Virus record (IMG/VR): IMGVR_UViG_3300047469_000094
Reading direction: 5' to 3' (one strand)
Origin: a virus
Taxonomy: Duplodnaviria > Heunggongvirae > Uroviricota > Caudoviricetes
Length of the DNA stretch: 64,000 nucleotides
Part shown: positions 1 through 64,000 of the stretch, piece by piece
Position numbering within the stretch: position 1 is the first letter of the stretch
How the letters are laid out: each line of letters opens with the position of its first letter
Program-made: the position numbers and the translations under genes
Notes under the pieces: model-generated
The model's input: the letters and a program-made list of their open reading frames with translations, nothing else
The model's database searches: none
What the model was told of the DNA's origin: nothing

Positions 1-199
1 CAGAGCCATGCGTGGAGTAGGCAGTTCTTTGGTTTCACGATCACGCAGAAGCTCTTGGTCTTCTAGGCCAAATGCGATCTGAACTTCTAGGTAAAGAGGG
101 TCAGCAAAAGAGGCACGTTGGAAGTTAGGCTTCAGCATCTCTGCCAAAGTATCTTTGCCACTACCTTTCTTACCTGCCAGGGCTAAAACACGTTGCATA

Positions 200-457
200 T
201 TATTCTCCGAGATTGGAACGAGCAGCTTCAGCTCGTTTGGTACCTTCATCATAGCCTACCATGATCGCTCTTGCAAACCACGTAGTCATGAGGTCAACGT
301 CGATCTCAGAATGCGTCCAACGGTATCGCTTCTTGCACTCTACGAAGTTTTCAGCCCAGACAGATGCATCAAGTGATCTCTCCCAGGGGTTGTCCTCCAT
401 GGTCTTTACACGTTCTTTCAGTTCATCTACTAATGGCTGGTTGGTAGAATCACTCAT
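200..457 (-). CDS. hypothetical protein
   Basis: 85-aa ORF on the same strand as its neighbours, with a GAAGG RBS-like site upstream. Confidence 0.6.
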   Translation of the reverse strand: MSDSTNQPLVDELKERVKTMEDNPWERSLDASVWAENFVECKKRYRWTHSEIDVDLMTTWFARAIMVGYDEGTKRAEAARSNLGE

Positions 458-526
458 CCTTCACCTCACGTAATCTAAAAAAAGCTAAAAAGAAAGGACT
501 CGTTAGAGTCCAATCTTCGACCACCC

Positions 527-955
527 TTACAGGTAGTCTTTCAGGTTCAAGCCCAGCAGTTTGGCCGAACGTTCCAGAGCCTGGGTTTCAGAAGGTTCGA
601 TTTCACCGTCGGATTCGGCGATGGTCAGCATGATGTTCAGGACAGTAGCGGCGTCGGCAGGGGCGTGTTGCAGGTCGCTGAGTTCTTTTTCAGCGTTCTG
701 ACGCAGGATACGCATACCGGCTTTGAAGTCGGTTTTCGCACGATCCATCAGGTTGGACAGCTCGGCGCCGTAACCCTGGAGCTGAGGAGTGTTGCTGAGG
801 ATGACTTCAACTTTGTCCAGTTCAGCAGGTTCCAGGTCACCATCGGCGGCAGCGATGTAGATAGCGCCGTAGACGATTGCCTGCATCAAATCACGGTTTT
901 CCAGTTTAGCCATACCTGCACGAGCGGCTGCTGCTTTTTTACCGAAACCAAACAT
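527..955 (-). CDS. TerB-like (tellurite resistance family) protein
   Basis: Likely start MFGFGKK at 955; repeated 'IAAADGDLEPAE' and 'IAESDGEIEPSE' helical-hairpin motifs typical of TerB. Confidence 0.8.
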   Translation of the reverse strand: MFGFGKKAAAARAGMAKLENRDLMQAIVYGAIYIAAADGDLEPAELDKVEVILSNTPQLQGYGAELSNLMDRAKTDFKAGMRILRQNAEKELSDLQHAPADAATVLNIMLTIAESDGEIEPSETQALERSAKLLGLNLKDYL

Positions 956-1024
956 GTTGTATTCCCCAATCAATTTAGAGCGAAATGCCCAAGGTCTGTA
1001 AGAAGTATATCCTCTTACACTATC

Positions 1025-1054
1025 CTTATACCTGCATAGGGATAGCATAATTGA
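1025..1054 (-). promoter_or_regulatory. Early-class promoter, exemplar of a family of ~21 copies (TCAAT-N19-TATAAG or TCAAT-N17-TATAAC)
   Basis: Plus-strand [CG]TTATACC (one copy CTTATATC) at 1025, 1851, 2413, 2985, 11615, 12942, 13622, 19288, 26470, 27211, 27879, 27951, 29684, 30546, 31095, 35764, 53844, 55275, 56892, 58680, 59156; nearly all directly upstream of minus-strand ORFs. Confidence 0.85.
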
Positions 1055-1081
1055 AAAGGGCCTCCGAAGAGGCCCCTATCA

Positions 1082-1360
1082 TTAGGCGTTTACGCCACGT
1101 TTCAACGCTGCCGACGCAGCGAACTTGACACGTTTTCGGGCGGGAACATCGACCGGATCACCGGTACGTGGGTTGCGAACGGTGCGTGCAGCAACGTCCA
1201 TGACCTTGAGAGTGCCGAAGCCCGACAGACGTACGGCAGTGCCTTCGCCCAGCGAAGCACCGATGCTGCCCAGGATTTGTTCGTACAGGTCTTTGGCTTT
1301 CTTCAGGGTGATTTCGTTGTCAGCCGCAAGCTTGCGAACCAGTGCATCTTTGTTAATCAT
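1082..1360 (-). CDS. HU/IHF-family DNA-binding protein
   Basis: MINKDALV...VRLSGFGTLKV..AARTVRNPRTGDPVDVPARKRVKFAAS signature. Confidence 0.95.
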   Translation of the reverse strand: MINKDALVRKLAADNEITLKKAKDLYEQILGSIGASLGEGTAVRLSGFGTLKVMDVAARTVRNPRTGDPVDVPARKRVKFAASAALKRGVNA

Positions 1361-1482
1361 GGTATTTCCTTTGTAGTTAGTAGGGAACATTGACGTGTTG
1401 AGGTGGATAGTAGACAAGCTAAAAGAAAGTGTCAACAACTAAAACTAAAAAACCACGAATTAACGTGGCTTTTTATCTGACC

Positions 1483-1806
1483 CTACAAATTGTTAATTTG
1501 AGTAGTCGGAGTTAAGGAATAGTCCCTGATCAAGGTAGGGCCAAGATCCCATTCCTCCATAGTGATCCTTGCCTGGTAGTTCGAATAGAACATTCCGTCG
1601 GACAGAGACCCCCAAAGCTTTTCAGCTTCTTCCCGAGACTCAAAGAACCACGTTTTGTCCAAGTGCCAGTGGGCAACCTTGTCCGGCTTACCGCAGTTCA
1701 AAATTACTTTCCGGACTTTGAACACCGCGTCATCAGGCCAACCTTCACCAGAAGAGATGGCGTTGGCAACGATGCTCTTAGCAAACTCTTGTACTGAAGT
1801 ATCCAT
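1483..1806 (-). CDS. hypothetical protein (paralogue of 1916-2218)
   Basis: Shares the GWP[DE]DAV.K motif with the neighbouring ORF; own promoter at 1851. Confidence 0.7.
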   Translation of the reverse strand: MDTSVQEFAKSIVANAISSGEGWPDDAVFKVRKVILNCGKPDKVAHWHLDKTWFFESREEAEKLWGSLSDGMFYSNYQARITMEEWDLGPTLIRDYSLTPTTQINNL

Positions 1807-1915
1807 TTCAAAGCCCTCGAAGTAATAAGTAGTTTTTCTTCTCTACTATTCTTATACCTGTTTCAGATAATCCGTATTGAAACTAAAAAAGCCAAGAATA
1901 ATCTTGGCCTTTCTT

Positions 1916-2218
1916 TTACTTCCTGTTCGATGCAGGTACGTAGTCAGGATTCCTGAATTTGAACTCAGTCTTACCTGTGTACTCGTGACCATACCAGGAG
2001 GTTACGTAGACAACGATCTCGATAGGACCGTCTTTGGTAGCACGCAGTTTGTGCTGAGACAACCAAGTTTCGAACTGCGTTTGCGAGGCGAAGAAGTGAT
2101 TTACCAGATCAGAGCTGTGGACCCGCTTATTGTGGATGAAGAAATCACAGGCTTCGGCCTTGATTACTGCATCTTCAGGCCAGCCACTAGCTGCTTTGAG
2201 GATCTTGTCAAAACTCAT
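1916..2218 (-). CDS. hypothetical protein (paralogue of 1483-1806)
   Basis: GWPEDAVIK motif; followed by a hairpin terminator at ~1890-1917. Confidence 0.7.
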   Translation of the reverse strand: MSFDKILKAASGWPEDAVIKAEACDFFIHNKRVHSSDLVNHFFASQTQFETWLSQHKLRATKDGPIEIVVYVTSWYGHEYTGKTEFKFRNPDYVPASNRK

Positions 2219-2367
2219 TATGCCACCTCACTGTAGATCGGAAGAATGGATTGCAGAGCGTCCGCCTGACGACGAAGCTGGCTAGCACGACCCGGGTTTC
2301 CATCGGAGCAGAGAGTAGCCTGGAGCTGTAGATCTTTTACCGCATCGAGTATTTCGGAGTAGTTCAT
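2218..2367 (-). CDS. small hypothetical protein (49 aa, not in ORF track)
   Basis: Hand translation MNYSEILDAVKDLQLQ...YSEVA; follows the promoter at 2413; stop overlaps the next ATG. Confidence 0.6.
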   Translation of the reverse strand: MNYSEILDAVKDLQLQATLCSDGNPGRASQLRRQADALQSILPIYSEVA

Positions 2368-2473
2368 ATCAAAGGTCTCTAAGTAAGTGGAAGATAATTC
2401 TTCTCTACCTTACTTATACCAGTCTGCGCCTCAGGAAATGTAAAAAAGCCAGAGTGTTAGTCTGGCCTTTCGT

Positions 2474-2569
2474 TTACTCCGGAGTTACGTCTTTCTCTTG
2501 CTTGGCCGGGGAGAGAGCCAAGTAGATCAGGCCAGCAATTACGAGGATGCCGAAGGTGGAAGCTTTCAT
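2474..2569 (-). CDS. small membrane peptide (31 aa, not in ORF track)
   Basis: MKASTFGILVIAGLIYLALSPAKQEKDVTPE; AAGGG upstream, terminator downstream. Confidence 0.55.
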   Translation of the reverse strand: MKASTFGILVIAGLIYLALSPAKQEKDVTPE

Positions 2570-2579
2570 TGTGTAGCCC

Positions 2580-2927
2580 TTACGCAGTTTTGATGGAGGC
2601 AACAGCCGAGCACACCCGATCCAGAACATAGGTCGTAGTGTTCAGTTTGTGGTGCATGGAGAGAGTACGCATTTCGTTCAACGCCTGAACGGGGTCGCTC
2701 AGGTCGAAGGAGTCCATGCATTCTTGGGGAAGAACCACTTCTACCGAGTGCTCCTTGAGGAGGTCGGCACGATCTTGGTAGTAACCGGCCTGGCTGTGAG
2801 GCAGGTTGTTCAGGAACTTGCGGAAGCCAAGTTCACCGAGGTGGATGCTGAACCCAACACGGCTACGTCCCATGCGGAGTTCTGGGAGATTTTGGGTGAT
2901 CTTTACAACGTTATCAGTAGAGGTCAT
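2580..2927 (-). CDS. hypothetical protein
   Basis: 115-aa ORF after the promoter at 2985. Confidence 0.7.
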   Translation of the reverse strand: MTSTDNVVKITQNLPELRMGRSRVGFSIHLGELGFRKFLNNLPHSQAGYYQDRADLLKEHSVEVVLPQECMDSFDLSDPVQALNEMRTLSMHHKLNTTTYVLDRVCSAVASIKTA

Positions 2928-3015
2928 ATCGAAGGTCCGTTCTTAGTTTTAAGTGCAGAGGGAAGGTATTCCTTCTCTACATTACTTATACCGGTAACGG
3001 ACCCTCGATATTGAC

Positions 3016-3357
3016 TCAGCTCAGAGAGAGCTTTCCATCACGAAGATCTTGCAGAGTTTGCAAAATACCTTCCTGCAGGGACTTCGGAGCATTTGGATCG
3101 GCCAAGACATCCTTGATCAGCCGAGGCTCTTCAAGGTAATTCTTCTCCGCATGCTTCGAATGCAGCACTGCATCTGACGATTGATGCAGGTGAGCGTTAC
3201 AACCCAGTTCTACGAAGGCTGACCGTCGCTCCTGTGATACCGATTCCAACTGATCGGCTTCGATTGCGACGGCCAAGGCCAAAGGGTTCATTAAAGTCGT
3301 TAATTCGTTGGTCAATTCCACGCCGAAAGTCGGCAGTACAAATGTCTTCTGGTTCAT
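3016..3357 (-). CDS. hypothetical protein
   Basis: 113 aa; ATG overlaps the stop of the deaminase gene. Confidence 0.65.
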   Translation of the reverse strand: MNQKTFVLPTFGVELTNELTTLMNPLALAVAIEADQLESVSQERRSAFVELGCNAHLHQSSDAVLHSKHAEKNYLEEPRLIKDVLADPNAPKSLQEGILQTLQDLRDGKLSLS

Positions 3358-3833
3358 AGCGATTCCTCTGTAATGTACACGATGTCAACTCCGGCCTCTT
3401 CAAACATTTCAAGAACGATAGGGTCGTGCTCTTCCCAACGTTGCTGCCTTGCATGATCACTATCCGTTCGTCTGAAGATAACCACCTGAGTGATTCCAAC
3501 GTTGATGATCGCCCTAGCACAGTCGCAACAAATACCGATAGGGGAGTCAAGCAGGATACGACACCCCTGTAGAGGTGTCCCAACCCTAGCGGCGTTGTAT
3601 ATTGCGTTGCGCTCTGCGTGTTCGGTATATGAGTATTTAGCCGGACGAAGATGTCTAGCGTCTTTGCTATCATCGACCCCTCGCGGAAATCCGTTGTATC
3701 CAATTGCTCTAACTTCAAAGCCCGATCCCAGTATGGCAGCTCCAAGTTTAGTACTCCTATCTTTGCTGAGGGCGGCAGCCGCACGGCTAAAAACCATGAA
3801 CTCCCTTAGTTTTTCTAGTTCCCGCTCTTTCAC
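3354..3833 (-). CDS. dCMP deaminase
   Basis: HAERNAI and CCDC zinc-binding motifs, plus IGYNGFPRG. Confidence 0.9.
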   Translation of the reverse strand: MKERELEKLREFMVFSRAAAALSKDRSTKLGAAILGSGFEVRAIGYNGFPRGVDDSKDARHLRPAKYSYTEHAERNAIYNAARVGTPLQGCRILLDSPIGICCDCARAIINVGITQVVIFRRTDSDHARQQRWEEHDPIVLEMFEEAGVDIVYITEESL

Positions 3834-4448
3834 TTATCTGCCTTCTACATAGTCTGCGTAGTAGCAGGATACTCCTTCTCGGAAGGTTCGTACACTATGC
3901 AGATTGCCATCCCGCCCGGAGAACGCAGAGTTCCATGGTTGCTTCGGAACGAACTGCAAGGCGTCAGGGTAGTTCTCTGCTAGGTCGTAGATGTTGTGCA
4001 GGGCATCATCGAAGACGACAGCGGGTTCAATACCTCCGTAAGCCTTGCGGATAGCGTCTGCCTTCGTCTGACCTTGATCAGGGATAATCACCTGATGGCA
4101 AGGGATCTTGTGAAGACCCATCCAGTACTCAGTCTTTACGAAGGCATGTGGATCGTAGTCCCGAGAAGTAACTACGGCAACGTGGTGATCCTTGACCAAC
4201 CGGATCATACACTCAGCAGTACCTGGGAGCGGAGCACAGCTCTCCATCAGCTTGTCTTCTTTGATCGCATTGGCGAACTGGGAGAACGTGATTTCGTAAA
4301 GATCCAAGATGCCGTGGAAATCCACGAAGTCAGTCTTCACGTAATCTCTGTGGAATCGATGGTTGAGAGACTGCATGAGGATGTTGCAGAAGTCGCCTTG
4401 AGTATCATCAAGATCGACCACCGCCAAAGGCTTACCTGTATAGATCAT
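3834..4448 (-). CDS. HAD-family 5'(3')-deoxyribonucleotidase
   Basis: VVDLDDT motif I, VVTSR motif II, VFDD motif IV. Confidence 0.8.
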   Translation of the reverse strand: MIYTGKPLAVVDLDDTQGDFCNILMQSLNHRFHRDYVKTDFVDFHGILDLYEITFSQFANAIKEDKLMESCAPLPGTAECMIRLVKDHHVAVVTSRDYDPHAFVKTEYWMGLHKIPCHQVIIPDQGQTKADAIRKAYGGIEPAVVFDDALHNIYDLAENYPDALQFVPKQPWNSAFSGRDGNLHSVRTFREGVSCYYADYVEGR

Positions 4449-4489
4449 TTCTTACTCCAAAGAAAAGGCCCTCGGTTGAGGGCCCTTGT

Positions 4490-5515
4490 TTACACGATGA
4501 TTTTGTGTTCGGGTAGTACTAATCGCTCTACGTCGTACTTACTCCAGACATCACCCCAGTCGCCTTGGGTACTGGCCTTGCTGTATTCAGTGGAACGGTT
4601 CTCGAAGAAGTTGGTGTGCTCTTCCCCGTTCAGGATGTGGTCCAGCCAATCTAAAGGATTCTTCTTGACCTTGAAGATACCTTTCATCCCAAGACCAATC
4701 AAACGACGGTCTGCGATGAAACGAATGTACTGCTTCACTTCCTCAGGCGTCATACCTTCTACGCCACCAAGCTCAAAGGACAGATCGATAAAGGCATCTT
4801 CCTGACGAACGATCTCTTCGAAAGCACCGTAGACATCGTTCCTTAGCTCTTTAGTTATACCACCCATTCGCTCTTTTACGAAAGCCTTGAACATATTGCT
4901 CATGCCTTCTACGTGCAAACTTTCATCACGAACAGACCAAGTGATGATCTGGCCCATGCCTTTCATAAGATTGTGGCGTGGGAAGTTCAAGAGCATTGCG
5001 AACGAGCTAAACAGTTGAACGCCTTCTAGACCACCCGAGATAACGGCCATGGACTTGGCCATTTCATACTCGTTGTCTACGTTGAACTGACCAACGAAGT
5101 CATGCTTCTCTTTCATTGCCTCGTACTGGAGGAACGCCTTGTACTCGACTTCTGGCATACCGACGGTATCGAGCAGCAGGGAGTACGAGTGCGCATGGAC
5201 CGATTCGATGTTTGCAAATGCAACCAGCATCATGCGAATCTCAGGAATGTTACCAAAGACGTGCAGGTATTTGTCTATGTAGCTCTGGGAAATATCCACG
5301 TCAGCTTGTGTAAAGAAACGGAAGAGCTGGGTCAGCAAGTGACGCTGAGATTCGTTCAGTTTGAAGTTCCAGTCCTTAACGTCTTCGTGGAGTGGTACTT
5401 CTTCAGGCAACCAATGAACTTGGTTCTGAACTAGATAGTTGTCGAATGCCCATGGGTACTCGAAAGGTTTGTAATGGGCGCGTCCGGTAAGAAAAGGCAT
5501 CGGTAAAACTCGCAA
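4490..5515 (-). CDS. nrdB: ribonucleotide reductase class Ia beta subunit
   Basis: WLPEEV, FFTQAD, ESVHAHSY, RDESLH di-iron motifs. Confidence 0.95.
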   Translation of the reverse strand: MRVLPMPFLTGRAHYKPFEYPWAFDNYLVQNQVHWLPEEVPLHEDVKDWNFKLNESQRHLLTQLFRFFTQADVDISQSYIDKYLHVFGNIPEIRMMLVAFANIESVHAHSYSLLLDTVGMPEVEYKAFLQYEAMKEKHDFVGQFNVDNEYEMAKSMAVISGGLEGVQLFSSFAMLLNFPRHNLMKGMGQIITWSVRDESLHVEGMSNMFKAFVKERMGGITKELRNDVYGAFEEIVRQEDAFIDLSFELGGVEGMTPEEVKQYIRFIADRRLIGLGMKGIFKVKKNPLDWLDHILNGEEHTNFFENRSTEYSKASTQGDWGDVWSKYDVERLVLPEHKIIV

Positions 5516-5534
5516 TGGTTAACTGTGTTCTAGT

Positions 5535-5744
5535 CTACTCAGGGTTTTGGAATTCATCAATAGCCGTCAGCAAGAACTGGTTCTCTTTTTTAAGACGATC
5601 CAACTCAATAGATAGATCTACAACCTCTCTCTTCAGATCAAAGGTCTCTTTCTGAAAAGCAAGAGCGAATCCTACTAATTCTGAAACCTCTTCCGAACGA
5701 TTGTATCGAATGAGATTGGCACAGATGGTTATGAATTTGTCCAA
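5535..5744 (-). CDS. hypothetical coiled-coil protein
   Basis: 69-aa ORF between nrdA and nrdB. Confidence 0.5.
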   Translation of the reverse strand: MDKFITICANLIRYNRSEEVSELVGFALAFQKETFDLKREVVDLSIELDRLKKENQFLLTAIDEFQNPE

Positions 5745-5788
5745 AGTAACCTCGGTAGAAAAAGGCCTCCGAAGAGGCCCTTGCTATG

Positions 5789-7591
5789 TTACTGACAGGC
5801 TAGGCATCCGTCAGCATCAAACGAGTTAAAAGAAAGCTCTTCGACTTCTACCGCATCCATCTTCTCACGCATTACAGAGTGCGAGACGACGTCTGCACGA
5901 CGCAAGCTCTTAGAGCGGAGATAGTACAGGCTCTTGATCTTCTTCGTCTTCCAGGCCATCAGGTGAAGCGCCAGGAGCTCAAGCTTGTGTACGTTAGGAC
6001 GCACGAAGATGTTGGTGGAGATCATCTGGTCTACGTACGGCTGACGAGTTGCAGCGTGTTCGATAACCCAACGTTGGTCTTCTTCGAAAGCAGTACGGTA
6101 AACCGCTTTGTCGTCGTCGGTCAGGCCTTCCAAGTTCTGGACGGAGCCTTCGTTGGTGATGATGTACGACCAAACCTCCGGTGTGTTCATGCCCAACTCC
6201 TCCAAGCGGAGCTCCAGGAAACGGTTACGTACCTGGAAAGAACCACTCAGGGTTTTTTGGGTGAACGCGTTTGCAGACCATAGCTCCATTGACGGTGATA
6301 CGGTCCCACAAATGATAGATACCGATGCGGTTGGAGCGATAGCAGTAACGTTTGCATTACGACGCATAACGCCATGGCGACCAGCATCCGGGCACGGACC
6401 TTTCTCGTGAGCGAGTTTTTCAGTGGCGGCATCACAACCTACCTTGATGTGCTTGCCCATACGCATGTTGATGGATTTGGCCATCGCCGATGCAAACGGG
6501 ATTCCTTTGGACTGGAGGTACGAGTGGAAACCCATAACGCCAACGCCCAAACTACGCTCTTGGGATGCAGAGAACTTGGCACGAGAAAGCTCCTCAGGAG
6601 CGTTGTCGATGAAGTCTTGCAGGATATTATCGGTGTAGCGTACGCAATCTTCGATGAAGAGAGGATCTTTGCTCCACTCGTCGAAGTACAGTTGGTTAAG
6701 CTGAAACAGGCAGCATACGGCAGTACGTTCTTCGTTCGTTGCCAACCAAATTTCAGAACACAGGTTGGACGTTACAGGGATCAGGCCGTCAGCTCTGTGA
6801 TACTCAGGGATAGCTGCGTTGGCAGTATCTTCGAAGATCAAATAAGGAGTGCCGGTTTCCAGACGGGAAATAACAATTTTCTGGAAGAGGTCCCGGGCGG
6901 AGATAGTCTTGACGACTTCCTTGGTGTTAGGGCAGATCAGATCAAAACCACGACCTTCATCAACCGCTTCCATGAATGCGTCAGAAAGAGTGATACCATT
7001 GAAAAGGTTCAGGCACTTACGGTTTGCATCACCACCAGTTGCACGACGGATGTCGATGAACTCTTCGATCTCAGGGTGACTTACGGGGAGGTACGCCGCC
7101 GCTGCACCACGACGAAGATTGCCCTGGGAGACACCCATAGTGATGGAGTCTTGGATCTTCATGAACGGTACTACACCGCTGCTCTTGCCACCACCACGCA
7201 CACGGGCGTTGATGCCACGCACATTCCCCCAGAAAGTACCGATGCCGCCACCGTTGGCAGACAGTTCACCGTTCTCAGTATAGGTGCCGAAGATACTCTT
7301 ACGACTGTCTTGAACTTCATTCAGGTAGCAGGAGATGGAAAGACCGCGATCAGTACCGGAGTTAGTAAGACCTGGTGTCGGGGTGATAGCCCAGTGGCCG
7401 GAGAAATAGTTGTACATTCGTTGAGCGTGGGCATCATCGTCTGCACCTGCACGAGCCACCCGTGCGAACATCTGTTGTACGTTTTCGCCATTCCAGAGGT
7501 AACGGTCCTCTACTGTTGCAAGACCGAATGGGGTCATCAAGGCATCCTTAGAATAATCTAGGTTGATGCCTGCGTGTTGGGATTTGGACAT
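5789..7591 (-). CDS. nrdA: ribonucleotide reductase class Ia alpha subunit
   Basis: SCYL, SNLCSEI, AVCCL, IAPTAS and a C-terminal CLACQ redox pair; no intein seen. Confidence 0.95.
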   Translation of the reverse strand: MSKSQHAGINLDYSKDALMTPFGLATVEDRYLWNGENVQQMFARVARAGADDDAHAQRMYNYFSGHWAITPTPGLTNSGTDRGLSISCYLNEVQDSRKSIFGTYTENGELSANGGGIGTFWGNVRGINARVRGGGKSSGVVPFMKIQDSITMGVSQGNLRRGAAAAYLPVSHPEIEEFIDIRRATGGDANRKCLNLFNGITLSDAFMEAVDEGRGFDLICPNTKEVVKTISARDLFQKIVISRLETGTPYLIFEDTANAAIPEYHRADGLIPVTSNLCSEIWLATNEERTAVCCLFQLNQLYFDEWSKDPLFIEDCVRYTDNILQDFIDNAPEELSRAKFSASQERSLGVGVMGFHSYLQSKGIPFASAMAKSINMRMGKHIKVGCDAATEKLAHEKGPCPDAGRHGVMRRNANVTAIAPTASVSIICGTVSPSMELWSANAFTQKTLSGSFQVRNRFLELRLEELGMNTPEVWSYIITNEGSVQNLEGLTDDDKAVYRTAFEEDQRWVIEHAATRQPYVDQMISTNIFVRPNVHKLELLALHLMAWKTKKIKSLYYLRSKSLRRADVVSHSVMREKMDAVEVEELSFNSFDADGCLACQ

Positions 7592-7676
7592 TGAAGGGGA
7601 AGCCTACTTTATCTTTTCGAGAGGCTAATGATAGTTCAGTTGAAGGGGCCTGTACAAGCACCCCGGGAAAGGAATT

Positions 7677-7973
7677 TTAACGATCTACGATGATGGCAAG
7701 GATCTCTCGGGCCCGCATAATGGCCAGTCTTTCGCCATCAATAGTCATCTCGCTGCTACCGATGTGAGGCGGCAAAACTACCCAGTGTCCTACCTTAACT
7801 GGCAGCGGGCAAAGCTCCCCACTTTCCAGAAGTACGCCAGGACCTACTTCCAGTACTTGACCGATAAGGGCCTCGTTACCACCGCCATCTCCGAGGTAAA
7901 TACCACTTTCAGTTTTTTGTTTCTCAGGCTCTACTCGGATTAAAACTTGATCGTACATTGGTGCTAATTTCAT
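7677..7973 (-). CDS. groES: GroES-like co-chaperonin
   Basis: MKLAPMYDQVLIR...KTESGIYL...GQVLEVGPG...VKVG...REILAI. Confidence 0.9.
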   Translation of the reverse strand: MKLAPMYDQVLIRVEPEKQKTESGIYLGDGGGNEALIGQVLEVGPGVLLESGELCPLPVKVGHWVVLPPHIGSSEMTIDGERLAIMRAREILAIIVDR

Positions 7974-8524
7974 TACGCGGTACCTGTATGGCCAAAACCA
8001 CCGTTTCGGCTGCTATGTTTATCGCTGAGAGTATCAACGAAGCTAAAAGAACAACGCTCATCTTTGACCAGTTCGATCTGGGCAATACGGTCGCCGTTTT
8101 TGATTTCTGCGTACTCATCAGAGAGGTTGATGATTGGAACAAATAACTCGTTCTGGTAGTCCTCGTCGATAACTCCCTCACCACATACTACGGTCATACC
8201 CAGTTTGAAACTGAGACCTGATCGTGGGTGGACTCGGAGGCTGTACCCTTCAGGTATATCGAAGACTAGGCCAGTAGGTATCAGGGCTCTTCCCCGTGGC
8301 GGTATTACGATTAAATCGTCGGCATGTTTCTTTACAAGCCCAGGTAGCCAAGGACGTACTAGGCCAAGGAAACCCTGAAGAAGACTAGCGTCATTATTCT
8401 CGTCCAGTACTTTCACAGACCCCGGATCGCCAAGGCTAGCTCTCAGATCAGCACATGCCGATCTCTCAGTACCGTACTCCGGCAGCTTCACACCGTCACG
8501 AATTGCTTTTACGCCTACCTGCAT
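7973..8524 (-). CDS. dut: trimeric dUTPase
   Basis: ACADL, PRSGLS, GVIDEDY, GDRIAQ, RNGGFGHTG motifs 1-5. Confidence 0.95.
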   Translation of the reverse strand: MQVGVKAIRDGVKLPEYGTERSACADLRASLGDPGSVKVLDENNDASLLQGFLGLVRPWLPGLVKKHADDLIVIPPRGRALIPTGLVFDIPEGYSLRVHPRSGLSFKLGMTVVCGEGVIDEDYQNELFVPIINLSDEYAEIKNGDRIAQIELVKDERCSFSFVDTLSDKHSSRNGGFGHTGTA

Positions 8525-8572
8525 TTCTCACCTCGGCTAAAAAAGACCCCAGTTACGGGGTCTTATGGTTTG

Positions 8573-9634
8573 TTACTCTTCAAGGGGTTTCTGCAACCCC
8601 TCTTTTACCTTCTTGGCAATCTCGGCCAGCTCTTCTTCATGTGCCTTCTGCAAAGCCTCAGACTGAGCCTTGAAATCAGTGGTGTTCATGATGAATGGCA
8701 TGACCATAGCTTCTTCGAAAGAGTAACCTGGGAAGTACTCGGAAGCAACTACCAAAGGACTGGTATTGCTGGAGCCGGGATCACTCATCCAGATGTTCAG
8801 TACAAACTCGATGTCTGCTTCGTCTACAGGTTCTTTGAAGTCCAAGACTTCATCCAGCAAAAGAACCCAAGGCGGCTGCATGATGAACGTCCGTGGAGTT
8901 TTAAACGCTTCAATCCACGGACTGCCTTCTTCCGCATTCTCCAGGACTTTGGCCCAAGGGTCAACCTTGATTACCGCAGAGCCGATGTTCTCTTCATGCT
9001 CGATATCCCCAAGAGCTTCTAAACCTGCAACTCCAACCTTGGAGAGAGAGAGGTCAGAACTTTTGGTAACTGCATCGGCAAGATAGGTAGCACTCGACTC
9101 GCGGGTAGACAACACCGAAATATCCTTAAAGGACGGTGGTGTTGCCTGCTTACCATATGGCTTAAGGATCGAAGCAACGTGCTCCGCCAGATGGTTGATA
9201 CTTACGTGGGTAACATCACCCTCGTAGTAGTGGTCGTACCAGGCCTTAGCTGAACGCGCTACACCTACGGTACTGTCCAGGTTATCGCCCTTGATAGCCA
9301 GGAGGTGCAAGTTGCCACCCTTGGTTACGGCGAAGTCCATACGGACGGTTAGGGAAAAGTCTTGGTGAGCCCAGGACTGTGCCACTGCTTTGTAAACTTC
9401 ATTACGGGTGATCCCAGGATATTCCGGGCAGAGCTCAGGATCTGCATTTTCAAAGAATGCATTGATCTTGTTCACTACCTTCGGAAGAGATTCCGAAATG
9501 GCCTGAGAGATTGAGGTCGGTAACTTTCCAAGAACAATCATCTGACCCTCGCTCCATTTCTCCGGATTGAATCCGCTTTTTTGGATACGAGCTTCCCAGT
9601 TAGATCGAAGTGCAACTTGTTCTTTAGTAAACAT
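8573..9634 (-). CDS. divergent glutathionylspermidine-synthase-like ATP-grasp protein
   Basis: VRMDFAV..GNLHLLAIKGD and KVDPWAKV...MQPPW resemble GSP synthase motifs, but the usual Glu after RFD is absent. Confidence 0.55.
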   Translation of the reverse strand: MFTKEQVALRSNWEARIQKSGFNPEKWSEGQMIVLGKLPTSISQAISESLPKVVNKINAFFENADPELCPEYPGITRNEVYKAVAQSWAHQDFSLTVRMDFAVTKGGNLHLLAIKGDNLDSTVGVARSAKAWYDHYYEGDVTHVSINHLAEHVASILKPYGKQATPPSFKDISVLSTRESSATYLADAVTKSSDLSLSKVGVAGLEALGDIEHEENIGSAVIKVDPWAKVLENAEEGSPWIEAFKTPRTFIMQPPWVLLLDEVLDFKEPVDEADIEFVLNIWMSDPGSSNTSPLVVASEYFPGYSFEEAMVMPFIMNTTDFKAQSEALQKAHEEELAEIAKKVKEGLQKPLEE

Positions 9635-9670
9635 GATATAGCCTTATTTTTCTAAGTTAAGCAGAAACGC

Positions 9671-9904
9671 TTAGTCCCTGCTATTCCAGTACGCTGGTCG
9701 CACTGTACGTTTTGGTTCACGAGCTGGTCGTGGATCTTCTGGCAGATCCGAGCCCTTGTAGCGAATAGAGTTCAACTCAGGAAACTCAGTATCGCCGGAC
9801 TCTTCTACTTCATCCTGCTGAGCACCACGAGCCACTCGTTCAGAGGAGGTGTGACGAATGCTGAAAGGATGACCACAACGGGAACGCTTGAAAGTACCAG
9901 CCAT
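9671..9904 (-). CDS. hypothetical protein
   Basis: Probable start MAGTFK at 9904 after GGAG. Confidence 0.5.
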   Translation of the reverse strand: MAGTFKRSRCGHPFSIRHTSSERVARGAQQDEVEESGDTEFPELNSIRYKGSDLPEDPRPAREPKRTVRPAYWNSRD

Positions 9905-9974
9905 TTGAATCTCCAACCCAGTAGTAAGTGTAAAGCGTAATTGCCTTACACCTTTCTTATACCCAAATGGAAGG

Positions 9975-10301
9975 TCAGTCTTTGATAATCCGTTTAAGCG
10001 GGCCGTCGTTCTTGCCGGAGACAATTGAAGGGATCATACACCAGTAGATTGGCTTTACCTCAATCCCTGAATCAGCGATGTACTTACCACCAAGGTAATA
10101 CCCAGTAGTAATTCGGTCATTATCCAGAATCAACCAGATATGAGTGTTTGGCTTAGGCGGAGTTGCGGAAGGCTGCGTAAATACTGCCTTCGTCAAGATC
10201 TGAGCGATCCTAGCAACTTGATCGTTTATATATTGCACCTGAGACGACATGTGCTCCATGCCATCGCAGTAGCCCTGTTCATACTGAGTCATCTCACTCA
10301 T
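9975..10301 (-). CDS. hypothetical protein (DUF551-like C-terminus)
   Basis: P..NTHIWL...TGYY...PIYWCMIP pattern. Confidence 0.55.
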   Translation of the reverse strand: MSEMTQYEQGYCDGMEHMSSQVQYINDQVARIAQILTKAVFTQPSATPPKPNTHIWLILDNDRITTGYYLGGKYIADSGIEVKPIYWCMIPSIVSGKNDGPLKRIIKD

Positions 10302-11044
10302 AGTCGTTTCTCCAAGACATGCTTTTTGAACGCAGCCACTGTTACCGGGACGATTGGCTCAATCAACTGAGTAGCTGCTTTGCCATACACCTGGATCTCG
10401 TATTGAGAGTGGCTGTGGTCACGAAGACCGATGAAGCCCAGCAGGTTGTGCAGGTCTACCGTTGCGAAGAAATGTGTGTAGATGTTCATAGGCAGACTGC
10501 CACGAGCAATCTCACGAGGTACGCCTCTTGCCACCAACAACTCGTACATTGCGTAAGCCTGCTGGTTGCTACTACGGATAAGGCTGCGAGTCTCTTCTTC
10601 GTATTCTGGATTCAGTTCTACTAAATCACGCATCTGCTTATTGTCGGAGTTCTGAGTACCGATACACCCTTTGGCAGGGACGTACATCTCATTCGGCAGA
10701 ATGGAGTACCGAGCACTTACTTCGTTGTAACCCCAGGAACGATGACGCATCCACTGACGAGCAACGAACATTGGGCACTTTACTTCAAAGGTAAATTGCA
10801 CAGACTCAAGTGGGCTTGTGTGTCGGTTCTTAACGAGGTAGTTGATCAAACGTTCATCACTGCCGGTATCATCGCCTGCACGCCAATCTGCGTCATAGCT
10901 TACACGAGCGGATCTGACTACGGAAAGGTCACTACCCATACTGTCTACGAGACGAAGATAGCCGTGGTCTAAAAGATCAATTTTCAAAGAGTTAACTCCA
11001 GTTCTAATTGGAGCCACTGTAGCGAAATCTAAAAAAAGCCGCAA
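10298..11044 (-). CDS. thyX: flavin-dependent thymidylate synthase
   Basis: RHTSPLE, VARQWMRHR, NEVSARY, EIARGSLP, AQ-like SQYEI; true start probably a TTG near 10990. Confidence 0.95.
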   Translation of the reverse strand: MRLFLDFATVAPIRTGVNSLKIDLLDHGYLRLVDSMGSDLSVVRSARVSYDADWRAGDDTGSDERLINYLVKNRHTSPLESVQFTFEVKCPMFVARQWMRHRSWGYNEVSARYSILPNEMYVPAKGCIGTQNSDNKQMRDLVELNPEYEEETRSLIRSSNQQAYAMYELLVARGVPREIARGSLPMNIYTHFFATVDLHNLLGFIGLRDHSHSQYEIQVYGKAATQLIEPIVPVTVAAFKKHVLEKRL

Positions 11045-11148
11045 GGTAAAAAAAGGAAACGACAGAGGGGAAGTCCCTGTCGTTTCAAAGGCCTCCCAAG
11101 ACCGGACCTTTTATACAGTCGAGGGAGGTAGTACATTACAATCTTTGT

Positions 11149-11262
11149 CTACTTGAAGAATGCTTTCGCAAGCACTCCGCAGATGAACCCGAAGGCCATA
11201 ATGCCGAATATGATTACAAATATCACACCAAGTATTGACGCGAGAAATCCTAGAATTCCCAT
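11149..11262 (-). CDS. small membrane peptide (37 aa, not in ORF track)
   Basis: MGILGFLASILGVIFVIIFGIMAFGFICGVLAKAFFK; GAGG RBS lies inside the upstream ORF end. Confidence 0.6.
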   Translation of the reverse strand: MGILGFLASILGVIFVIIFGIMAFGFICGVLAKAFFK

Positions 11263-11558
11263 ACCTCTTTCCTTTTGAATAGATTCGGAGCAGTTCCTAA
11301 TCCGAAAGGGGTTAGGGCCTTTTCTAGTCTGTATAACTCATCATCGGAAACTGCTACACGTTCTTTACGAATGTTGATCTTGAAGCACTGAACGTCCAGG
11401 AGGACATACAGTACATCCCCCTTTTTATGGAGCTTCTTCTTCAGCTCTGCAATCCCTTCCAGCTTACTCTTGGCAGGGATCGTCAAAGCGATTTTGCGAG
11501 GAGTAAGTTTTCCCTTGGAAGGGTTCGTAACTCTGGCTTCAATGTCGAATTCGAACAT
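11250..11558 (-). CDS. hypothetical protein
   Basis: 102 aa after the promoter at 11615. Confidence 0.7.
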   Translation of the reverse strand: MFEFDIEARVTNPSKGKLTPRKIALTIPAKSKLEGIAELKKKLHKKGDVLYVLLDVQCFKINIRKERVAVSDDELYRLEKALTPFGLGTAPNLFKRKEVWEF

Positions 11559-11641
11559 TGCTAAATCCCTGTAATTCAGTAAGTAGTAGGTAAGCGGTAT
11601 CCTTCTCTACTACTCTTATACCCGAATCCAGTGGTTGGTAT

Positions 11642-12391
11642 TTAAAACAGACTGAACATTTGCTTGTGCAACGGAGCGTCCGAGTGAACAACTTCGGTCT
11701 TCTTCGCCCGTGCCTTCTGTGCAGTTTCTTCGAACTGCTTGTGCATGTTGCGGATACCGGAAAGCATGTCGCCACCGAGGCTTGCAGGAGCAGGTGCGGC
11801 CTGAGGTTGAGGCGGCGGTGGAACAGAAGCTTTCGGCATTGTCGGCATAGGGATATCCATGCTCGGCGCTGGTGCAGGAGTGATGAACTCCGGAGCCTTT
11901 TTCTTCGGCTTAGCCTTCTTAACGAACTCCTGATCGAGCGCACCGAGAAGGTCGAAGGGCAGAACAGGGTAAGTCGAGGTAGCCATCATTACGCTGGCCT
12001 TCGCCCATACGGCATGATTATCACCGTCATCGTCACCATCCGGCAGGCACAGCTTGGTGAGGTTATTTGCGACCTCGAAGGTCAGAAGAAATTCATCTTC
12101 GTCGCTACCTACGATTTCTACATGGATCTCTGGCTCAGTCATCAGAGAACCATCCTTGTACCAAGGAGTGGTTACCGCACCGACCTTCATTTCATTTTCG
12201 ATGAGGAACTGCTTGATCGGGGCATTGCCCATGATGTTGATCAGACCGTTAATGCCGTGAGCACCGGAGAGATACTCTTTCTCCAGGGTAGGACCCACGA
12301 AACCCAAACCACGAAGATCGTCGTAGTTCATTACGCCTTCGTAGGCGTCAACAATTACAAACGCAAGTACGCTACTCATATTCTTCTCCAA
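11642..12391 (-). CDS. hypothetical protein with Pro/Ala-rich linker
   Basis: 249 aa; PAPAPSMDIPMPTMPKASVPPPPQPQAAPAPAS segment. Confidence 0.75.
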   Translation of the reverse strand: MEKNMSSVLAFVIVDAYEGVMNYDDLRGLGFVGPTLEKEYLSGAHGINGLINIMGNAPIKQFLIENEMKVGAVTTPWYKDGSLMTEPEIHVEIVGSDEDEFLLTFEVANNLTKLCLPDGDDDGDNHAVWAKASVMMATSTYPVLPFDLLGALDQEFVKKAKPKKKAPEFITPAPAPSMDIPMPTMPKASVPPPPQPQAAPAPASLGGDMLSGIRNMHKQFEETAQKARAKKTEVVHSDAPLHKQMFSLF

Positions 12392-12473
12392 AGCTCTAAG
12401 AGGCTAAAGAAAACAGAAAGATAGAAACGAGAAGAGCCCCGTTAGGGGCTCCTCAAGTCAAGCCGCTCAGAAA

Positions 12474-12869
12474 TTACTGAGCAGCGGTTTCAGCTACCGC
12501 AGCATCGACCAGGCCGATTGCTTTGGCGATGTTGCTGTCGCCCAGGAAGGAGTCGATCAGGCCTTCGATGTTCAGGTCTTGGAACGCTTCGGTGTAAGCG
12601 TTGGTAACGGCGGCGTAGCCCAGTTTGGCCAGCAGCTCGTTTTCAGGCTTGAACTTCTGGACGCCGACCAGGAACAGGTTGGCCAGAGCCAGCTTGCCGA
12701 AAGCGGTTTGAGCGTAACCACGGATCATCATCGGCAGCTTCGGAACGATCAGGCCAACCAGCTTGTTGTTGATGATGCGGCCTGCTTCGAAGTACGCGGC
12801 GGTTTTGGCCAGTTCTTTGTTAGCTTGGAAAGCAACGCCAAATACGCCGGACAGGTTCAGTGCATTCAT
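12474..12869 (-). CDS. hypothetical protein
   Basis: 131 aa, strong codon bias, GGAG RBS, promoter at 12942. Confidence 0.8.
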   Translation of the reverse strand: MNALNLSGVFGVAFQANKELAKTAAYFEAGRIINNKLVGLIVPKLPMMIRGYAQTAFGKLALANLFLVGVQKFKPENELLAKLGYAAVTNAYTEAFQDLNIEGLIDSFLGDSNIAKAIGLVDAAVAETAAQ

Positions 12870-12962
12870 TTTGAGACTCCTAAAAACTTTCGAAAGGTTT
12901 AGTGCGGAGAGTCTAATAAGTAAGTACTCTCTCGCACTATTGTTATACCAGTGTATTGCAAA

Positions 12963-13208
12963 TTATTGAATTTTCCGCCACGTAATTGAACCATCTTTAG
13001 CAAGGATCTTTTCGTGAGGACGCATCTTCATTAAGCATCCTGTTTTCTTCGTACATTCAGTAACCATGAAATTTCTAACCACAGGCCTTGCACTCTTCTT
13101 CTCAGGAGCAGGTGCTTGAACCTTGATAGGGTCTTCCGCACGAGATGGAAGGGTTGGTGTAACTACCGCAATTGCTGCGAAGACTAAATGAAGTAATCTC
13201 ATAGACAC
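12963..13208 (-). CDS. putative exported small protein
   Basis: Signal-peptide-like N-terminus and a Cys pair (ECTKKTGC). Confidence 0.55.
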   Translation of the reverse strand: MSMRLLHLVFAAIAVVTPTLPSRAEDPIKVQAPAPEKKSARPVVRNFMVTECTKKTGCLMKMRPHEKILAKDGSITWRKIQ

Positions 13209-13256
13209 ACTCTTGCCGAGGCCTAGACTATCCTAGGCCTCTTAAGGTTTGTTTTG

Positions 13257-13577
13257 TTAGGTTCGACGGTAGGAAGGAACTACGTGTAAATGTACACGCT
13301 TCTCAAGGTTGGCACGCGTGTCTCGGGAAACAGTATCAAGAGCACCTGCTCCGAATACGGCCATCTTGTATAGCATCATTGCAGGTACAGATGTAAACCC
13401 TTCCAGGTCAAACCGAATATCGGTCTGCTTACCGGCAAGGATCATGATCCGGAAAGCATTTCGGTGGTCCGCACAAAGCGGATCGAACATTACCGACTTA
13501 CCAGTGTTTACTTCGACAGGCGTATCCAAAACGCGTACGGCGGAAAGGGCGGTGCGATCAGAGTTTTGCAGGTTCAT
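13257..13577 (-). CDS. hypothetical protein
   Basis: 106 aa after the promoter at 13622. Confidence 0.7.
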   Translation of the reverse strand: MNLQNSDRTALSAVRVLDTPVEVNTGKSVMFDPLCADHRNAFRIMILAGKQTDIRFDLEGFTSVPAMMLYKMAVFGAGALDTVSRDTRANLEKRVHLHVVPSYRRT

Positions 13578-13611
13578 CGGTAAGGTCCTTTTCTAATAAG
13601 AGTAAGTTCTT

Positions 13612-13923
13612 CTACACTTCTCTTATACCAAGACCCTTTGGAGCATTGTAATCTTCAAGACGTTGTTTCAACCGGTTCACCTTGAAGAGGACGTGGTCCT
13701 GAACCAAATCTTCACCCACCATGATTGCCATCTGAGTAACCATAATGAACGAGTCTGCAACCTCGCTCGCCAATTGCTCTTTGGTAATGCGTCCACGTTT
13801 CCACTGGTTAATGGCGGTGATCAGCTCTGCCAACTCTTCGTTAGCCATACCTAGCTGAGCATCGTAACCCCAAGTATCCAATGCGTTTTGAAGAACCAAG
13901 GTATCATCAAGAACAAGAGTCAT
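13612..13923 (-). CDS. MazG-like nucleotide pyrophosphohydrolase
   Basis: EELAEL...EVAD acidic motifs typical of all-alpha NTP-PPases. Confidence 0.8.
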   Translation of the reverse strand: MTLVLDDTLVLQNALDTWGYDAQLGMANEELAELITAINQWKRGRITKEQLASEVADSFIMVTQMAIMVGEDLVQDHVLFKVNRLKQRLEDYNAPKGLGIREV

Positions 13924-14216
13924 TGTGCCACCCCTTGAGCTTCAAGGTAGGTTTCCCGAACTTGGGAAATACGACGATTGATGTTTATCTGAACAAGCCA
14001 AGGCTCCTCCATAGTAAGCACCAATCGATTCAGCTCAACGAACAGACCCCCGATGTCTCTGGCAAGGTTGCGTTCAGTAGTAAGACCGATTGCATACTTG
14101 TTCAGAGACGTGGCGAGTTTCAAAGTGTCTTTAGAAGCTTCATAGTAACGATCACGATTACCGTCAGCTTCTAAGGAATGTGATAACAGATCCAATTCGT
14201 ATTCAGTAAGTTTCAT
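13920..14216 (-). CDS. hypothetical protein
   Basis: 98 aa, translationally coupled to the helicase. Confidence 0.65.
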   Translation of the reverse strand: MKLTEYELDLLSHSLEADGNRDRYYEASKDTLKLATSLNKYAIGLTTERNLARDIGGLFVELNRLVLTMEEPWLVQININRRISQVRETYLEAQGVAQ

Positions 14217-15979
14217 AGGTCTACCTTTCGGCTTTTGACGAAGTCCACCATCATGGTGTCCTTCACGTCTTCTTTATCGCCGAGAACCTTGTAAACATAC
14301 CTCTCTATATCGAAGTCTGTCAACAGAATGAAGTAATCACATGCCTTCTTCTGACCAATGCGGTGAACCCTATCCTGTTGCTGTAGGAACACCTCAAGGC
14401 TAAAGTTCAGGCTGTAGAAGATCTGCGTGTAGACCGTGCTGTCAACCTCACGGAATACCGTATCAACATCTACTTCATGATCCTCTTTGTGGCCGAGGAC
14501 CGTTACGCCATAGTTAACAGCTTTGGCCTGACATAGCAGAACCTTGTATTTCTTGTCACGGTTAAAGAGACGGACCTTACCCGAGGTATCTTTCTCCCCA
14601 CCTGCGATGGTGAGGAACTCTAGGCCCACGTTGTTGAACTCACTCTCAATGAGAACACGTTCAGCTTGAGAGTTGTACCAGACCATAACCCGTCGTTCAG
14701 GCATCTGGACCTGAAGTAACCGCATCAATTCGATAAGCTTCGGTTGTTCCGGGAAGAACAAGGTCTCTCGTTTTACTGCAAGCTTCTCCTTCTTCTTTAT
14801 CCGACTGAATTGAGCTTCACTGAAATAATCGAGATCGTCTGCAAGAATGTCCTTGCTTTCAGTGTAGTATATGAATCCGTTAGCAACCTGGCACTGCTTA
14901 GCTGCCAGTACAAGAGGGCTGGGAACTTCCACGTATCGATCTTGGAACAAAGCCATGAAGTTGGACTGCAACTCTCCGAAGACACGTTTCTGTTCCTCGG
15001 AAGCCTTCACATCTACGATGTGGAAGGTCTTATCTGGAAGGTCTTTCAACCATTCCGACTTCTTCATGACGATGCAGCAGGACTCAAGAGTATCTCGCAT
15101 CTCCTCTACGTTCTTGTACCCCACAACGAACTGCCTCAAAGGCTTCCCGTCGGCACCTTTGCCGGGTTTACTCTCTACTGCGTATAACTCTTTGAAGACC
15201 TTGTAATCACGACCAACCAAAGACGGTTCCAAGTACCGTACAGGAGCGAACAAGTCTAGTGGCGAGTTGTTGATCAAAGTCCCTGAGTTGATTACCTTGT
15301 GTTTCACCTCCTGACCAATAGCAGTCAGACACTTGGTTCGAGCCGTAGTCGGAGACTTGATGAGGCCCTCGTCGATGTTCATTGAGTCGAACTGGATTTC
15401 CGTGCTAAGACCTTCGTACAGACGAACGGCTTTATCGTAGTTGATAACCACGAGATCAGCCTCTTTCATCTTCGGAAGCTCTTCGGCCCAGTTCGTAGTC
15501 CTGACGAGGTAGACCTTCAGCTCAGGTCGGTGGACTGCAACCTCATCCTCCCAGGTACCCAGCAAAGCCATAGGGCATACGACCAAGCTACGGCGGAACT
15601 TCATCAAGAAAATGTAGTCCAGGTAGATCTTGGTCTTACCCATGCCGGGTTCTAAAAGCAACCCCGCACTTTCAAGGGTGTACAAGAACCTCAGGGCAAT
15701 CATCTGAGGAGTTAGCGGAGTAGTGTGGAATACAAAGTCCTCAGGGATGTCCTTGAGCTTCAATGATCCTTTGGCAATGCTGAACACCTCTCGGTCTACG
15801 TCCAGAGCCCCGAAGTGAGCCTTTAAACGCTTTGCCAAGTTCTGAACTACCAGAGTCTTCTTAACTGCGAAGTATCGAGGGCCACTACGGAAGAAGCCCG
15901 GAAACTTCTCCATCTGAGAAATCTCCTTGGAAGTCTGAGGTATAGCCTCGATGTACTTACCGCTGGAGATCAGTCTCAT
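14213..15979 (-). CDS. SNF2-like superfamily 2 helicase
   Basis: PGMGKT Walker A, NIDEG motif II, SGTLINN motif III, QQQDRVHRIGQ motif VI. Confidence 0.9.
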   Translation of the reverse strand: MRLISSGKYIEAIPQTSKEISQMEKFPGFFRSGPRYFAVKKTLVVQNLAKRLKAHFGALDVDREVFSIAKGSLKLKDIPEDFVFHTTPLTPQMIALRFLYTLESAGLLLEPGMGKTKIYLDYIFLMKFRRSLVVCPMALLGTWEDEVAVHRPELKVYLVRTTNWAEELPKMKEADLVVINYDKAVRLYEGLSTEIQFDSMNIDEGLIKSPTTARTKCLTAIGQEVKHKVINSGTLINNSPLDLFAPVRYLEPSLVGRDYKVFKELYAVESKPGKGADGKPLRQFVVGYKNVEEMRDTLESCCIVMKKSEWLKDLPDKTFHIVDVKASEEQKRVFGELQSNFMALFQDRYVEVPSPLVLAAKQCQVANGFIYYTESKDILADDLDYFSEAQFSRIKKKEKLAVKRETLFFPEQPKLIELMRLLQVQMPERRVMVWYNSQAERVLIESEFNNVGLEFLTIAGGEKDTSGKVRLFNRDKKYKVLLCQAKAVNYGVTVLGHKEDHEVDVDTVFREVDSTVYTQIFYSLNFSLEVFLQQQDRVHRIGQKKACDYFILLTDFDIERYVYKVLGDKEDVKDTMMVDFVKSRKVDL

Positions 15980-16530
15980 AGGAGGTTTACCGTGGTCTTA
16001 ACGTGGCCGTCACTAACCGTGATAAGGAGATATCTACCTGGTTGCTGTGGGTTCGCCCGTGAGGCGAGATAGATAGCAGGCTTGTCATAGCCAGTAATAT
16101 TAGTAACAGCGCAATCAAGATGACTAGCATTAGATTCCTCAACCCCAACCCTCTTCTTCCAGAAGTTCCTACTAGCCTTCTCTGAAACAGGTACGTGTAC
16201 TAAAAAGTCACCGTCAGGAAGAAACCGCTCAAGATACTGCTCAAGGGATGTTTCAAGGTTGAAGGCCCAAACCTGAACGTCCTCATCGTGCATTTCAAGA
16301 GGTATGCTTTTTCGGTAGTAGTCCAGAACTACTTGTTTAAAGCAAAGCTTGTCATCAGCCTCTTGATGATGAACTCGGATACCCTGAGGATTTGTAACCG
16401 TGACCAAGTATGGTTTGCAGAGATTCAACGTAGAACGTTTCCAAGGCCATACCCATTGGAGTTCTACTTTCAAGCCACGCTGGATGGTTCGAGTATTTAT
16501 TACCCTACCCACCTTGTTAAAATTCCACAT
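15976..16530 (-). CDS. hypothetical protein
   Basis: 184 aa; promoter variant CTTGTACC at 16594. Confidence 0.7.
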   Translation of the reverse strand: MWNFNKVGRVINTRTIQRGLKVELQWVWPWKRSTLNLCKPYLVTVTNPQGIRVHHQEADDKLCFKQVVLDYYRKSIPLEMHDEDVQVWAFNLETSLEQYLERFLPDGDFLVHVPVSEKASRNFWKKRVGVEESNASHLDCAVTNITGYDKPAIYLASRANPQQPGRYLLITVSDGHVKTTVNLL

Positions 16531-16665
16531 AGCATAGTTACCAATTTTCTAGAAGCATGAGTTTACGCAGATAATCTGCGGTGGTCCACCTCTCTTGTAC
16601 CAACAAAGACCTCTGCCTCTTAAAATGCACGAATATCGTCATCTCAAACACTCAGGAGCTACTTA

Positions 16666-17640
16666 GTGTCTACCCCATCTTTCACGTCTTCCTCATCGAA
16701 CTTTACTTCGGTTCGCCTCTATACTGAGCTGGACCCGTACTACTACACCATTGATAACCGCCCGCTTCAGGACCTAAGCACCAACTCCAGTAGCCTAGCA
16801 AACGCAGCAGATGCCGGTCGTCGCGGTGTCCTAATCGAAGCCCTGAGAGCCTCTGCGTTGCAATCCGGTATGTACGGTTCCGGGCAGTCTCTGGTAGGAC
16901 TTCGTGCATCCGTTGCTTCTGCTTCCACGGTATCAGTAGCTCCAGGTGCAATGATGCTGCCAGGAGCAATCTCGGTTGCGGATGCCACTCCTATCCTTCG
17001 GGTAGCGGGTAGCCACACCACTGTAACCTTGAACACTCCTGCCCCCGTAACTTTGGGCCAAGAGATGACCTACATCGTCCAGGCTGGATTCACTGAGTTC
17101 ACTGGCACTACCTCGTATCCTAACTTCGATTCCGCCAACCCACTGTTGCAGTCAAACTTGCTGAACGGCTACCTGACTGTAAACGTTGTAGCAGGCGCTC
17201 AGGCGAACACCGGCACTTCGATAGCGCCTTCGGTAACTCCAGGTTTCTACCCACTCTATACCGTAGTTAGCGTATCTGGGTCTTCACCGGTTATTACCAT
17301 TAACGCTTCGTCTCCTACCCGTCTGATCCAGACTGTAGCTGAAGAACAATGGGTCACCCCTACTCTGGTCAACTCCTGGGTGAACGTCTCCAGCTACCAA
17401 GCAGTTCAGTACAAGCGGGTGGGCAGCAAAGTTATCATCCGAGGTGCGTTGCAGAGCGGTTCCGCAGGTTCCGTAGCTTTTACCCTACCAGCGGGATTCC
17501 GACCTCTAACCAATAACGCCTTCGGGGCCTCTAACGGGGGTAGCGGAAGCGTAACGGTAACGGTGTTTGCATCGGGTAACGTAATTATCAGTGCAAGCTC
17601 CCCTGCCTACCTGGGAATCATCGAGTTCTACACCGACTGA
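16666..17640 (+). CDS. putative tail fibre / receptor-binding protein
   Basis: C-terminal W..PTL.NSW....QYKRVG..V..RG......FTLPAGFRP domain typical of tail fibre tips; late motif at 16619. Confidence 0.7.
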   Translation: MSTPSFTSSSSNFTSVRLYTELDPYYYTIDNRPLQDLSTNSSSLANAADAGRRGVLIEALRASALQSGMYGSGQSLVGLRASVASASTVSVAPGAMMLPGAISVADATPILRVAGSHTTVTLNTPAPVTLGQEMTYIVQAGFTEFTGTTSYPNFDSANPLLQSNLLNGYLTVNVVAGAQANTGTSIAPSVTPGFYPLYTVVSVSGSSPVITINASSPTRLIQTVAEEQWVTPTLVNSWVNVSSYQAVQYKRVGSKVIIRGALQSGSAGSVAFTLPAGFRPLTNNAFGASNGGSGSVTVTVFASGNVIISASSPAYLGIIEFYTD

Positions 17641-17650
17641 GTCTTAGAAG

Positions 17651-17685
17651 GCTAAAAAAACCCCGCTCATAAGGCGGGGTTTTTG
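17651..17685. terminator. bidirectional intrinsic terminator
   Basis: GCTAAAAAAA CCCCGC TCATAAG GCGGGG TTTTT between convergent genes. Confidence 0.85.
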
Positions 17686-18024
17686 TTACATCTTCCGAAT
17701 CTTCTCGCAGAGGAGATAGATCTCTCTCAGACTCTCTAAGACCTCCTTAGCGACGTTTTCCGACTTCTCCCTAACGAAGACCTCAAGTCGATTGGCAAAC
17801 GTCTCAGAGAAGGCGAGGAGGCGCTTGCCTGCTGCACCAGAGATACCGCGAGCAAGCATATGCTGCCCGGTGACAAAAATAAGCACCTCAATGTCGGAAA
17901 GGAAGTTCGGTCGAATCAGTGGGTGGTCATGCAGGTAGACGAATTCCCTGACAGGTACGAGGTCGTTCTCTCGGTTAAGCCAACCTTTGATCTGTGGGTT
18001 CTCAATGGAAAAGTCGTAGTTCAT
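17686..18024 (-). CDS. hypothetical protein
   Basis: 112 aa, GGAG RBS. Confidence 0.65.
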   Translation of the reverse strand: MNYDFSIENPQIKGWLNRENDLVPVREFVYLHDHPLIRPNFLSDIEVLIFVTGQHMLARGISGAAGKRLLAFSETFANRLEVFVREKSENVAKEVLESLREIYLLCEKIRKM

Positions 18025-18085
18025 GTAGTGATCTCCTAGTGAGGTCTAGTTTACACCTTCTCATGCCCACTCTGAAACCATTGAT

Positions 18086-18687
18086 CTAGACACCGCGCGG
18101 AACGAGGCCTTGATCTACGCGGCCTTCAGAGGAATGTCTAAGCCGTAGACAAACCATGTCTAGGCTAAGAGGCCCGGACTAGAGCGGTTAGACAGAATCT
18201 AAGACATTTCTGAAAAGTTTTGTCTAAGTCATGTCTACGGCTGTAAGCCACGTCCCGTATGGCTTTGAGTGGTGCGCTAGACATTTAGACATGAATTTTC
18301 CTGGCACAAGCACTGGGGCTCAGATTCTCCACTAAATAAAACAGAAATGGAGACAGTCATATACATACATATATATATTTATATATTTATAACTATATTA
18401 ATGTACCCATGACATGGCTATGGCTCGTAGGTACGGATCACAGAGTTGTTTTTTTATTTCCGTGTTTCCAAGCTCTGGGTGCTCGTGCGGGGAAAATTCA
18501 TGTCTTTTTGTCTAAAAAAGGCTGGAAGCCACGGCCCACCTGGGCTGCAGCCGTAGACATGACTTAGACATGAACTTTTGGAAATGTCTAAATTTTGTCT
18601 AGAAGGCTCTAGCACGGGCCTCTCAGCGTAGACATGACTTTGTCTAGTTTTGTCTAGAACCGGACCCCGAAGGGTCCGGCATGTCTA
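18086..18687. repeat. Large imperfect inverted repeat with ~18 TAGACA/TGTCTA iterons around an AT-rich core
   Basis: Arms ~18146-18345 and ~18447-18646 are reverse complements about centre ~18396; AT-rich core 18358-18402. Confidence 0.9.
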
Positions 18688-18692
18688 TTTGC

Positions 18693-19238
18693 CTAAGAGA
18701 ACATCTTTGAGAAGAAGCCTTTCTTAGTCTTCTTCTTTTCCTCCTCGGAGTAACCGAGGCTTTCGTACAGGTCCAGCAAGTCATCAAGGTCATGGATCAT
18801 GGCTTTATTTTTCTCTGGTTGGCTCAGGTCCTCAAAATGAATGTCAATGTTGATAAGGAAATCCTCGTACGTAGGTTCCCTGTTTTCGAGATCGCTTTCC
18901 CGAAGCGCCTCGCCTAAGGCAGCCTCCAGAGTCTCTGCTGAGGAGTTTCCGCCCTTACGATATCCATCTCTAGCCATTTCTAGATCAGCCTCAGCATTGT
19001 CAGATTCTTTCGGAAAGCTATAAGTGAAGATTTCTTCCTCCCCCTCCACTGGAGGAACGCCTTCGAACATTACTTCGATGGAATCCCGAGCATCAAAATC
19101 AAAGGACACCATCTGGGAACGTTCACCCGTCTTGCCGTTTACAACAATCATCTTCCCCACGACCCTGTCGGATAGCTGATGGATAAGGTCTTCCAACTCC
19201 TTATTCCCCCCATCACCAGATTTTGCCGCTGCTCCCAT
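18693..19238 (-). CDS. hypothetical acidic protein
   Basis: 181 aa after the promoter at 19288. Confidence 0.75.
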   Translation of the reverse strand: MGAAAKSGDGGNKELEDLIHQLSDRVVGKMIVVNGKTGERSQMVSFDFDARDSIEVMFEGVPPVEGEEEIFTYSFPKESDNAEADLEMARDGYRKGGNSSAETLEAALGEALRESDLENREPTYEDFLINIDIHFEDLSQPEKNKAMIHDLDDLLDLYESLGYSEEEKKKTKKGFFSKMFS

Positions 19239-19334
19239 AATTGTTATAGCTCCAAAGGTCGGCGGTTAAGTATTCTCTTGCACTACTCTTATACCAGGGA
19301 CGTATATGTGCTATTGAGTACTTGTCTTCTTTCC

Positions 19335-19342
19335 GTTAAAAT
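19335..19342 (+). promoter_or_regulatory. Late-class promoter motif, exemplar (N-[TCG]-TAAAAT)
   Basis: Copies at 16619, 19335, 31131, 35788, 46441, 49443, 54008, 54174, 59182; GTTAAACT variants at 42063 and 55295; all but 54008 upstream of plus-strand genes. Confidence 0.75.
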
Positions 19343-19370
19343 CGAGATCAATCAAGGACACTTCTTCTAA

Positions 19371-21137
19371 ATGAGCACTGATTACCTAAATCCCTCCTTC
19401 GGCAATACTATGAATGCCGGGCAGACTCCTAGCCCGTGGTTCACTGTTGCCAACCAGTTCCTGCCAAGGAACCTACATGACGTCATTCGTTGGTCGAAGT
19501 ACATCACCACTCAGTCACCGACTACCACTGAGGTGATTCGGAAGCTGTCGTCCTATCCGATCACTGATTTCGTCGTGGACTCGAAAGAAAAGACTACTAC
19601 TGAGAAGTACAAAGAAGTATTCAAGTGCCTGCGTCTCCGCCAGAACCTCCAAGAAATTGGGTTTGGCTACCATACGCTGGGTAACGTCTTCATCTCGATC
19701 TACTACCCCATCACTCGCGTACTTCGGTGTACTGCGTGTGAGACTGACTACCCGATGCGTAAGGCTGGGTTTGTTAAGTTCAAGAAATACGAGTTCCTAG
19801 GTGTTTGTCCTCATTGCAACCACAATGGTGTCTTCCAACGTATCGATCGTAAGTCTATGGACATCCGCGATATGAACATCATCCAGTGGGATGCTCTGAA
19901 CATCATCGTGAACAACAATCCGATAACTGGTCGCTCTGAGTACTACTACTCTATCCCGAATGAGATTCGTCGGAAGATTGCTGATGGCGATATGCTTTTC
20001 CTTTCGTCTACCCCGTGGTCGTTCATCGAGGCAGTAAAGTCGAACCAAGATTACAAATTCGATGATGATGGTATCTATCACCTGAAGGCCCCGTCACTGA
20101 CTACCCACAGTCTTAATGGTATTGCAGTACCTCCGCTGATCTCCTTGTTCGGTCTTGTGTTCTATCAACAGACTCTGCGCAAGGCTAACGAATCGATTGC
20201 TACCGAGTTCCTGCACCCATTGCGTGTCGTGTACCCTCTTCCAAACGGTTCCGCAGATCCGTCGGTGAGCATGAGTATGCGTAACTTCCGTGGGAATATG
20301 GAGGCGGCACTTAAGAAGCACAAGCGTGACGGTGCTCACATCGTGGTTGCTCCTGGCCCTATCGGTTACGGGACTATTACTGGCGAAGGCCGTGCTCTTC
20401 TTGTAAACCAGGAGATCCAGCAGGCTGAAGAAACGATGCTTCTGAGTCTTGGCGTTTCTCGTGAGTTGCTTAGCGGTACTACTAACTGGACTTCGTCTAC
20501 TGTCGGTCTTCGACTGATGGAAAACAGCATGGATGCCTACGTGGCTCAACTGAACTCTCTCCTAGAGTGGATGTTCGGTAAGATGTCTCAGTATCTGAGT
20601 CTAGAGCCTGCGAAGGTTACCTTGAAAGAATTCAAGCTGATCGATGACACTACTATGCAGCAGATGTTTGCCAACCTGGCTACTCAGGGCAAGATGTCGA
20701 TGCGTAAGTTCTTCGATAGTATCGGTGAGGACTATGACGAGGAGATGGCTAACCAGAAGAAAGAAGCTATCGACCGTGCAGTTATGGCTGTCGAAATTCA
20801 GATCGAAACTGGTGAGGCTACTACGACTGCTGCTCGTAAAATCTCTACTCGTAATGCCGAGACTTCTTCGGAGCAAGCTGAGTTCATGCGTACCTGTATT
20901 ACTCAGGCGATGGAATTCATGGCCATGGACCCTCAAGAAGTTGAGCTTCAGTTGAGCATGATGGATGTAGAAGATCCTGCAATGTCCATCAAGATCCGTG
21001 CTTTGCTTGAGGGTATTCAGGTCGCAGGTGCAAACGCTATTGCTGCACAGCAAGGTCAGGCTCCTGGACAAGAGGGCGGAAGCCCAGGTCAGCAGGCCTC
21101 TGGAAAATCCGAAAAGCCACAGGGTGAAGACCAATGA
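19371..21137 (+). CDS. putative portal protein with Zn-ribbon insertion
   Basis: Size, helical content and position in the late cluster; CTAC...CPHC insert; Gln/Gly-rich tail. Confidence 0.6.
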   Translation: MSTDYLNPSFGNTMNAGQTPSPWFTVANQFLPRNLHDVIRWSKYITTQSPTTTEVIRKLSSYPITDFVVDSKEKTTTEKYKEVFKCLRLRQNLQEIGFGYHTLGNVFISIYYPITRVLRCTACETDYPMRKAGFVKFKKYEFLGVCPHCNHNGVFQRIDRKSMDIRDMNIIQWDALNIIVNNNPITGRSEYYYSIPNEIRRKIADGDMLFLSSTPWSFIEAVKSNQDYKFDDDGIYHLKAPSLTTHSLNGIAVPPLISLFGLVFYQQTLRKANESIATEFLHPLRVVYPLPNGSADPSVSMSMRNFRGNMEAALKKHKRDGAHIVVAPGPIGYGTITGEGRALLVNQEIQQAEETMLLSLGVSRELLSGTTNWTSSTVGLRLMENSMDAYVAQLNSLLEWMFGKMSQYLSLEPAKVTLKEFKLIDDTTMQQMFANLATQGKMSMRKFFDSIGEDYDEEMANQKKEAIDRAVMAVEIQIETGEATTTAARKISTRNAETSSEQAEFMRTCITQAMEFMAMDPQEVELQLSMMDVEDPAMSIKIRALLEGIQVAGANAIAAQQGQAPGQEGGSPGQQASGKSEKPQGEDQ

Positions 21138-21409
21138 ACAACAAAGATATGAACAAACAGCAACAGGCGCACGGGACGGCTTCTATGCCGTCCATGCTCC
21201 CAGATCGTCAGTTCGAAGATGAGATCGCGGCTAGTTACACAGTTAAGTACTTCCGGGCGGACCTAGATGAACCTAGTGAAACCTTGGAACTGCAACGTAT
21301 CGAAACCGTAGGGCTTCGTGGTGATGATATTGTGCTTACTGACCGTCAGACCTATTCTTTCGAAGGACGCTTCTTCGTAGTTCTTCGCTACTATCAGAAA
21401 CGAATCTAA
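21134..21409 (+). CDS. hypothetical protein
   Basis: 91 aa coupled between the portal and RNAP genes. Confidence 0.7.
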   Translation: MNNKDMNKQQQAHGTASMPSMLPDRQFEDEIAASYTVKYFRADLDEPSETLELQRIETVGLRGDDIVLTDRQTYSFEGRFFVVLRYYQKRI

Positions 21410-21411
21410 CC

Positions 21412-24400
21412 ATGCCGAATACCCCATACCCGATTTTCTCTGATCCACGGTCGATCAATGATAAGGCAGACGCAGCTCTCGTAAACGGGCTGACGTCTCA
21501 CTTCCCTATCGAGAACAAGCACTATCAGCTTCACCTGAGTGATGTGCATGTGGACCGTAAGGAGTTCGACCAGAAGGATGAGAAGGATGCAATCCTCCGT
21601 TCCAAATCGTTGACGTACCCTATCAAGGGTACTTTGACCATGATCCATAAGGCCACTGGTGCAGTAGTCGATAAGGAGAAGGACTTCCCTTTGATGGACT
21701 CGTTCTTCCTTACTGGGAAGCACACGATGCTCTACAAGGGTAACAACTACATTGTTGCCAACCAGCTCCAACTGAGTCCTGGTGTGTTTACTCGCACCAA
21801 GGAAAACGGAGAACTGGAGGCTCACTTCAACACTCAGAAAGGCCGTAGCTTCTCGCTGACTCTTGACCCGGAGCACGAGTTGATTTATCTGAATGCTGAT
21901 AAGTCCACCTCTCGTGTACTGGTAGCCCCGATCTTCACGCAGATCTTTCACATTTCGCCTAAGGAGATTCTTCAGTACCTCCCGGAAGAATTGTGGGAGC
22001 GAAACGTTGCGGCTGCAAAAGGACAAGAACAGAAAGCAATCAAGACTTTGTATGGTCAACTGACTTCCAAGTTCAAACAGGATAAAACCCTGTCGTACGA
22101 AGACATGATCGTTGCCTTGCAGGAAGCGTTTGCGGGCTCCACTCTGTCTGCGAAATCTACTGAGATCACTCTTGGTAAACCTTTTTCGAACATCACCCAT
22201 GAGACCCTGTTGCGTGCTATGGCCAACATGGTTGCAGTGCGTCGTGGTGATCGTGAAGAAGATAACCGGGATAGCCTTCAGTTCAAGCGTGTACAGAACC
22301 TTCCAGACTTCCTGGCTCGTCGTTTTGAAACTGGCCGTGAGCACGAAAGTGTTACTAAGGTTAAGAACAAACTTGGTTTCAACCTTGAACGTGTAGACCA
22401 CGCTGATCCGAAGATCCGTAAGGTGATTCCTGCCAAGCCGTTCAACAAGATCTACCAAGACTACATCCTGAAATCCACCCTGGTATCCACCCCGGAGGAA
22501 ACCAATGCTATCGAATCGATTGAGAACGTGGGCAAGGTTACGGTCCTTGGCGCTCAAGAAGGCGGTATTTCCAATATTCGAGCCGTTCCTAAATCTGCTC
22601 GAAATATCGATGCGTCTCATACTGGGATTCTTGACCCTAGTCGTACTCCTGAGTCTGATCACGCTGGTGTTGATCTACGCTTTACAATTTCTGCTCATCG
22701 CGACGATTACGGAACTCTTTACTCGACGGTCGTAGATAACAAGGGTGGGAAGCACACTCTCTCTGTTCACGATTTGATGACTTCGGTCGTTGGCTTCCCA
22801 AACCAAGAGGGCAAGGCCCGAGTTCAGGCCCAAGACCATGGCGTACTTTCTGAAGTTGATCGGAGCAAGGTACAGTATTGGTTTGCAAGTGGTAACAGCC
22901 TGTACACCGTAACTACTAACCTTGTACCGTTCCTGAACAGTAACCACCCGGGTCGTCTGACCATGGCTGGTAAGGCTATTCCTCAGGCGCTCTCTTTGGT
23001 TAATCGTGAAGAGCCTTTGGTTCAGACTGCTACCGGTAGCGGCACTTCCTTTGTGAAGTCTATCGCTAACGTGTTCAGTACGAAATCCCCGGTAGACGGC
23101 ACTATTCGTAAGATCACCCCTACTGAAGTTCACATTGAGAGCAATACCGGAACAGTCCACAAAGTGAACCTTGTTAAGAACCTTCCGTTCAACATGAAAG
23201 GCTTCCTGGATGACGAGGCTCCTCACGTTGCTGTTGGTGAGGCCGTGAAGGCAGGTCAGATCGTCGCTGAGAACAACTACACTAAGAATGGGGTCCTTGC
23301 CCTAGGTAGGAACCTGGACGTCGCCTACATACCTTACAAGGGCTTCAACCACGAAGACGGATTGGTAATCTCCCAGACTGCCTCTGATAGCTTGTCTAGC
23401 CATCACGCATACAAAGTCGATTACAACATCATGGAGTACTCCGTTCCTCGTAAATCATTGCTTAAACGTTACTTCCCAGGTAAGTTCACAGCAGAACAAC
23501 TGAGCCACTTGGATGAACAAGGCGTTGCAACCGTGGGCTCTATTTTGAAACACGGAGACCCGGTATATGCGGTACTTGAAAAAAGAGAGCCGACGGCTGA
23601 AGACCGTATGCTTGGACGTCTACATAAGACACTGGTTAACCCTTACCGTGTTAACGCAGATCTGTGGGGCTACGATGACCCTGCTGAGGTAGTTGACCGT
23701 CACGTCGATGCCAAAGAGATTCGTGTAATTCTTCGTGCAGTTAAGCAACTGGAAATCGGTGACAAGCTGACGGGTATGCATGGTAACAAAGGTATCGTGT
23801 CTCTTATCCTGCCGGATGAGAAAATGCCATACAACAAAGAAACCGGTAAGCCATACGATCTTTTGCTCAACCCTGCCTCTGTAACCAGCCGGGTAAACCT
23901 GGGTCAGTTGATGGAAGTAGCTGCGGCGAAGATTGCTCGTAAGAAAGGTTCTCCGTACCTAGTTCACAACTTCTCGAAGAACTCCAACGTTCAAGAGTTG
24001 ACTGACGAACTGAAAGCGCATGGTTTGAGCGACACTGATGAAGTAGTAGATCCTGAGAATGGCAAGACTTATCCAAAAGTCCTGGCCGGTCCTCAGTACA
24101 TGATGAAACTCTACAAGACTACTGACCAGAACTTGTCGGCTCGTAACGTGGGTGGCTACGACAACGTACTACAACCTACCAAGGGTGGTCACGAAGGTTC
24201 GAAGTCTGTTGGTTACATGGAGTTCCTCGGTCTGCTGGGCTCAGGTGCAAACCACAACTTGCAAGAGATCGGTACTTCCAAGTCTCAAGAAAACTCGGAG
24301 TACTGGACAAAGTTTCTGCGTGGTCAGCCTCTGCCTAAGCCGGACACTACCTTTGCTACTAAGAAGTTCATCGACTACCTTCATGGTTCTGGCGTCAAGG

Positions 24401-24768
24401 TAAACGTAGATAGCGAACACATCACTGCCTCTCCTCTCATGGACAAAGACATACTTGAGATGAGCAACGGTGAGATCAAGAACGCTGACTTCGTTGCTGC
24501 CAAGAACATGGAGCCGGAAGAAGGTGGTCTGTTCGACATGAGTATCACTGGTGGTATTCGTGGTCAGAAGTGGGGACACTACAAGCTTGCAGAGCCTGTC
24601 GTAAACCCGGTCTTCGAGAACGCGGTTAAGCACCTTACAGGTCTAACATCTACTGAATTCGACAAGCTCGCTTCCGGTGAACTCGGTCTGAAAAAGGTAG
24701 GGGACAAAGAGTTCCATCTTGTTACCCATGGTGACGACAGTAAGGTGATTAAGAAGGTGACGATGTGA
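21412..24768 (+). CDS. multi-subunit RNA polymerase beta subunit fused to the beta' N-terminal segment
   Basis: TPESDHAG, GDKLTGMHGNKG, LLNPASVTSRVNLGQ, YMMKL; C-terminal EGGLFD..ITG...WGHYKLAEPV matches the beta' N-terminus. Confidence 0.9.
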   Translation: MPNTPYPIFSDPRSINDKADAALVNGLTSHFPIENKHYQLHLSDVHVDRKEFDQKDEKDAILRSKSLTYPIKGTLTMIHKATGAVVDKEKDFPLMDSFFLTGKHTMLYKGNNYIVANQLQLSPGVFTRTKENGELEAHFNTQKGRSFSLTLDPEHELIYLNADKSTSRVLVAPIFTQIFHISPKEILQYLPEELWERNVAAAKGQEQKAIKTLYGQLTSKFKQDKTLSYEDMIVALQEAFAGSTLSAKSTEITLGKPFSNITHETLLRAMANMVAVRRGDREEDNRDSLQFKRVQNLPDFLARRFETGREHESVTKVKNKLGFNLERVDHADPKIRKVIPAKPFNKIYQDYILKSTLVSTPEETNAIESIENVGKVTVLGAQEGGISNIRAVPKSARNIDASHTGILDPSRTPESDHAGVDLRFTISAHRDDYGTLYSTVVDNKGGKHTLSVHDLMTSVVGFPNQEGKARVQAQDHGVLSEVDRSKVQYWFASGNSLYTVTTNLVPFLNSNHPGRLTMAGKAIPQALSLVNREEPLVQTATGSGTSFVKSIANVFSTKSPVDGTIRKITPTEVHIESNTGTVHKVNLVKNLPFNMKGFLDDEAPHVAVGEAVKAGQIVAENNYTKNGVLALGRNLDVAYIPYKGFNHEDGLVISQTASDSLSSHHAYKVDYNIMEYSVPRKSLLKRYFPGKFTAEQLSHLDEQGVATVGSILKHGDPVYAVLEKREPTAEDRMLGRLHKTLVNPYRVNADLWGYDDPAEVVDRHVDAKEIRVILRAVKQLEIGDKLTGMHGNKGIVSLILPDEKMPYNKETGKPYDLLLNPASVTSRVNLGQLMEVAAAKIARKKGSPYLVHNFSKNSNVQELTDELKAHGLSDTDEVVDPENGKTYPKVLAGPQYMMKLYKTTDQNLSARNVGGYDNVLQPTKGGHEGSKSVGYMEFLGLLGSGANHNLQEIGTSKSQENSEYWTKFLRGQPLPKPDTTFATKKFIDYLHGSGVKVNVDSEHITASPLMDKDILEMSNGEIKNADFVAAKNMEPEEGGLFDMSITGGIRGQKWGHYKLAEPVVNPVFENAVKHLTGLTSTEFDKLASGELGLKKVGDKEFHLVTHGDDSKVIKKVTM

Positions 24769-25916
24769 CAGAACCAGTACTGATGGGGGGAGCGGCCTTT
24801 GAGGCCCTCCTTGGTGCAATCAACATTGACCAGAGTTTGAAAGACAACTCACATGAAGCAGTGCATGCTACTTCGGTAGCTAAAAGAGACAAGGCCATTA
24901 AGAAGATCAAGTATCTTGCGGGCCTTAAGAAAATGGGGGTTACCCCGGACCAAGCCTACGTTGTTCGCAACGTAGCAGTGGTTCCTCCAGTTACTCGTCC
25001 TATGATGGTTCAGGGCGGAGGCCGTCTTGAATACTCTGACGTCAACCAGCTCTACCGTGACCACATCGTTTCCAACGAGACCTTCAAAGGTTTGAAAGGC
25101 GTTCTGCCAGACGAATCTACTATGCTAGTCAATGCTCGGAAGGAGATGTACAACGGTCTGAAAGCAGTTGTTGGTTTGGGTGACCCTATCTCCCCTAACT
25201 CTCGTGGCCGTGATCTAAAAGGGTTGCTGGTTCAGATTGCTGGTAAAGGTTCGCCAAAGGCGGGTCTCTTCCACAGCAAGATTTTGAGTAAGAAACAGGA
25301 CTTCTCTGGTCGAGGCACTATCTATGCTGAACCACGTCTTGGCTTCAACGAGATGGCGATTCCGAAAGATACGCTTTGGTCCATGTACAAATTTCACGTC
25401 ATTCGAGATATGACCCGTCAAGGTCACTCGTACATGAACGCTGAGAAGGCGTACAGTGAGCGAAACGATTCGGCTACTTCTTCATTCGGTAAGATCATCA
25501 AAGAAGTTCCTATCATTGCCAACCGTAACCCTACTCTGATGAAGTCCAACATCTCGGCGTTCTTCCCAGTGCCGGTTGAAGGTAACTCCATTGGTGTAAA
25601 CCCTCTGCACCTACCAATGTTCGCAGGGGACTACGACGGTGACGCATTGTCCTTGTTCTTGCCTATGGGCCCTGCTGCGGTTAAAGAAGCACGAGATAAG
25701 CTCATGCCTTCGAAGCAGATCTACGACGCCCGTATGGGTTACGGGGAATCTCTGATTGCACCTGGCCACGAAGCTATCCTTGGTTCTGTTCACTTGACTG
25801 AAGCGGATATGGACAAAAAGCCCCAGCACTTTGAAAGCGAAGAGCACGTCCTTGCAGCACTCAAGGCTGGTACGGTGGACGAGAATACACCGATCACCAT
25901 CTCACCTAAAAAATGA
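24765..25916 (+). CDS. RNA polymerase beta' catalytic (middle) fragment
   Basis: VVPPVTRP, KKQDFSGRGTI, NRNPTL, FAGDYDGDA (DxDGD active site). Confidence 0.92.
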   Translation: MTEPVLMGGAAFEALLGAINIDQSLKDNSHEAVHATSVAKRDKAIKKIKYLAGLKKMGVTPDQAYVVRNVAVVPPVTRPMMVQGGGRLEYSDVNQLYRDHIVSNETFKGLKGVLPDESTMLVNARKEMYNGLKAVVGLGDPISPNSRGRDLKGLLVQIAGKGSPKAGLFHSKILSKKQDFSGRGTIYAEPRLGFNEMAIPKDTLWSMYKFHVIRDMTRQGHSYMNAEKAYSERNDSATSSFGKIIKEVPIIANRNPTLMKSNISAFFPVPVEGNSIGVNPLHLPMFAGDYDGDALSLFLPMGPAAVKEARDKLMPSKQIYDARMGYGESLIAPGHEAILGSVHLTEADMDKKPQHFESEEHVLAALKAGTVDENTPITISPKK

Positions 25917-25957
25917 GGAAGCTAAAAAGCCCTGACAGAAGTCGGGGCTTTTCTTTG

Positions 25958-26413
25958 TTACGTCTCAGGGTTACTGAGTAGCTCGAAGAAGTATTCAAGT
26001 TTACCGGTTTCGGTCAAGTACACCATGAGGGGATCAGCATCTTTTCCGTAATTTTCTTTGTACCCGGATTCCAGGTCTTCCTTGAACAACAGGTACTCAT
26101 TACGAGTGGCTACCAGATCGTCGTCGAGTTTTGCACAGAGATCTTCATCCCACTCCATGACGTCACACAGCTCGCCTGCATCCTGCAAGTCCATATTCAG
26201 CTCTTGCAGCCCGTGAGCAACTTTGGAAGTAATCGAAGTTAACGTTTTTACGGTACTCAAGATTTCCTTGAGGAACACCTCAGGGTTTTTAACTTCAGCG
26301 TCCAGTTCGGCACTCAGGGATTTACCCATGTTCGCCATTGCAGAACGGTTTGCGTTCAGTTCCATGAAGAATGTACGCAGGATGTTTTGTACTTCTTGGC
26401 TATACTTGTTCAT
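25958..26413 (-). CDS. helical hypothetical protein, paralogue family member 1
   Basis: Own promoter (26470) and terminator; DPLMV motif shared with 29248-29697. Confidence 0.75.
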   Translation of the reverse strand: MNKYSQEVQNILRTFFMELNANRSAMANMGKSLSAELDAEVKNPEVFLKEILSTVKTLTSITSKVAHGLQELNMDLQDAGELCDVMEWDEDLCAKLDDDLVATRNEYLLFKEDLESGYKENYGKDADPLMVYLTETGKLEYFFELLSNPET

Positions 26414-26562
26414 GTCAAAGGTCTCTTCTATTAGTTATGATTGAGAAAGTATATTCTTTCTGTACTTTACTTATACCGATTCTGATGTATTGAAATTGAA
26501 ACTTACTGAGCGTGTTGATAGGCTAAAAAACCCTGACAGAAGTCGGGGCTTTTCTTTGTTAC

Positions 26563-27156
26563 TTAGTGCTTAGGGGTATCTTGCGACGCTGCCAGGTCCC
26601 AGCCCTTATTGAAATCGTCGGCAAGCTTTGGGCAGGCTTTTGCTACGTTTTCTTTTGTCCATACTCGTGCAAGACTTTCCTTGTCACTTTCAGACGGTGC
26701 AGCGGACTCGACAGCTTTAGTGATTGCATCGGTGAACTCACCGATCAACCCCTGCTCTTCAAGTTTTTCCATGAGGATAGTGCGGGCACGATCGCCGTAC
26801 ATCTCCACCATTGGTTGGGAAAGTTCCGAACCAAACTGTTCATTTTCTTCGAAGATAGCAACCAGTTCGTGATCCACGTATTCACTGCGGTTAACAGACC
26901 CGTTAACTACGTTGGGTACCATTAATAGTTCTTCTGGTGAAGACCCTGAGTTAGCCAGAGCACTTTCCATATCAATGCTGTGTTTCATGATGCGGGCAGT
27001 CAATTCCGCAGAGCAGCGGATTAACTCCTTCATATCCGGTGTTTCTTTGGCCAACTCAACTTCGGTGAGACGCTGAGCTGCGACAATTTCTGGACGGAAC
27101 TCCAGGTTTTTGGCCATTGCTTGTTTCAGTACGTTTTGCAGATTGGTATTAAACAT
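26563..27156 (-). CDS. helical hypothetical protein, paralogue family member 2
   Basis: ELAKETPD motif; terminator nearly identical to that at 25921. Confidence 0.8.
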   Translation of the reverse strand: MFNTNLQNVLKQAMAKNLEFRPEIVAAQRLTEVELAKETPDMKELIRCSAELTARIMKHSIDMESALANSGSSPEELLMVPNVVNGSVNRSEYVDHELVAIFEENEQFGSELSQPMVEMYGDRARTILMEKLEEQGLIGEFTDAITKAVESAAPSESDKESLARVWTKENVAKACPKLADDFNKGWDLAASQDTPKH

Positions 27157-27273
27157 GATTAAGGTCTCTTCTATTGGGATTGTGAGAAAGTATATTCTTC
27201 CTCTACTTTACTTATATCAGCATTTGTATCTTGGAATTGAAACTGGGGACCTGAGATCAGATCCCCGTTTACA

Positions 27274-27831
27274 TCAGATGATGTCGCCTTTCGCCAAGCC
27301 TTCTACTACCGGTGCCATTTCAGTTGCGAGTGAATCGCCATCTTCTGAGATCTTTCGTGCCATTTCCTCGAAGCCCGGAATGTCCTTGACGCTATCGATA
27401 AAGGCCTCAAGCGAGTGAGTTTTCGCAAGCGCCTTTTCCATGGCCTTTGGACCGTACGTTCTGGTGATCTCGTTATTGAGGCCATCCGTGAACGCAAGGT
27501 GGGAACGGACCAACTCTGCGAGCTCGGGTTCGAGAGCAGAGATGTGTTCCTCTGATTTGTTTTCCAGACATACCGTAAAGATGTAGTCCAGTTGTGGCTG
27601 TAGTTCCTCAACAGACATGCTTTCGAGAAGCAGGTTGATGAGTTCCGATGACAAACGAACAGTACGATCACCACTTCGGAGAATACCTTCAGTTACCTCC
27701 GTCAGATTTGGCGTTGTCTTTGCCAGTTCTTGCATGGTGATTTCATGGAGTCGTTTGAGAAGTGGTTGTTCTCCAGCAAGTACTTGAAGTACTTTCTTGG
27801 ATTGCTCTTGGACAAGGATAGATGGAGTCAT
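27274..27831 (-). CDS. helical hypothetical protein, paralogue family member 3
   Basis: ELAKTTPN motif; promoter at 27879. Confidence 0.8.
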   Translation of the reverse strand: MTPSILVQEQSKKVLQVLAGEQPLLKRLHEITMQELAKTTPNLTEVTEGILRSGDRTVRLSSELINLLLESMSVEELQPQLDYIFTVCLENKSEEHISALEPELAELVRSHLAFTDGLNNEITRTYGPKAMEKALAKTHSLEAFIDSVKDIPGFEEMARKISEDGDSLATEMAPVVEGLAKGDII

Positions 27832-28005
27832 TTCAAAGGTCTCGTGTTAGTAGAAGATGATATTCCTCTTACACTATTCTTATACCTAAACGAGCTTCCC
27901 GTATGTAATCTACGGTGTCGGTCGGACTCCATGACTAGCTGCTTACAGTACTTATACCAAAACTACGTCCTTGACTTTCCATAGGGTAGGGTTAACCTCT
28001 GACTC

Positions 28006-29307
28006 ATGGATCATTCTGAATTTGAAACAAAGTCAATTCTGAGACATGGCCACCGATACGACTATTCAAAGTCGGAAGTTACTACCAGCAAATCTAAGGT
28101 AGTGATTGGTTGTCCTCAGCACGGAGATTTCCTACAGGCACCCGACCACCATATGCGTGGGAGAGGGTGTCCTTCCTGTGGGCGTAGTAACCAGGGCAGA
28201 GTTTCTGGAATAACTCAGGAGGAGTTCATTCGAAGAGCAACCGAAGCTCATGAAGATTTTTACGATTACTCTAAAACGGTGTACGTTTCTTCTAGGAGTA
28301 AGATAGACATCCTCTGCCCTATACACGGTGAGTTCAGTACCTTGGCCGTAAAACACATACAGGAGAAACGTGGCTGCCCTTCTTGCGGTAGAGTGAAGAA
28401 CAGGTATGCCCAAAGCGTTATGTACCAAGACTTCTTTGATTCTGCTGTAGAACGTCACGGTTCCTCCTACGGATATGCGGAGGTATCTCTTCGATTCATG
28501 TCAGATGACATTGACGTAGTGTGCCCTACTCACGGAGCATTTACTGTCGTGGCATCTGATCATGTGCATGGACGTGGTTGCCCAAAATGCAGACCAAACG
28601 GATCGTCCCCGGAGAACGAGTTAGCAGACTTCATTCACGGATTGGGATTCGATATTGTCAGAAACTCTCGTAAGATAATACCGCCTTTAGAGCTAGATGT
28701 AGCCCTTCCTGCTGAGCGGGTTGCCTTCGAGTTCAATGGTATCTTTTGGCACTCTGAGCAGGTGGGAAAGGCTGCGGAGTATCACCAGAACAAAACCATG
28801 AAGGCACGACAGGCCGGGTATCGTTTGTTCCATGTCTATGAGTCTGACTGGGACCTGAACAAAGAATACACGATGGCCAAGATTCGAAAGATACTTTCCC
28901 CCGCCACCTGTCCTGACCTAAGTCCATCGTACCCTCTGGAGGAATACTCCGGTGATTACCATTTGATTCTTCGTGGTAAGCCTATAGCAGGGTTCCGGGT
29001 TAAAGAAGGGGTAGCCATAGACTGTTGGAGTGAATACGGGATAAAGCCTATTCACCGATTGATGGTTACATCGGGGGTCATGCGGATGAAGACGAGCCTA
29101 GACTGGCCGGAGTTCACCGTAGGTGATTTCTCTGCTGCGGGGTTCTTGAAGCACATGAATGTGAACCCTGGTCGTCACTACTTTGATCGCAAAACCCTAC
29201 GCAGACTAAAAGAAAAGCCCCGACAGTGTCAGGGCCTTGAGTATCTCTCAGTGGTAGACTCTGGGTCCACCATCTGGGAAATTCGGATTGAACAGGATGT
29301 ACCCTAG
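28006..29307 (+). CDS. homing-endonuclease-like protein (three CPxHG Zn repeats plus a Vsr/PD-(D/E)xK domain)
   Basis: Repeats YDYSK..(Y)...K..I.CP.HG.F....H..GRGCP.C; ELDVALP..RVAFEFNGIFWH. Confidence 0.8.
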   Translation: MDHSEFETKSILRHGHRYDYSKSEVTTSKSKVVIGCPQHGDFLQAPDHHMRGRGCPSCGRSNQGRVSGITQEEFIRRATEAHEDFYDYSKTVYVSSRSKIDILCPIHGEFSTLAVKHIQEKRGCPSCGRVKNRYAQSVMYQDFFDSAVERHGSSYGYAEVSLRFMSDDIDVVCPTHGAFTVVASDHVHGRGCPKCRPNGSSPENELADFIHGLGFDIVRNSRKIIPPLELDVALPAERVAFEFNGIFWHSEQVGKAAEYHQNKTMKARQAGYRLFHVYESDWDLNKEYTMAKIRKILSPATCPDLSPSYPLEEYSGDYHLILRGKPIAGFRVKEGVAIDCWSEYGIKPIHRLMVTSGVMRMKTSLDWPEFTVGDFSAAGFLKHMNVNPGRHYFDRKTLRRLKEKPRQCQGLEYLSVVDSGSTIWEIRIEQDVP

Positions 29308-29697
29308 GACAATGCTGATAGGGTTTCTTTTATTCAGTCCGATTTCGATATCCACAAACTCAAGCAGTAGTGCGTTCTTCGTCACCACCATCAGAGGGTC
29401 TTCCGGAGAAAGGTCGTAGGACTCTCCGAGATCAACAAGGTTACTCAGGGAGAATGACGCCGCATTTCGGAGATCGTGGATTTGATCCCAAAGTTGCTCT
29501 ACCCAGACGGTACACTCCGAGATGTCTTCTGGGTACATACGAACGCCCTCTGCATGAGCAGACAGATCTCCTCGCATGTTCTCTACGACATCCTCCATAC
29601 AGCGTTGAAGTGCTTCTCCGTATTTCCCAGCAGGCATTGCAACTTTCAGCATGGCGTGTACTCCCTTATATGATTCCATACATCTTATACCAATCAC
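29248..29697 (-). CDS. helical hypothetical protein, possible paralogue family member 4
   Basis: DPLMV motif; promoter at 29684, so the real start is probably the internal Met near 29652. Confidence 0.65.
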   Translation of the reverse strand: MIGIRCMESYKGVHAMLKVAMPAGKYGEALQRCMEDVVENMRGDLSAHAEGVRMYPEDISECTVWVEQLWDQIHDLRNAASFSLSNLVDLGESYDLSPEDPLMVVTKNALLLEFVDIEIGLNKRNPISIVLGYILFNPNFPDGGPRVYH

Positions 29698-29739
29698 GCT
29701 CAGCTAAAAAGAGAGGGGTTGGCCCTCCTCTCTTAGTTA

Positions 29740-30000
29740 TTACTTAGCCGCAGGAGTTTCCGGAGCTGCACCGGTTGCTGCCTGAACGGTTTCAGTAATC
29801 TTTGTGACGGCTGCGTCCAGCTTTGCCTTTGCAGCTTCTTCGCCTTTCTTTGCGCCGCGCTTGGTGCCGACTACGAAGCCGATGCCAGTGCCAATCGCAA
29901 CGAATGCGGTAGCGATGCCGATAGCGATGTATTTACCTACACCGGACTCCTCGACAGGAGTTTCAGTGTTCATTACGTCAGTGCCCATTGCTTCGTTCAT
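29740..30000 (-). CDS. single-pass membrane protein
   Basis: YIAIGIATAFVAIGTGIGFVVG hydrophobic segment followed by basic residues. Confidence 0.75.
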   Translation of the reverse strand: MNEAMGTDVMNTETPVEESGVGKYIAIGIATAFVAIGTGIGFVVGTKRGAKKGEEAAKAKLDAAVTKITETVQAATGAAPETPAAK

Positions 30001-30042
30001 GATGTTACCCTTGTTGAAATTTAGTTTTAGTGGTTGGTTGAG

Positions 30043-30279
30043 TTAGTTGCGGGTACCGCGTTGATTGTGAGCTCGACTGCTCCGTTTGAGCCTGGCAAGT
30101 TCTTCCTCTTTCCGCTCTTTCTCTTTACGAGAGTTGCTGAATGAGGCCTTTGCGTATCCTGCCAGAGCACCTAGTCCGACTAGTGCCCCTGCCATCAAGA
30201 CGTATACCGCACCTTCTCCGGCACCCATGGGAGTGCTGGACTCCAAGTGTTCAAGTGGGGCTCTCATGCATCCTCCCAT
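30043..30279 (-). CDS. single-pass membrane protein
   Basis: VYVLMAGALVGLGALAGY segment. Confidence 0.65.
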   Translation of the reverse strand: MGGCMRAPLEHLESSTPMGAGEGAVYVLMAGALVGLGALAGYAKASFSNSRKEKERKEEELARLKRSSRAHNQRGTRN

Positions 30280-30321
30280 GAGTTGTTAAGTTGTAGGGCC
30301 TCAGTATCAAGGCCCTGGTTA

Positions 30322-30495
30322 TTACGAAGCGTTCGGTTCGGTTTTCGGTGTTTTGAATTTACCAACGAGGATGCCGACGCCGGAACCAATGGCAAGAACT
30401 GCCAACCCAACGAGGAATGCTGCTGCTGCGTAGTTCACTACCGCCTCAGAACGTGTTTCCTGAGGGTATGAATCCAAACCCATTATCTCGGCCAT
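30322..30495 (-). CDS. single-pass membrane protein (57 aa, not in ORF track)
   Basis: Hand translation MAEIMGLDSYPQETRSEAVVNYAAAAFLVGLAVLAIGSGVGILVGKFKTPKTEPNAS; promoter at 30546. Confidence 0.7.
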   Translation of the reverse strand: MAEIMGLDSYPQETRSEAVVNYAAAAFLVGLAVLAIGSGVGILVGKFKTPKTEPNAS

Positions 30496-30568
30496 CGTCT
30501 CACCTGCTATTTATTGTTGAAGAGATATATTCCTTCTACACTATCCTTATACCTGAACCGCTACCTTG

Positions 30569-31033
30569 TTATTGAATTCCGACGAACTCACCAACTTCAA
30601 ACAGTGAAGATTTGCCGTTGATTACTACTTTTCGTCGGCAAATGAACTTAACGTTTTCCATTTCAGACCAGTCCTTTTCAGTAATGGAATCCGTCTTCAC
30701 GACGAGGTGGGTTTCCGGAATCAAGTCACCCAACTTGACTTCCGGTTTATACGCCTTCTTTACATAGAAGGTTATTGGGTTTTCCAGGTTCTCCTGTACG
30801 ATACTTTCGCCGTTAGGCATGGTGACTGCCTTCTTGGCCAAGAGCTCCTTCGCAACGTTGCTGAGTTCTTCAGCAAAGAAGTCGCCGATGTCTTGTTGTT
30901 TCTTCCGTGGGAAGAGTGCTGCCTTGAGGTATCCGATACCCGTGGCTGCAAATACGAGTGCCATGCCTGTCATGAACACTGCTGCACCGTAGTTGCCTGC
31001 TGCTTCTGAATTAGTTTCGTGACCGTAGCGCAT
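30569..31033 (-). CDS. N-terminally anchored membrane protein
   Basis: ETNSEAAGNYGAAVFMTGMALVFAATGIGYL, similar to 30322-30495; promoter at 31095. Confidence 0.75.
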   Translation of the reverse strand: MRYGHETNSEAAGNYGAAVFMTGMALVFAATGIGYLKAALFPRKKQQDIGDFFAEELSNVAKELLAKKAVTMPNGESIVQENLENPITFYVKKAYKPEVKLGDLIPETHLVVKTDSITEKDWSEMENVKFICRRKVVINGKSSLFEVGEFVGIQ

Positions 31034-31173
31034 TCTGATTCTCCAGTGATGTGGGGAAGCATTCGTGAATAGGAGGTACTCCTTCTACACAGTACTTATA
31101 CCTCAATGGCATCCTCGTAATTGAACCTCAGTTAAAATCCCAGATACCTAACCTTCACCAGGCCAATACATTC

Positions 31174-32994
31174 ATGGCAGACCAAAAATACACAACTCCC
31201 GGCTCAGTAATGATCAAGCACATGCTTCCTGTAGGTGCTCGGGAGAAGTACGATCTACACCGCGTCCTAGATAAGGGTGGGGTGCAAGGACTTATTCAGC
31301 TACTCATCAAGAACGAAGATTCTGACTTCGAGGTCATCAACGATCTCGCTCGACTGTTCTTTGGCAAGGCCACTGAGATCGGGGCTTCGACCCCCCTCTC
31401 TGACTACATCAACGATTCCAGCGAGCGAGCTGCTTTGCTGGGGGAGTTCGAGCATAAGGTTGCAGAGATTCTAAAAAGCAAGGTTTCGACTCAGGAGAAG
31501 TCGAATGCCCTGTCTACTCTTGCCGCAGATATGTCGGGCAAAATCAGTAAGCAGAACATCAACTACTTGGCCAGCCGAGGCTCTACCGCAGCGAAGATGG
31601 CTGCTACGGGTGCTCGTGGTAACCCGTCTCAGTTGGCTTGGGGTACATCCTCTCCACTCATGGCGGCAGACGTACGGGGTATGCCGGTACCAATCGCGGT
31701 AATGCACTCCTTTGCTGAGGGACTTACTCCTGGCGAGTACTTGGCGATGTCTTACGCCGGTCGAGCCTCTACCGTAGCCGCACAGCTATCTACGTCTCTA
31801 CCCGGTGCCCTGTTTAAGAAGCTGACTCCGAACGTCTACCACGAGGTCGTGACGGTCCCTGACTGCCATACCGTAAACGGTGTTATGACTCCGTCAACTG
31901 ATCGGAAGGCTTTGATCGGTCGATACGAAGCAGGGACCAACAAGTTCATTGATGAAGCGTATCAACGTGAACTTGAGCAGAGTCATAAACAGGTGAAAGT
32001 TCGTAACACCATGACTTGCGAAGCGAAGAAAGGCGTATGCCAGAAATGCTACGGTCAAGCTTCAGACGGTCATCTCGTTACCATCGGTACTAACGTAGGT
32101 GTTATCGCATCTCAATCTGTGTCCGAACGTCTCACCCAAGCGATGCTGGGTACTAAGCACTCCGGTGGTGTTGCTGGTAAAAAGCGAAATGCTTATGAAG
32201 AGGCAAGTAACCTCCTGAACAACCCTGCGGATAACTTCCAGGATGAGGCTACGATTTCCAAGTTGAATGGTACTGTATCTGAGATTCGTCAGACAGCACT
32301 GAAAGACCATGAGATATACGTCAATGGCGTACCTCACTTCGTAAGCCGAGAGCAGGATTTGACGGTTAAGAAAGGTCAGGAAATGAAGGCCGGTGATCAG
32401 ATGTCTACTGGTACAGTCAACCCTCGTAAGCTCGTATCCTTGAAAGGGGTTGGTGCAGGTCGTCTTTACATGGCTAACAAACTCCGTGATATCTACGGCT
32501 CAGGCCTTGATACTCGTCACTTCGATTTGATTGCTCGTAACCTCATCAAATACGTCAAGGTAAACGATCCGGGTGAAACCGGGTTCCTGCCGGGACAAGA
32601 GATCGACGTTAACCAGATCCAAGATGAGCTGGCGAAGAACAGTGAAGCAGTTCCAATCCACAGCGCAGTTGGACGTACTCTGTCACACGGCGTTCTGGAA
32701 GAAGTACCGGGTACCTACCTGACTCAGAACCACGTTGATAGCTTGGCAATGCGTGGGATCAGCTCTATCCATGCAACGACTTCAGGTTTGAAAGTGACTC
32801 CGTTGGTCCCAGGTCTTCAGTCGGCTAAGCTTCTTGACCCTAACTGGATCTCTAAACTGGCCTTCAACAAGATCCGCTCTACCATCCAGGAATCGGCTGC
32901 TATTGGATCTTCTTCGAAAATCCATGATACTGATCCTATCACTCCGTATGTAATGGGCCGAGACTTTGGCCAAGGCAATCCTGGGGAGTATTAA
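31174..32994 (+). CDS. RNA polymerase beta' C-terminal fragment
   Basis: GARGNPSQL, SFAEGL, bridge helix YAGRASTV, CEAKKGVCQKCYG Zn site, trigger loop SERLTQAMLGTKHSGG. Confidence 0.9.
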   Translation: MADQKYTTPGSVMIKHMLPVGAREKYDLHRVLDKGGVQGLIQLLIKNEDSDFEVINDLARLFFGKATEIGASTPLSDYINDSSERAALLGEFEHKVAEILKSKVSTQEKSNALSTLAADMSGKISKQNINYLASRGSTAAKMAATGARGNPSQLAWGTSSPLMAADVRGMPVPIAVMHSFAEGLTPGEYLAMSYAGRASTVAAQLSTSLPGALFKKLTPNVYHEVVTVPDCHTVNGVMTPSTDRKALIGRYEAGTNKFIDEAYQRELEQSHKQVKVRNTMTCEAKKGVCQKCYGQASDGHLVTIGTNVGVIASQSVSERLTQAMLGTKHSGGVAGKKRNAYEEASNLLNNPADNFQDEATISKLNGTVSEIRQTALKDHEIYVNGVPHFVSREQDLTVKKGQEMKAGDQMSTGTVNPRKLVSLKGVGAGRLYMANKLRDIYGSGLDTRHFDLIARNLIKYVKVNDPGETGFLPGQEIDVNQIQDELAKNSEAVPIHSAVGRTLSHGVLEEVPGTYLTQNHVDSLAMRGISSIHATTSGLKVTPLVPGLQSAKLLDPNWISKLAFNKIRSTIQESAAIGSSSKIHDTDPITPYVMGRDFGQGNPGEY

Positions 32995-33782
32995 TGGCTA
33001 GTGCAGCAGCAGGTCCTACTTCTTCAAGTGCGTTCCGCCAAGCCCTCCAATCTGAAATGGATATTCAGCTTGGGGGTAACTTCTCTATTCTCGGTTCATA
33101 CCAAGATGTAGATAAGATCATCGTAGGTGTTATCGCTACTGAATCGGGTGCAGGACTAAACTGGGGCAACGTTGACGTTGCTCACAGAATGGTTCCTGCG
33201 ACGTCAGGCTTCGGCTTATCGTTTGAACAACACCAAGTAACTCAGAACGCACGTAAAAGCTTGGCGGTCAACCAGTCAAATCTGAGTCAGGGTCGATTAG
33301 CTCAATCCTTGCTTGGAACGATGGGTGCCTATCTTATCCGGGGATTACAGCTAGGACCTAAAGGGTTCGGGCACGTACAGAACAACTACAAGTCAGTTGC
33401 TGAGGCCATGGATCTTCTGGTAAATCCTGGGGAGTCCATTACGGCTAGGTTTACTCAAGATGCGGATGGACTTCGGAGGGGTTTATTTGCAGGTCTTTGT
33501 ATTCTAGAGACCAACTACAAAATATTCCTGAAGAAGTATCCAGGTAACAAAACTGCTGCAATTGAGGCTACTATCCGATCACACCTCGGAGACCCAAACT
33601 CAGTTGACGCCGTCACAGGCATTTCCTCCGGCGACTACTTGTCCCGAGTAATGAACAGTGCAAACTCCTATGCAGGAGGTTCATCTAAATACATGGGTGT
33701 ATCTAATAACTCGGTTAAGGTTGCACAAAGTACTGGGTACCGCCCAGGTACCTCACCGGGCTGCGGAGTGACTCCATCCTAA
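32994..33782 (+). CDS. putative lytic transglycosylase (lysozyme-like fold)
   Basis: VIATESG catalytic-Glu motif, GLQ, LVNP, G...L, RSHLG arrangement resembles SLT domains. Confidence 0.45.
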   Translation: MASAAAGPTSSSAFRQALQSEMDIQLGGNFSILGSYQDVDKIIVGVIATESGAGLNWGNVDVAHRMVPATSGFGLSFEQHQVTQNARKSLAVNQSNLSQGRLAQSLLGTMGAYLIRGLQLGPKGFGHVQNNYKSVAEAMDLLVNPGESITARFTQDADGLRRGLFAGLCILETNYKIFLKKYPGNKTAAIEATIRSHLGDPNSVDAVTGISSGDYLSRVMNSANSYAGGSSKYMGVSNNSVKVAQSTGYRPGTSPGCGVTPS

Positions 33783-33812
33783 AAAGAACCGGGCGATTAA
33801 GCCCGGTTTTTA

Positions 33813-35111
33813 TTACACAACCAAATGAGGAATGAACCGTTCGTTCATTGTCTCAATGATTTCGTTATCAAACTCTCGGAAGCACAGAGTACCTGCACGA
33901 GCGTAGAGGTTGTTTCGAGAACAGTGTGGGGCCATCCAAACACCTGCGATGAAGTTCTTGCCTTGACGTACGCTACCAGCAGGGCAGAGTTCTTGATATA
34001 CCCGTTCGGTGTCACCGTAGTACCCTTCACTAGATACGATTACTTCACCATCCGCACCGAGAAATTCGATGTTGGAGGATAGGCGACCAAGAGAAGGTTT
34101 GGACACTTGTGGATTGCCGAGAAGGGGTTCTTTGCTCATATACGTCTTGAGTAAGGGGAGGTCCTTCCAGGCATGAGCCCAACGTGATTCTTCAGACATC
34201 ATGCATGTCATTAAAGCCCATACACCTTTGTTCGACATGAACCATCTCCAAGACGGTTCCATGATTACAACTGAGTCTGCCCATTGCTTCCAGTTAAGGA
34301 ATGCAGCGGGGAACGCCGTCACCATTTCTTCCCACGGGGAAAGAACGAACATGCCATCGAGAACGATATCACTGTATATGAAAGGTTTACTACCGCCTGC
34401 ATGATCGTAATCTAGCTCTTTGATATCAACCATGAAAGCAGTTACGTGCTGACCCAAGAGCTCGGTAAGGATTTCGCAAGTAGCCATATCCTCGATGTAG
34501 TCGGAGTTAAAAACAATTGCAAACTTATCGCAGAGGCCTAGTCGATGCTGACGAAGAGACTCGGAGATACGTTCGTAGTACTCGTTGAATTGAGACTCAC
34601 CCGTAATATCGATCTGACGAACGAAGTCACTCTCTAAAGCAGTGGACTCGAATAGCATCACGGGAGTATCGCCGTTGAACTCATAGACTCCAGTAACTCG
34701 GTCTGTCTTCGGATCAATGGCCATATCGAATCTACCGTACAAAGCTTGGCTCAGCATGTTCTTTTGACGGAACGTGTGCTGAGCATAGTCGATAAAGGCC
34801 AGACCTTCGTTTGAGCGGAGCATTTCACAGTCGTAGAACTGAGGAATCAGAACTGGGTTTTCAAACAAGTAATCGACTGCGTTGATCATCGCACCGTAGA
34901 CGTCTTCAGCAACGGTCGCAATATCATCACAAGCTATGCCACTGATGGTGTAGAAAGGCATTGCCTCCTTGTTAGCCAGTGGGAACGAAAACAGATCTTT
35001 CACGTCATTTCGTAATTCTTGAGTAGAGTTATAAAACTCGCTCAGATATGGAAGATGTGTAGGGAGGACGTTTTCGATGTCGAAGTTAATTTTGTATCTT
35101 TCGAAATTCAT
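33813..35111 (-). CDS. glutathionylspermidine synthase-like ATP-grasp protein (YgiC/YjfC-like)
   Basis: LYGRFD, YEFNGDTPVMLFES, FVLSPWE, MEPSW, KPSLGRLSSNI, VYQE. Confidence 0.88.
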   Translation of the reverse strand: MNFERYKINFDIENVLPTHLPYLSEFYNSTQELRNDVKDLFSFPLANKEAMPFYTISGIACDDIATVAEDVYGAMINAVDYLFENPVLIPQFYDCEMLRSNEGLAFIDYAQHTFRQKNMLSQALYGRFDMAIDPKTDRVTGVYEFNGDTPVMLFESTALESDFVRQIDITGESQFNEYYERISESLRQHRLGLCDKFAIVFNSDYIEDMATCEILTELLGQHVTAFMVDIKELDYDHAGGSKPFIYSDIVLDGMFVLSPWEEMVTAFPAAFLNWKQWADSVVIMEPSWRWFMSNKGVWALMTCMMSEESRWAHAWKDLPLLKTYMSKEPLLGNPQVSKPSLGRLSSNIEFLGADGEVIVSSEGYYGDTERVYQELCPAGSVRQGKNFIAGVWMAPHCSRNNLYARAGTLCFREFDNEIIETMNERFIPHLVV

Positions 35112-35113
35112 TA

Positions 35114-35728
35114 TTAGGAACCCATACCATAGCCGCCAGAGCGAGCAGAAGATGAGGAAGCAAATACGCCACTTGAACGCGAGCTTACCGCAGCCCTTAC
35201 GTTGCTAGATAAGCCTGGGCTTGCGTATAGCCGTGTTCTATTCTGAGCTACCATTGAATTTACGTAACCAGAGGTATATTCGTTCTTTTTCTTCCTCTGG
35301 TCTTCCTGGCTGTAATATGAATCGCTGAATGGGGGGTTGCTTCTTGTGTAGTTACTAACCCCGCCTGAGCTTATCATGTGGCTCACCAATGCACCTGCGG
35401 CGACTCCTCCTAAAATAGGCCAGACCGTTTCTGACACTGAAGAAGCAGACTCCTTGGTAGGAGCGTCTCGAACGACGTGTAATTGTCTCCCGCCGTTCTC
35501 ATCCGAGGAGTAGTACAGATCTTTTACGGAAGGATCAGTTCTATGGAGTTCTTCTAAAGACTTTTTGAGTTCTACCTCCTCTTTAGAGATAGACTCCATA
35601 GTCTGAGACTTTGTCTCTTGTTCGACATAGTCATGAACGTCATCAGTAGACGGCTCTTCTCCGTCACAACCAGCGAGGGTCAAAGTTGCAGTAAGTACCG
35701 AAAGAGCAAGAGCAGATTTTGTAAACAT
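35114..35728 (-). CDS. lipoprotein, DUF1190 (YgiB/YjfM)-like
   Basis: LAGC lipobox; GGVAAG mid-motif; Ser/Gly-rich tail ending RSGGYG; adjacent to the GSP synthase-like gene. Confidence 0.7.
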   Translation of the reverse strand: MFTKSALALSVLTATLTLAGCDGEEPSTDDVHDYVEQETKSQTMESISKEEVELKKSLEELHRTDPSVKDLYYSSDENGGRQLHVVRDAPTKESASSVSETVWPILGGVAAGALVSHMISSGGVSNYTRSNPPFSDSYYSQEDQRKKKNEYTSGYVNSMVAQNRTRLYASPGLSSNVRAAVSSRSSGVFASSSSARSGGYGMGS

Positions 35729-35832
35729 CGCTATTAGTCCTGAGTTATTGGGGTTACATAGTGGTTATACCACACTACCCATCAATCGTTAAAATAGACA
35801 CATTAGCTTCCTAGCCGGAAAGTGGATCAACT

Positions 35833-37743
35833 ATGGATTTCCCCGAAATCGCAATGCAAAAGCTTAGCCAGACTGCCCCTGAACTGGTTAACCTAATCGT
35901 CGCCTTCCGCGACATTTCAGAGGAGGCATCTGCGGAGATTGACGTTACCGTGGGTGCGTTCATTCTTCAGTCTGGGGCTTCTTCGTATTACATCCCTGTA
36001 ATTAAAAAAGACCACACTACCCACCCTATCGATTCGGTGTTCTTCTGTGACGAGCGGAAATTCCGCCCTCTGTCGAAGAGTACTGTTAGCCGTATCCTTA
36101 ACGCTAGCAAGATTGATCCGGGTAAGAAAGCCAAAGTTCCTAAGGGCGTATCCCGTAACCCAAGCGTTTACGACTTGGTAAATCCACCACGTACCGGCAA
36201 ATTTGTATATGCAAGTGACAGTCGAGTTACCGAGTTTCTGGCATCTACTCCTAATCACATCAAAGCTTTTGTTCGTACTCGCGTTCGTGACGACTCCGAA
36301 TTGGCTAACAAGATCCACAAGATCTACGGAATCGAAGACTTCATCAACGCCCTGAAAGACGTTGAAGTCGAAGCTCCTCAACGCCATGAAATTGATGCCA
36401 AGGCTGTTCTCACTTACGGTGATGCTTTGGATGACGCTCAGGTCAAAGAAGTGCTGGACAAAGGTTACTCCCTGAATCACTCGTATCCTCACGCAAGTCG
36501 TGTGGCTATTCCTCAGGAAGAGTTTGAGTACCATGGTCAACTGCACCAACTGACTACTGCTACTGAACAAGGTAAATGTTTCCGTCTCATGACTTCCGAT
36601 GGCAACATCGTTGAAGCCTATGTGGCCAAGGAAGAGATCCGAGTTCCTACCAAATTGAAGTCTCCACACGAACCAAGTCTGCGTTCTAACACACCAGTAG
36701 TTCGTCGTGGCTTCGTGGTTACTTCTTCAGGTCGTGCCCTTCCTCTGACTCGATTCATCGCGGTCGGTGATGAGCTTGTAGGTCAGGAAAGCAATCTGGA
36801 AGTCGTATCCCGTATTCTGAGCAAGTTCAGTGCTACTAACCCTATCACTACTTGTCGTGACCTACAGTCGCATCAGCGAGTTGCAGTTCTGACCCCAGGC
36901 TTGGGAATCCTCGTTACGGGCACTACTCGTAAAGTGAATATCCGCCAAGATGCAGTAACTGTTGATGTCGATACTACCGACGGTGCTGTTAAGGTTTCTT
37001 TCATCAAGGGACTGAAGTCGGTACTTACTGATGCTTCTGGAGTTATCTGCATTCCAGATGGCTACCCAGTTCTGCAACTCGGTCGTAACTACGAGGATGA
37101 AGAAGAGGCCCGTAGCATTGACGACATGAGCGTCAACACTGCTAAGGCTCTGTTGTCTGCACAGGCAATGGTTACTCTACAGGATCGTCTGAGCATTACT
37201 CATGACGGTGTGGACTTCGGCTTCAACGGTTCTTCTGTCGGCCCAGCCCACAAAGCAATCGAGATGCTAATAGTCAATGAAGGCGTGGAGCCTTCCCGTG
37301 CGGAGTCATTGGTTAAGCGTGCCGCCCTGACTCGTAAATGCAATGTTTTGATGTCGAAGAAAGCTGATTTCAGTCCTGGAGAAATCCCAGAGTTTGGAGA
37401 AAAACCTCAGCCACAAGCCGAAACCAAGATGAGTTCTGCTAATATCGGACAAGCACTTGACTCCGGGGATAAACAGATTGCAGACGCAATGGTTATTTCT
37501 GAGCTCTTGCAGTCACCTGACTTGTTCAGCGTGATCGCAGAGTACCTCCCTGATATCAATGAAGCAGTTGATCGCCTAGGCCGGATTCTGTTCATGAGTC
37601 GTGTACGCATGGATCAACTTATCCAGGCTAGCGGTAGTGACTCGGCAATGTCTACAATTGCATCGGTTAAGGCTGTATACCGCAACCTTGGAGATAACCT
37701 GGTTAAACTGGAGCAGCTAATCTCCAATGTCAAAGCGTCATAA
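35833..37743 (+). CDS. putative virion structural protein
   Basis: 636 aa; late motif at 35788; first gene of the head cluster. Confidence 0.7.
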   Translation: MDFPEIAMQKLSQTAPELVNLIVAFRDISEEASAEIDVTVGAFILQSGASSYYIPVIKKDHTTHPIDSVFFCDERKFRPLSKSTVSRILNASKIDPGKKAKVPKGVSRNPSVYDLVNPPRTGKFVYASDSRVTEFLASTPNHIKAFVRTRVRDDSELANKIHKIYGIEDFINALKDVEVEAPQRHEIDAKAVLTYGDALDDAQVKEVLDKGYSLNHSYPHASRVAIPQEEFEYHGQLHQLTTATEQGKCFRLMTSDGNIVEAYVAKEEIRVPTKLKSPHEPSLRSNTPVVRRGFVVTSSGRALPLTRFIAVGDELVGQESNLEVVSRILSKFSATNPITTCRDLQSHQRVAVLTPGLGILVTGTTRKVNIRQDAVTVDVDTTDGAVKVSFIKGLKSVLTDASGVICIPDGYPVLQLGRNYEDEEEARSIDDMSVNTAKALLSAQAMVTLQDRLSITHDGVDFGFNGSSVGPAHKAIEMLIVNEGVEPSRAESLVKRAALTRKCNVLMSKKADFSPGEIPEFGEKPQPQAETKMSSANIGQALDSGDKQIADAMVISELLQSPDLFSVIAEYLPDINEAVDRLGRILFMSRVRMDQLIQASGSDSAMSTIASVKAVYRNLGDNLVKLEQLISNVKAS

Positions 37744-38440
37744 CTACCGGGAGATTCTTCTACGTAAGGAGCAGGTCGGTGAGGATGAGATGGTCGATGA
37801 TATCCTCACAAACCCCACTGGGGAAAACGGCCTGCTATTTCAGAGAGTCAAACCGTTGAACGAAAGTGACCTAAAGCGTCACTACATAGAGGCCTGCCTA
37901 CTTGCTTCTTCTAACTTTACGGAGATCGGCAGGATTCTCGACATCAGTCCAGAGTTGATTGAGTTCTACTCTAAAATATACTACATCACAGATGACATGG
38001 ATCGGCTGGATAAACTCCAGATGGCCAATGTCAGGAACAAAGAAGAAAGTACTCTCAAGCTTTGGGGCCTAACAGAAGGCCTTACGTTTTTGGCATGGAG
38101 GCTTGGAAAGAGAACTGATGTGACCCCTCCTCTGGATGGGTTGAAGCAGCTATTCGATACTTGCCTGTTCAAAGCCAAAGAGGCTTTTTTTAACAGCAGT
38201 GAATCTAAAGCAGCTCAAGAAAGCACTAAATGGGTGAAGTTATCCATGGACGTAGCCCGTCTCTTGAAGGCCTGGTCCACTGATGGTAACGAAGCTCAGA
38301 AAGAACTTGAGATACGGGTTAAGGAAGTTATCGCAACATTCCCTTCCGTTGACACTTTCAAAGACCTGTTCGAAGACGTGAGAAGTAAAGCGGCTGATGT
38401 TGATGTGCCTATCGAGAGTGATGAAGAGACCCCGGACTAA
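37727..38440 (+). CDS. hypothetical late protein
   Basis: 237 aa within the head operon. Confidence 0.7.
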   Translation: MSKRHNYREILLRKEQVGEDEMVDDILTNPTGENGLLFQRVKPLNESDLKRHYIEACLLASSNFTEIGRILDISPELIEFYSKIYYITDDMDRLDKLQMANVRNKEESTLKLWGLTEGLTFLAWRLGKRTDVTPPLDGLKQLFDTCLFKAKEAFFNSSESKAAQESTKWVKLSMDVARLLKAWSTDGNEAQKELEIRVKEVIATFPSVDTFKDLFEDVRSKAADVDVPIESDEETPD

Positions 38441-38442
38441 CT

Positions 38443-39459
38443 ATGCAATTTGATCAAGACACTATCAAGGAACTTTCGGTTTACGCCGTACAACAGTTCG
38501 TTTCGAACAAAGTTCCCCTCGATGTATCCATCGCGGAAAAAGCGAAGTCCTTGAAGTTGAACGAAGACCAAGTGAAACGGGTAGTCGAATCGACCAACGT
38601 TATCGCTTTCCTAAAGCTACGAGATGGTGCAGAGGATAAGACCTTTGAATTCCAAGTCGCAAGCTTCCCAGGAGTCATGGACGCAATCCTCGGTAATTTC
38701 CAAGATCGTGCCTACGTGGACGTGACAGGTCCGGAGTGTTCAACTCTGGATAAAGTCGCCTTCTCTGTGACCTCGGAAATTCCAGAAGATCAACGTCATC
38801 AGACGCTGTTCAAGGTTGCTGCTCATCTGAAAGCAGACCTGGAGAAGGTTGCTCAGGAACACTACAACTGTGTATCTGATCTTGAGCGAGCTATCCCAGT
38901 TTTGGTTAAGCAGGCTCACTGGCAGGAACGACTTGAATTCGCAGCTAAGGAAGACTTCGACCGAATCATGACTGCCTTTGGCAAGAGTGGTTTTGAGAAG
39001 GCTGCTAGCCTGAATGACATGGTCTTCGTAGGTCGTGAACTTGAAGTTGCTACTGCCGTTGTCAGCCTCATCAAACAAGCCGCTGAACTTCAAACCAAAC
39101 GTTCCGAATTGGAAGACCTGGAAAAGAAGGCAGGGTTTGCTCTGGGAAAGCTGCTAGGCATGGGTAAATCCGTAGTCGGGGGTGCATCAGCGTTTGCGAA
39201 AGACCCAGTCAAAGGACTTGCCTCTGCCGCAACCTACGTCCCAACCGCTGCTGCTAGCGGGACCTTCAAAGCCGCTCGTGCCATAGTCGCAAAGAAAATA
39301 CCTGACCCTACTAACGCTGCCAAGCATACGTATAAACTACGTAATAGAATCGGTCTTGGGGCCGTGGCTACCGTTGGTATTTCAGCGGCCTCTTACACGC
39401 CACCTGTCAATCAACGTACCGGACGTTCAAACGATGTCTGGTCCAACATTTACGAATAA
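38443..39459 (+). CDS. putative head protein with K-x-A motifs
   Basis: DKVAF, FKVAA, EKVAQ, VKQAH, EKAAS, IKQAA, EKKAG. Confidence 0.75.
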   Translation: MQFDQDTIKELSVYAVQQFVSNKVPLDVSIAEKAKSLKLNEDQVKRVVESTNVIAFLKLRDGAEDKTFEFQVASFPGVMDAILGNFQDRAYVDVTGPECSTLDKVAFSVTSEIPEDQRHQTLFKVAAHLKADLEKVAQEHYNCVSDLERAIPVLVKQAHWQERLEFAAKEDFDRIMTAFGKSGFEKAASLNDMVFVGRELEVATAVVSLIKQAAELQTKRSELEDLEKKAGFALGKLLGMGKSVVGGASAFAKDPVKGLASAATYVPTAAASGTFKAARAIVAKKIPDPTNAAKHTYKLRNRIGLGAVATVGISAASYTPPVNQRTGRSNDVWSNIYE

Positions 39460-39472
39460 CTGAGGAAATTCA

Positions 39473-40024
39473 ATGGACGTTCTAGAACTCCGCAAAGAAG
39501 CTCAAGAAAAGATGGGCTTCACTGATGCACAGGCTGACGCCTTTGTAGAGGGCTTCGTTAAAGAAGCTTCTATGTTTGACTATGAAACTCGCACTGGCGG
39601 TGACAAATCTCCTGGCGGCACTCTAGGTCAAGACGTAGTTAAAGGCATTGGTGACAGCTTCGGCAAGAGCATCGGCGGTGGTATCGGTAACCTGGCAGTC
39701 AACTCAGTTGTTAGCGGCATCGCTTCCCTAGTAGGCTCTGCTAAAGACTCCTTGCTGTATCGCAAGTTCACCGAGTCGTTGAAGACTGTGGTTGAGTCCA
39801 ATCGCATCGTTCGTAACGCCGACCGTAACAAAGTCATGTCGTACGCCGAAACCATTTTCAAATTTGCTCCACACGTTGCTTCTGATGTGAACCTGCTTAG
39901 CCAACTCCTGGCTAACGCAATTCACGGTGAAGGCGTTGACCCTAACACTATCGAGACCATCACCCGTCTTGAAGAACGTTATGGCCCAGGCCGCAACAGC
40001 TTCCAGCCTAAGCATTTGACTTAA
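39473..40024 (+). CDS. putative head protein
   Basis: RKEAQ, VKEAS; Gly-rich helix. Confidence 0.75.
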   Translation: MDVLELRKEAQEKMGFTDAQADAFVEGFVKEASMFDYETRTGGDKSPGGTLGQDVVKGIGDSFGKSIGGGIGNLAVNSVVSGIASLVGSAKDSLLYRKFTESLKTVVESNRIVRNADRNKVMSYAETIFKFAPHVASDVNLLSQLLANAIHGEGVDPNTIETITRLEERYGPGRNSFQPKHLT

Positions 40025-40034
40025 GGTCGTTTTA

Positions 40035-40475
40035 ATGACTAACGTCTATCTTGAGAAAATTGCAGCAATGGTCTCTCTGGAAGACGGGGTGTACAACGAC
40101 CCGGATAGGGAGTGGGAGTTTCATGTGACGGATGCGGCTAGACGTCGCATTGCTATATCCCAGTTGCAACCCCACTTCCAAAGTCAGAAGAGTGATGGTG
40201 CTAAAGTTTTCGGAGTAATCGGAGCAGGTCTAGGTGGTTTAATTGGTACATCACCATTGATGGCGAGTTCTTGGAAAGGCAGAGTTCTTAACTCCGTTAT
40301 AGGTGCTGGCATAGGCTATGGTTTGGGTGCTGTATCTGGCATTGGACTGGCCTCCGCAGGAAATGTTCAGACTCTAGACAGTGAATCGGCTACCGAGGGT
40401 CCTGTGAAGAGTTATCTGTATCGGAATCATGTCGCTGGCGATTACTGGCCTTCGATTATTAGGAAGGAAGATTGA
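40035..40475 (+). CDS. NxYLEKxA-tagged glycine-zipper membrane protein
   Basis: MTNVYLEKIAA; GAGLGGLIG and GAGIGYGLG. Confidence 0.75.
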   Translation: MTNVYLEKIAAMVSLEDGVYNDPDREWEFHVTDAARRRIAISQLQPHFQSQKSDGAKVFGVIGAGLGGLIGTSPLMASSWKGRVLNSVIGAGIGYGLGAVSGIGLASAGNVQTLDSESATEGPVKSYLYRNHVAGDYWPSIIRKED

Positions 40476-42067
40476 TGTACAAACTCATTGATAGCAGTTC
40501 ATTCTTCGACGCTGAAGATCTCCAGGTAACTATCCTGAGCGGTCCCGGCATTCAGGAAGAACTGACCAAGGCTGCCGCTGACGATCGAGTCAAATCGTAC
40601 GTCATGGACAACCTAAAGATTCAGCCTGGGAAAATGTATCTGCATATCAATGCGATGGGGGCCGGTGAGTTCTACGGCCCTAACCGCAATGGCGACTACT
40701 TCCCTGAAGAAACTCTGAAGCTCTACTACAAGACTTTTGAGACCTCCCCGGCCCACGTTTTCCGTCACCACATCAACAAAGATCCTGCCCGTGCTATCGG
40801 TCGGGTTATCTTTGCCTTGTACAACGAACGCATGCACCGAGTTGAATTGGTTGCAGAAGTAGATCGCGGTCTTGGTTCTGACGTGGAGAGTCGTATTGCA
40901 GCCGGTGATTTCCCAGCAACATCCATGGCGTGTAAGACACCCTACGATGTTTGCTCTATTTGCCATAACAAAGCCCACACCCGTCAAGAGTACTGCGTCC
41001 ACCTGAAACAACACTTGGGTCGCGTAATGCCGGATGGCCGTCGGGTCATGTCTATTAACTCTGCTCCACTGCGTTTCTTCGACATCAGTATCGTAGTTAA
41101 ACCTGCGGACATCACCAGCTCGGTATTGCAGAAAGTTGCAAACGAAGAGGGTGCAGTATCCTCTGCGTTGCTGGGTGAAGAAGAAGGTCTTAGCTATGGC
41201 GAAGATCGAGTCAAGAAGGCGTCCCTTGCCAAAGTCTCCGAGCTAATCAAAGAGATCGAAGGCTACGTTCAGGGCACTGATAAGAACATGGAGAATATCC
41301 TTGCTCAGATTCAGGACCCAGACATTGAGGATGTTCGTAAGCTCGAATCAGTACCTATGGATGAACTCTTCCAGACCTTCGGGGAACTAGGCATCAGCCC
41401 TAGCCTGAAGTTCCTTGCGGAGATCATTGCATTCCGTATGGGCCACGGCGGTCCTGGAATTGGTTCAAAGGTTCTCAAGGCCCTGCACGAATCAAAGCTT
41501 TCTGGTATTTCTATTCCAGATACTGAGATGAACGTAGATCGTAAAGTGAGTCCTCTGGTTAGTCAGGTACTTAGTAAGTACCAGGACACTAGTTCACTAT
41601 TCCCTGAGTTCGTAGAGAAGCGTGCATACGTTACTACTACTGGTTATTCCGGTATGGGTCCTAAAATCCCTATCAGAGAAGAAGATATTCGTAGAGACCT
41701 GGCTCGCCAGAGACACTTGGCGAATCCTGAACGCACTTTACTTCAGGCTGCTGCGGAGAATCCGATCTCGACTCTTATTGCTATTGGCGGTGCTGCTCTA
41801 TGGGCAAAAGCGTACATTAACTCTATAATCGAGAAGCGTCTCGCTCAGTCCCAGGAACGTAGTATGCCTACCATTGTTAAGATGGCAAGCATGTCTGCTG
41901 CACATGAAATGTCTTTTGAAGATCGTAAGGCTACCGTACCGCTCAAGGCTCTGTCCAAGGCAGTATCTGCGTTACAGTCTCCAAGTAAAGGAAATGCTAA
42001 ATTGACAGTGGCTTTGAAGGTGCTTAGTGCAGCTCATAGTCAAATCGTCAAAGGTAATCCGAGTTAA
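40472..42067 (+). CDS. prohead (maturation) protease
   Basis: NRNGDYF, HVFRHH, ATSMAC, CSICHN..YCVH Zn finger, FFDISIV..PAD; precedes scaffold and capsid genes. Confidence 0.8.
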   Translation: MMYKLIDSSSFFDAEDLQVTILSGPGIQEELTKAAADDRVKSYVMDNLKIQPGKMYLHINAMGAGEFYGPNRNGDYFPEETLKLYYKTFETSPAHVFRHHINKDPARAIGRVIFALYNERMHRVELVAEVDRGLGSDVESRIAAGDFPATSMACKTPYDVCSICHNKAHTRQEYCVHLKQHLGRVMPDGRRVMSINSAPLRFFDISIVVKPADITSSVLQKVANEEGAVSSALLGEEEGLSYGEDRVKKASLAKVSELIKEIEGYVQGTDKNMENILAQIQDPDIEDVRKLESVPMDELFQTFGELGISPSLKFLAEIIAFRMGHGGPGIGSKVLKALHESKLSGISIPDTEMNVDRKVSPLVSQVLSKYQDTSSLFPEFVEKRAYVTTTGYSGMGPKIPIREEDIRRDLARQRHLANPERTLLQAAAENPISTLIAIGGAALWAKAYINSIIEKRLAQSQERSMPTIVKMASMSAAHEMSFEDRKATVPLKALSKAVSALQSPSKGNAKLTVALKVLSAAHSQIVKGNPS

Positions 42068-42141
42068 ACTAGAAATCAGTAGCAGGCACCTGGCTTGCTT
42101 AACTAAGCCCCATACTCCGGGTTAAGAAACGAGGAATTAGA

Positions 42142-43581
42142 ATGAATTTTGATATCAACCAGCTTATCGCTGATCTGTCCGGTTCGGAAGGTCAAGAGAA
42201 GCAGGCTAGCGAAGCTCCTGAAGTCAACGTTCCGAACGTTGCCGAAGAGCTGCGGTCAGCCCTGATGACTAAGTCTGCTTCCGCCCTTGCCGGTGAAGCT
42301 AGTGACCTAGGCCGTCAACTGGCCCAACGTCTGATGGAGAAAGCTGCATCTGAAGTTGTCGCTGAACCCGAAGTAATTCTGGGCGATAAGCTTTCTGAGC
42401 TTGCTGCTTCCGTACAAACCACTTTGGTCAAAGAAGCCAGCACCGTCGAAGCACAGCCTCATCTTGCTCACCAAGAAAATGCTGAACTCGCCGCTGCCCA
42501 GACCCAAGTAAATGCTAACGCTGAACAAAGCGGTGGCACTGTTGAATCTCAGACAACTGAGTCTATCCAGAAAGGTTTGACCACTCCATCTGCTACCGCT
42601 ACCAGCGAAGACCTCGTTGACCGTGTAGAAGACAACATGCAGAAAGCTGCTGCGGTTACCGAGCTGGTTACCCAAGGCCACTCGTTCTATGATGCTGCTT
42701 CTCTGGTATCTATGGCTGACGAAGAGCTTCAGAAAGAAGCTGCCTTCCACGCTTTGACCGAAGAAGGTTATTCGGTTGACGACGCAGTTGCCCTGATCAA
42801 AGCTGCTTCTGAAGTTGAAGAATCCCAGTACGAAGAAATGGACAAGCAAGCTGCTTTCCAGGGTCTGCTAGATGAAGGCTACCGCTTCGAAGACGCTGCT
42901 GAGATGATCAAAGAAGCTGGTCTAGGTGACCTCGCTAAAGGCGCCCTGAACACCATCAAGGCTAAAGGCGGCGCTGCTGTTGGCGCAGTTAAGGCCGAGG
43001 GTCGCAACCTTAAAGATGACGTCTCTGCGTACAAGTACATGAAGCAGCACTCGCCAGGCGATGCCTCAACCGTCGGTAAAGCTCGTTTGAAAGGTGCCTT
43101 GAAGCGCAACGTTATTCCTCTTAGCGTAGCTGGTGGATCTCTTGCTGCTGGTGCAGTTACCGCAGGTGTAAACAAAGCTATGAGCAAGCAAGCTGCACTG
43201 TCTGAACTTTTGGCCGAAGGTCACTCGTTTGATGATGCAGTTGAACTGGTCAAAGAAGCTAGCGTAGGCTCCACCATTAAAAGTCTTGCTAACAAAGTTG
43301 CAGACCCTCTTCGAAAAGAAGTTGGCCAACTCGGCAAAGATGTGGCTAAATATAAGAGTTTGCGCAAAACCAATCCAACCATGGCTAAAATTCGTGGTAA
43401 GCATATGGCCTCTAACGCTGTTAAGCGTAATAAGGGTAAACTTGCCGTAGCCGGTGGTACTGCTGTTGCAGCCGGTGCTGGCGTAGCAGCTAAAAAAGCT
43501 ATGACCAAAGAAGCCGCCATGAGTGAACTGATGAACGACGGCTACACCTTTAACCAAGCTCTGGCCGCTGTCCAGGCCTAA
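42142..43581 (+). CDS. putative scaffolding/core protein with internal repeats
   Basis: Repeated K[EQ]AA...L..EG[YH]SFDDA; acidic and helical. Confidence 0.7.
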   Translation: MNFDINQLIADLSGSEGQEKQASEAPEVNVPNVAEELRSALMTKSASALAGEASDLGRQLAQRLMEKAASEVVAEPEVILGDKLSELAASVQTTLVKEASTVEAQPHLAHQENAELAAAQTQVNANAEQSGGTVESQTTESIQKGLTTPSATATSEDLVDRVEDNMQKAAAVTELVTQGHSFYDAASLVSMADEELQKEAAFHALTEEGYSVDDAVALIKAASEVEESQYEEMDKQAAFQGLLDEGYRFEDAAEMIKEAGLGDLAKGALNTIKAKGGAAVGAVKAEGRNLKDDVSAYKYMKQHSPGDASTVGKARLKGALKRNVIPLSVAGGSLAAGAVTAGVNKAMSKQAALSELLAEGHSFDDAVELVKEASVGSTIKSLANKVADPLRKEVGQLGKDVAKYKSLRKTNPTMAKIRGKHMASNAVKRNKGKLAVAGGTAVAAGAGVAAKKAMTKEAAMSELMNDGYTFNQALAAVQA

Positions 43582-43597
43582 TCTCCGAGAGAACAAA

Positions 43598-44017
43598 ATG
43601 TCCGATATCCTTATGCAAAACATCCGTGCCCTGATCAAAGAAGCCTCCGAAGGCACTCAGGGTCCTGCTCAACCACAACTGCATCACGCACAGAACGCAG
43701 CTACCGCTGCTGCTCAACAGGCTATCAATGCCTCGGCTCTTCAATCGGGTAACACCATTGAAGGTCAGACTATTGAGTCCCTGCAACGTGGCCTGGCAAC
43801 TCAATCTGCTGAAGTGGTTCCTACCGACCGTGTTGCTGAGCTTCAGAAGGCTGCTGCTCTGAACGAGCTAGTTGAAAGTGGTATGGATTTCTACTCCGCT
43901 TTCGGTCAGGTTGCTGATGCCGATCTGGAGCTTCAGAAAGAAGCTGCTTTCAACGAACTGACCGAAGAAGGTTATTCGTTCGACGACGCTGTTGCTCTGA
44001 TCCAAGCTTCTCTGTAA
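43598..44017 (+). CDS. paralogue of a scaffold segment
   Basis: QTIESLQRGL..QKAAA..ELQKEAAFNELTEEGYSFDDAVALI is nearly identical to part of 42142-43581. Confidence 0.8.
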   Translation: MSDILMQNIRALIKEASEGTQGPAQPQLHHAQNAATAAAQQAINASALQSGNTIEGQTIESLQRGLATQSAEVVPTDRVAELQKAAALNELVESGMDFYSAFGQVADADLELQKEAAFNELTEEGYSFDDAVALIQASL

Positions 44018-44056
44018 GACAAACGAAGGCCCTTCGGGGCCTTTTTTCGGTGAACC

Positions 44057-44434
44057 ATGTCAAACGTATATCTAGAGAAGATCGCTGAAGCGGTACTCCC
44101 TCTTAATCCGAAACGCACAAGTACTGAGAAAACCTTTGCTCTGTCAGAAGGTCTTGGCGTGGCCGCAGGTCTTGCCGGTGGCCTTATAGGCGGGCGTCTA
44201 GGTTCAAAACCTCTGGGTAAACTAATCGCTGCTAAACCAATGGCTCAAGCCATAGGTCGAAAATTGTTCGGTAAGGACGCAGTTATCACAGGTACTCACC
44301 TAGGTAGCGAAGTCGGTGCCCACGTTTTAGGAGCTATCGGTTCTTACGGGGCGATGAAGGGCGTTGCCGCTCTTGATGACTCTCGAAAGAACAAATACCT
44401 TCACAAAGCAGCCGAACTTGTTTCGACGCATTAA
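44057..44434 (+). CDS. NxYLEKxA-tagged glycine-zipper protein
   Basis: MSNVYLEKIAE; GVAAGLAGGLIGG; C-terminal NKYLHKAAE. Confidence 0.75.
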   Translation: MSNVYLEKIAEAVLPLNPKRTSTEKTFALSEGLGVAAGLAGGLIGGRLGSKPLGKLIAAKPMAQAIGRKLFGKDAVITGTHLGSEVGAHVLGAIGSYGAMKGVAALDDSRKNKYLHKAAELVSTH

Positions 44435-44463
44435 AATACATGCATAGCAGAGGACACACCCAG

Positions 44464-44988
44464 ATGTCTGAGATTTCACAACTGCTTCGTGAACAAGCGG
44501 AGCAAATCACCGAACAACTCGAAAAGCAGGCTGAGCAAGTTGCGCTCTTTGAGCAGACTACTCTGGCCGCTGCCGAAGCTTTGGTGGAAGCTGGGGTTAG
44601 CCCGGAAGATTCGTTGTCCATGGTCAAACAAGCTGAAGAGCTTAAAGACCTGGCTCCCCTACCGGTGACTATTGAGCCTCAGTTTGTAGTAACTGTATTA
44701 GAGAAGTCAGCTTCATATATTGAGGAGCTTGAAGGAACTATTGCAGATCTGCAAGTTAAAATTAAAAATAGCGAAGGGTTCAGTAAGGCAGCCGCCATTT
44801 CTGGTCCTGATGCAGAAAACCTCCAATCGTACGGTTTCAGCAATGACCAAGTTAAGATCATGGCTGACACTGGAATTTTGGAAAAAATGGCGCACATCAC
44901 GGGTTCCCCGTGGGAAATGGGTCACAGCTCAGGCAGCCCAACTGCTGATTCACTGGACCCGATTGAACGTTTCTGTTTAGGTCGGTGA
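44464..44988 (+). CDS. putative scaffold / head assembly protein
   Basis: Coiled coil; EKQAE, VKQAE, EKSAS, SKAAA, EKMAH; directly precedes the capsid genes. Confidence 0.65.
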   Translation: MSEISQLLREQAEQITEQLEKQAEQVALFEQTTLAAAEALVEAGVSPEDSLSMVKQAEELKDLAPLPVTIEPQFVVTVLEKSASYIEELEGTIADLQVKIKNSEGFSKAAAISGPDAENLQSYGFSNDQVKIMADTGILEKMAHITGSPWEMGHSSGSPTADSLDPIERFCLGR

Positions 44989-45052
44989 CAGGACAGTCTT
45001 AGTCTAGGAATTAATCCTAGATTAGTAAAACTCTTTAGGAGAGAAAACTAGT

Positions 45053-45469
45053 ATGAAGATGGAATATGCCTTCGAAGTAGTTCGCGGTTACCCACAAGAC
45101 GGTGCCCTGGATCGCGTCGAGCCCATCAAAGCAGGCGTTACCCTTAAGAACGGTGATGTTGTTGCTAAACAAACTGACGGTACCGTTGACCTGTCGGGCG
45201 CATCCGCCTCTAACAAAGTTGGCGTTGTTGTTCAAGGTAATGGTGACAGTTCTTCGTCTGCCCAAGTTGGCAAGTGCGTAGTTCTGTGGAGCAACTACAT
45301 TGCTCGTGTCGCTTCGACTGGCTATGCAGCCGGTGCCTACGTTCCTGGTTCTGAAGTCACTGCTAAGTCCGGCAAGTTCGCCCTTGGCGTAGCTGGTACT
45401 GACCCGGTTGTTGGCTCCGTTCTGGAAATCGTTGCCGAAGATAACTCACTGATTATCTTGGTTAAATAA
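45053..45469 (+). CDS. putative capsid decoration/cement protein
   Basis: 138-aa beta-rich protein immediately upstream of the capsid gene. Confidence 0.6.
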   Translation: MKMEYAFEVVRGYPQDGALDRVEPIKAGVTLKNGDVVAKQTDGTVDLSGASASNKVGVVVQGNGDSSSSAQVGKCVVLWSNYIARVASTGYAAGAYVPGSEVTAKSGKFALGVAGTDPVVGSVLEIVAEDNSLIILVK

Positions 45470-45479
45470 GGAGCGACTC

Positions 45480-46367
45480 ATGTACGGTACTGAAACTACT
45501 AACGTTCAATTCCTCAACCAATCGTTCATCGATAAGGTCGATAACGGCATGGAGAAGGAAGCTTCGGTAGCTGCTAGCGCATTCGTGCGTCAGAAGCTTC
45601 GTGAAGACGGCTTTACCCGCAAAATCATGGAACCGCAAATGGTTACCGCTGCTGATCTGGATCGTGGTCTGACCGACGAACCTCAGATCATCATCGAGAA
45701 AGAACCTGATTCGGTAGCAGCCTCGATGGGCTTCCGTGGTCGTGCAGAACTGCGCTACTTCAAAGGCGATCGTTACGCCGTGAACTTCTCGAAGATCGAG
45801 AGTAAAGAGTTCAAGAAGTCGAAGTTCGAACTGGCTACCTACCGCACCGATATCCGCACCGTTCTGCAAGAGAACAGTGTTAAAGATATCCAAAAGGTAG
45901 AAGATACCAGCTTCTACGCTAACGTCCTGGCAATGGCTACCGCTGCTAGCAACGTTTACACCATCTCTGGTGGTTTCAACATGGTCAACTTCCAAGCTGG
46001 CGTGAAGAAACTATTGGCTAAGCAACTGCCTGTCGGCAAGATCCTGATGACTCAGGAAATGTATGCTGACTTCATGGCTCAGCCAGCCACCCAGATCGGT
46101 TCGGACGCAGCTTCGGCTCTGTTCATGGGCCAAACTGGTGTAGCTACCCCGTACGGCAACCAGATCATCGTTACCAACAAGAACGATATCCTGCCGAACA
46201 ACCAGATGATCGTTTTCGCTCCTACCCAGTACCTGGGTCAGATGTACATCATGCAAGACGCGATGGTATATCTGAAGACTGAAGCTGACCTGCTATCCTT
46301 CAAGACTTACGAGTCTGTCGGCATCGGTTTCGGCAACGTCAACGGCGCTGCTGTTATCAACTTCTAA
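45480..46367 (+). CDS. major capsid protein (HK97-fold predicted)
   Basis: Very strong codon bias, position after protease and scaffold, terminator after; EKEAS near the N-terminus. Confidence 0.75.
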   Translation: MYGTETTNVQFLNQSFIDKVDNGMEKEASVAASAFVRQKLREDGFTRKIMEPQMVTAADLDRGLTDEPQIIIEKEPDSVAASMGFRGRAELRYFKGDRYAVNFSKIESKEFKKSKFELATYRTDIRTVLQENSVKDIQKVEDTSFYANVLAMATAASNVYTISGGFNMVNFQAGVKKLLAKQLPVGKILMTQEMYADFMAQPATQIGSDAASALFMGQTGVATPYGNQIIVTNKNDILPNNQMIVFAPTQYLGQMYIMQDAMVYLKTEADLLSFKTYESVGIGFGNVNGAAVINF

Positions 46368-46454
46368 TCAAAGTTGGCCGAAAGGCAAATCAGAGAAAGG
46401 CCCCTCGTTTGGGGCCTTTTTCGTATCTGTAGATTAGCGAGGTAAAATAGAAAC

Positions 46455-47147
46455 ATGTCAAATCCATATCTCGAAAAAGCCGCTTCCATGTATGACTTTT
46501 GGAAGGACTTAACTGGTAAAGAACACAAGGACCTTACGGCCCGGAAGTATCACTTTGAGCGAGCGATTGCCAACAATGATACGGTCGAGGGTCTGACTAA
46601 GCGCATCCACAATTCTGGACAAAGGACCTTCAAGGCCAGAATGAAGACCAGTGGAGGGCTGGCTGCGATTGCTGCTGCCGGTATCTACGGGGCGAGTGCG
46701 TACCGAGAACACCAGAACCGAATAGCCTCAAAGAACATGCAAGAACTCTTCTTGAACAAGCAGGCGGGAGTTGCTTCTAACTCAGTCAGCCTCGCAAAGA
46801 AGACTGTGACCTACGCTAAAAAAGCAGGTAGCTTGGCTGCCAAGGGTACTGCAAAAGTTGTTAACACTGGTCTGGATGTTTTGAACACTGCCAATGGCGG
46901 TAAGATCAAACAAATGGGCTTGGATACTTTCGGGGATAATACTCCTGCTTATCATAAATTCGTCAGCGCCAAAAGAAAGTCTCAAAAAGACATGGTGACT
47001 GGTGCAAACCTTGATAAACTAAAGAAGCTACATGGCCAACAGAGCAAAGCAAGAGTAGGTGCCTACGGTGGAATTGCAGGTATCAGTCTCGCTTACGCCA
47101 ATGGCAAAAAGAAGAGCGAAGCTCTTCCTCAATCGTATTACTACTAA
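46455..47147 (+). CDS. NxYLEKxA-tagged basic protein with two hydrophobic helices
   Basis: MSNPYLEKAAS; internal LFLNKQAG. Confidence 0.75.
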   Translation: MSNPYLEKAASMYDFWKDLTGKEHKDLTARKYHFERAIANNDTVEGLTKRIHNSGQRTFKARMKTSGGLAAIAAAGIYGASAYREHQNRIASKNMQELFLNKQAGVASNSVSLAKKTVTYAKKAGSLAAKGTAKVVNTGLDVLNTANGGKIKQMGLDTFGDNTPAYHKFVSAKRKSQKDMVTGANLDKLKKLHGQQSKARVGAYGGIAGISLAYANGKKKSEALPQSYYY

Positions 47148-47162
47148 TTGTAAGAGGACAAC

Positions 47163-47546
47163 ATGGCCTACATTCTCAACCTTACCAACACCATCCTGAG
47201 CGTCGGTAAATACGCCGAAATCAAACCAGGCAAATACCTTCACGCCGATGCCTACATTCTGGAATCGGAAGAGACTGCATACGCTCTGCGTGCTCGCTGG
47301 GCAAGTCTGCATGACGAAGTCCCTGCGGAGATCTCCTTCGGTGACGGTGGCCAGACTTTCGAAGTATCCCCTTCTGCAGGCACTTCGGAATATCCTGGTG
47401 AAGCAAAGCCAATCGTCCCAGCAGTATCTGAGCCTGCACCTGCTCCAGAAGCTGAGCCGGAAGCAGTAGTGGAAGCTAAAGAAGTCGAAGAGGCTCCGGC
47501 CACTAAGAAAGCTAATAAAGCCAAAGCTGCACCTACTGCTGAATAA
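47163..47546 (+). CDS. hypothetical late protein with Ala/Glu/Pro-rich tail
   Basis: 127 aa, GAGG RBS. Confidence 0.75.
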   Translation: MAYILNLTNTILSVGKYAEIKPGKYLHADAYILESEETAYALRARWASLHDEVPAEISFGDGGQTFEVSPSAGTSEYPGEAKPIVPAVSEPAPAPEAEPEAVVEAKEVEEAPATKKANKAKAAPTAE

Positions 47547-47559
47547 TTGAGATTCCGAG

Positions 47560-48006
47560 ATGTCAACTCCAGTAATAACCCCAGATGAAGTCCGAGAGTT
47601 TATCGCTGATTACGTCGAAAATAACCATTTACTTGATGGCGTTGAGTTCAGCGACACCCGCATTTCACTGGCCGCTGAGTTGGCAATCTCGGAATACAAT
47701 ATGACCCCGCCTATCGGTGCGGTCTCGATAAACAGCTTCCTTCGGGCAGGCAAGGCGATCCTCATGTCTGGGGTTCTCTGGAAACTGTTCGAAGGCCAGG
47801 CTGCCCTTTTGGCTCGTAACACTATGAGCTACAGCGATGGCGGTATCACTCTGCCAATCGAAGAACGTATGCAGCTATACCAAGGTATGGCAGCCCAATT
47901 TCAGTCTACCTTCCTATCTTCGGTAGGACGGTTGAAGCAACACCTCAACATCGAAGATGGCTGGGGTAGCGTAAGTAGTGACCAAGCTAGCTTCCCTCTT
48001 TGGTGA
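47560..48006 (+). CDS. putative head-tail adaptor
   Basis: Size and position between the capsid and tail genes. Confidence 0.5.
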   Translation: MSTPVITPDEVREFIADYVENNHLLDGVEFSDTRISLAAELAISEYNMTPPIGAVSINSFLRAGKAILMSGVLWKLFEGQAALLARNTMSYSDGGITLPIEERMQLYQGMAAQFQSTFLSSVGRLKQHLNIEDGWGSVSSDQASFPLW

Positions 48007-48010
48007 GTAA

Positions 48011-48856
48011 ATGAGACTGCGTCCCGGAGTACTGTACTCCTCGTTCTTCTATAAGGGCGGGGCTCTTGCAACCATTGAGAATCCAAAGATAGATGTTGAC
48101 GTTCTTCCTCATTGGTTTGAGTCAGCAGATCTAACTTGGAAGATCCCCTCTGACTGGGGTAATTGCTCATTCAACGTTTACAAGAGTGATTCCGAGACAG
48201 GCTCATTCGAGAAGATGAACGCCACACCCATCACGGGTCTGTTCTTCGTAGATACCTCTCACCGTAAGTTCTCGAAGTATCACGAGTCCTATTTCATCGT
48301 CGAAGTCATACTCCACGATAAGAACGATGCTCTTCTGCGTTCAGTCCCTACTACCTGGCAGCGTCATCAAAGTCGTTGGGTGGAGCTACGAAGCATTGAG
48401 ATCCAGAGACGTTTCTGGTTGATGCTCCGTAAGTTCATGGGCGTAGAGTCGTACGTTTTCAAACGTAAGAACTTCGGTATGAGATGTGCTACCTGCTGGG
48501 ACGACCGCAACCTAAAAGTAACCAACGATAGGTGTCCAGAGTGCTTTGGCACAGGATGGAGCGGTGGCTACATGGAACCGTACAAGACTCTCATCCAGTT
48601 CGATGCCACTCCTAACGCAACGAACCTTACTGAGCTTGGTCGTAGTGAGCCCAACACCATTCAAGGTGTGACGATCTCATTCCCAAACCTTGATGAGTGG
48701 GACATCGTGTTCCGTCAGAAAGACCGCAGGATGTATCGGATCGATGCAGTAGCCAGTACTGAGCTTATGACCAAGGGTGTCAGCCAGAGATTTCAATTGG
48801 TTGAACTTCCGAAGAACTACGTAGAGTACCAATTATCTGAGAACTACAACCTATGA
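48011..48856 (+). CDS. putative neck/head-closure protein with Zn finger
   Basis: CATCWD...CPECFGTG; beta-rich C-terminus. Confidence 0.5.
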   Translation: MRLRPGVLYSSFFYKGGALATIENPKIDVDVLPHWFESADLTWKIPSDWGNCSFNVYKSDSETGSFEKMNATPITGLFFVDTSHRKFSKYHESYFIVEVILHDKNDALLRSVPTTWQRHQSRWVELRSIEIQRRFWLMLRKFMGVESYVFKRKNFGMRCATCWDDRNLKVTNDRCPECFGTGWSGGYMEPYKTLIQFDATPNATNLTELGRSEPNTIQGVTISFPNLDEWDIVFRQKDRRMYRIDAVASTELMTKGVSQRFQLVELPKNYVEYQLSENYNL

Positions 48857-49437
48857 GACGGATGTCCCCTATAGGCGTTGGCCGACTAATCCTTGAACCT
48901 ATTCGACACTTCTTCCACAATTACAGTCCAGCCGCTCAGTTTTACTGGGACCCGGATGCGAAGAAGTCTAAAATAGATATCTCCATGGTCAATGACATCA
49001 ACAAAGAAGATGTCGATAACGACATGCAGATCCTCGTAAACCGTGGAAGCGTCACAGTTCAGAAGACAGGGTTAAGCGATAACATGCTTGATGCCCAACC
49101 AATGTCTGAGACACAAGGTCTATACAAACGTAGAAACCTTCTCATATACAACGGCCAAGCAACCGTTATCGTGAAGTCACGTAACGAAGGCAGTGCCGAA
49201 GTTCTCACTGACATGGTAATGCACATCCTTCAATGGTCCCGCCCTCACATTTGTGACGTGCTGGGATTCAAGGACTTTGCATTGCCAATGCAGATAAGCC
49301 CCACCCATCAAAGCAAGATAGACACTGAATTCTTCATGGTTGAAATCTCTGTTCCCTACACGATTGAAGAAGCGTGGAACGCAGAGAATGATGCTTTGAA
49401 ACTCAGAGATCTATTCATAACGTTTAGTAAGGCATAG
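48853..49437 (+). CDS. putative tail terminator/completion protein
   Basis: Position directly upstream of the sheath gene. Confidence 0.45.
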   Translation: MRRMSPIGVGRLILEPIRHFFHNYSPAAQFYWDPDAKKSKIDISMVNDINKEDVDNDMQILVNRGSVTVQKTGLSDNMLDAQPMSETQGLYKRRNLLIYNGQATVIVKSRNEGSAEVLTDMVMHILQWSRPHICDVLGFKDFALPMQISPTHQSKIDTEFFMVEISVPYTIEEAWNAENDALKLRDLFITFSKA

Positions 49438-49519
49438 TCCTAGCTAAAATAGATTCAGAAATTCATCAAGGGCTTGCCAAACGCAGGTCTATAGTTAACC
49501 CCCAAGGAGTCTTAGCCTG

Positions 49520-52129
49520 ATGGCTTACGTAACCCCCTCCGTTTTAGTATACCAACAACTGGAGAACAGCGGTGGCGTACTCAATTCGACCCCGGATCTG
49601 CACGCGTGCATCATTGGCCCTTGCTACACCGAAGTCACTTACGTAGCTGGATCGACTGACGCCTTGGTTCTCACCTCGGCCAAATCGTCAACCACTACTA
49701 CGGGTACCGCAATCGTAGGTAGTAAAGATATTACCGTTGCTTCCATCTCTGGTTTCTTCGCTGGTGACAGCGTGATTCTGGAAGGTGCTGCTGCATCCGC
49801 TGGACCGCTGGCCGCTACCGTAGTTTCTGTTGTAGGTAACGTAGTTACTATCGACACCGCAGTTGTTACCGCAGTTACCAGTTCGCCACTGTCCAAGAAA
49901 GGCCTCTTGGTGAACGCTTCTGTCCCTAACACTTACTCTCTGCCAGGCGTTAAACCAGGCATGGTAGTTGTTGCTCCAGAAACCAAGGTCTACCTGAACA
50001 ACGTCCTGGTTAATACCATGACTACTCAGGCGTCGGGTCACAACCAAGGTAACGTACTGACCGTAACCGCTGCTGCTACCACTGGCGCTGCCACTGCTGC
50101 CGCTTCGACTGTTACTGTTGCAAGTGCTACCGGCTTTGTAATCGGTGATCGTATTACCGTTGCAGGCGCAGGCGCTTCTGGCGTGAACCTCGTTTCGAAG
50201 ATCGTTAACATTGTCGGTTCGGTGATCACCATCGCCACCCCAATCGTTACCACCGTTGCGAGCGCAGCCGTAACCAAGAACAACCCGCTGTCGGTAAACC
50301 CACTGACCAATACCTACGTTGCTGAGCCTGGCGATACCCTGAAAGTTGCTTACACCAACACTTCGGCTGTCTCCTCGATCTTCACTACTCTGGTACAAAG
50401 CGTAACTACTTCGGCTGGTGGTATCACTAACCTGTCGCTGACTGATGCTCTGCCTACCGATCTGAGTGCAAAGACTACTGCTTCTACCGTAGTTAGCACT
50501 GCTGCCATTACTGTTGCAAGCCCAACCGGCTTCAGCGTTAACGGAAAGGTCCGTGTCGTAGGTACTGGCTTCGATATCTACAGCTCCATCGTTGGTATCG
50601 CAGGCTCGGTGTTCACTCTGGCAGATTCCATTCCGGCAACCCAAGCAGGCGTTCAGGTTTACTCCTTGAATACCGCTACTGTGTTCGTCCAGAAGGGTTA
50701 CAGCGATCAACTGCTTCCTCTGAACAAGCCACTGACCACCGGCACCAACTACGCTACTGATGATATCGGCACCTTCTCTCAGTTCACTATCAATGCTGCT
50801 CCTGAACTGGTATACGGCCCAATCATCTCGGCTGAAGTACACGTTGGCTACCGTGCTCTGCGTACTGACCTGGCTGGCACTGTAATGGAAATCGCAGACG
50901 TTAATGACCTGGAAGGCGTACTTGGTGCCCCTACCGTCACTAACCCACTGTCCCTTGGCGTGCAACTGGCTCTAGCCAACACTGCTACCTCGGTTCGCTG
51001 CATCTCCGTTCCGTCGAACGACCTGATCGGTTACCAAGTTGCTCTTGAGCTGGCAGAGAACATGCGTCTATACGCACTGGTTCCACTGACCCAAGACATC
51101 GCAATCATCAACGCTCTGAAAACTCACTGCGACCAACTGTCGGTTCCTGAGAAAGCTTCGTGGCGTGTGGCCCTGATAAACGTTAAGACTCCAGATGCAC
51201 AGTCCATCGGTCAGTACTCTGTTGATTTCCAGAACTCCGCAGCAGGCATCACCATCGATAACATCGCTGGTAAGTTTGTTCTGCACGCAGCCAACGCAGC
51301 TTTCCTGAGCGACGGCATGGTTCCCGGTGACATCATCAACGTTACTGCTGCGACTCCTTCTGGCGCTATCAATACCTACGTTGTTCAGCAGGTAGTCAGC
51401 AACCAGCAAGTAGTAGTAGATGCAACTCAGGCAGCTACCGGTATCACTTACTGGGCTTCCCGCACTCTGACCAAAACTCAGAAGGCAGAATGGGTAGCAG
51501 AGACTTCCGCTCAGTTCAACGACAAGCGTGTGATCAACATCCAGCCGGATACTTGTGGTGTTAGCATCGGCGGTGTTACTCAGTACCTGCCTGGCTACTA
51601 CCTGGCTTGTGCCGTTGCCGGTATGACCGCTGGTTTCGCAGTTCAGCAAGGCTTCACCAACATCGGCCTAGCCGGTATCACCGATCTGAAGCGTAGTAAC
51701 TTCTACTTCACCCGCTCTCAGATGGACCGTATGGCTGAGACTGGTACCTTCTTGATCGTTCAAGACGTACAAGGCGGAACCCCGTATGTTCGCCACGCGA
51801 TGACCACTGATATCTCCGTACTGGAATATCGTGAATTCCTCGTAGTGAAGAACTGGGACTTCCTGAGCTACTACTTCTACGATAAGTTGAAGCCGTTCAT
51901 TGGTAGCTGGAACATCACCACCGATACCCTGAACAACATTCGTCAGACCATTACCGCTTCTGCTGAACTGCTGAAGTCTAAGAAACTGCCGAAGATCGGG
52001 CCTCCGTTGGTTGACTACAAGCTGACCAGTATTGCTCAGAGCACCGTCAACAAAGATAACATTGATGTCCGCCTGAACATCTCGGTCGTGTACCCGAACA
52101 ACTACACCAACCTTTACCTGATCATCTAA
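49520..52129 (+). CDS. contractile tail sheath protein
   Basis: C-terminal sheath core (YLACAVAG..GFTN...GTFLIVQ...YVRHAMTTD..EFLVVKNWDF); followed by the tube gene. Confidence 0.85.
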   Translation: MAYVTPSVLVYQQLENSGGVLNSTPDLHACIIGPCYTEVTYVAGSTDALVLTSAKSSTTTTGTAIVGSKDITVASISGFFAGDSVILEGAAASAGPLAATVVSVVGNVVTIDTAVVTAVTSSPLSKKGLLVNASVPNTYSLPGVKPGMVVVAPETKVYLNNVLVNTMTTQASGHNQGNVLTVTAAATTGAATAAASTVTVASATGFVIGDRITVAGAGASGVNLVSKIVNIVGSVITIATPIVTTVASAAVTKNNPLSVNPLTNTYVAEPGDTLKVAYTNTSAVSSIFTTLVQSVTTSAGGITNLSLTDALPTDLSAKTTASTVVSTAAITVASPTGFSVNGKVRVVGTGFDIYSSIVGIAGSVFTLADSIPATQAGVQVYSLNTATVFVQKGYSDQLLPLNKPLTTGTNYATDDIGTFSQFTINAAPELVYGPIISAEVHVGYRALRTDLAGTVMEIADVNDLEGVLGAPTVTNPLSLGVQLALANTATSVRCISVPSNDLIGYQVALELAENMRLYALVPLTQDIAIINALKTHCDQLSVPEKASWRVALINVKTPDAQSIGQYSVDFQNSAAGITIDNIAGKFVLHAANAAFLSDGMVPGDIINVTAATPSGAINTYVVQQVVSNQQVVVDATQAATGITYWASRTLTKTQKAEWVAETSAQFNDKRVINIQPDTCGVSIGGVTQYLPGYYLACAVAGMTAGFAVQQGFTNIGLAGITDLKRSNFYFTRSQMDRMAETGTFLIVQDVQGGTPYVRHAMTTDISVLEYREFLVVKNWDFLSYYFYDKLKPFIGSWNITTDTLNNIRQTITASAELLKSKKLPKIGPPLVDYKLTSIAQSTVNKDNIDVRLNISVVYPNNYTNLYLII

Positions 52130-52299
52130 TGGATAATCGGTATCTAGAGAAGGCGGCTTCGATCCTGAAGCTGCCGGTTACTAAGGTTGGTGGAGCTGCC
52201 GGTCTCATTCGGTCTGCGGGCTCAATGAAACGTAATTTCGGGTTTCACTCAATGGCCAAAACGCCGTTGATCCAACGAATCAAAGCTTCTCTTCACTAA
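52129..52299 (+). CDS. NxYLEKxA-tagged small basic protein (56 aa, not in ORF track)
   Basis: Hand translation MDNRYLEKAASILKLPVTKVGGAAGLIRSAGSMKRNFGFHSMAKTPLIQRIKASLH; ATG overlaps the sheath stop. Confidence 0.75.
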   Translation: MDNRYLEKAASILKLPVTKVGGAAGLIRSAGSMKRNFGFHSMAKTPLIQRIKASLH

Positions 52300-52311
52300 G
52301 GATTTCAGATC

Positions 52312-52986
52312 ATGTCTGTAACTAAGCAAAACGATCAGCTCGGCTCAACAGCCGACTACGGTTTCAGCACTGGCTGGGACTGGAAAGGGGACTATGTAAG
52401 CAAGCTAGCTGATGACGGTTACGAACGTTTCAGTCAGTTTTCTGCATCCCCAGATACCACCTTGATGTTCGCAGGTCCTGCCCGTTATACCGGCCTGTCT
52501 AACTCTACTTCCGACTTGGTTCCAATCGGTCTTACCGACGGCATCCAATACGGCGCTAGCGCAAACCTGGCTCGTCTGTACGAGATTGGTTCTAACCGTG
52601 CGTTCTTCACTCGCGGTAAGACTGCAAGCTCCATCTCGTTCGGTCGAATGCTGGCTGACAACGGTAACATCCTGTACGCTCTGAGCCGTAACGCTTACCG
52701 TCCATTGATGAACACAGACGGCATGAAAGCTTCCGGTGCCGAGTCACCTACTCCAAGCATCATGATGAACTTGGACTCTGAGTACTTCGCAGTTCCTTTC
52801 GGTCTGCTTCTGGTGTTCAAGACCCGTGGTGGCGATTCGGATGGCTACGGTAAAACCCTGACCGCCGTATACCTGGAATACTGCATGATCGAAGGCTACA
52901 ACTTCTCGGTCAACGCTCAGTCCCCAGTTATCGTCGAAGGTGTTTCGATTCAGTATGACCGACCTGTCCCGGTTAGCATTACTTAA
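52312..52986 (+). CDS. tail tube protein
   Basis: Follows the sheath gene; LYEIGS..FF, YLEYC.I..YNF, SIQYDR beta-strand pattern. Confidence 0.75.
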   Translation: MSVTKQNDQLGSTADYGFSTGWDWKGDYVSKLADDGYERFSQFSASPDTTLMFAGPARYTGLSNSTSDLVPIGLTDGIQYGASANLARLYEIGSNRAFFTRGKTASSISFGRMLADNGNILYALSRNAYRPLMNTDGMKASGAESPTPSIMMNLDSEYFAVPFGLLLVFKTRGGDSDGYGKTLTAVYLEYCMIEGYNFSVNAQSPVIVEGVSIQYDRPVPVSIT

Positions 52987-52997
52987 GTCGTAGACAA

Positions 52998-53038
52998 GCT
53001 AAAAAAAGAAACCCCGGCCTAGGCTGGGGTTTTTGTTG
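52998..53038. terminator. bidirectional intrinsic terminator
   Basis: GCTAAAAAAAGAAACCCCGG CCTAGG CTGGGGTTTTTG between convergent genes. Confidence 0.8.
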
Positions 53039-53839
53039 TTACAGGTATTTCTTCGGAATCTTGGAGATGATCTCTTCTTTCCAGAGGTACTTGTCTCGGG
53101 CACCTTGGCCACGATCTTTGGTCTTACCGACCACCTCCGCCATTCTCATGGCTTTCTGGGTTGGGGCATACCGATTGGCTACCCGAGTGTGATAGCCGAG
53201 AACTTCAAAGATTGCGTTCAAACGAGATGCCGTAACCCCAAGCTTGTTCGCCAACTTTGCAGTTGAGAAGAGATGGCTTTTCACAGGTTCACGAGCAGGT
53301 TTACTGAGAACCGGAGCGGCAATCGCAGGTACTTGTGGCCTGGAGGTATGAAGCTCTTTCCGAATATCCGCCATGTCACTTCGCAAAGTTTCGAACGCTG
53401 CAAGGACCTGAGTCAGAACACTGACGGGGACTTGAGCTTCGGAAACGTGTACGAACTCCTTCTTACGGAGGCCTGGTAAAAGCACAGAGGTGACCCACTT
53501 TTTAAAGCGTTTTGCTTCTGGCTTACGACTGCGGAGGATGGCTGAGTAGAGTCCGGACTCGTTAATCGCCAGCATTTCCAGGGGTCCGCGTATGGTACTC
53601 ACAATCTGAGTACCTATGTCCTCCTCATCAAGGTTCCGGACCATGTTGGTTGAATCCCGGTAATCTAGGGCCTTTGCAACGTCACTTGCGACAAACCATG
53701 GAGATCCTCCGTGAGTAGCAGTTCGGACCTCGTTACCTTCAAAATCGAAAATGCCTAGGGCGTTGTTATCTGGAACAGCTAAAGCAAGTTGGTTCATTGG
53801 TAAGGTCTCGTAGAGAATAGTAGTGAGGTTCTTCCTCAA
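53039..53839 (-). CDS. BRO-N domain (antirepressor-like) protein
   Basis: FDFEGNEVR....PWFVASDVAKALDY...INESGLYSAILRSRKPEAKRFKKWVT; C-terminal ANT/KilAC-like segment. Confidence 0.9.
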   Translation of the reverse strand: MRKNLTTILYETLPMNQLALAVPDNNALGIFDFEGNEVRTATHGGSPWFVASDVAKALDYRDSTNMVRNLDEEDIGTQIVSTIRGPLEMLAINESGLYSAILRSRKPEAKRFKKWVTSVLLPGLRKKEFVHVSEAQVPVSVLTQVLAAFETLRSDMADIRKELHTSRPQVPAIAAPVLSKPAREPVKSHLFSTAKLANKLGVTASRLNAIFEVLGYHTRVANRYAPTQKAMRMAEVVGKTKDRGQGARDKYLWKEEIISKIPKKYL

Positions 53840-53922
53840 TCTAGTTATACCAAACCGTTTCCAAATATTGAGGGGTACTCACTAAATGAGTACCCTTTCA
53901 AATATTGAGTTAAGATACCCTC

Positions 53923-54007
53923 AACGTGACTGCATCCAGTTACCCACCTTCCTCCTAGCTTCAGCCTAGTGAGTGCCCTAAGGCCCGTGCAATGCGGGTT
54001 TCTTTTT
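53923..54007 (+). ncRNA. candidate small RNA 1
   Basis: GTTAAGAT late-like motif at 53909; no ORF; ends in hairpin plus T-tract (53984-54007). Confidence 0.35.
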
Positions 54008-54021
54008 GTTAAAATATTACC

Positions 54022-54171
54022 GTCTAATAGAAACATTCCTGCCGTACTTTACCGCGAGAGGTAGAGGCGGGGTCTGACCCTAATTGGGGTCTTAGGGTTT
54101 TCCAGAGGGAATTCCGCCACGAAACAAACAGGTCTTAACCACTTCAACCCGTCTAGTACGGGTTTTCTTTT
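54022..54171 (+). ncRNA. candidate structured ncRNA 2
   Basis: Perfect late motif GTTAAAAT at 54008; no ATG; several stems; terminator AACCCGT-CTAGT-ACGGGTT-TTCTTTT. Confidence 0.55.
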
Positions 54172-54187
54172 GCGCTAAAATTCATCC

Positions 54188-55042
54188 ATGACTAAGAACC
54201 CCTACCTGGAGAAACAGTCTGGCCTCTTGGCTGGTACTGCCATTTCTCACCTTGCACAGAACATCGCTACCAACCAAGCTCTCAAGAGTAAGAAGGTTGC
54301 GAAGTACCTCGCCAACTCTTTTACTGAGGGATACCACGGTGTAGTAAACAAATCGCTTAAGGCCAAGGCTGCGAGGAGTGCAACGTCGGTAATTACTCCA
54401 GACGTGGCTGCGGCTCACACTGCTGCTCACGAGGCAGGGGGTCATCTCAGCGAGGTTCTTCATGGTGCTACCAAACGTCAACGAGCTGCTGCACGAATGG
54501 CTGTAGAAGGTAAGTTCGATACGCTTAAGAAACTGAATATGCACGAGGACCCCGTAGTTAAGGCGGTTCACGGAGTTCTTCAGAAGCACCTGCCGACGAT
54601 CAAAAACCTTAGCGATAAGCACTTGGGTGAGTTGTCAAAACTGTGGAAGGACAAAAGCCATCCGTTGCTCAGTAACATTGCTAAGAACATCGGTCATGGT
54701 AAGGTCCCGGTAGGATCTAACTTTGTTCCAGGCAAGCACACTCAGGCACTGCCTTTGCTAAGCTCAATATCAGTGGCTCCTATTGAGCCGGGTGCTGCTA
54801 TTCTCGACGGTGCAAAAGCTCTTGCAGGAAGCAAGGCTGTTCAAGGAAACAAATACGGTAAAAAAGCCGTAGATTTCCTCAAGAAGACTTTCATCACCAA
54901 CCCTCTCAAACATGGTGCAGAGTCTAAGGTTCCGGTAGGCGGCTTTAAGCATGAAGCGTATAAGTATCTAGGTAACCCTACTTCTGCACACCTAAAAAGA
55001 ACCGCCGCTGCAATATCGCACGCGACGGGTTCTTCTACTTAG
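54188..55042 (+). CDS. NxYLEK-tagged basic protein
   Basis: MTKNPYLEKQSG; late motif 14 nt upstream. Confidence 0.8.
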   Translation: MTKNPYLEKQSGLLAGTAISHLAQNIATNQALKSKKVAKYLANSFTEGYHGVVNKSLKAKAARSATSVITPDVAAAHTAAHEAGGHLSEVLHGATKRQRAAARMAVEGKFDTLKKLNMHEDPVVKAVHGVLQKHLPTIKNLSDKHLGELSKLWKDKSHPLLSNIAKNIGHGKVPVGSNFVPGKHTQALPLLSSISVAPIEPGAAILDGAKALAGSKAVQGNKYGKKAVDFLKKTFITNPLKHGAESKVPVGGFKHEAYKYLGNPTSAHLKRTAAAISHATGSST

Positions 55043-55142
55043 AGCCCCTCACCCTATCCGCTCCCCAAAGTATCAAGGCAGCTACGATAGCGATCATGCT
55101 GATGGGATGTTCTGTAACGAAGTTGAAAATCAGGTGGGTCAT
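55036..55142 (-). CDS. small membrane peptide (35 aa, not in ORF track)
   Basis: MTHLIFNFVTEHPISMIAIVAALILWGADRVRGSK; coupled by ATGA overlap. Confidence 0.55.
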
Positions 55143-55237
55143 ACTTTTAACACCAAGTATAGGATAGTGAGGGACAGAGCATAGAGCAGTAGTGCTGCGA
55201 TGGTAAGATCTCTCACCAGCATCAAGAACACTTTCAT
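55139..55237 (-). CDS. small membrane peptide (32 aa, not in ORF track)
   Basis: MKVFLMLVRDLTIAALLLYALSLTILYLVLKV; AGGAGG RBS; promoter at 55275. Confidence 0.7.
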   Translation of the reverse strand: MKVFLMLVRDLTIAALLLYALSLTILYLVLKV

Positions 55238-55308
55238 GACTCCTCCTAGGTTAGTAATAGTTTTATCTACCTTACTTATACCCGAATGGACAACGTTAAA
55301 CTGAGATT

Positions 55309-56451
55309 ATGAGTAGCATATTCAATCAAACCACTCCGGTTTCCCGGGACGTCCTCGAAGGCACAGTTCTGAGCGTAGATGCTCAGCGATACTGCTGCAC
55401 CGTTAAAACCATTCAAGGTCAACGTTACGACAACGTTATCTGGGTATCTCCTTCTGGTGGTGGTGGCAGGGCGTCGTCTTCGTTCACTCCAAAGATGGGT
55501 GATCGGGTAAAGCTATCTACAGGTCTTGGTTATCCAGTCATTGACGGATTCCTTCCTAGAATCGACCGAGATCCATCTACGCCTCTGGCAATTGATACGG
55601 GCTCCTCTTTCGGAGATACCGGCAAGCTCACCCCACTCTCTGGTGACTCGTACAACTCCGGTAAGGCCGGAGATATGATGGCAGGAGATACCATCCTCTC
55701 TTCTGAGGGTGGTGGCATGATGGGTGTTCTTCGTGCGGGCACTGTTCTGCTGAAGGCCAGCGTCCTTGCCCAGATCATCATTAGTAAGTTCGATGACTGT
55801 GTTCGACTCGTAGGTCGGAACCTAGAGTTCATGTCTGAGGTAGGTGTTGATGTATACGCCTCGGTAAAAGGCACAGTATACAAATACTCGGCTTACGCTC
55901 GAACCGTAGCGGAAGCTCGGTCAGGTATTTTCCGTTACCAAGAAATGTACGGAGACGTGGATACTGCTGCGGCTCTGAAGGACACCTATGAACTAGGTTC
56001 AGCCGGTGGCTCTGCAACCCCGGGCGGTCCCCTGAAACGAGTCATGGTTGTAGATGGTACCGGTGCCACTCTTCGTATCGAAGAGACTGACCTCCTCGGG
56101 AACGTAACCACCACTACTAAAACTCCAGACGGTTCCCACTACAGCACCATGGTCAATACCAACGGTGCGTGGACAATGACTACTACTGACGGTACTAGCA
56201 CAAGTGCAGTCAACAATACCAACGCTGCTTGGGCCGTAACCACAACCAACGGCACCTTCTGCACCGTTAGCGTAGTAAAGGACACCATTGTTCTGAACTA
56301 CAACAATGATTCCTCTGTGACTATCAACGCTACTGGCGTGGTTACTAAAAAAGGAAGTACCGTTACACAGGTCCTGGTTGACTCTATCCTCATGGACGCC
56401 TCGGGTGGCCACTTCGTACACATCACTCCTGCCGGGGTTCAGCTAGGGTAA
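55309..56451 (+). CDS. baseplate central spike (gpV/gp5-like OB fold plus beta-helix)
   Basis: GTVLSVD....V...P..GDRV N-terminus; Thr/Val-rich beta repeats; C-terminal His (GGHFVHI). Confidence 0.75.
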   Translation: MSSIFNQTTPVSRDVLEGTVLSVDAQRYCCTVKTIQGQRYDNVIWVSPSGGGGRASSSFTPKMGDRVKLSTGLGYPVIDGFLPRIDRDPSTPLAIDTGSSFGDTGKLTPLSGDSYNSGKAGDMMAGDTILSSEGGGMMGVLRAGTVLLKASVLAQIIISKFDDCVRLVGRNLEFMSEVGVDVYASVKGTVYKYSAYARTVAEARSGIFRYQEMYGDVDTAAALKDTYELGSAGGSATPGGPLKRVMVVDGTGATLRIEETDLLGNVTTTTKTPDGSHYSTMVNTNGAWTMTTTDGTSTSAVNNTNAAWAVTTTNGTFCTVSVVKDTIVLNYNNDSSVTINATGVVTKKGSTVTQVLVDSILMDASGGHFVHITPAGVQLG

Positions 56452-56472
56452 AAGAGGGCGGAAGCCCTCAGT

Positions 56473-56859
56473 TCATGCAGCCATCTCAACATCAGATGAC
56501 GGGTTGAATTTAACCTTGGCAAGGAAGTGTTTGAATGTTTCCTGCGCTACTTCCTGCGAATCCCTTTCGTCCGAGAGGGCGTATCGCACCACCAAGATCA
56601 TTGCCTTGGCAGTATAGTATTCACTGGCCTTAATGATATCGTCTCTGTCTTTAGCAAAGATTAGATCGATTTCATACGCAAGCTCAATTCGGCTCATCTC
56701 CTCCGTGAATGTTGCCTTGCTTCGGATAACCCCTGCCCTCCTGGCCATTTCTTCTAAGTAGGTATCTACAGACTGGTGATCTTCCGAAAACAGTGCTGTA
56801 AAACTGACTTCCTGAATTGATCCATCAATCAGGCGACGATTCCAGATTACGGTTTTCAT
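56473..56859 (-). CDS. hypothetical protein
   Basis: 128 aa after the promoter at 56892. Confidence 0.7.
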   Translation of the reverse strand: MKTVIWNRRLIDGSIQEVSFTALFSEDHQSVDTYLEEMARRAGVIRSKATFTEEMSRIELAYEIDLIFAKDRDDIIKASEYYTAKAMILVVRYALSDERDSQEVAQETFKHFLAKVKFNPSSDVEMAA

Positions 56860-57074
56860 TAGCGTACAACCTCTAGTTTCATTACATAATACTTATACCA
56901 ATTTAGAGACCTCATCTGGGCTAAAACGAGGCCCCCGGCTTTCGCCGAGGAATCCTCAAAACGGGTGTAGTCTTTATTGGTGTTGAGGCACAGTGTTTTC
57001 TTTGATCGAATCTTGAGAAGCCCATAGCTTACTGTTCATGTTCAGATTCCAAACAGTTTGCGTTGTACAGCGTT

Positions 57075-58079
57075 TTACCCAGGCTGGTGTTGGTAAGGAG
57101 TTGATCGGTTGATCACTTCCCAATCCGTGCATGCCCCTTGGAATCGTTCGATGAGTTTCGAAGACCCTTCAGGGTTTAGCTGTCCAAACCAGTTGAGCTT
57201 GCCACGAACTCTCATTAAGAATTCGTTTGCGGTGAGACCGGTCTTAGACGCTTCTGCTTCCAGACCATTTTTAACACTGTTGTGAACGACGGCTCTTAAC
57301 CGAAGACGCTCGTTCCGGAGGAGATTCACCTTCTCGTTCACAACGGTACCGCACACATACAAACGACTGCGTCGAGTACCTTTCTTCATTACTTTCGTCT
57401 TAGCCTTATTGACCCGGAAGCCAAAGCCGACGAGAACCCCAGACACGAACTCGATAGCTTCTTGGGCGTTGAAGTCTGCCTTCGAAGAAATCGTGATGTC
57501 ATCTGCGTAGATGGTAAGGGCCAGGCCCCTGTCTTCGCAGAACTTCTTTACCACAGGCCCGAAAGTCCTAGAGGCAACCACGTTGCTAATCTTTGGACTG
57601 GTCAATCCACCCTGCGGAACATTTGGCCCTAAGGTCATAAGCTCCGACAAGGTGCGGGCCGGAGACTCTCCGAAGCCGACGCTTTGCATCAAGTCTTTCA
57701 GAACGTTTTGCTTAATGCTCGGAAAGTAGTCCTTGATGTCAAGGCTTACAACTTGCAAGCTACCCTCATGCATCTTCGCCATGACCGGGATAGATTTGTC
57801 CCGTTCGAAAGCGTAAATGTAATCCGGGATCTCGAAGTACTTCTCTAGGACCTCCTTCAAGATTCGGAACTGCAACAAACGCATGAGATTGCTTGGGTTG
57901 TAAACGACCCTATAACCACCCTTCTTCGGAATCTTCAGAAGCTTGTAGTGATCGGATTTGTTCTTCGAAGCATACGTCAGCGTCGCTGAGCTCTGCACTC
58001 TGAGAAGTTTCGATAGTTCGCGGTTCGATTGAGGCATCGAGTTCTCCAAGGGTTGCTTCTGGCAATCCAAGGTGATCAA
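57075..58079 (-). CDS. retron-type reverse transcriptase
   Basis: Y..KIPKKGG.R.VYNP, MAKMH (NAxxH-like), VPQGGLTSPKISN, IYADDITIS, FRVNKAKT, VCG (VTG-like); start at TTG 58079 or ATG 58037, both with GGAG; frame open to 58187. Confidence 0.9.
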   Translation of the reverse strand: MITLDCQKQPLENSMPQSNRELSKLLRVQSSATLTYASKNKSDHYKLLKIPKKGGYRVVYNPSNLMRLLQFRILKEVLEKYFEIPDYIYAFERDKSIPVMAKMHEGSLQVVSLDIKDYFPSIKQNVLKDLMQSVGFGESPARTLSELMTLGPNVPQGGLTSPKISNVVASRTFGPVVKKFCEDRGLALTIYADDITISSKADFNAQEAIEFVSGVLVGFGFRVNKAKTKVMKKGTRRSRLYVCGTVVNEKVNLLRNERLRLRAVVHNSVKNGLEAEASKTGLTANEFLMRVRGKLNWFGQLNPEGSSKLIERFQGACTDWEVINRSTPYQHQPG

Positions 58080-58407
58080 GGTTCCCTCCAAGGAGGAGAG
58101 TTGCTTCCTCAATTGAGAGTCGTCGAACGGGTCTTGCGTCGATTCTTCGACGGTAGATGTCACGAGGGAAGACAGCATAGAAACCACTCCGAACAGATCC
58201 GATATTCTTCAAGTAGATAACGCCAAGGCGCACTACTCCTACATGCTTTTCAAGAGGAACGAACCCCGCGTTGTTAGGGGTCCCCGTGACCACTGCGTAT
58301 TTCTCGTAGTGGCCTGCCTCGGAGTTAAAACACATAAGACCCTTGTGAGGTCGAAGACATTTCAACGTATCCCGAGGTGAAGCGGTGGTGCTAGGGCGAA
58401 TCGCCAT
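57910..58407 (-). CDS. RT-associated hypothetical protein (overlaps the RT 5' end)
   Basis: AGGAGG RBS; 165 aa; acidic C-terminal tail encoded in the overlap. Confidence 0.7.
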   Translation of the reverse strand: MAIRPSTTASPRDTLKCLRPHKGLMCFNSEAGHYEKYAVVTGTPNNAGFVPLEKHVGVVRLGVIYLKNIGSVRSGFYAVFPRDIYRRRIDARPVRRLSIEEATLLLGGNLDHLGLPEATLGELDASIEPRTIETSQSAELSDADVCFEEQIRSLQASEDSEEGWL

Positions 58408-58428
58408 TAGAGAGCCTCCTAAGCTCGG

Positions 58429-58587
58429 TTAGATAAACCAGCCTTTGATTCGTTTCACAACATGTACAACTACCTTTCTCACCCCGCTAGATCTAGCCCA
58501 TACTTCCAAGGCCAGATGCTTGACAAGGGCGAGCAGTTGTTCAGAGGACATTGCGGAAAAATCAAAAGTGCCTGCGTTCATAGTCAT
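58429..58587 (-). CDS. small hypothetical protein, first gene of the RT operon
   Basis: Likely start MTMNAG; promoter at 58680. Confidence 0.55.
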   Translation of the reverse strand: MTMNAGTFDFSAMSSEQLLALVKHLALEVWARSSGVRKVVVHVVKRIKGWFI

Positions 58588-58750
58588 GTTTACCGTATTT
58601 AGTTTTTCTTTGAGGGTTGGGTTTGGTTTACAATTTCCTTGAGTGGGCTTCTCATCGTAAAACAAGGTGCTACACTTTAGTTATACCAAAACGGTTTGTT
58701 TTATTGACAGGCTAAAAGAAGCCCAGTTACGGGCCTCCAGTCCCTTACTT

Positions 58751-59137
58751 TTAAGAGCAAGGGTATTTTTTACGTAACTCTTCGAGGTTTGCCAAGGTAG
58801 GATTTTTGAGGAACTCCTCAACACATTTTGAATCGACTCCTGCCTTAAGCAGCCACTCACTTGCATTGGCCCTCCACTGTTTCATCTCTTCTTCCTCACG
58901 AACTCTGAGCTCCTCTAGTAACTCCGAGGCCTCCGTCATGAGATTTTTGATAGCCTCTTCGGAGGTCTTATGATCATGAGCAAGACGGGTAACCATTGCC
59001 TCCAGTTCCGCCTTTATGATATCCACAGGTTTTGTAGGCTTCACTCGAAATAGACTTAAGAGTTTTTCCTTACCTATGTACGTAAGTCTTGCAAGATCAG
59101 ATATGTATCTTTTGGATTGCATGCGAAATCTCCCCAT
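58751..59137 (-). CDS. hypothetical coiled-coil protein
   Basis: 128 aa after the promoter at 59156. Confidence 0.65.
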   Translation of the reverse strand: MGRFRMQSKRYISDLARLTYIGKEKLLSLFRVKPTKPVDIIKAELEAMVTRLAHDHKTSEEAIKNLMTEASELLEELRVREEEEMKQWRANASEWLLKAGVDSKCVEEFLKNPTLANLEELRKKYPCS

Positions 59138-59195
59138 GTGTTGTTATCCATATCTCTTATACCAATCAAGGTAGGGTCGCCGTTAAAATAGAAAA

Positions 59196-60704
59196 ATGAA
59201 GAATCCAACCCCAGTACTTTTCGTTAGACAGAAGCACGACGCTAAGCGAGCGGGGCTTCACTACGATTACAGAATCGTAATTGATGACAAAGCTTTTTCG
59301 TGGGCGTCTAAAAAGGAGTTCCCAGAAGTAGGTAAACCTACGATCCTCTGGGAGCAACCTGTGCATGACGCCAAGTACGCCACTACTCCAAGCATCGTTA
59401 TCCCTGACGGTCAGTACGGGGCAGGTACCCAAGTAATAGACTACGCTCAGAAAGGTAGTTCCCAGACAATCAACAATGACTATCACTTAGAGTTAAACAA
59501 CGGTGATCGTTTCTTAATCAAAAAAGCCCCTGAACATTACGGTGAGAAGGCTTGGCTATTTCTCAGGAAGAAAGCGTTGGACGACAAGAACCCCTACCTT
59601 GAAAAGGCCGCTGCTGCTAAGAACAACGATGCGTCCGTAGCGATGGAAGGCTATGGAGGTCTGGCCCTTGCAGCAAGTTCCAAGTACCTTGGCAAGAAAG
59701 TGGCTGGGAAAATGAAGCCTGCTATTGAGCTGCATCGTGAAAACTATATGGCTAAGGCAAAAGCTGCTGGAAAGCCGTTTTCAAAAGGATACATGTCTGA
59801 GCTGGTGACCGGGGCCACTACGAACTCGAAGATGGTAGATCGTGCAAATATTGCGGCCAAGGTAACTCGCAAGGTAGCTATCGGTACAGGTGTGGCCATG
59901 ATAGGACATGCGGCCTACCGAGCGTATAAGGGGCATGATAAAAAGGCGAGCGAGTCTAACGTCTTCTTGGAGAAGGTAGCTAAGAAACGTGAACCGGGTG
60001 ACGGAGCACGAGAATTTATCGTAGGCGGTATCGGTGCTCACTTGACCACCAAGGCTCCCGGTAAACTCCTTGGGTATCACACCGCCTATCACGGTACCTC
60101 CAAAGAGAACGCAAAGAACATTCTGAAGAACGGTCTTAATAAGGCTCACGGTGGTACCAGGGGTTCGATAATCTCTCATGCTGGCCAGTCCGCTCAAGAT
60201 CATTTCGTAAACAATGCTAAGAACCACGTATACATGACTCGCAGCAAACTCGTGGGGATGACCTTTGCGGGTGACAGTGCTAAGCACATCAACGATGCAG
60301 GCGGTGCTACTGGGAAGGCAACGATTAACGCAGTGAAGGACGGTCTTAAAAACGGAAAGGTTTTGAAAGCAAGACTGTCCCACAACCAGTGGAATAAAGG
60401 CTTTAAGATGGACCCGGATTCGTTTGATATGATGACTCGGATAAGTAACCCTGAACACCTCCTGAAACACACGGCAGCCAGGTCCAGGAAGAACATTGGT
60501 GCGAACCAGTTTGCAGGCGGGGAAGGTAATAAAGGCATTGCCCGTTTCGCTACCAAGAATAACCTACGCAGATACTACGGCTCTAAAACCGGTAAAGCCC
60601 GTGCAGCCCTAGGCGCACTTCAACTGGTAGGCGGTGCTGCTATGGCAGTAGGTGCAGTAGCTCATAACCGTCATACTGGCGGCGTACTTTCGGATAAGAA
60701 GTGA
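59196..60704 (+). CDS. Tripartite protein: LigD-type 3'-phosphoesterase, membrane module and ADP-ribosyltransferase-like domain
   Basis: FVRQKHDAKRAGLHYDYRI...GQYGAG (PE); linkers NPYLEKAA (59589) and NVFLEKVA (59958); YHGTS..NAKNILKNGL...VYMT (ART). Confidence 0.8.
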   Translation: MKNPTPVLFVRQKHDAKRAGLHYDYRIVIDDKAFSWASKKEFPEVGKPTILWEQPVHDAKYATTPSIVIPDGQYGAGTQVIDYAQKGSSQTINNDYHLELNNGDRFLIKKAPEHYGEKAWLFLRKKALDDKNPYLEKAAAAKNNDASVAMEGYGGLALAASSKYLGKKVAGKMKPAIELHRENYMAKAKAAGKPFSKGYMSELVTGATTNSKMVDRANIAAKVTRKVAIGTGVAMIGHAAYRAYKGHDKKASESNVFLEKVAKKREPGDGAREFIVGGIGAHLTTKAPGKLLGYHTAYHGTSKENAKNILKNGLNKAHGGTRGSIISHAGQSAQDHFVNNAKNHVYMTRSKLVGMTFAGDSAKHINDAGGATGKATINAVKDGLKNGKVLKARLSHNQWNKGFKMDPDSFDMMTRISNPEHLLKHTAARSRKNIGANQFAGGEGNKGIARFATKNNLRRYYGSKTGKARAALGALQLVGGAAMAVGAVAHNRHTGGVLSDKK

Positions 60705-61450
60705 TGAATATCTACTTGGAGAAAATTGCTTCAACTGAAAAGAAGAGAGACCACATACACGGGTGGACCCGCACCGGTACGGTCATTGGGACGACTGCGG
60801 GGGCCATAGCCCTATCCACCCCGATAAACCATGGACTGGTACGAGCCGCACACAAAGGTCTGGCAGGGAACTCCGCAGTTACGGAGTCAGACGTAAACTC
60901 CTATCGGAAAAGTAAAAACCTACGCCATGTCATTAGGGGCGGTAATGGGATGTTCGACCATGAGCTTGCTGCTCACTACCTCCCTCCTGGATTCAGGGGG
61001 GTAAAGCGTCCAACCGTAAATGCTAAAGGTGCTGACCTTGCAATGCATGAATATGGCCATGCCCATAGCTTCAACAAGTATCGGAAGGCCATCGGTGGAA
61101 AAGGCGTCAGGGGTAAATTCATAATGCACTCCCTTTCTCAAAGATCGGCTCTTGGTCTAGGGGCATTGGTGGGAGGTTACGCTGCTACTTCTGATAACGA
61201 GAAAGTTCGAAAGGCAGCCCCGTACGCAGTCGCTGCTTCTGCGATACCAATGCTAGCGGAAGAGGCTCAAGCATCTCTCAGCCCTGCAAAACACCTCCTG
61301 AAGACTCGTGGTGCCAGCGTGGCTAAAAAGTTCCTCAAGAAAATGGCCCCTGCATACGGTACGTACTTAGCTGCTACTGCAACTGGTGTAGGCGCAGCTT
61401 CTTGGGCGAAGCATGTAAAGAACAAGGCTATTGAAAAGGCGAACAAGTAA
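60701..61450 (+). CDS. NxYLEKxA-tagged membrane zinc metallopeptidase (YugP/Zn_peptidase_2-like)
   Basis: MNIYLEKIAS; HEYGH; downstream EEAQAS and AYGTYL. Confidence 0.7.
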   Translation: MMNIYLEKIASTEKKRDHIHGWTRTGTVIGTTAGAIALSTPINHGLVRAAHKGLAGNSAVTESDVNSYRKSKNLRHVIRGGNGMFDHELAAHYLPPGFRGVKRPTVNAKGADLAMHEYGHAHSFNKYRKAIGGKGVRGKFIMHSLSQRSALGLGALVGGYAATSDNEKVRKAAPYAVAASAIPMLAEEAQASLSPAKHLLKTRGASVAKKFLKKMAPAYGTYLAATATGVGAASWAKHVKNKAIEKANK

Positions 61451-61996
61451 ATGACCAACGTCTACCTAGAGAAACTAGCAGGACACTACCAAGATCTCAA
61501 AGACTACCGTAAGAATCTCAACCGAGAAGCTGACGAGATCTACCACCGTGATTGGGCAGGACACATTCCAGGCCGTATATCTCAGAAGGCTATCGCTGAC
61601 TTCCGTGATGAGACTTACGTAGATGAGAACGGTGACGTTGTAACGCCCGATCTGAATGGTCTAGTCCGTGATCGAATGAAGACTCGGCACATAAACGCCA
61701 CCATAGAAAGGGACTACGGTAGTGACGTGGTCAGAAAGGCAGACGGTCTTGCTCATAACGGTGCTTCCTGGAAAGGTGCAGGAGCAATGCTATTGGGTGG
61801 TATCGGAGGTGCATCTGCGGCAAGGCTGCTGACCAAGCATCCGTTGGTAATCATGGGTGCAGGTATCACAGGTATGGGTCTTGGTGCTTACTCTGCTACT
61901 AAGCATGCTCTTGGCCGTGGCGAAGAGAAGGCGGATGAATACCTAGAAGGCGTTCATAACCAATATTTGCAGAAAGCAGCTTCTCTTTCTAAATGA
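61451..61996 (+). CDS. NxYLEKxA-tagged glycine-zipper membrane protein
   Basis: MTNVYLEKLAG; two Gly-rich helices; C-terminal NQYLQKAAS. Confidence 0.75.
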   Translation: MTNVYLEKLAGHYQDLKDYRKNLNREADEIYHRDWAGHIPGRISQKAIADFRDETYVDENGDVVTPDLNGLVRDRMKTRHINATIERDYGSDVVRKADGLAHNGASWKGAGAMLLGGIGGASAARLLTKHPLVIMGAGITGMGLGAYSATKHALGRGEEKADEYLEGVHNQYLQKAASLSK

Positions 61997-62940
61997 CCAA
62001 TACTTCTCCAGGTACTACAATGAACTCACCACATCCAAACCCGTACCTGGAGAAATCTGCTTCTATGCATTCCCGTGCTAAATACAACGACACTTTCAAG
62101 AAAGGTAGTGATGACAAACCAAAGCTATCGTCATTGAAATATGATGGCGCTTCGTATTTTCTATGCTATGACCGTTATGGAATCCCTACGTTTGTTTCTC
62201 GTAGGCCTTCCGTTTCAGGAGAGATCATTGAGAAGGCTGACCGAGTTCCTCACTTGGCCAAGACTTTGCTGTCTCAGGCAGGAAAGGTTTACAACGTAGA
62301 GCTTATTCATACAGGTCACGATCCGTATGCCCCGGAGTCACATGCCCGAGTATCTGGCCTACTTAACTCTCTTCCTGAGCGTTCTATTAGGGAGCAGTCT
62401 CAAGACGGTCCTATCCGTGCTGTAGTCTTCGACATGATCGAACCTAAGGTAAGTACCTTCAACGATAAGCTTCCTCACATACAAGGATTGATCTCTGATT
62501 TCGGAGATACCAATCTCATGTTCCATCCTGAGTATGCTCATGGTGTGGAGGGGATGAACGCTCTCATTGAGAAATCTAAAAAAGAAGGCCGTGAAGGCGT
62601 CATAACCCTTGATCCTACTGCTCCAGAGGCAAAGAACCCGAGGGTTAAACTTAAGCATAAGAACCACTACAATCTAAAGGTCAAAGCCATTCTTCAAGAG
62701 AAGGATATCTCCGGTAAGCCTAAGCCTAGTGCGGGTGCTCTCCTGTTGGAAGATGCTACCGGACGTGAGGTTGGCAAGGTGGGTACGGGGTTTGACCGTA
62801 GAACCAGAGAAGACATTTTCAAACACCCTAACGCTTGGTTAAACAAGCTGATCCAGGTTGAGGCGATGACGCCTACTGGTACAAAACTACGTCAGCCTGT
62901 CTACAACGGAGATGCTGACGGTGAACTGGATACTGTATGA
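61993..62940 (+). CDS. NxYLEKxA-tagged ATP-dependent DNA ligase
   Basis: NPYLEKSAS; KYDG (motif I), NVEL (III), VFD (IIIa), EGV (IV), VKLK (V), OB-fold KVGTGF. Confidence 0.9.
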   Translation: MTNTSPGTTMNSPHPNPYLEKSASMHSRAKYNDTFKKGSDDKPKLSSLKYDGASYFLCYDRYGIPTFVSRRPSVSGEIIEKADRVPHLAKTLLSQAGKVYNVELIHTGHDPYAPESHARVSGLLNSLPERSIREQSQDGPIRAVVFDMIEPKVSTFNDKLPHIQGLISDFGDTNLMFHPEYAHGVEGMNALIEKSKKEGREGVITLDPTAPEAKNPRVKLKHKNHYNLKVKAILQEKDISGKPKPSAGALLLEDATGREVGKVGTGFDRRTREDIFKHPNAWLNKLIQVEAMTPTGTKLRQPVYNGDADGELDTV

Positions 62941-63452
62941 CCCTACATGAAGACATGTTCCTTAAGCTTATTAGTAATTATCAAGCTTCTGGTCTAAGCT
63001 TGGATCGTGTGATTACCGATCCTCGATTTAAGGCGTTGCCACTTGCGGAGAAGGTCGAACTCCTAACGGATCACGGCCATACTATCCGTGCAGGTGCTAA
63101 AACCGATAGTCGTTTCTGGAAGGATATTGGGTTAGGAGTAGCCGGTACTGCGTTAATATTGGCAGATCCTATCTTGGATACTGTAAAAGGCACAATGAAT
63201 GCATACCACCATTCAGTCTCCAAATATGAAGCTCTCGGGGCAGGAGAACCATTCAATGAGCCTGCACCCGTATTCAAAAGCAAAGGTATAACCGATCTTG
63301 CCGTACGAGCAGCCGGTGCAGGTATTGCAGTTCCAAAGTTCTATACTGCTATGAACGCCCGTAAGAATATGAACATGGTCAAGAGCATGCTAAAAGACCA
63401 ACCGGGTTCTAATACCCAAGAAGATGCACTCAACGTAATTACCCGGAGCTAA
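62937..63452 (+). CDS. hypothetical late protein with hydrophobic helices
   Basis: 171 aa, coupled to the ligase gene. Confidence 0.7.
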   Translation: MTLHEDMFLKLISNYQASGLSLDRVITDPRFKALPLAEKVELLTDHGHTIRAGAKTDSRFWKDIGLGVAGTALILADPILDTVKGTMNAYHHSVSKYEALGAGEPFNEPAPVFKSKGITDLAVRAAGAGIAVPKFYTAMNARKNMNMVKSMLKDQPGSNTQEDALNVITRS

Positions 63453-63454
63453 CA

Positions 63455-64000
63455 ATGCTTGCCTACGATCTAAACAACATTCTGCAAATCGTCCCTGAAG
63501 CTGTCGGGATGGTAAAAGAAGCCTCCCTGTCAGAAGAGTTCCCAGTAGACAGTCGTGACTCCGCTTTGGCGTCCGGTCTGCAAATCTCGTATCTGACCAA
63601 AGTTGCTGGTGAGTCCGTTGACTACGCAACTCAAGAACGTGTCTCCCGTGCGGTCCTGGCCTACGGCCTCTCTGGTGAGCTTGAGAAGCTTGCCTCTCGT
63701 ATCGAGGCCTTCGGTATGGCCGAGAAGCAAGCGTCGCTCTACAACGCTCAGGAGAGCTTGCAGCTACAAGAAGAAGTGCTTCGTGGCAGCCTGGGCTTCC
63801 ACCAGGATCTGATCAAGGTTGCTAGCTACGCCGAAGACATCACTGCACGATTCAATGGCCAAGCATTCGGTTACGAAACCAGCCTGTACTCTGCCGGTCT
63901 TCCTTTCGGTGAATCCGAAGTGTCTAATGCATTGCAGAAGCGTGCCTACGAGACAGGTGATACTCGCTACAACGACATCCTTACCGTGGTTACCGAGTTC
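63455..64000 (+). CDS. putative head protein with K-x-A motifs (runs off the window)
   Basis: Hand translation MLAYDLNNILQIVPEAVGMVKEAS...; TKVAG, EKLAS, EKQAS, IKVAS, QKRAY. Confidence 0.7.
   Translation, partial: MLAYDLNNILQIVPEAVGMVKEASLSEEFPVDSRDSALASGLQISYLTKVAGESVDYATQERVSRAVLAYGLSGELEKLASRIEAFGMAEKQASLYNAQESLQLQEEVLRGSLGFHQDLIKVASYAEDITARFNGQAFGYETSLYSAGLPFGESEVSNALQKRAYETGDTRYNDILTVVTEF

Follow-up and report, generated by a model that had tools for sequence, protein, structure and literature searches.

The locus analysed here lies in a 64,000-nt stretch of DNA from a large, uncultured tailed phage (IMG/VR record IMGVR_UViG_3300047469_000094, hereafter the window) and carries pieces of the RNA polymerase subunits beta and beta' on three genes, which raises the question of what kind of polymerase they form and whether the cuts between them are genuine. 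Judged from the sequence, the window encodes a phage-owned bacterial-type RNA polymerase catalytic core as three polypeptides. The family itself is already known through phage Arash and a group of Vibrio phages; new here are an additional cut at position 173/174 of E. coli beta' and the fusion ground plan. Taken as a whole, we consider it likely that this is a three-chain enzyme whose 173/174 cut arose once, and which would act with sigma but without alpha or omega, be packaged and injected, and owe its cuts to neutral events.

Three colinear proteins cover beta and beta'

The first gene (21412..24768; all features given here lie on the + strand) encodes a protein of 1118 aa in which beta is fused with the beta' N-terminus (beta'N), as assigned with Pfam, PDB, NCBIfam, a family HMM and MAFFT. 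Complete beta occupies residues ~23-990 (Pfam Rpb2_6, E 1e-53), with the beta double-psi barrel and its flanking domains present, and PDB beta chains match at E 2e-67 (query 23-986 vs cyanobacterial beta 33-1043). Residues 991-1118 (24382..24765; family HMM, MAFFT) correspond to the N-terminal portion of the beta' clamp with the zinc finger deleted. They match Pfam Rpb1_1 positions 7-50 (E 0.0017) and, when this piece is searched alone, TIGR02386 positions 9-48 (E 0.0018). The original prediction, which took this C-terminus for a beta' N-terminus without the Cys zinc finger and named an origin outside beta' as the finding that would speak against it, is borne out: an HMM of the tail, built from the segments of the window and of 93 relatives, finds E. 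coli RpoC (22-64 and 150-200; E 7e-4 for a database size of 177,635) and has no match in E. coli RpoB. In the MAFFT alignment, the tail runs along E. coli beta' 6-173 but skips ~65-95, where the four-Cys zinc-binding domain lies. This domain is deleted in the window and in every family member aligned, and neither the 1118-aa nor the 383-aa protein described below contains a cysteine.

The second gene (24765..25916, GTG start) encodes the beta' middle (beta'M) as a 383-aa protein equivalent to E. coli beta' 174-554, with matches to beta' 179-550 and to Rpb1_2 (E 5e-12). It contains the clamp helices, on which sigma docks, and the catalytic loop that binds Mg, AGDYDGD, at residues 287-293; the DxDGD fragment is indeed a separate gene, as had been proposed. 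The beta' C-terminal subunit (beta'C, 606 aa, 31174..32994) with bridge helix and trigger loop lies 5.26 kb downstream of the beta'M gene, in agreement with the ~5 kb first noted, and covers E. coli beta' from ~555 to 1366 without SI3 (Rpb1_5, E 8e-19). Its sole cysteines, C231, C282, C289 and C292, make up the second zinc site, and three of the four fall within the stretch that aligns with bacterial beta'. Substitutions M932L and R933G (E. coli numbering), noted by eye in an alignment, mark bridge helix and trigger loop as divergent, so that polymerase activity is an assumption.

TIGR02386 positions 9-48, 160-534 and 548-1071 map to three successive pieces, and, taken in order, the three proteins run through beta and then beta', missing only the zinc-binding domain and lineage-specific inserts. 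An AlphaFold2 model of the relative P0145, a beta'N+beta'M fragment (pLDDT 89), superposes with Z 24 on E. coli beta' 17-551 and on residues 8-558 of Synechococcus gamma (617 residues).

Operon context, sigma factors and proposed packaging

The first two polymerase genes share a unit with the portal gene (19371..21137), which stands first and is 44% identical to the Arash gp204 portal over its full length. A promoter-like site is located before the portal gene (19314-19342), and a strong terminator-like hairpin with a 12-bp stem and a T run (25925..25952) ends the unit after beta'M. Between portal and polymerase lies a 91-aa ORF without Pfam match (orf91, 21134..21409), and an ORF of similar size is found in the equivalent place in Arash (gp205), D69 and D181. 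Portal and orf91 as well as beta'N and beta'M overlap by 4 nt, and 2 nt separate orf91 from beta. Within the 5.3 kb that separate beta'M from beta'C lies a free-standing homing-endonuclease-like gene (28006..29307; DUF723 and Vsr/MTES_1575 nuclease in Pfam). In the relative L010, a 441-aa ORF takes the corresponding position, its likeness to this gene being one of size and place. The beta'C stop codon overlaps by 1 nt with a 262-aa ORF (32994..33782, no Pfam match); L010 has an ORF of equal length there, and the window's ORF has no similarity to the helicase gp217 that occupies this place in Arash.

In bacterial RNA polymerase, the alpha dimer is thought to be needed for assembly of beta with beta', and omega and the zinc-binding domain are conserved accessories. 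No sigma, alpha or omega gene is recognisable in the window, as already noted at the outset: Pfam on 37 window ORFs returned no RNA-polymerase-associated family beyond the three polymerase genes, and tblastn with the sigma genes of five relatives found no sigma there. The window ORF 16666-17640 was considered as a counterpart of the Arash sigma gp196 and rejected on comparison. Six genomes of relatives, four of them complete or near-complete (CheckV), were included. Sigma70_r2 was found in five of the six, with no match in G002, and five relatives have one beta' barrel per genome. For alpha (PF01000) and omega (PF01192) there was no match above cut-off in Arash, D69 and four IMG/VR family genomes; the positive controls matched in 14/14 genomes. 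These data suggest that the polymerase relies on sigma-70-family factors of the phage, encoded outside the window, and dispenses with alpha and omega, and use of host alpha is still conceivable. The covalent beta-beta' link may take over the role of the alpha dimer in assembly.

With regard to the time of action, we propose that the polymerase is packaged and injected, a reading drawn from one proteome, that of Arash, a relative 52-54% identical. Synthesis would take place late, from the portal operon, and the enzyme would then enter the head and be injected to transcribe the early genes, a course suggested by the Arash virion proteome. In Arash virions, gp206, gp216 and the sigma gp10 were detected, gp206 with the most spectra of all virion proteins and gp10 with 100% coverage (PMC10585845). 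The gp10 gene lies among structural genes. Phage sigma factors, on the other hand, usually act on the host core enzyme (PMC7598289; PMC7824862), which favours a non-virion polymerase for late transcription only, with the early genes read by a host polymerase that phage sigmas redirect. In line with such a division, the head-cargo tag N-x-[YF]-L-E-K-x-A is absent from all three polymerase subunits, and the Arash authors themselves allow for carry-over of abundant proteins and enzymes into virion preparations (PMC10585845). However, the location of the genes in the portal operon fits late synthesis for packaging, each genome has a single polymerase, and the top spectral count of gp206 together with the full coverage of a sigma encoded among structural genes also argues against late use alone. 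We regard a purely late enzyme as unlikely, but as the alternative that deserves most attention; packaging and injection remain our preferred reading.

The cut between beta'N and beta'M is a gene boundary

The cut between the 1118-aa and the 383-aa protein is a true, inherited gene boundary and not a sequencing error, since relatives have the two genes up to 2.9 kb apart. Across relatives, the distance ranges from an overlap to this value, and in 5/9 window-type IMG/VR loci the genes are 1.3-2.9 kb apart. It is true that the two ORFs of the window, read in different frames, share 4 nt and that an uninterrupted ORF spans this place in Arash, D69 and most of the family, as expected if a single-base error of assembly or programmed frameshifting had created the boundary and the actual product were a 1500-aa Arash-like chain. 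Apart from the loci with distant genes, such an origin is contradicted by the presence of the boundary in 118/120 nearest public 90%-identity clusters of the 1118-aa protein (length 996-1178 aa), which come from independent assemblies, as well as in L010 and the P0124 contig. The stop/start overlap ATGTGA is found likewise in L010. In addition, a slippery heptamer is absent at the junction, and a Shine-Dalgarno-like AAGGTG is located 7 nt ahead of the GTG start. Error or frameshifting is therefore a very improbable source of the boundary.

Layouts and phylogeny of the polymerase family

The layout survey comprised 159 rows (150 representatives at 50% identity and 9 reference sequences). Most frequent is the fusion of beta with beta'(1-554) and a separate beta'C (86 rows), followed by a single chain of ~2000-2600 aa (30 rows), and the window-type three-piece layout is found in 7 rows (5 representatives, the window and L010). 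The 81 IMG/VR loci, obtained with an alignment query, divide into 50 fused with a separate C-terminal subunit, 22 fully fused and 9 window-type, and all nine of the latter are among the ten best matches (51-86% identity). Scans of IMG/VR with the single proteins P0148 and P0150 found nothing, and a nucleotide search with the polymerase region gave no match in the phage collection, where relatives are found at the protein level only. Relatives on phage contigs number in thousands; the family is widespread and barely described, and cultured members exist. Away from the window's clade, single representatives with an apparent split are P0136, on a 1.5-kb contig, and P0220. A canonical beta/beta' boundary in P0145 and P0222 was rejected: their 1.6-kb contigs start at or near the gene, so that these sequences are fragments and provide no evidence for such a boundary.

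A tree with a bacterial outgroup gave a separate viral clade with support 100 against bacterial beta', in which fully fused forms are basal; the root was placed with FastTree and four bacterial beta' sequences (three references and P0268). Ten window-type rows form one clade with moderate support (84/78), which is sister to the fused Arash/D69 clade and has fused outgroups. The trees point to beta-beta' fusion as the ground plan of the family and to a single origin of the 173/174 cut, in the window's clade and from a fused ancestor. The 554/555 cut, after the catalytic double-psi barrel, is common to most of the family. The first description of the locus as a split polymerase is therefore correct in that the cuts are real, but the family trait is the fusion, and the beta'N/beta'M cut is secondary and confined to the window's clade. 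That host rpoB/rpoC was captured recently, or that the contig carries contaminating bacterial DNA, with genes decaying into pieces, finds some ground in motifs that resemble cellular beta/beta' far more than phiKZ-type motifs do, but is hardly credible in view of just 24-29% identity to bacterial beta/beta', catalytic motifs that are all intact, the viral clade apart from bacteria, the thousands of relatives on phage contigs and the flanking portal and structural genes.

The 173/174 cut falls at a surface site where Thermus bears a large non-conserved insert. We suggest that the cuts are neutral by-products of heavy intein and homing-endonuclease traffic in the polymerase genes, tolerated because they are located in surface loops. 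More tentatively, at somewhat less than an even chance in our estimate, the ancestor may have been a single beta-beta' chain of ~2000 residues, dependent on sigma and free of alpha and omega, which was packed into the head with sigma and injected, and which was later cut at surface loops while inteins and homing endonucleases kept invading the genes. In that case, the family would offer a natural series from one to three chains in which to ask for the need of alpha, omega and the zinc-binding domain. A large natural family seems to keep sigma, to do without alpha, omega and zinc finger, and to link beta covalently to beta'. One-, two- and three-chain versions of one enzyme are material for studies of assembly and of minimal enzymes, for which Arash is the cultured entry point.

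Comparison with known systems

The closest known systems are Arash (gp206/gp216; OQ632216; PMC10585845) and the Vibrio phages D69, D148 and D181, which form one viral family with the window (52-54% identity) and have genomes of ~180 kb. Like the window, they show the order portal, small ORF and polymerase, the beta-beta' fusion, the missing zinc-binding domain and the 554/555 cut; beta'C has 606 aa in Arash, as in the window, and 609 aa in D69. In contrast, beta, beta'N and beta'M are one chain of 1525-1527 aa in Arash and D69, to which the window adds the 173/174 cut, and D181 and D148 have their beta part interrupted by a homing-endonuclease insert. Published records name gp206 "beta" only, and the fusion is undescribed there (PMC10585845); what is annotated as "beta" in Arash-like phages comprises, besides beta, a part or the bulk of beta'.

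The family as a whole probably overlaps a group known from metagenomes as mReC, the multimeric-RNAP-encoding Caudovirales (Weinheimer and Aylward, 2020; PMC7481178). Both comprise metagenomic tailed phages with beta/beta' found by cellular profiles and placed apart from cells, a placement that in our case used four bacterial outgroup sequences. The family member L098 (178,259 bp) and an mReC contig (179,738 bp) come from a common metagenome (3300017987). However, the mReC paper lists separate beta and beta' ORFs of ~1000/905 or 1364/1005 aa, which do not fit the layouts found here, and is silent on fusion, cuts, zinc finger and sigma (PMC7481178). Moreover, mReC have T4-type capsid proteins (PF07068), whereas the Arash capsid is of a 307-aa HK97 type with a weak match to PF05065; PF07068 had no match among the window ORFs tested.

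The phiKZ/AR9-type enzymes (PMC7598289) are likewise phage-owned two-barrel polymerases without alpha and omega, with beta' cut somewhere past the catalytic barrel and one form packed in the virion (PMC7598289). They differ in a beta of two or three pieces, compared to one continuous 990-residue region in the window, in two enzymes per genome and no sigma-70-type factor, compared to one enzyme and sigma in 5/6 relatives, and in far more divergent sequences without beta-beta' fusion. Their beta'N ends 52-70 residues after DxDGD vs 87-90 here, as counted without alignment. With its unsplit beta, greater closeness to cellular enzymes, single enzyme and sigmas in relatives, the lineage is thus distinct from the phiKZ type, as predicted; it is a different lineage, but one that already has cultured members in Arash, D69, D148 and D181.

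Cyanobacterial and plastid RpoC1 (gamma)/RpoC2 also divide beta' between catalytic barrel and bridge helix. Mapped via NCBIfam profiles and PDB chains, the cyanobacterial cut is at ~575-591 and the phage cut at 554/555 (E. coli beta' numbering); gamma extends ~57 residues beyond the phage piece in the structural alignment, and the conserved segment TTxGR...P falls before one of the cuts and after the other. The site of the archaeal A'/A'' cut, just before the trigger loop, is uncut here, as positions 13-73 of TIGR02389 (A'') correspond to residues 273-334 within the 606-aa protein. The claim that the window has its own split points thus holds insofar as 173/174 and 554/555 differ from the phiKZ-type, cyanobacterial and archaeal cuts, but 554/555 is common in the Arash family. 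Polymerase gene splits recur at few permissive loops, which weakens the case for common descent from shared split sites, such as that of the phage enzymes from cyanobacteria.

Finally, the RpoBC fusion of Helicobacter and Wolbachia (NF007172, NF011417) also joins the beta C-terminus directly to the beta' N-terminus. In contrast to the phage proteins, these enzymes are of the usual bacterial kind, with zinc-binding domain, alpha and omega, and the scores of the phage proteins against both profiles stay far under the cut-offs. The beta-beta' fusion of the phage family is independent of that in Helicobacter and Wolbachia.

Gene content and the beta' identity of the pieces

The polymerase is encoded in the window by three plus-strand ORFs, carrying beta together with the N-terminal piece of beta' (beta'N), the middle piece (beta'M) and the C-terminal piece (beta'C). 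The first ORF (21412-24768, 1118 aa) matches Pfam Rpb2_6 (E 1e-53), and among solved structures bacterial beta aligns to its residues 23-986 (E 2e-67), with positions 7-50 of Rpb1_1 weakly matched close to the C-terminus. The second (24765-25916, 383 aa, GTG start) matches Rpb1_1 and Rpb1_2, aligns in the PDB to E. coli-numbered beta' 179-550 and to cyanobacterial gamma 188-550, and bears AGDYDGD at residues 287-293. The third (31174-32994, 606 aa; Rpb1_5, E 8e-19) spans, by alignment, the C-terminal half of beta', including bridge helix and trigger loop. All three pieces are colinear on the full-length beta' profile TIGR02386 (NCBIfam): residues 1011-1050 in the tail of the 1118-aa protein fall on profile positions 9-48, residues 5-380 of the 383-aa protein on 160-534, and residues 5-489 of the 606-aa protein on 548-1071. 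The first two proteins are free of cysteine (1501 residues combined), and the third has exactly four, which together form its second zinc site. Two glutathionylspermidine-synthase-like ATP-grasp proteins are encoded near the polymerase genes on the minus strand (33813-35111 and 8573-9634; PF03738, E 7e-39 and 6e-6).

Searched alone against the PDB, the 142-aa tail of the 1118-aa protein gave weak scores (E about 0.6), and 17 of its 18 matches were beta' N-termini, with the expected residues flanking the zinc-binding domain on both sides. A profile built on the same segment from 93 relatives plus the window's own matched E. coli RpoC at 22-64 and 150-200 (E 7e-4, database size 177,635 sequences) and did not match E. 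coli RpoB. A MAFFT alignment that also included fully fused relatives and three beta' sequences from bacteria puts the tail on E. coli beta' 6-173; the four-Cys zinc-binding domain (E. coli residues about 65-95) is absent from every viral sequence aligned. Besides, we modelled a relative's fragment in which beta'N is joined to beta'M (P0145; AlphaFold2, 59-sequence alignment, mean pLDDT 89.4). With about 460 residues aligned and Z about 24, this model fits three known structures: E. coli beta' (17-551), Thermus beta' (5-830) and Synechococcus gamma (8-558 of 617). Family profile and alignment thus agree with the original prediction of a beta' N-terminus lacking its Cys zinc finger at the end of the 1118-aa protein; the separate AGDYDGD gene and the distant bridge-helix/trigger-loop fragment that it named were likewise recovered, as the 383-aa and 606-aa ORFs.

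Position and reality of the cuts

By MAFFT alignment, the first cut lies at E. coli beta' 173/174 and the second at 554/555. The first coincides with the insertion point of the large non-conserved domain of Thermus: residue 6 of the 383-aa protein pairs with position 455 of the full Thermus chain and with 164 where that domain is deleted from the construct. At the 1118/383 junction, the stop codon of the first ORF overlaps the GTG of the second in ATGTGA, AAGGTG stands seven bases 5' of this GTG, and no slippery sequence was seen. A relative with 86% protein identity (L010) has the identical junction, the two genes overlap by 8 nt in a contig with 54% identity (P0124), and in IMG/VR loci of the window type, with a free-standing beta'M, they range from overlapping to 2.9 kb apart. 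Since the genes are physically apart in these other relatives, two chains work, and on sequence grounds we conclude that the boundary is not an artefact.

Family layouts and the order of events

Among isolates, Salmonella phage Arash comes closest (54% identity), followed by Vibrio phages D69, D181 and D148 (52%); nothing else in the phage collection exceeds 30%. Arash and D69 carry the counterpart of the window's first two genes as a single 1525-1527-aa ORF, with the C-terminal subunit in a gene of its own. Rhizobium phage RHph_Y65 (L013) and Vibrio phage 1.031.O (L014) have unsplit beta' genes of 1127 and 1263 aa that share 28-29% identity with the middle subunit of the window; they are distinct, little-studied phage lineages carrying a polymerase. 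In public metagenomes, where relatives are very numerous, the nearest 120 clusters (90% identity) include 118 of 996-1178 residues and two of 1501. We also searched the 383-aa protein against 1.8 billion representatives and took the best 150 matches, all above 186 bits, compared with about 140 bits for bacterial beta' in the PDB with the same query. The four pieces of the window were mapped onto these matches and nine reference sequences (159 rows), and again onto 81 IMG/VR loci. The most frequent layout joins beta, beta'N and beta'M in one chain with a separate C-terminal part (86/159 rows, 50/81 loci), followed by all four pieces in one chain of about 2000-2600 aa (30/159 and 22/81) and by the window type (7/159 and 9/81). 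Middle and C-terminal parts are fused in four proteins among the 159 rows, the rest of which includes partial or undecided entries; a handful of "canonical" beta|beta' forms were rejected as contig-edge fragments. All nine window-type loci are within the ten best IMG/VR matches to the window (51-86% identity).

In a FastTree phylogeny of the middle part, rooted on few bacterial beta' sequences, all viral sequences group together (support 100), fully fused forms branch off at the base, and those whose C-terminal part is a separate gene make up an inner clade (support 100). IQ-TREE of the window's neighbourhood places ten window-type sequences in one clade (84/78) with the fused Arash/D69 clade (100/98) as sister, both within a clade of 96/98, and the next outgroups are again fused. 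The simplest reading, given a root on few bacterial sequences, is that a single chain was cut at 554/555 and then, in the window's lineage, at 173/174. The original prediction of a split polymerase of a different lineage needs to be adjusted: the pieces are real and separate from the phiKZ kind, but the lineage has known members in Arash, D69, D148 and D181, the family is marked by the beta-beta' fusion, and only one clade within it has the three-gene form.

Mobile elements are abundant in or beside the polymerase genes of this family. Inteins (Intein_splicing plus LAGLIDADG_3, about 500-740 aa) lie directly 3' of the beta' DxDGD loop in three IMG/VR members (L098:8805-10397, L094:8850-11120, L103:8760-10360), and a relative of 2522 aa (P0147) has a LAGLIDADG_2 insert (residues about 1065-1526, E 3e-28) at the very position from which the family has lost the zinc-binding domain. 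Many members have inserts of about 50-500 residues at recurrent beta positions. In D181 (L004 8974-14488) and D148, about 0.9 kb with a homing endonuclease gene interrupts the beta part of the fused gene, and would be either an intron or a true split. A free-standing gene (28006-29307) occupies the window's spacer that separates the 383-aa and 606-aa ORFs; its 433-aa product combines DUF723 with a nuclease domain of the Vsr/MTES_1575 type, has 12 Cys and looks like a homing endonuclease; L010 has a 441-aa ORF, matched by size and position, at the equivalent place. Such mobile-element traffic could plausibly leave cuts at surface loops, so that their origin may be neutral. In another relative (P0248, 1787 aa), the beta part has taken up a PF18823 inorganic pyrophosphatase domain (residues 772-889, E 1e-30), which would place a pyrophosphate-removing activity within the RNA polymerase chain.

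Sigma, alpha, omega and a proposed mode of action

As originally predicted, Pfam on 37 window ORFs gave no match for sigma, alpha or omega, and tblastn of the window with sigma genes from five relatives gave none either; this does not extend to relatives in the case of sigma. We searched the genomes of Arash, D69 and four IMG/VR phages (among them two window-type genomes that have terminal repeats), and Sigma70_r2 scored above its curated cut-off in five of the six. Alpha and omega profiles had no match in these six genomes and were positive in 14/14 control genomes. The relatives' genomes searched hold one beta' barrel each. In a relative of P0148 (L016/L017), a sigma-70-type gene with regions 2 and 4 (10937-11971) directly follows a beta' gene with beta'M and beta'C fused (977 aa), with no beta gene in the 8 kb upstream. 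The sigma-docking clamp helices are present in the middle subunit by PDB alignment, and also in the P0145 model.

In Arash virions, gp206 ranked first among the proteins by number of spectra, and gp216 and the sigma gp10 were detected too; the authors caution that carry-over of abundant enzymes is possible (PMC10585845). The window's portal gene, a 91-aa ORF (orf91) and the genes for beta-beta'N and beta'M adjoin: portal and orf91 overlap by 4 nt, as do beta-beta'N and beta'M, and 2 nt separate orf91 from beta. This unit is bounded by a promoter-like site at 19314 and a strong terminator at 25925-25952. Taken together, sigma in relatives, the Arash virion proteins and the portal-linked unit point to a polymerase that would be made late, packaged in the virion and sigma-dependent. 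The covalent beta-beta' link might stand in for the alpha platform.

Comparison with known polymerases

Jumbo-phage polymerase reviews, including one from 2026, do not cover the Arash-like family, and our literature search found no paper describing the fused-and-split architecture. Deep-branching beta/beta' is described for the mReC, a metagenomic group of tailed phages with T4-type capsids (Weinheimer and Aylward, 2020; PMC7481178), in a paper silent on fusion, cuts, zinc finger and sigma. Its tables list beta and beta' as separate ORFs (about 1000/905 or 1364/1005 aa), sizes that do not fit the layouts of the Arash-like family. One member of the latter (L098, 178,259 bp) and an mReC contig (179,738 bp) come from the same source metagenome, and the two groups likely overlap.

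As predicted, this polymerase, from a family that has cultured isolates, has split points of its own and differs from the phiKZ kind: besides the cut positions, the single polymerase per genome and the sigma in relatives bear out the distinction. The cuts at 173/174 and 554/555 match none of the phiKZ-type, cyanobacterial and archaeal sites. In phiKZ-type and AR9-type polymerases, beta'N ends 52-70 residues past DxDGD, compared with 87-90 in the window and Arash (plain count, unaligned). The cyanobacterial cut is at about E. coli 575-591, as the gamma profile match ends at 574 and the RpoC2 profile starts at 592 (NCBIfam); gamma is ~57 residues longer than the phage piece in the structural alignment, and the conserved TTxGR...P segment that closes gamma opens the phage C-terminal subunit (MAFFT). 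By profile positions, the archaeal A'/A'' cut falls within the 606-aa protein. A review notes that the phiKZ and cyanobacterial cuts both come after the catalytic barrel (PMC7598289), and we find this location for phage, phiKZ-type, cyanobacterial and archaeal cuts alike; at residue level they are separate events.

What the first reader, a model, noticed from the sequence alone, without database searches (positions are those of the whole stretch)
57075..58700. Retron-type reverse transcriptase in its own early operon of a lytic-type phage, without a canonical adjacent msr-msd
Seen: an intact ~320-335 aa RT with retron hallmarks (MAKMH at the NAxxH position, YADD, VCG at the VTG position). It is the third gene after an early promoter (58680), behind a 52-aa and a 165-aa ORF, and is followed by ~120 nt of non-coding sequence and a terminator. 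The sequence directly upstream is protein coding with a strong RBS, so the usual msr-msd-ret layout is not evident. Established: retrons are normally RT + ncRNA + effector anti-phage systems of bacteria and prophages. Inference: this is a domesticated RT system with an unknown template. It could make ssDNA for superinfection exclusion, decoy host retrons or nucleases, or titrate a DNA-binding protein.
Basis: partly seen in the sequence, partly recalled or inferred. Interest (0 to 1): 0.8.

Follow-up and report, generated by a model that had tools for sequence, protein, structure and literature searches.

The report
Phage retron-like operon tied end-to-end
A large uncultured phage carries an intact retron-type reverse transcriptase in a conserved three-gene early operon whose RNA ends pair with each other, so the enzyme's missing template is probably its own messenger RNA, a layout not described for any retron.

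Summary
An intact retron-clade reverse transcriptase (RT; YADD, MAKMH, VCG) is the third gene of a discrete minus-strand unit. The unit runs from a phage promoter (TGGTATAA, 58688-58681) to a terminator (56951-56919). There is no adjacent msr-msd.

New here:
- The operon has the same layout in at least 50 distinct uncultured large-phage contigs: a small helical peptide, then a 165-aa partner ("orfX": beta-barrel plus acidic C-terminal helix, no known fold), then the RT.
- OrfX overlaps the RT start, which lies in the +1 frame.
- The RT most likely starts at ATG 58178 (367 aa), not at 58037.
- An 11-nt segment of the 5' leader (58654-58644) is perfectly complementary to the 3' trailer (57024-57014).
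- In relatives the helix keeps its place, but its sequence changes by lineage through compensatory changes. Helices of 11 nt or more occur in 11 of 46 cognate pairs against 15 of 2070 non-cognate pairs (p about 1e-12).
- A covarying hairpin sits 2-5 nt 5' of the trailer arm, where a retron msd stem would be.

Best reading (about 0.45): an "inside-out" retron. The helix acts as a1/a2, and the genes lie between the msr-like and msd-like ends. The closest precedent is the type VI retron hybrid RNA.

No cDNA has been shown, and the biological role is unknown. This scan found the same family earlier on other DNA (e1-5324478, e1-5443549, e1-5871947).

The parts
58681..58688 (-). Phage early-class promoter motif TGGTATAA(C), followed by the conserved initiation box AGTGTAG
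   Evidence: The motif occurs 12 times in the window, all on the minus strand, against 1.07 expected. The copies aligned in context show the downstream box. The same motif stands upstream of the operon in relatives.
58582..58680 (-). 5' leader of the operon RNA, about 90 nt, longer than the leaders of the other 11 units of this promoter class
   Evidence: The core TTGTTTT-N4-5-GAGAAGCCCA-TCAAGGA-GTTG is conserved in the window, L001, L047, L048 and L054, while its flanks diverge.
58644..58654 (-). Leader arm of the long-range helix (a1-like): TGAGAAGCCCA
   Evidence: It is an exact reverse complement of 57014-57024. These are the only two copies in the 64-kb window, against 0.02 expected. Shuffles of the trailer reach this length 2-3 times per 100-200. 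Co-folding of leader and trailer predicts the helix.
58429..58581 (-). Small ORF, 50 aa (MNAGTFDF...VVKRIKGWFI); an ATG two codons upstream at 58587 would give 52 aa
   Evidence: Substitutions against L001 are of the coding type. A 34-68 aa, mostly hydrophobic helical peptide occupies this slot in 42 of 52 distinct loci. The version in the window's clade is less hydrophobic.
57910..58407 (-). orfX (165 aa), the conserved partner protein: beta-barrel domain, disordered linker, acidic C-terminal helix (ADVCFEEQIRSLQASEDSEEGW)
   Evidence: The RBS is AGGAGG. Substitutions against L001 are largely synonymous. An HMM built from distant relatives hits it at 4e-22. Alignment A3. The AF2 model has mean pLDDT 80. 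No fold match: Foldseek found nothing, and the best VIA Z was 4.6. Only 259 cluster representatives in 1.84 billion proteins match. No Pfam, PHROG, PADLOC or NCBIfam hit.
57075..58178 (-). Retron-type reverse transcriptase, 367 aa from ATG 58178 (alternative start ATG 58037, 320 aa). The first 269 nt overlap orfX, with the RT in the +1 frame.
   Evidence: Family and motif evidence. Start and RBS comparison. The +1-frame overlap with orfX is present in nearly all relatives.
57027..57061 (-). Hairpin immediately 5' of the trailer arm (GC-ACTGTT...AACAGT-GC) with a 2-nt spacer; it sits where a retron msd stem would be
   Evidence: Fold. The hairpin holds the same position with different stems in L001 (ACGTC/GACGT) and L047 (CCGACAC/GTGTCGG). 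An analogous hairpin with loop CTRRGYAA lies 4 nt 5' of the arm in the clade L004..L078, L007, L064, with compensatory stem changes.
57014..57024 (-). Trailer arm of the long-range helix (a2-like): TGGGCTTCTCA, 50 nt after the RT stop codon
   Evidence: The core GGGCTTCTC is conserved in L001 and L047 although the flanks diverge.
56954..56988 (-). Second trailer hairpin (CCTCAA...TTGAGG) between the a2-like arm and the terminator
   Evidence: (I24). Many relatives also carry a strong hairpin just 3' of the trailer arm.
56919..56951 (-). Intrinsic terminator of the operon: GC-rich hairpin plus the T-run/TTTTAGCC signature
   Evidence: TTTTAGCC occurs 9 times, all on the minus strand, against 1.8 expected. 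The next unit's promoter is at 56900-56893.

Best explanation
This is a phage-owned derivative of a retron, built as one roughly 1.76-kb early transcript: leader, small helical peptide gene, orfX, RT, trailer.

The two RNA ends form a defined 11-14-bp helix that co-evolves. I read this helix as the functional equivalent of the retron a1/a2 stem. The leader downstream of the helix plays the msr-like role. The trailer hairpin just 5' of the helix plays the msd-like role, as the start of the template. The three genes lie in what is normally the short msr-msd junction.

The RT, probably working with orfX (whose gene overlaps its own), would bind this closed RNA and prime at the junction. It would copy the trailer hairpin, and perhaps part of its own 3' coding end, into a short cDNA.

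By analogy with type VI retron hybrid RNAs, making the cDNA and removing the template with RNase H would open the clamp. That would change translation or stability of the enclosed genes, above all the small peptide. The end use is inferred and open: competition with other phages, exclusion, counter-defence, or self-timing.

Shown: RT family and integrity, operon conservation, the overlap, and the co-evolving helix with its flanking hairpin.
Inferred: priming, the cDNA, the switch and the biological role.
For: - RT identity: retron profiles dominate the hits, with group II only a weak secondary hit and DRT marginal. The catalytic and retron-specific motifs are invariant in 26 aligned homologues, and YADD is present in 59 of 62.
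- Operon conservation: the three-gene layout recurs in 52 distinct loci from viral and metagenome contigs.
- Leader-trailer helix: it is found in many branches of the RT tree with unrelated sequences. Examples are the window TGAGAAGCCCA, L004 CTCCGGAAGCAG, L016 CTCGAAGAAGCAG, L078 CTCGTAAAGCAG, L007 TCGTGAAACAG, L012 TTGTTTATGTACCT, L015 TCTCAGACCAGA, L059 AAAGAAGATTGG and L064 CCTTGATGGGGTCA.
- Cognate versus non-cognate partners: 11/46 against 15/2070 pairs with at least 11 Watson-Crick pairs, Fisher p 9e-13.
- Specificity: none of the other 11 operons of this promoter class in the window has such a pairing.
- Helix ends are sharp, with mismatched flanks, as for a1/a2.
- Hairpin 2-5 nt 5' of the trailer arm, with compensatory stems, in two distant clades.
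- Precedent: a type VI retron hybrid RNA, in which an a1/a2-like inverted repeat closes an RNA that contains a small toxic peptide gene, and cDNA derepresses that gene's translation (bioRxiv 10.1101/2025.10.22.683967). A long-range IR1-IR2 pairing flanks the SP gene in Retron-Sen3 (bioRxiv 10.64898/2026.04.27.721009).
Against: - No cDNA, branch point or RT-RNA contact has been observed.
- No conserved G or AGC can be placed next to the leader arm.
- Only about a quarter of loci show an exact helix of 11 nt or more. The rest have 8-10-nt or interrupted helices that are not individually significant.
- In some lineages the trailer arm lies only 9-15 nt after the RT stop codon, so the 'template' would be coding sequence.
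- The leader of the window's clade has little stable msr-like structure.
- G-U versus A-C counts at the helix flanks do not prove a sense-RNA helix over a DNA-level repeat.
- Region folds are not more stable than shuffles.
- The peptide of the window's clade is less hydrophobic than the others, which weakens the toxin analogy.
Confidence: 0.45

Rival explanations
1. The leader-trailer helix is only an mRNA clamp. It would protect the 5' and 3' ends, set stability, couple translation or act in processing, and it would have nothing to do with reverse transcription. The RT would copy some other phage or host RNA, or work in trans.
For: No branch G or msr-like motif was found. The RNA-family scan of the whole window found nothing retron-like at gathering level, and a permissive scan of the operon region only also found nothing retron-like. 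In clade L004-L078 the operon continues past the trailer arm with another small ORF, so there the helix is not at the RNA end.
Against: The helix is specific to the RT operon among 12 units of the same promoter class. Its length of 11-14 bp and its sharp ends match a1/a2 and are short for an RNase III site. A covarying hairpin sits exactly where a retron template stem would be. The helix is conserved together with a retron RT across deep divergence.
Confidence: 0.25
2. The retron geometry is circularly permuted. The trailer arm would be the a1 equivalent and the trailer hairpins and terminator would be the msr. The 10-35 nt at the very 5' end of the transcript, ahead of the leader arm, would be the template, giving a very short run-off cDNA.
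For: Strong hairpins commonly follow the trailer arm within 2-15 nt. An A-G or A-C-G often follows the trailer arm. Run-off at the RNA 5' end would give a defined stop.
Against: The cDNA would be shorter than any known msDNA (my own knowledge). The conserved, covarying hairpin lies on the other (5') side of the trailer arm. The segment ahead of the leader arm varies widely in length and sequence.
Confidence: 0.1
3. The RT works without a dedicated structured template. It could be protein-primed or non-templated, as in AbiK/DRT-type systems, or it could act only as a scaffold for orfX and the peptide.
For: No canonical ncRNA is present. orfX is tightly coupled to the RT by the gene overlap.
Against: The RT belongs to the retron clade, not to the Abi/UG profiles. 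The catalytic residues are conserved. The co-evolving RNA helix would be left unexplained.
Confidence: 0.07
4. This is an ordinary bacterial retron defence cassette carried as a moron, and its msr-msd was simply missed.
For: Retron RT profiles match strongly.
Against: Everything between promoter and RT is coding, apart from a leader of about 90 nt that is too short for an msr-msd. No known effector domain is present. Close relatives turned up almost only in phage and metagenome contigs: among 185,579 species genomes there was one small scrap from an uncultured MAG, and the rest were at most 32% identical. The locus is syntenic and vertically inherited. The nearest plasmid retron RT is 31% identical.
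Confidence: 0.05

Closest known systems
Type VI retrons (Retron-Vpa2, Retron-Sen3): hybrid RNA + SP toxin + HTH + RT
   Same: Both have a retron RT, a small hydrophobic peptide gene enclosed in a structured RNA, and a long-range inverted repeat resembling a1/a2 that closes the RNA around a coding sequence. Both have a second small partner protein that (in type VI) binds the RT. In Vpa2, cDNA controls translation of the peptide.
   Different: Type VI has a canonical msr-msd upstream of the peptide gene, and its RT gene lies outside the closed RNA. Here there is no contiguous msr-msd, and the helix encloses all three genes, the RT included (about 1.6 kb). The partner is a beta-barrel protein with an acidic helix and not an HTH, and its gene overlaps the RT gene. 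The carrier is a lytic-type large phage. The PADLOC RT_VI profile is only the tenth-best hit.
Type III-A / St85-Ec86-family retron RTs (closest by sequence)
   Same: They give the best profile and structure matches: RT_III-A 204 bits, retron_St85 163 bits, Ec86 RT 3e-27. They share the NAxxH-like, YADD and VTG-like motifs.
   Different: Identity is at most about 31%, and the NCBIfam score is below the family cut-off (163 against 235). There is no PRTase, NDT or other known effector, and no adjacent msr-msd.
Viral 'retron-like' RT clusters noted in a global metagenome survey (hLife 2024, PMC13681634)
   Same: That survey reports clades of phage-encoded RTs sharing ancestry with bacterial retron RTs.
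   Different: The paper gives no operon anatomy, RNA or mechanism. Whether this clade is among its clusters was not checked.

Membership tests
Retron (general) | RT of the retron clade with an intact active site and retron-specific motifs (NAxxH, VTG region) | tested here: met
   PADLOC retron RT profiles reach 7.5e-61. NCBIfam retron_St85 gives 6e-48, below its curated cut-off. All the nearest PDB hits are retron RTs. The motifs are YADD, MAKMH and VCG.
Retron (general) | Contiguous msr-msd non-coding RNA next to the RT or at the head of the operon | tested here: not met
   The sequence upstream of the RT is coding, as shown by synonymous substitution patterns. The leader is only about 90 nt. 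There is no Rfam hit.
Retron (general) | a1/a2 inverted repeats that bring the priming site and the template together | tested here: inconclusive
   A co-evolving 11-14-bp helix exists but spans the whole operon. Its function as a priming stem has not been shown.
Retron (general) | Branching G and production of msDNA | not testable with these tools
   No conserved G/AGC lies next to the helix. msDNA needs an experiment.
Retron (general) | Associated effector of a known class | tested here: not met
   The sORF and orfX have no Pfam, PHROG, PADLOC or NCBIfam hit. orfX has no clear fold match.
Type VI retron | SP small toxin + HTH antitoxin + RT, with the SP gene embedded in an RNA closed by inverted repeats downstream of a canonical msr-msd | tested here: not met
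   A small peptide and a closing helix are present. There is no HTH: orfX is a beta-barrel. There is no canonical msr-msd, and the RT lies inside the closed RNA. Toxicity of the peptide was not tested.
Diversity-generating retroelement | Template and variable repeat pair (TR/VR) near the RT, and a DGR-clade RT | tested here: not met
   No TR/VR-like direct repeat (two similar copies of about 100 nt) lies within 7 kb; the four 30-42-nt, 70-74%-identical families found do not fit. No DGR family appears among the RT's listed profile matches in Pfam, PADLOC (top 25 of 68 shown), PHROGs or NCBIfam.
Group II intron | Ribozyme domains and a maturase-type RT | tested here: not met
   There is no intron RNA family hit. 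TIGR04416 scores only 56.6 bits against 163-204 bits for the retron models.
DRT/UG/Abi reverse transcriptases | RT of the UG/Abi clade | tested here: not met
   The only hit is a marginal Drt2 match at 6e-05 over 80 residues. The top 25 PADLOC hits are all retron RTs.

The most novel reading that the evidence does not exclude
The whole early mRNA would be the retron RNA. The RT, helped by orfX, would prime at the leader-trailer junction and reverse-transcribe the 3' end of its own message. The resulting cDNA/RNase H event would then flip expression of the enclosed small peptide. This would be a self-templated RT switch owned by a lytic phage and used for timing, exclusion of rival phages or counter-defence.
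Probability: 0.3. Interest if true: 0.9.

Novelty: new variant of a known kind. Interest (0 to 1): 0.78.

Why it matters
Retrons are known as bacterial anti-phage systems with a compact msr-msd RNA. Here a family of large lytic-type phages has kept a retron RT for a long evolutionary time. It sits in a fixed operon with two unknown partners, and the RNA is closed end-to-end around the genes themselves.

If the helix is the priming stem, retron RNA can be split around more than 1.6 kb of coding sequence. Reverse transcription could then act in cis on a messenger, and phages would be using retron chemistry for their own ends.

The idea is directly testable with one clone of about 1.8 kb. It could also give a new scaffold for in-cell ssDNA production.

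Tried and rejected
- **Upstream region as msr-msd:** I first suspected that the 370 nt upstream of the RT (the '165-aa ORF') was the msr-msd. I rejected this because of the synonymous substitution pattern against L001, the family-wide homology and a confident fold.
- **Programmed +1 frameshift fusing orfX to the RT:** set aside, because RTs of relatives have their own GGAG RBS and ATG inside orfX.
- **Local RNA folds:** folds of the upstream and downstream regions are no better than shuffles.
- **RNA family and tRNA scans:** Rfam at gathering and permissive thresholds, and a tRNA scan, found nothing.
- **Cultured relatives:** a megablast search of the locus found no cultured phage. A protein search found at most 29% identity. 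orfX had no hit in phage records.
- **Whole genome:** none is held for this window.
- **Scoring methods:** unrestricted RNAduplex scoring was uninformative. Helix scoring that allowed G-U pairs was noisy. Exact Watson-Crick length was used instead.
- **Formal pair counting:** this was not possible because MAFFT put the helix and hairpin arms out of register. Compensatory changes are therefore listed by hand.
- **Protein atlas:** no usable hit for orfX.
- **Late-promoter RNA at 54008-54171 (+ strand):** checked as a possible trans template. It is on the opposite strand, is not retron-like and folds at z -0.8. No link was found.
- **Contig ends upstream of the operon in 12 of 34 viral loci:** in the one contig where an explanation was found (L016), the end sequence is a dispersed repeat, not a proven genome terminus. 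The other contig checked (L003) showed nothing, and the rest were not checked.
- **DGR and group II readings:** rejected.
Full report
**What is there.**
The finding lies in a minus-strand island between plus-strand late genes of an uncultured large phage. The phage encodes ribonucleotide reductase, a helicase and pieces of its own multisubunit RNA polymerase. No whole genome is held for this window, and no cultured phage matches the locus at the DNA level.

The window uses a strand-specific promoter motif, TGGTATAA. It occurs 12 times, all on the minus strand, against 1.07 expected, and is followed by a conserved initiation box. The window also has a strand-specific terminator signature, a hairpin followed by TTTTAGCC. 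That occurs 9 times, all on the minus strand, against 1.8 expected.

The RT operon is one discrete unit of this class. It runs from the promoter at 58688-58681 to the terminator at 56951-56919, about 1.76 kb. Single-gene units of the same class lie on either side.

**The RT.**
The ORF ending at 57075 carries MAKMH, YADD and VCG. The evidence that it is a retron RT is:
- PADLOC retron RT profiles fill the top 25 hits, with RT_III-A best at 7.5e-61.
- NCBIfam retron_St85 gives 6e-48. Group II RT gives only 2e-15 and Drt2 gives 6e-05.
- The nearest solved structures are the Ec86, Ec67, Ec83 and Kva2 retron RTs.
- No template/variable (TR/VR)-type repeat lies nearby, and no intron RNA was found.

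The homologues are numerous and intact. There were 323 hits at 90% clustering. The catalytic and retron motifs are invariant in 26 aligned sequences, and YADD is present in 59 of 62 distinct RTs. Close relatives are almost all viral or metagenomic:
- 31 IMG/VR contigs of 26-193 kb.
- About 50 metagenome contigs.
- Only one MAG scrap among 185,579 species genomes.

The best cultured-phage or plasmid RT is at most 31% identical.

The conserved GGAG-N8-ATG at 58178 places the start there, giving 367 aa. This fits the relatives, whose RTs start at an RBS inside the upstream gene. ATG 58037 (320 aa) remains an alternative.

**The partners.**
Both upstream ORFs are real genes. Against the 85%-identical locus L001, their substitutions are largely synonymous or conservative.

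The 165-aa protein (orfX) belongs to a family found at this position in 51 of 52 distinct loci. Its 3' end overlaps the RT start by a median of 248 nt, and the RT is always in the +1 frame.

The AlphaFold model (mean pLDDT 80) shows three parts: a beta-barrel at residues 10-115, a disordered linker, and a C-terminal acidic helix encoded within the overlap. No library or fold search places the protein in a known family. The family has only 259 cluster representatives among 1.84 billion proteins.

The first gene encodes a 34-68-aa, mostly hydrophobic helical peptide in 42 of 52 loci. The version in the window's clade is less hydrophobic.

**The RNA ends.**
The leader segment 58654-58644 (TGAGAAGCCCA) is the exact complement of the trailer segment 57024-57014. 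These are the only two copies in 64 kb.

The same leader-to-trailer complementarity recurs in relatives at similar positions, but with unrelated sequences. Within one clade it changes by compensatory changes: CTCCGGAAGCAG, CTCGAAGAAGCAG and CTCGTAAAGCAG, each matched by its own trailer.

Two controls support this:
- Natural sequences as control: 11 of 46 cognate leader/trailer pairs have at least 11 contiguous Watson-Crick pairs, against 15 of 2070 non-cognate pairs (p 9e-13).
- The other 11 units of this promoter class in the window lack such pairing.

The helix ends are sharp.

Directly 5' of the trailer arm sits a hairpin whose stem covaries. In the window's clade the stems are ACTGTT/AACAGT, ACGTC/GACGT and CCGACAC/GTGTCGG. 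In a distant clade the hairpin has a near-invariant loop CTRRGYAA and lies 4 nt from the arm.

**Reading.**
In a retron, a1/a2 bring the priming G, which lies 3' of a1, next to the template, which lies 5' of a2. The msd stem lies there too. This is established retron biology, cited from my own knowledge. The geometry here is the same, except that three genes lie between the two halves.

The nearest precedent is the type VI hybrid RNA. There, an a1/a2-like repeat closes an RNA that contains a small toxic peptide gene, and cDNA synthesis derepresses that gene (10.1101/2025.10.22.683967; 10.64898/2026.04.27.721009).

I therefore favour a self-templated, inside-out retron, at about 0.45. The rivals are:
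- A pure mRNA clamp with a template elsewhere (0.25).
- A circularly permuted geometry with run-off cDNA (0.10).
- Template-independent or scaffold roles for the RT (0.07).
- An ordinary retron with a missed ncRNA (0.05).

Priming, the cDNA, the switch and the phage-level role are all inferences.

**Weak points.**
- No branch G can be placed next to the helix.
- Three quarters of the loci have only short or interrupted helices.
- In some lineages the template would be coding sequence.
- Flank statistics do not separate RNA-level from DNA-level selection.

**Novelty.**
A survey paper notes retron-like RT clades in viruses but gives no anatomy (PMC13681634). I found no description of this operon in three literature searches.

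This scan reached similar readings earlier on other DNA (e1-5324478, e1-5443549, e1-5871947). I derived the helix and the type VI comparison from my own calls before reading those notes, so they agree with this report but do not support it.

Noticed in passing
L004:4615-4645, L007:4545-4575, L016:400-430 and most non-window-clade loci (just 5' of the orfX start): A conserved stem-loop lies between the small ORF and orfX. Its loop is about (T)AG(T/A)AAC(T) and its stems covary (for example GTAGGTAG-AAA-CTACCTAC, GCGGTTAG-TAAC-TGACCGC, ACAGCTAG-TTAC-TGGCTGT). It is absent from the window's clade, which has GAGC-TTAGGAG-GCTC over the orfX RBS instead. It could be a translational operator or a protein-binding site.
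   Followed up: partly
L016:1-150 and copies at about 72.6-73.1 kb and 131.0 kb of the same contig; also L012, L013, L015 and L022 upstream of the operon promoter: Arrays of GGACA/TGTCC palindromes stand just upstream of the RT-operon promoter in several lineages. In L016's contig they recur as dispersed or inverted copies. Twelve of 34 viral loci have a contig end within about 0.1-0.4 kb upstream of the promoter, probably because assembly broke at these repeats. They may be operators or iterons. They are not present in the window.
   Followed up: partly
window, minus strand: 12 x TGGTATAA and 9 x TTTTAGCC; plus strand: 7 of 8 x GTTAAAAT: The window has strictly strand-segregated promoter and terminator signatures. 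The early-class promoter is TGGTATAA-N4-(A/T)GTG(T/C)A. The early-class terminators end in TTTTAGCC. A different motif, GTTAAAAT, precedes the plus-strand late genes.
   Followed up: partly
L004:6130-6160, L016:1915-1940, L020:2510-2540 (after the trailer arm): In clade L004-L078 the operon continues past the trailer arm. A strong RBS (AGGGAGAG) and a further small ORF (MDRINPH...) come before the terminator, so in this clade the closing helix is not at the RNA 3' end.
   Followed up: no
L004/L016/L020/L061/L078 leader (TACCCTAC just 5' of the leader arm) and the trailer hairpin loop CTGGGTAA: The invariant loop GGGTA is complementary to the invariant TACCC that lies immediately 5' of the leader arm. 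This is a possible pseudoknot-like third contact. In L012 and L013 the leader segment just 3' of the arm (CTCGGGCCG) is complementary to the loop of the hairpin that follows the trailer arm.
   Followed up: no
L023, L076, L087, L090: Basal lineages of the RT tree lack the orfX-RT overlap (L023, L076 and L087; L090 was not tabulated) and lack the small ORF. The overlapping three-gene layout may therefore be derived within the phage clade.
   Followed up: no
Its fold is not better than shuffles (z -0.8), and no link to the RT operon was found.
   Followed up: partly

Follow-up and report, generated by a model that had tools for sequence, protein, structure and literature searches.

A LigD-type phosphoesterase and a DNA ligase sharing a peptide tag: a DNA-mending kit that a phage may deliver along with its genome

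Introduction

Why would a phage mark a LigD-type 3'-phosphoesterase (PE) and an ATP-dependent DNA ligase with the same short peptide, and where would the two enzymes act? This question is raised by positions 59196-62940 of the window, the stretch of 64,000 nucleotides of a large, uncultured Caudoviricetes virus that was analysed here. An earlier note on this DNA read the pair as a possible end-repair kit that enters the host inside the virion. We compared the locus with related phages, with solved structures, and with bacterial LigD, T4 and polyvalent-protein systems.

Results

The ORF at 59196..60704 (+ strand) encodes a 502-aa polyprotein with a net charge of +40, which runs from PE through a tag, a Gly/Ala-rich spacer and a second tag to an ADP-ribosyltransferase (ART)-fold domain and a hydrophobic tail. 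Its first 130 residues (59196..59585, + strand) are a LigD-type PE domain, according to Pfam and PDB matches. The earlier note had recognised the LigD motifs and proposed an HMM search, which bears them out: aa 12-90 match Pfam LigD_N with 33.8 bits (E 4.2e-8), above the cut-off of 31.1 bits. Furthermore, aa 6-125 match the archaeal PE structure 3p43 (E 4.9e-9), with 3p4h, 3n9b and 2lj6 as further PDB matches. Mutagenesis of CkoPE identified H9, H15, D17, R19, H51 and Y55 as essential (PMC3082917). These map to H14, H22, D24, R26, H57 and Y61 of the polyprotein, which are invariant in an alignment of 15 phage PE homologues. With its full catalytic set retained, the PE looks catalytically competent. 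It resembles the stand-alone archaeal PEs (CkoPE 3P43, MbaPE 3P4H), which are likewise minimal barrels of ~120-130 residues; of the solved structures, 3P43 is closest in sequence, with the same metal and phosphate ligands. In contrast to the archaeal enzymes, the phage PE, whose activity is predicted, is always the N-terminal unit of a polyprotein and is tag-linked in most lineages.

The 315-aa product of ORF 61993..62940 (+ strand) was called an ATP-dependent ligase in the earlier note, and several lines of evidence agree. It matches phrog_114 (ATP-dependent DNA ligase; 2.9e-20), and a profile of 26 sequences found DNA ligases as the only matches in the PDB. The AlphaFold model (NTase + OB; pLDDT 90.0) matches T4 DNA ligase (Foldseek E 3.2e-15) as well as Pmar-Lig, Lig E and the ASFV, Rhizobium-phage and Chlorella-virus ligases; all 50 of the 50 Foldseek matches listed were DNA ligases, and none was an RNA ligase. 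Across 26 homologues, K49-x-D51-G52, R70, E103, E201-G202 and K244 are invariant and K219 nearly so, and motif conservation marks K49 (62137-62139, + strand) as the adenylation lysine. The protein looks like an intact and catalytically competent DNA ligase of the T4/LigE/Chlorella-virus type. It shares the architecture and all nucleotidyltransferase motifs of the minimal ATP-dependent ligases (T4 gp30 core, Lig E, Chlorella virus, Rhizobium phage 9FZX; Foldseek E 1e-13 to 3e-15). It differs from them in its N-terminal tag, its invariant acidic tail at the C-terminus (Y-N-G-D-A-D-G-x-x-D) and its place in a late operon, and in relatives there are also ligases with extra N-terminal domains. Among ligases of cultured phages the closest, from Vibrio phage nt-1, is only ~27% identical. 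In four complete or near-complete relatives this ligase (NTase+OB type) is the sole DNA ligase, and no NAD-dependent ligase was found in the complete relatives.

In this phage group PE and ligase occur as an obligate pair, and they are functionally coupled. At 28 of 29 loci both genes are on one strand, with the PE 0-5.5 kb upstream of the ligase; the 29th has only 6 bases of upstream sequence, so that the informative loci are paired in 28 of 28 cases. Each gene is single-copy in all five related genomes (5/5). The two are fused through a tag in P0032 and P0033, nearly directly without a tag in P0105, and nearly directly with at most a degenerate tag in P0057, P0085 and P0091.

The pair recalls bacterial LigD (PE-LIG-POL) with Ku, where a PE with the same six catalytic residues is likewise joined to an ATP-dependent ligase, in one polypeptide and in the PE-then-ligase order that the phage fusions also follow. 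In contrast to LigD/Ku NHEJ, the related complete phage genomes lack Ku, the LigD primase-polymerase and Mu Gam, none of which was found in the five related genomes. The earlier note had stated the absence of Ku and polymerase for the window; it holds for these five genomes, and within the window for the part of the ORFs that was covered. The phage ligase is also nearest to the T4, Pmar, Lig E and Chlorella-virus types. Because LigD ligase domains rank 22nd or lower among the Foldseek matches listed, the pairing was probably assembled independently of LigD. Moreover, the phage parts are usually separate, tag-joined genes with other enzymes interposed.

One of the interposed modules is the ART-fold domain (aa 287-451; 60054..60548, + strand; AlphaFold pLDDT 90.6), which has an invariant H-G-T motif (YHGT). 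Its top Foldseek and VIA-align matches are all members of the ART superfamily, led by the NAD lobe of Tpt1/KptA (Z 7.3) and followed by Rhs ART toxins, pertussis S1, Arr, scabin and DarT. The family comprises 108 homologue clusters, mostly stand-alone proteins of 210-260 aa with the tag at the start, and keeps the C-terminal Gly/Ala-rich hydrophobic segment (here aa 472-488; 60609..60659, + strand; Kyte-Doolittle mean 1.75 over 17 residues). The next ORF (60704..61450, + strand; tag at 60707-60730) encodes a basic 248-aa protein, for which no Pfam or PHROG family was matched; its invariant HEYGH (aa 115-119) and E186-E187 suggest that it is probably a small gluzincin-like metallopeptidase. It is followed by a 181-aa protein with two Gly-zipper-like segments (61451..61996, + strand), which has an N-terminal tag (61457-61480, by the tag pattern) and a degenerate C-terminal copy, NQYLQKAAS, at 61958. 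Among relatives, the module downstream of the PE may be an SNF2 ATPase, an ART-fold domain, an HExxH zincin or the ligase, and PE-tag-HExxH fusions occur in P0248, P0252 and P0253. The kit is wider than the earlier note had it, with an ART-fold domain and an HExxH zincin here and an SNF2 ATPase instead in relatives.

The tag N-x-[YF]-L-E-K occurs ten times in the window's + strand ORFs; 200 shuffles gave 0.06 copies on average and 2 at most. Since its synonymous codons vary freely, it is conserved at the protein level. The logo of 118 distinct copies from relatives is M-[MST]-N-[KPRV]-Y-L-E-K-[IAVL]-A, with an I-A-E ending in some tags only. Tags lie at N-termini, domain junctions and certain C-termini. 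In the polyprotein, NPYLEKAA (aa 132-139; 59589..59612, + strand) stands right behind the PE barrel, as does the tag of most lineages of relatives (aa 124-166). This is the copy with which the earlier note let the PE end; it did not mention the second, NVFLEKVA (aa 255-262; 59958..59981, + strand), ahead of the ART-fold domain. The ligase does not start with its tag, as had been proposed, but has it near the N-terminus: a pattern match, NPYLEKSA, at aa 16-23 (62038-62061, + strand), or residues 7-14 if Met10 is the start. In the AlphaFold model it forms a separate short helix (residues 17-24). About two-thirds of the 120 ligase homologues listed are untagged because their starts coincide with the would-be tag end. 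As these orthologues begin at the residue just after the tag, the tag is a separable module. In one relative, L001, PE and ligase both lack a tag of their own, and the intervening genes are tagged.

The same tag also marks head-assembly genes. Of 24 strict tags in four complete or near-complete relatives, 22 fall in the head module (protease/capsid surroundings) or the PE-ligase block, whereas a reversed control pattern has no occurrences in the same genomes. In the window, the head maturation protease (40475..42067, + strand; phrog_18299 4.5e-8, phrog_2774 1.4e-18) has a catalytic domain (aa 1-214) that terminates in a tag-like junction, SSVLQKVAS, invariant in six aligned homologues. Neither Peptidase_S77 nor any other Pfam family matches it at a threshold of E 0.05, and sequence comparison linked it to no solved chain. 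Tagged genes adjoin the protease on its upstream side in window and relatives alike; here this is a 146-aa Gly-zipper protein immediately upstream (40035..40475, + strand; tag pattern). The major capsid protein (295 aa; 45480..46367, + strand) matches phrog_2522, major head protein (1.6e-15). Other late genes with the tag pattern lie at 44057-44434, 46455-47147, 52129-52299 and 54188-55042. The tagged proteins are strongly basic, at net charges of +22 to +40, and the majority are small Gly-zipper proteins encoded within the head module. That PE and ligase are tagged, as the earlier note had it, is confirmed for a tag common to head-assembly genes. The window's early/replication part was searched for tags and none was found.

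A single late operon on the + strand, in which genes abut or overlap, opens with positions 59196-62940; all of its units described here, from PE to ligase, are joined or preceded by the peptide N-x-Y-L-E-K-x-A. A promoter-like 11-mer, GTTAAAATAGA (59182..59192, + strand), lies 4 nt ahead of the PE start codon. Its exact sequence occurs twice in the window, here and at 35788 ahead of the head operon; with at most one mismatch there are six copies, all on the + strand, intergenic and preceding late operons. From this placement we infer that the 11-mer works as a late promoter. The assignment of the enzymes to the late class can be kept insofar as the 11-mer is common to the PE operon and the head operon.

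Discussion

The best explanation of the whole, whose likelihood we put slightly below even, is that tagged PE and ligase are loaded in the head, ejected, and heal and seal the phage DNA. The tag would act as a capsid-targeting sequence like that of T4, tethering these basic proteins to the procapsid's scaffolding core, and would also be the site where the head protease splits polyproteins into single enzymes. These would remain in the DNA-filled head and exit with the genome upon the next infection. The Mn-dependent PE would then strip 3'-phosphates or 3'-ribonucleotides at nicks and ends of the phage DNA, which the ligase, possibly pre-adenylated, would seal. With neither Ku nor a LigD polymerase present, the enzymes would probably act on nicks and annealed ends, not on blunt NHEJ double-strand breaks. 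Breaks made by restriction and Cas nucleases mostly have 3'-OH ends, and therefore need no PE.

Virion delivery is a reasonable inference from the likeness to T4 capsid targeting, the very basic cargo and the domains resembling those of polyvalent proteins. The T4 capsid-targeting sequence is MKTYQEFIAE (PMC8442874), with residues 4 and 7 serving targeting and residues 8 and 10 processing (PMC9026906). The tag consensus MNKYLEKIAE matches it at 6 of 10 positions (M1, Y4, E6, I8, A9, E10). As here, an N-terminal peptide of ~10 residues is found on unrelated basic late proteins of T4 (IPI-III), whose internal proteins are also very basic (PMC8442874), and the genes are interspersed among those for scaffold and protease. 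T4 Alt is an ART packaged in the virion (PMC9026906), and the tagged proteins here include an ART-fold enzyme. However, this phage is not recognisably T4-like, with its capsid protein of 295 aa and a protease without a Pfam match (E 0.05 or better). Its tag is also internal and C-terminal, linking domains, and has N, Y, L, E, K and A as invariants, not the L/I-x-E cleavage motif; packaging and cleavage are here predicted from the genes.

Polyvalent proteins have ART, zincin and SNF2 as hallmark domains, and their packaging and injection have been proposed (Iyer et al., 2017; PMC5512222). Multi-enzyme proteins of this kind, such as DarB of phage P1, combine an ART, a zincin-like metallopeptidase and an SNF2 ATPase, like the modules attached to the PE. 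LigD has no occurrences in that survey, and those of the few mentions of 'ligase' or 'phosphoesterase' that were looked at concern RNA ligases and 2H phosphoesterases. In contrast to the polyvalent proteins described there, the modules here are small, set apart by a conserved tag rather than seamlessly fused, and the same modules are also encoded as separate tagged genes in sister phages. Of the earlier reading, the enzymes, their coupling, the tag and the absence of Ku and polymerase in relatives stand, whereas packaging rests on analogy and context.

Untagged PE and ligase in L001 count against delivery, as do the internal and C-terminal tags, which exceed the T4 paradigm, the I-A-E ending of only some tags, the protease's lack of Pfam and solved-chain matches, and the 3'-OH ends that most restriction and Cas nucleases leave. 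The untagged majority of listed ligase homologues, and the ligase's position as sole DNA ligase in four relatives, count against a general 'ejected ligase'.

The last two facts make a late role in the infected cell itself a serious rival, which we rate as possible though rather unlikely. PE and ligase would mend 3'-phosphate or 3'-ribonucleotide nicks in concatemers before or during packaging, and perhaps also join Okazaki fragments; the tag would be a proteolytic linker or an assembly motif drawing the enzymes to the procapsid or packaging site, without functional ejection. As the sole DNA ligase, with an NAD-dependent enzyme absent, the ligase may be needed in the cell for replication or DNA maturation. 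T4 needs ligase against nicks that block packaging. Late-type expression signals on the operon are in line with such a role, as is the position of the block, at most ~10 kb from the terminase gene in relatives. Yet one would look for a replicative ligase with the early or middle replication genes, not amid basic, tagged Gly-zipper proteins in a late operon, and PE targets 3' ends, whereas Okazaki RNA primers are 5'. Furthermore, PE and ligase of this clade bear the tag of head-module proteins, and ART, zincin and SNF2 partners typify injected effectors (PMC5512222).

Alternatively, the tag might dock on a hub other than the capsid (for example the membrane, a replication compartment, the phage RNA polymerase or a sliding clamp) and so recruit PE, ligase and SNF2 to phage DNA in the cell. 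Ligases and repair enzymes are often tethered to clamps by short motifs at their ends or in linkers, and one relative has three tagged genes between its RNA polymerase beta and beta' genes. We consider this improbable: most tagged proteins are small, basic Gly-zipper products of the head module and not DNA enzymes, the window's early/replication part is tag-free, and we know of no clamp-binding motif that resembles the tag.

Least probable of all is an RNA repair kit after the model of T4 Pnkp/Rnl1 counter-defence or of fungal tRNA ligase with Tpt1, in which PE clears 2',3'-cyclic or 3'-phosphates left by host anticodon nucleases or HEPN RNases, a Tpt1-like domain removes or modifies the 2'-phosphate and the ligase seals RNA: the best structural match of the ART-fold domain and a weak Pfam Tpt1/KptA match over YHGT (E 0.048) speak for it, but the domain has no counterpart of Tpt1's N-terminal RNA-binding lobe and is not a fixed partner, since SNF2 or zincin takes its place in relatives, the NTase+OB ligase has only DNA ligases among its listed structural matches, the relatives own a separate complete Pnkp-type enzyme (kinase, phosphatase, ligase; PNKP_ligase 1e-27 to 1e-30), and characterised PEs work on DNA primer ends (PMC3082917).

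What is new for these phages is the obligate pairing of PE with ligase, their occasional fusion and the variable module after the PE, together with the concentration of one tag at the head protease/capsid genes and the PE-ligase block, and an 11-mer common to both operons. Judged by its likeness to known systems, this phage may deliver a DNA-mending kit along with its genome.

Two predicted end-repair enzymes

The earlier note had read LigD 3'-phosphoesterase motifs in the first 130 residues (here PE) of the 502-aa polyprotein encoded at 59196-60704 (+), and our results bear this out. Residues 12-90 match the Pfam model LigD_N (E 4.2e-8) at 33.8 bits, exceeding the curated cut-off of 31.1 bits, and all six catalytic residues are kept. 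Smith et al. found six residues of CkoPE to be essential, namely H9, H15, D17, R19, H51 and Y55 (PMC3082917). These align with H14, H22, D24, R26, H57 and Y61 of the phage PE, and 15 phage homologues of 36-73% identity keep all six without exception. Two histidines and one aspartate of this active site bind Mn, an arginine and a histidine bind phosphate, and a tyrosine completes the set. An alignment with the solved archaeal PE 3P43 covers residues 6-125 (E 4.9e-9), and phmmer matched the PE to 3p43, 5dmp, 3p4h, 3n9b and 2lj6. By profile match and active-site residues, the phage PE is a predicted member of the LigD 3'-phosphoesterase superfamily. It had no match in PHROGs v4 or in the genomes of cultured phages, and a full-text literature search found no phage-encoded LigD phosphoesterase.

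The ATP-dependent ligase that the same note had placed at 61993-62940 (+; 315 aa) was confirmed by a match to phrog_114 (2.9e-20), by conserved motifs and by a fold match to T4 ligase. Motifs I (K-x-D-G, with the adenylation lysine), Ia, III, IIIa, IV and V, assigned by reading the alignment, correspond to K49-Y-D51-G52, S69-R70-R71, E103, F146-D147, E201-G202 and K219-x-K221, all invariant or nearly so in 26 homologues, across which K244 is also kept. The AlphaFold model of the ligase (pLDDT 90.0) matched T4 ligase (3.2e-15), Pmar-Lig (1.1e-14) and Lig E (1e-13, TM 0.74 by target) in Foldseek, as well as the ligases of ASFV, a Rhizobium phage and Chlorella virus. All 50 of the Foldseek matches listed are DNA ligases and none is an RNA ligase. 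The ligase domains of LigD (1vs0, 6nhx) were matched too, ranking below the T4, Pmar, Lig E, ASFV and Chlorella-virus enzymes. Ligases of related phages gave weak Pfam matches to OB_2 and PF01068, and the nearest ligases among cultured phages, those of T4-like Vibrio phages, are about 27% identical. Sequence and model together predict an ATP-dependent DNA ligase with a nucleotidyltransferase domain followed by an OB domain. Given the residue conservation and the family and fold matches, both the PE and the ligase look catalytically active.

Two features of the ligase family deserve mention. Its C-terminus (62896-62940, +) is an acidic tail, V-Y-N-G-D-A-D-G-x-x-D-x-V, which is almost invariant in the family (G306, D309, G310 and D313 fully so) and may serve in docking or metal binding; we know of no comparable tail in characterised ligases. 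In the nearest relatives of the ligase (P0005-P0023), an additional domain of 120 aa (D-L-T-P-E-Q-M..G-V-L-S-G-K-Y) stands at the N-terminus, followed by the tag described below and then the ligase. This domain had no Pfam match, and the sole lead, from a language-model search, is DUF6321/DUF3140.

Pairing of the two enzymes

Of 29 related loci, 28 have a PE motif on the strand of the ligase and 0-5.5 kb upstream of it; the remaining locus has just six bases of upstream sequence. Both genes are single-copy in all five related genomes, four of which are 92-100% complete. Among 120 ligase homologues listed, P0032 and P0033 are PE-tag-ligase fusions. Near-direct fusions of PE and ligase also occur, without a tag in P0105 and with at most a degenerate copy in P0057, P0085 and P0091.

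In its presumed action, the phage module resembles the PE and LIG parts of LigD. It differs from bacterial NHEJ by Ku and LigD in that neither Ku (Pfam, 0/5) nor the LigD primase-polymerase (PF21686, 0/5) was found in the five related genomes; Mu Gam (0/5) and NAD-dependent ligases were not found there either, four of these genomes being at least 92% complete. The PE is LigD-like, whereas the ligase is not specifically so. Because the phage ligase appears to be of another type than that of LigD, the pairing is probably convergent.

Weak PF01068 matches elsewhere in the relatives raised the possibility of a second DNA ligase, which was rejected: they belong to an RNA repair enzyme of the Pnkp type, about 810 aa long, the only other ligase-like gene of these phages, distant from the PE-ligase block. 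It is encoded at L037:1602-4022 (-) in genome G002 and at L038:397-2838 (+) in genome G001, and combines an AAA_33 kinase, a calcineurin-like phosphoesterase and a PNKP_ligase domain (1e-27 to 1e-30). The gene product is a complete enzyme for healing and sealing RNA ends. An RNA-repair reading of the PE-ligase module is very improbable, given this separate Pnkp enzyme, the DNA-ligase fold of the phage ligase and the fact that the ART-like module is replaceable.

A late operon

Our results indicate that the window is a portion of an uncultured phage genome of roughly 165 kb; a protein 98% identical to one of its own is encoded on a contig of 165,460 nt. From 59196 to the window end, plus-strand genes abut or overlap in a single run. 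The polyprotein gene comes first, followed by ORFs at 60704-61450 (+; 248 aa) and 61451-61996 (+; 181 aa), the ligase gene as the fourth, and two more ORFs to which no family could be assigned. The element GTTAAAATAGA stands 4 bases upstream of the first ATG of this operon. Its one other exact copy within the window, at 35788, precedes the head operon. Allowing up to one mismatch gives six copies, every one of them intergenic, on the plus strand and ahead of late operons. On the opposite strand of the intergenic region before the PE gene, the early motif TGGTATAAG faces a reverse-transcriptase operon. A scan of the region for sigma-70 promoters found fewer sites than in shuffled sequences.

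The reverse transcriptase (RVT_1, 1.2e-19; 57075-58187, -) belongs to a minus-strand operon diverging from the PE operon, and its order relative to the PE is kept in the related loci L001 and L004. On the other side of the block, three relatives have a ThiF (E1-like) gene (L001:13370-16098, L003:3956-6427 and L004:13622-14893, all -) in the interval that separates the ligase block from the terminase gene. A Prok-JAB gene adjoins it in L001 and L003, while L004 has ThiF alone; the two may act as a pair in ubiquitin-like conjugation or deconjugation. The equivalent region of the window's own genome falls past the window end. Elsewhere, the window encodes an HNH or homing endonuclease between split RNA polymerase genes (28006-29307, +; phrog_559, 3.8e-52), a glutathionylspermidine synthase (33813-35111, -; phrog_6215, 4.6e-91) and, within the tail region, an Ant/Bro-type anti-repressor (53039-53839, -; phrog_130, 1.3e-43). 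Among cultured phages, the region had no blastn match and no relative detectable at the DNA level, and tblastn with the PE and with one member of the ART-like family found none.

A tag shared by late proteins

Both enzymes are associated with a short peptide, N-x-[YF]-L-E-K-x-A. Its core N-x-[YF]-L-E-K occurs 10 times in the window, always in real plus-strand ORFs between 40 and 62 kb, against a mean of 0.06 in shuffled sequences. Eight of these copies are N-terminal, and many N-terminal copies occur in the relatives, on unrelated domains. The idea that the tag is a nucleic-acid signal (DNA or RNA) at the starts of genes was rejected, because the tag codons vary synonymously at every position and copies also lie inside ORFs. 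A profile built from 96 distinct tags added four more degenerate copies, again solely in late plus-strand ORFs; two of the four are C-terminal, one of which scores below control. A full-text literature search with the string YLEKIA returned unrelated matches only. In the ligase model the tag forms a separate short helix (residues 17-24), and untagged orthologues start exactly at the Met after the tag.

The PE is always the N-terminal unit of its protein, and in most lineages a tag follows at residue 124-166. What comes next varies. In one phage the gene stops just past this tag, while in others the following unit is an SNF2 ATPase (L009, L013), an HExxH module (P0248, P0252, P0253) or the ligase. 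In the clade of the window, a spacer, a second tag and a putative ART-fold domain follow. All top matches of the model of this domain (residues 287-451; pLDDT 90.6) are structures of the ADP-ribosyltransferase superfamily, the best being the NAD lobe of Tpt1/KptA (Z 7.3), and these matches are weak (Foldseek E 9e-3 or weaker, Z at most 7.3). The ART-like family comprises 108 clusters, mostly stand-alone proteins of 210-260 aa with a tag at the start, and shares an invariant H-G-T and one invariant Asp. The SNF2 gene of the window itself (14213-15979, -) was considered as the equivalent of the tagged SNF2 of relatives and rejected, being a different paralogue (25% identity).

In the window, as in relatives, tagged genes stand directly upstream of the protease gene (40475-42067). 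Four related genomes have 24 strict tags, of which 22 are found near the genes for head protease and capsid or within the PE-ligase block; a reversed control pattern gave none. PHROG annotates the protease as a head maturation protease; it had no Pfam family and no PDB sequence match. Its catalytic domain terminates in an invariant, tag-like V-L-Q-K-V-A-S, followed by a variable linker, which as a lead from the sequence would fit self-cleavage at a tag-like site. A predicted complex of protease residues 1-214 with residues 1-45 of the tagged ligase scored 0.01, which speaks neither for nor against binding.

Several other observations concern the head module. The N-arm of the major capsid protein (45516-45542, +; residues 13-21) reads N-Q-S-F-[IL]-D-K-[IV]-D, is conserved in six genomes and resembles the tag core [YF]-[LI]-[ED]-K-[IV]; as a lead only, the tag may mimic a scaffold-binding arm of the capsid protein. 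A scaffold-like acidic protein (42142-43581, +) repeats at least five times a module of about 30 aa, (K/Q)(E/Q)AA(F/L/M)..L..EGY.F.DA..LIK, and the next small ORF (43598-44017, +) contains two more copies. Possibly, these are repeated helix-turn-helix units that bind capsid or cargo. The proteins with this module had no family match, and the scaffold-like protein had only a partial match among cultured phages. In a further member of the group, the RNA polymerase beta and beta' genes, which adjoin the head module on the same strand, are separated by an insertion of three successive tagged genes (L040:9166-11394, +; 280 aa, a 234-aa ART-like protein and 228 aa).

Possible delivery in the virion or role inside the cell

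The tag is reminiscent of the capsid-targeting sequence (CTS) of T4. The consensus MNKYLEKIAE is identical to the T4 CTS, MKTYQEFIAE, at 6 of 10 positions, including Tyr4, Ile8 and Glu10. In T4, Tyr4 serves targeting, while Ile8 and Glu10 serve processing (PMC9026906). The logo of 118 distinct copies from relatives reads M-[MST]-N-[KPRV]-Y-L-E-K-[IAVL]-A, and position +8 is E in 16 of the 118, so that the I-A-E reading, which would correspond to the L/I-x-E site of a gp21-type protease, holds in a minority only. Like the T4 CTS, the tag is common to unrelated late proteins as a short N-terminal peptide; it differs in occurring in another phage lineage and in serving also as an inter-domain linker. 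With net charges of +22 to +40, the tagged proteins are very basic, and Gly/Ala zipper-like segments abound in them; the internal proteins of T4 are likewise highly basic (PMC8442874), and T4 Alt is a packaged ART (PMC9026906). Iyer et al. proposed that polyvalent proteins, with their repertoire of ART, zincin and SNF2 domains, are packaged and injected (PMC5512222). In phages with a portal-terminase system, such proteins carry several effector domains per polypeptide, as does the 502-aa protein with its PE and putative ART-fold domains, and PE-SNF2, PE-zincin and PE-ligase fusions in relatives are similar. LigD is absent from the text of that survey (PMC5512222).

The clustering of the tag near head genes, the basic proteins, the likeness to the T4 CTS and the polyvalent-type partners make a capsid role the best reading, and we tentatively favour delivery of the PE and the ligase in the virion. 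A portable 8-residue address-and-cleavage code would load the capsid with both enzymes, together with an ART, a zincin or an SNF2 motor. The incoming genome would then bring its own repair crew, and nicks and nuclease damage would be mended before phage gene expression. We put forward this fuller scenario, in which the lineage pre-loads its capsid with all these proteins via the tag, more cautiously still. Against virion delivery, however, about two thirds of the ligase orthologues listed are untagged, and in phage L001 both the PE and the ligase are without a tag of their own. An alternative explanation is a late role inside the cell, such as nick sealing before packaging, or replication. We consider it less likely than delivery in the virion, yet it is a serious rival, since the ligase is the sole DNA ligase of the related genomes. 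That the tag is a docking motif unrelated to the capsid is improbable, as it fits poorly with the positions of the tagged genes.

The earlier note had proposed that virion-delivered enzymes reseal breaks made by host restriction or CRISPR nucleases. As the ends left by restriction and Cas nucleases are mostly 3'-OH, these specific targets have the least support of anything in that proposal. More likely, the PE serves 3'-phosphate or 3'-ribonucleotide ends, for which nicked virion DNA, damage or the action of metal-independent nucleases are candidate sources.

Implications

Phages are known to inject inhibitors and modifiers, such as IPI and Alt of T4 and Dar of P1, and the polymerases of N4 and phiKZ. 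If the tag is a packaging signal, phages would inject DNA-repair enzymes as well, and cargo for counter-defence or genome maintenance would gain a new class. If packaging is confirmed, this would be, to our knowledge, the first phage known with a DNA ligase in its head. The tag would also be a compact, portable 8-residue signal outside the T4 family, usable to load foreign proteins, and the module a natural PE-ligase pair without Ku or polymerase, bearing on the role of the widespread stand-alone PEs. Should the enzymes work solely within the cell, their strict pairing and independent fusions still show that 3'-end healing and sealing is selected, and this spans a whole group of 150-185 kb phages.
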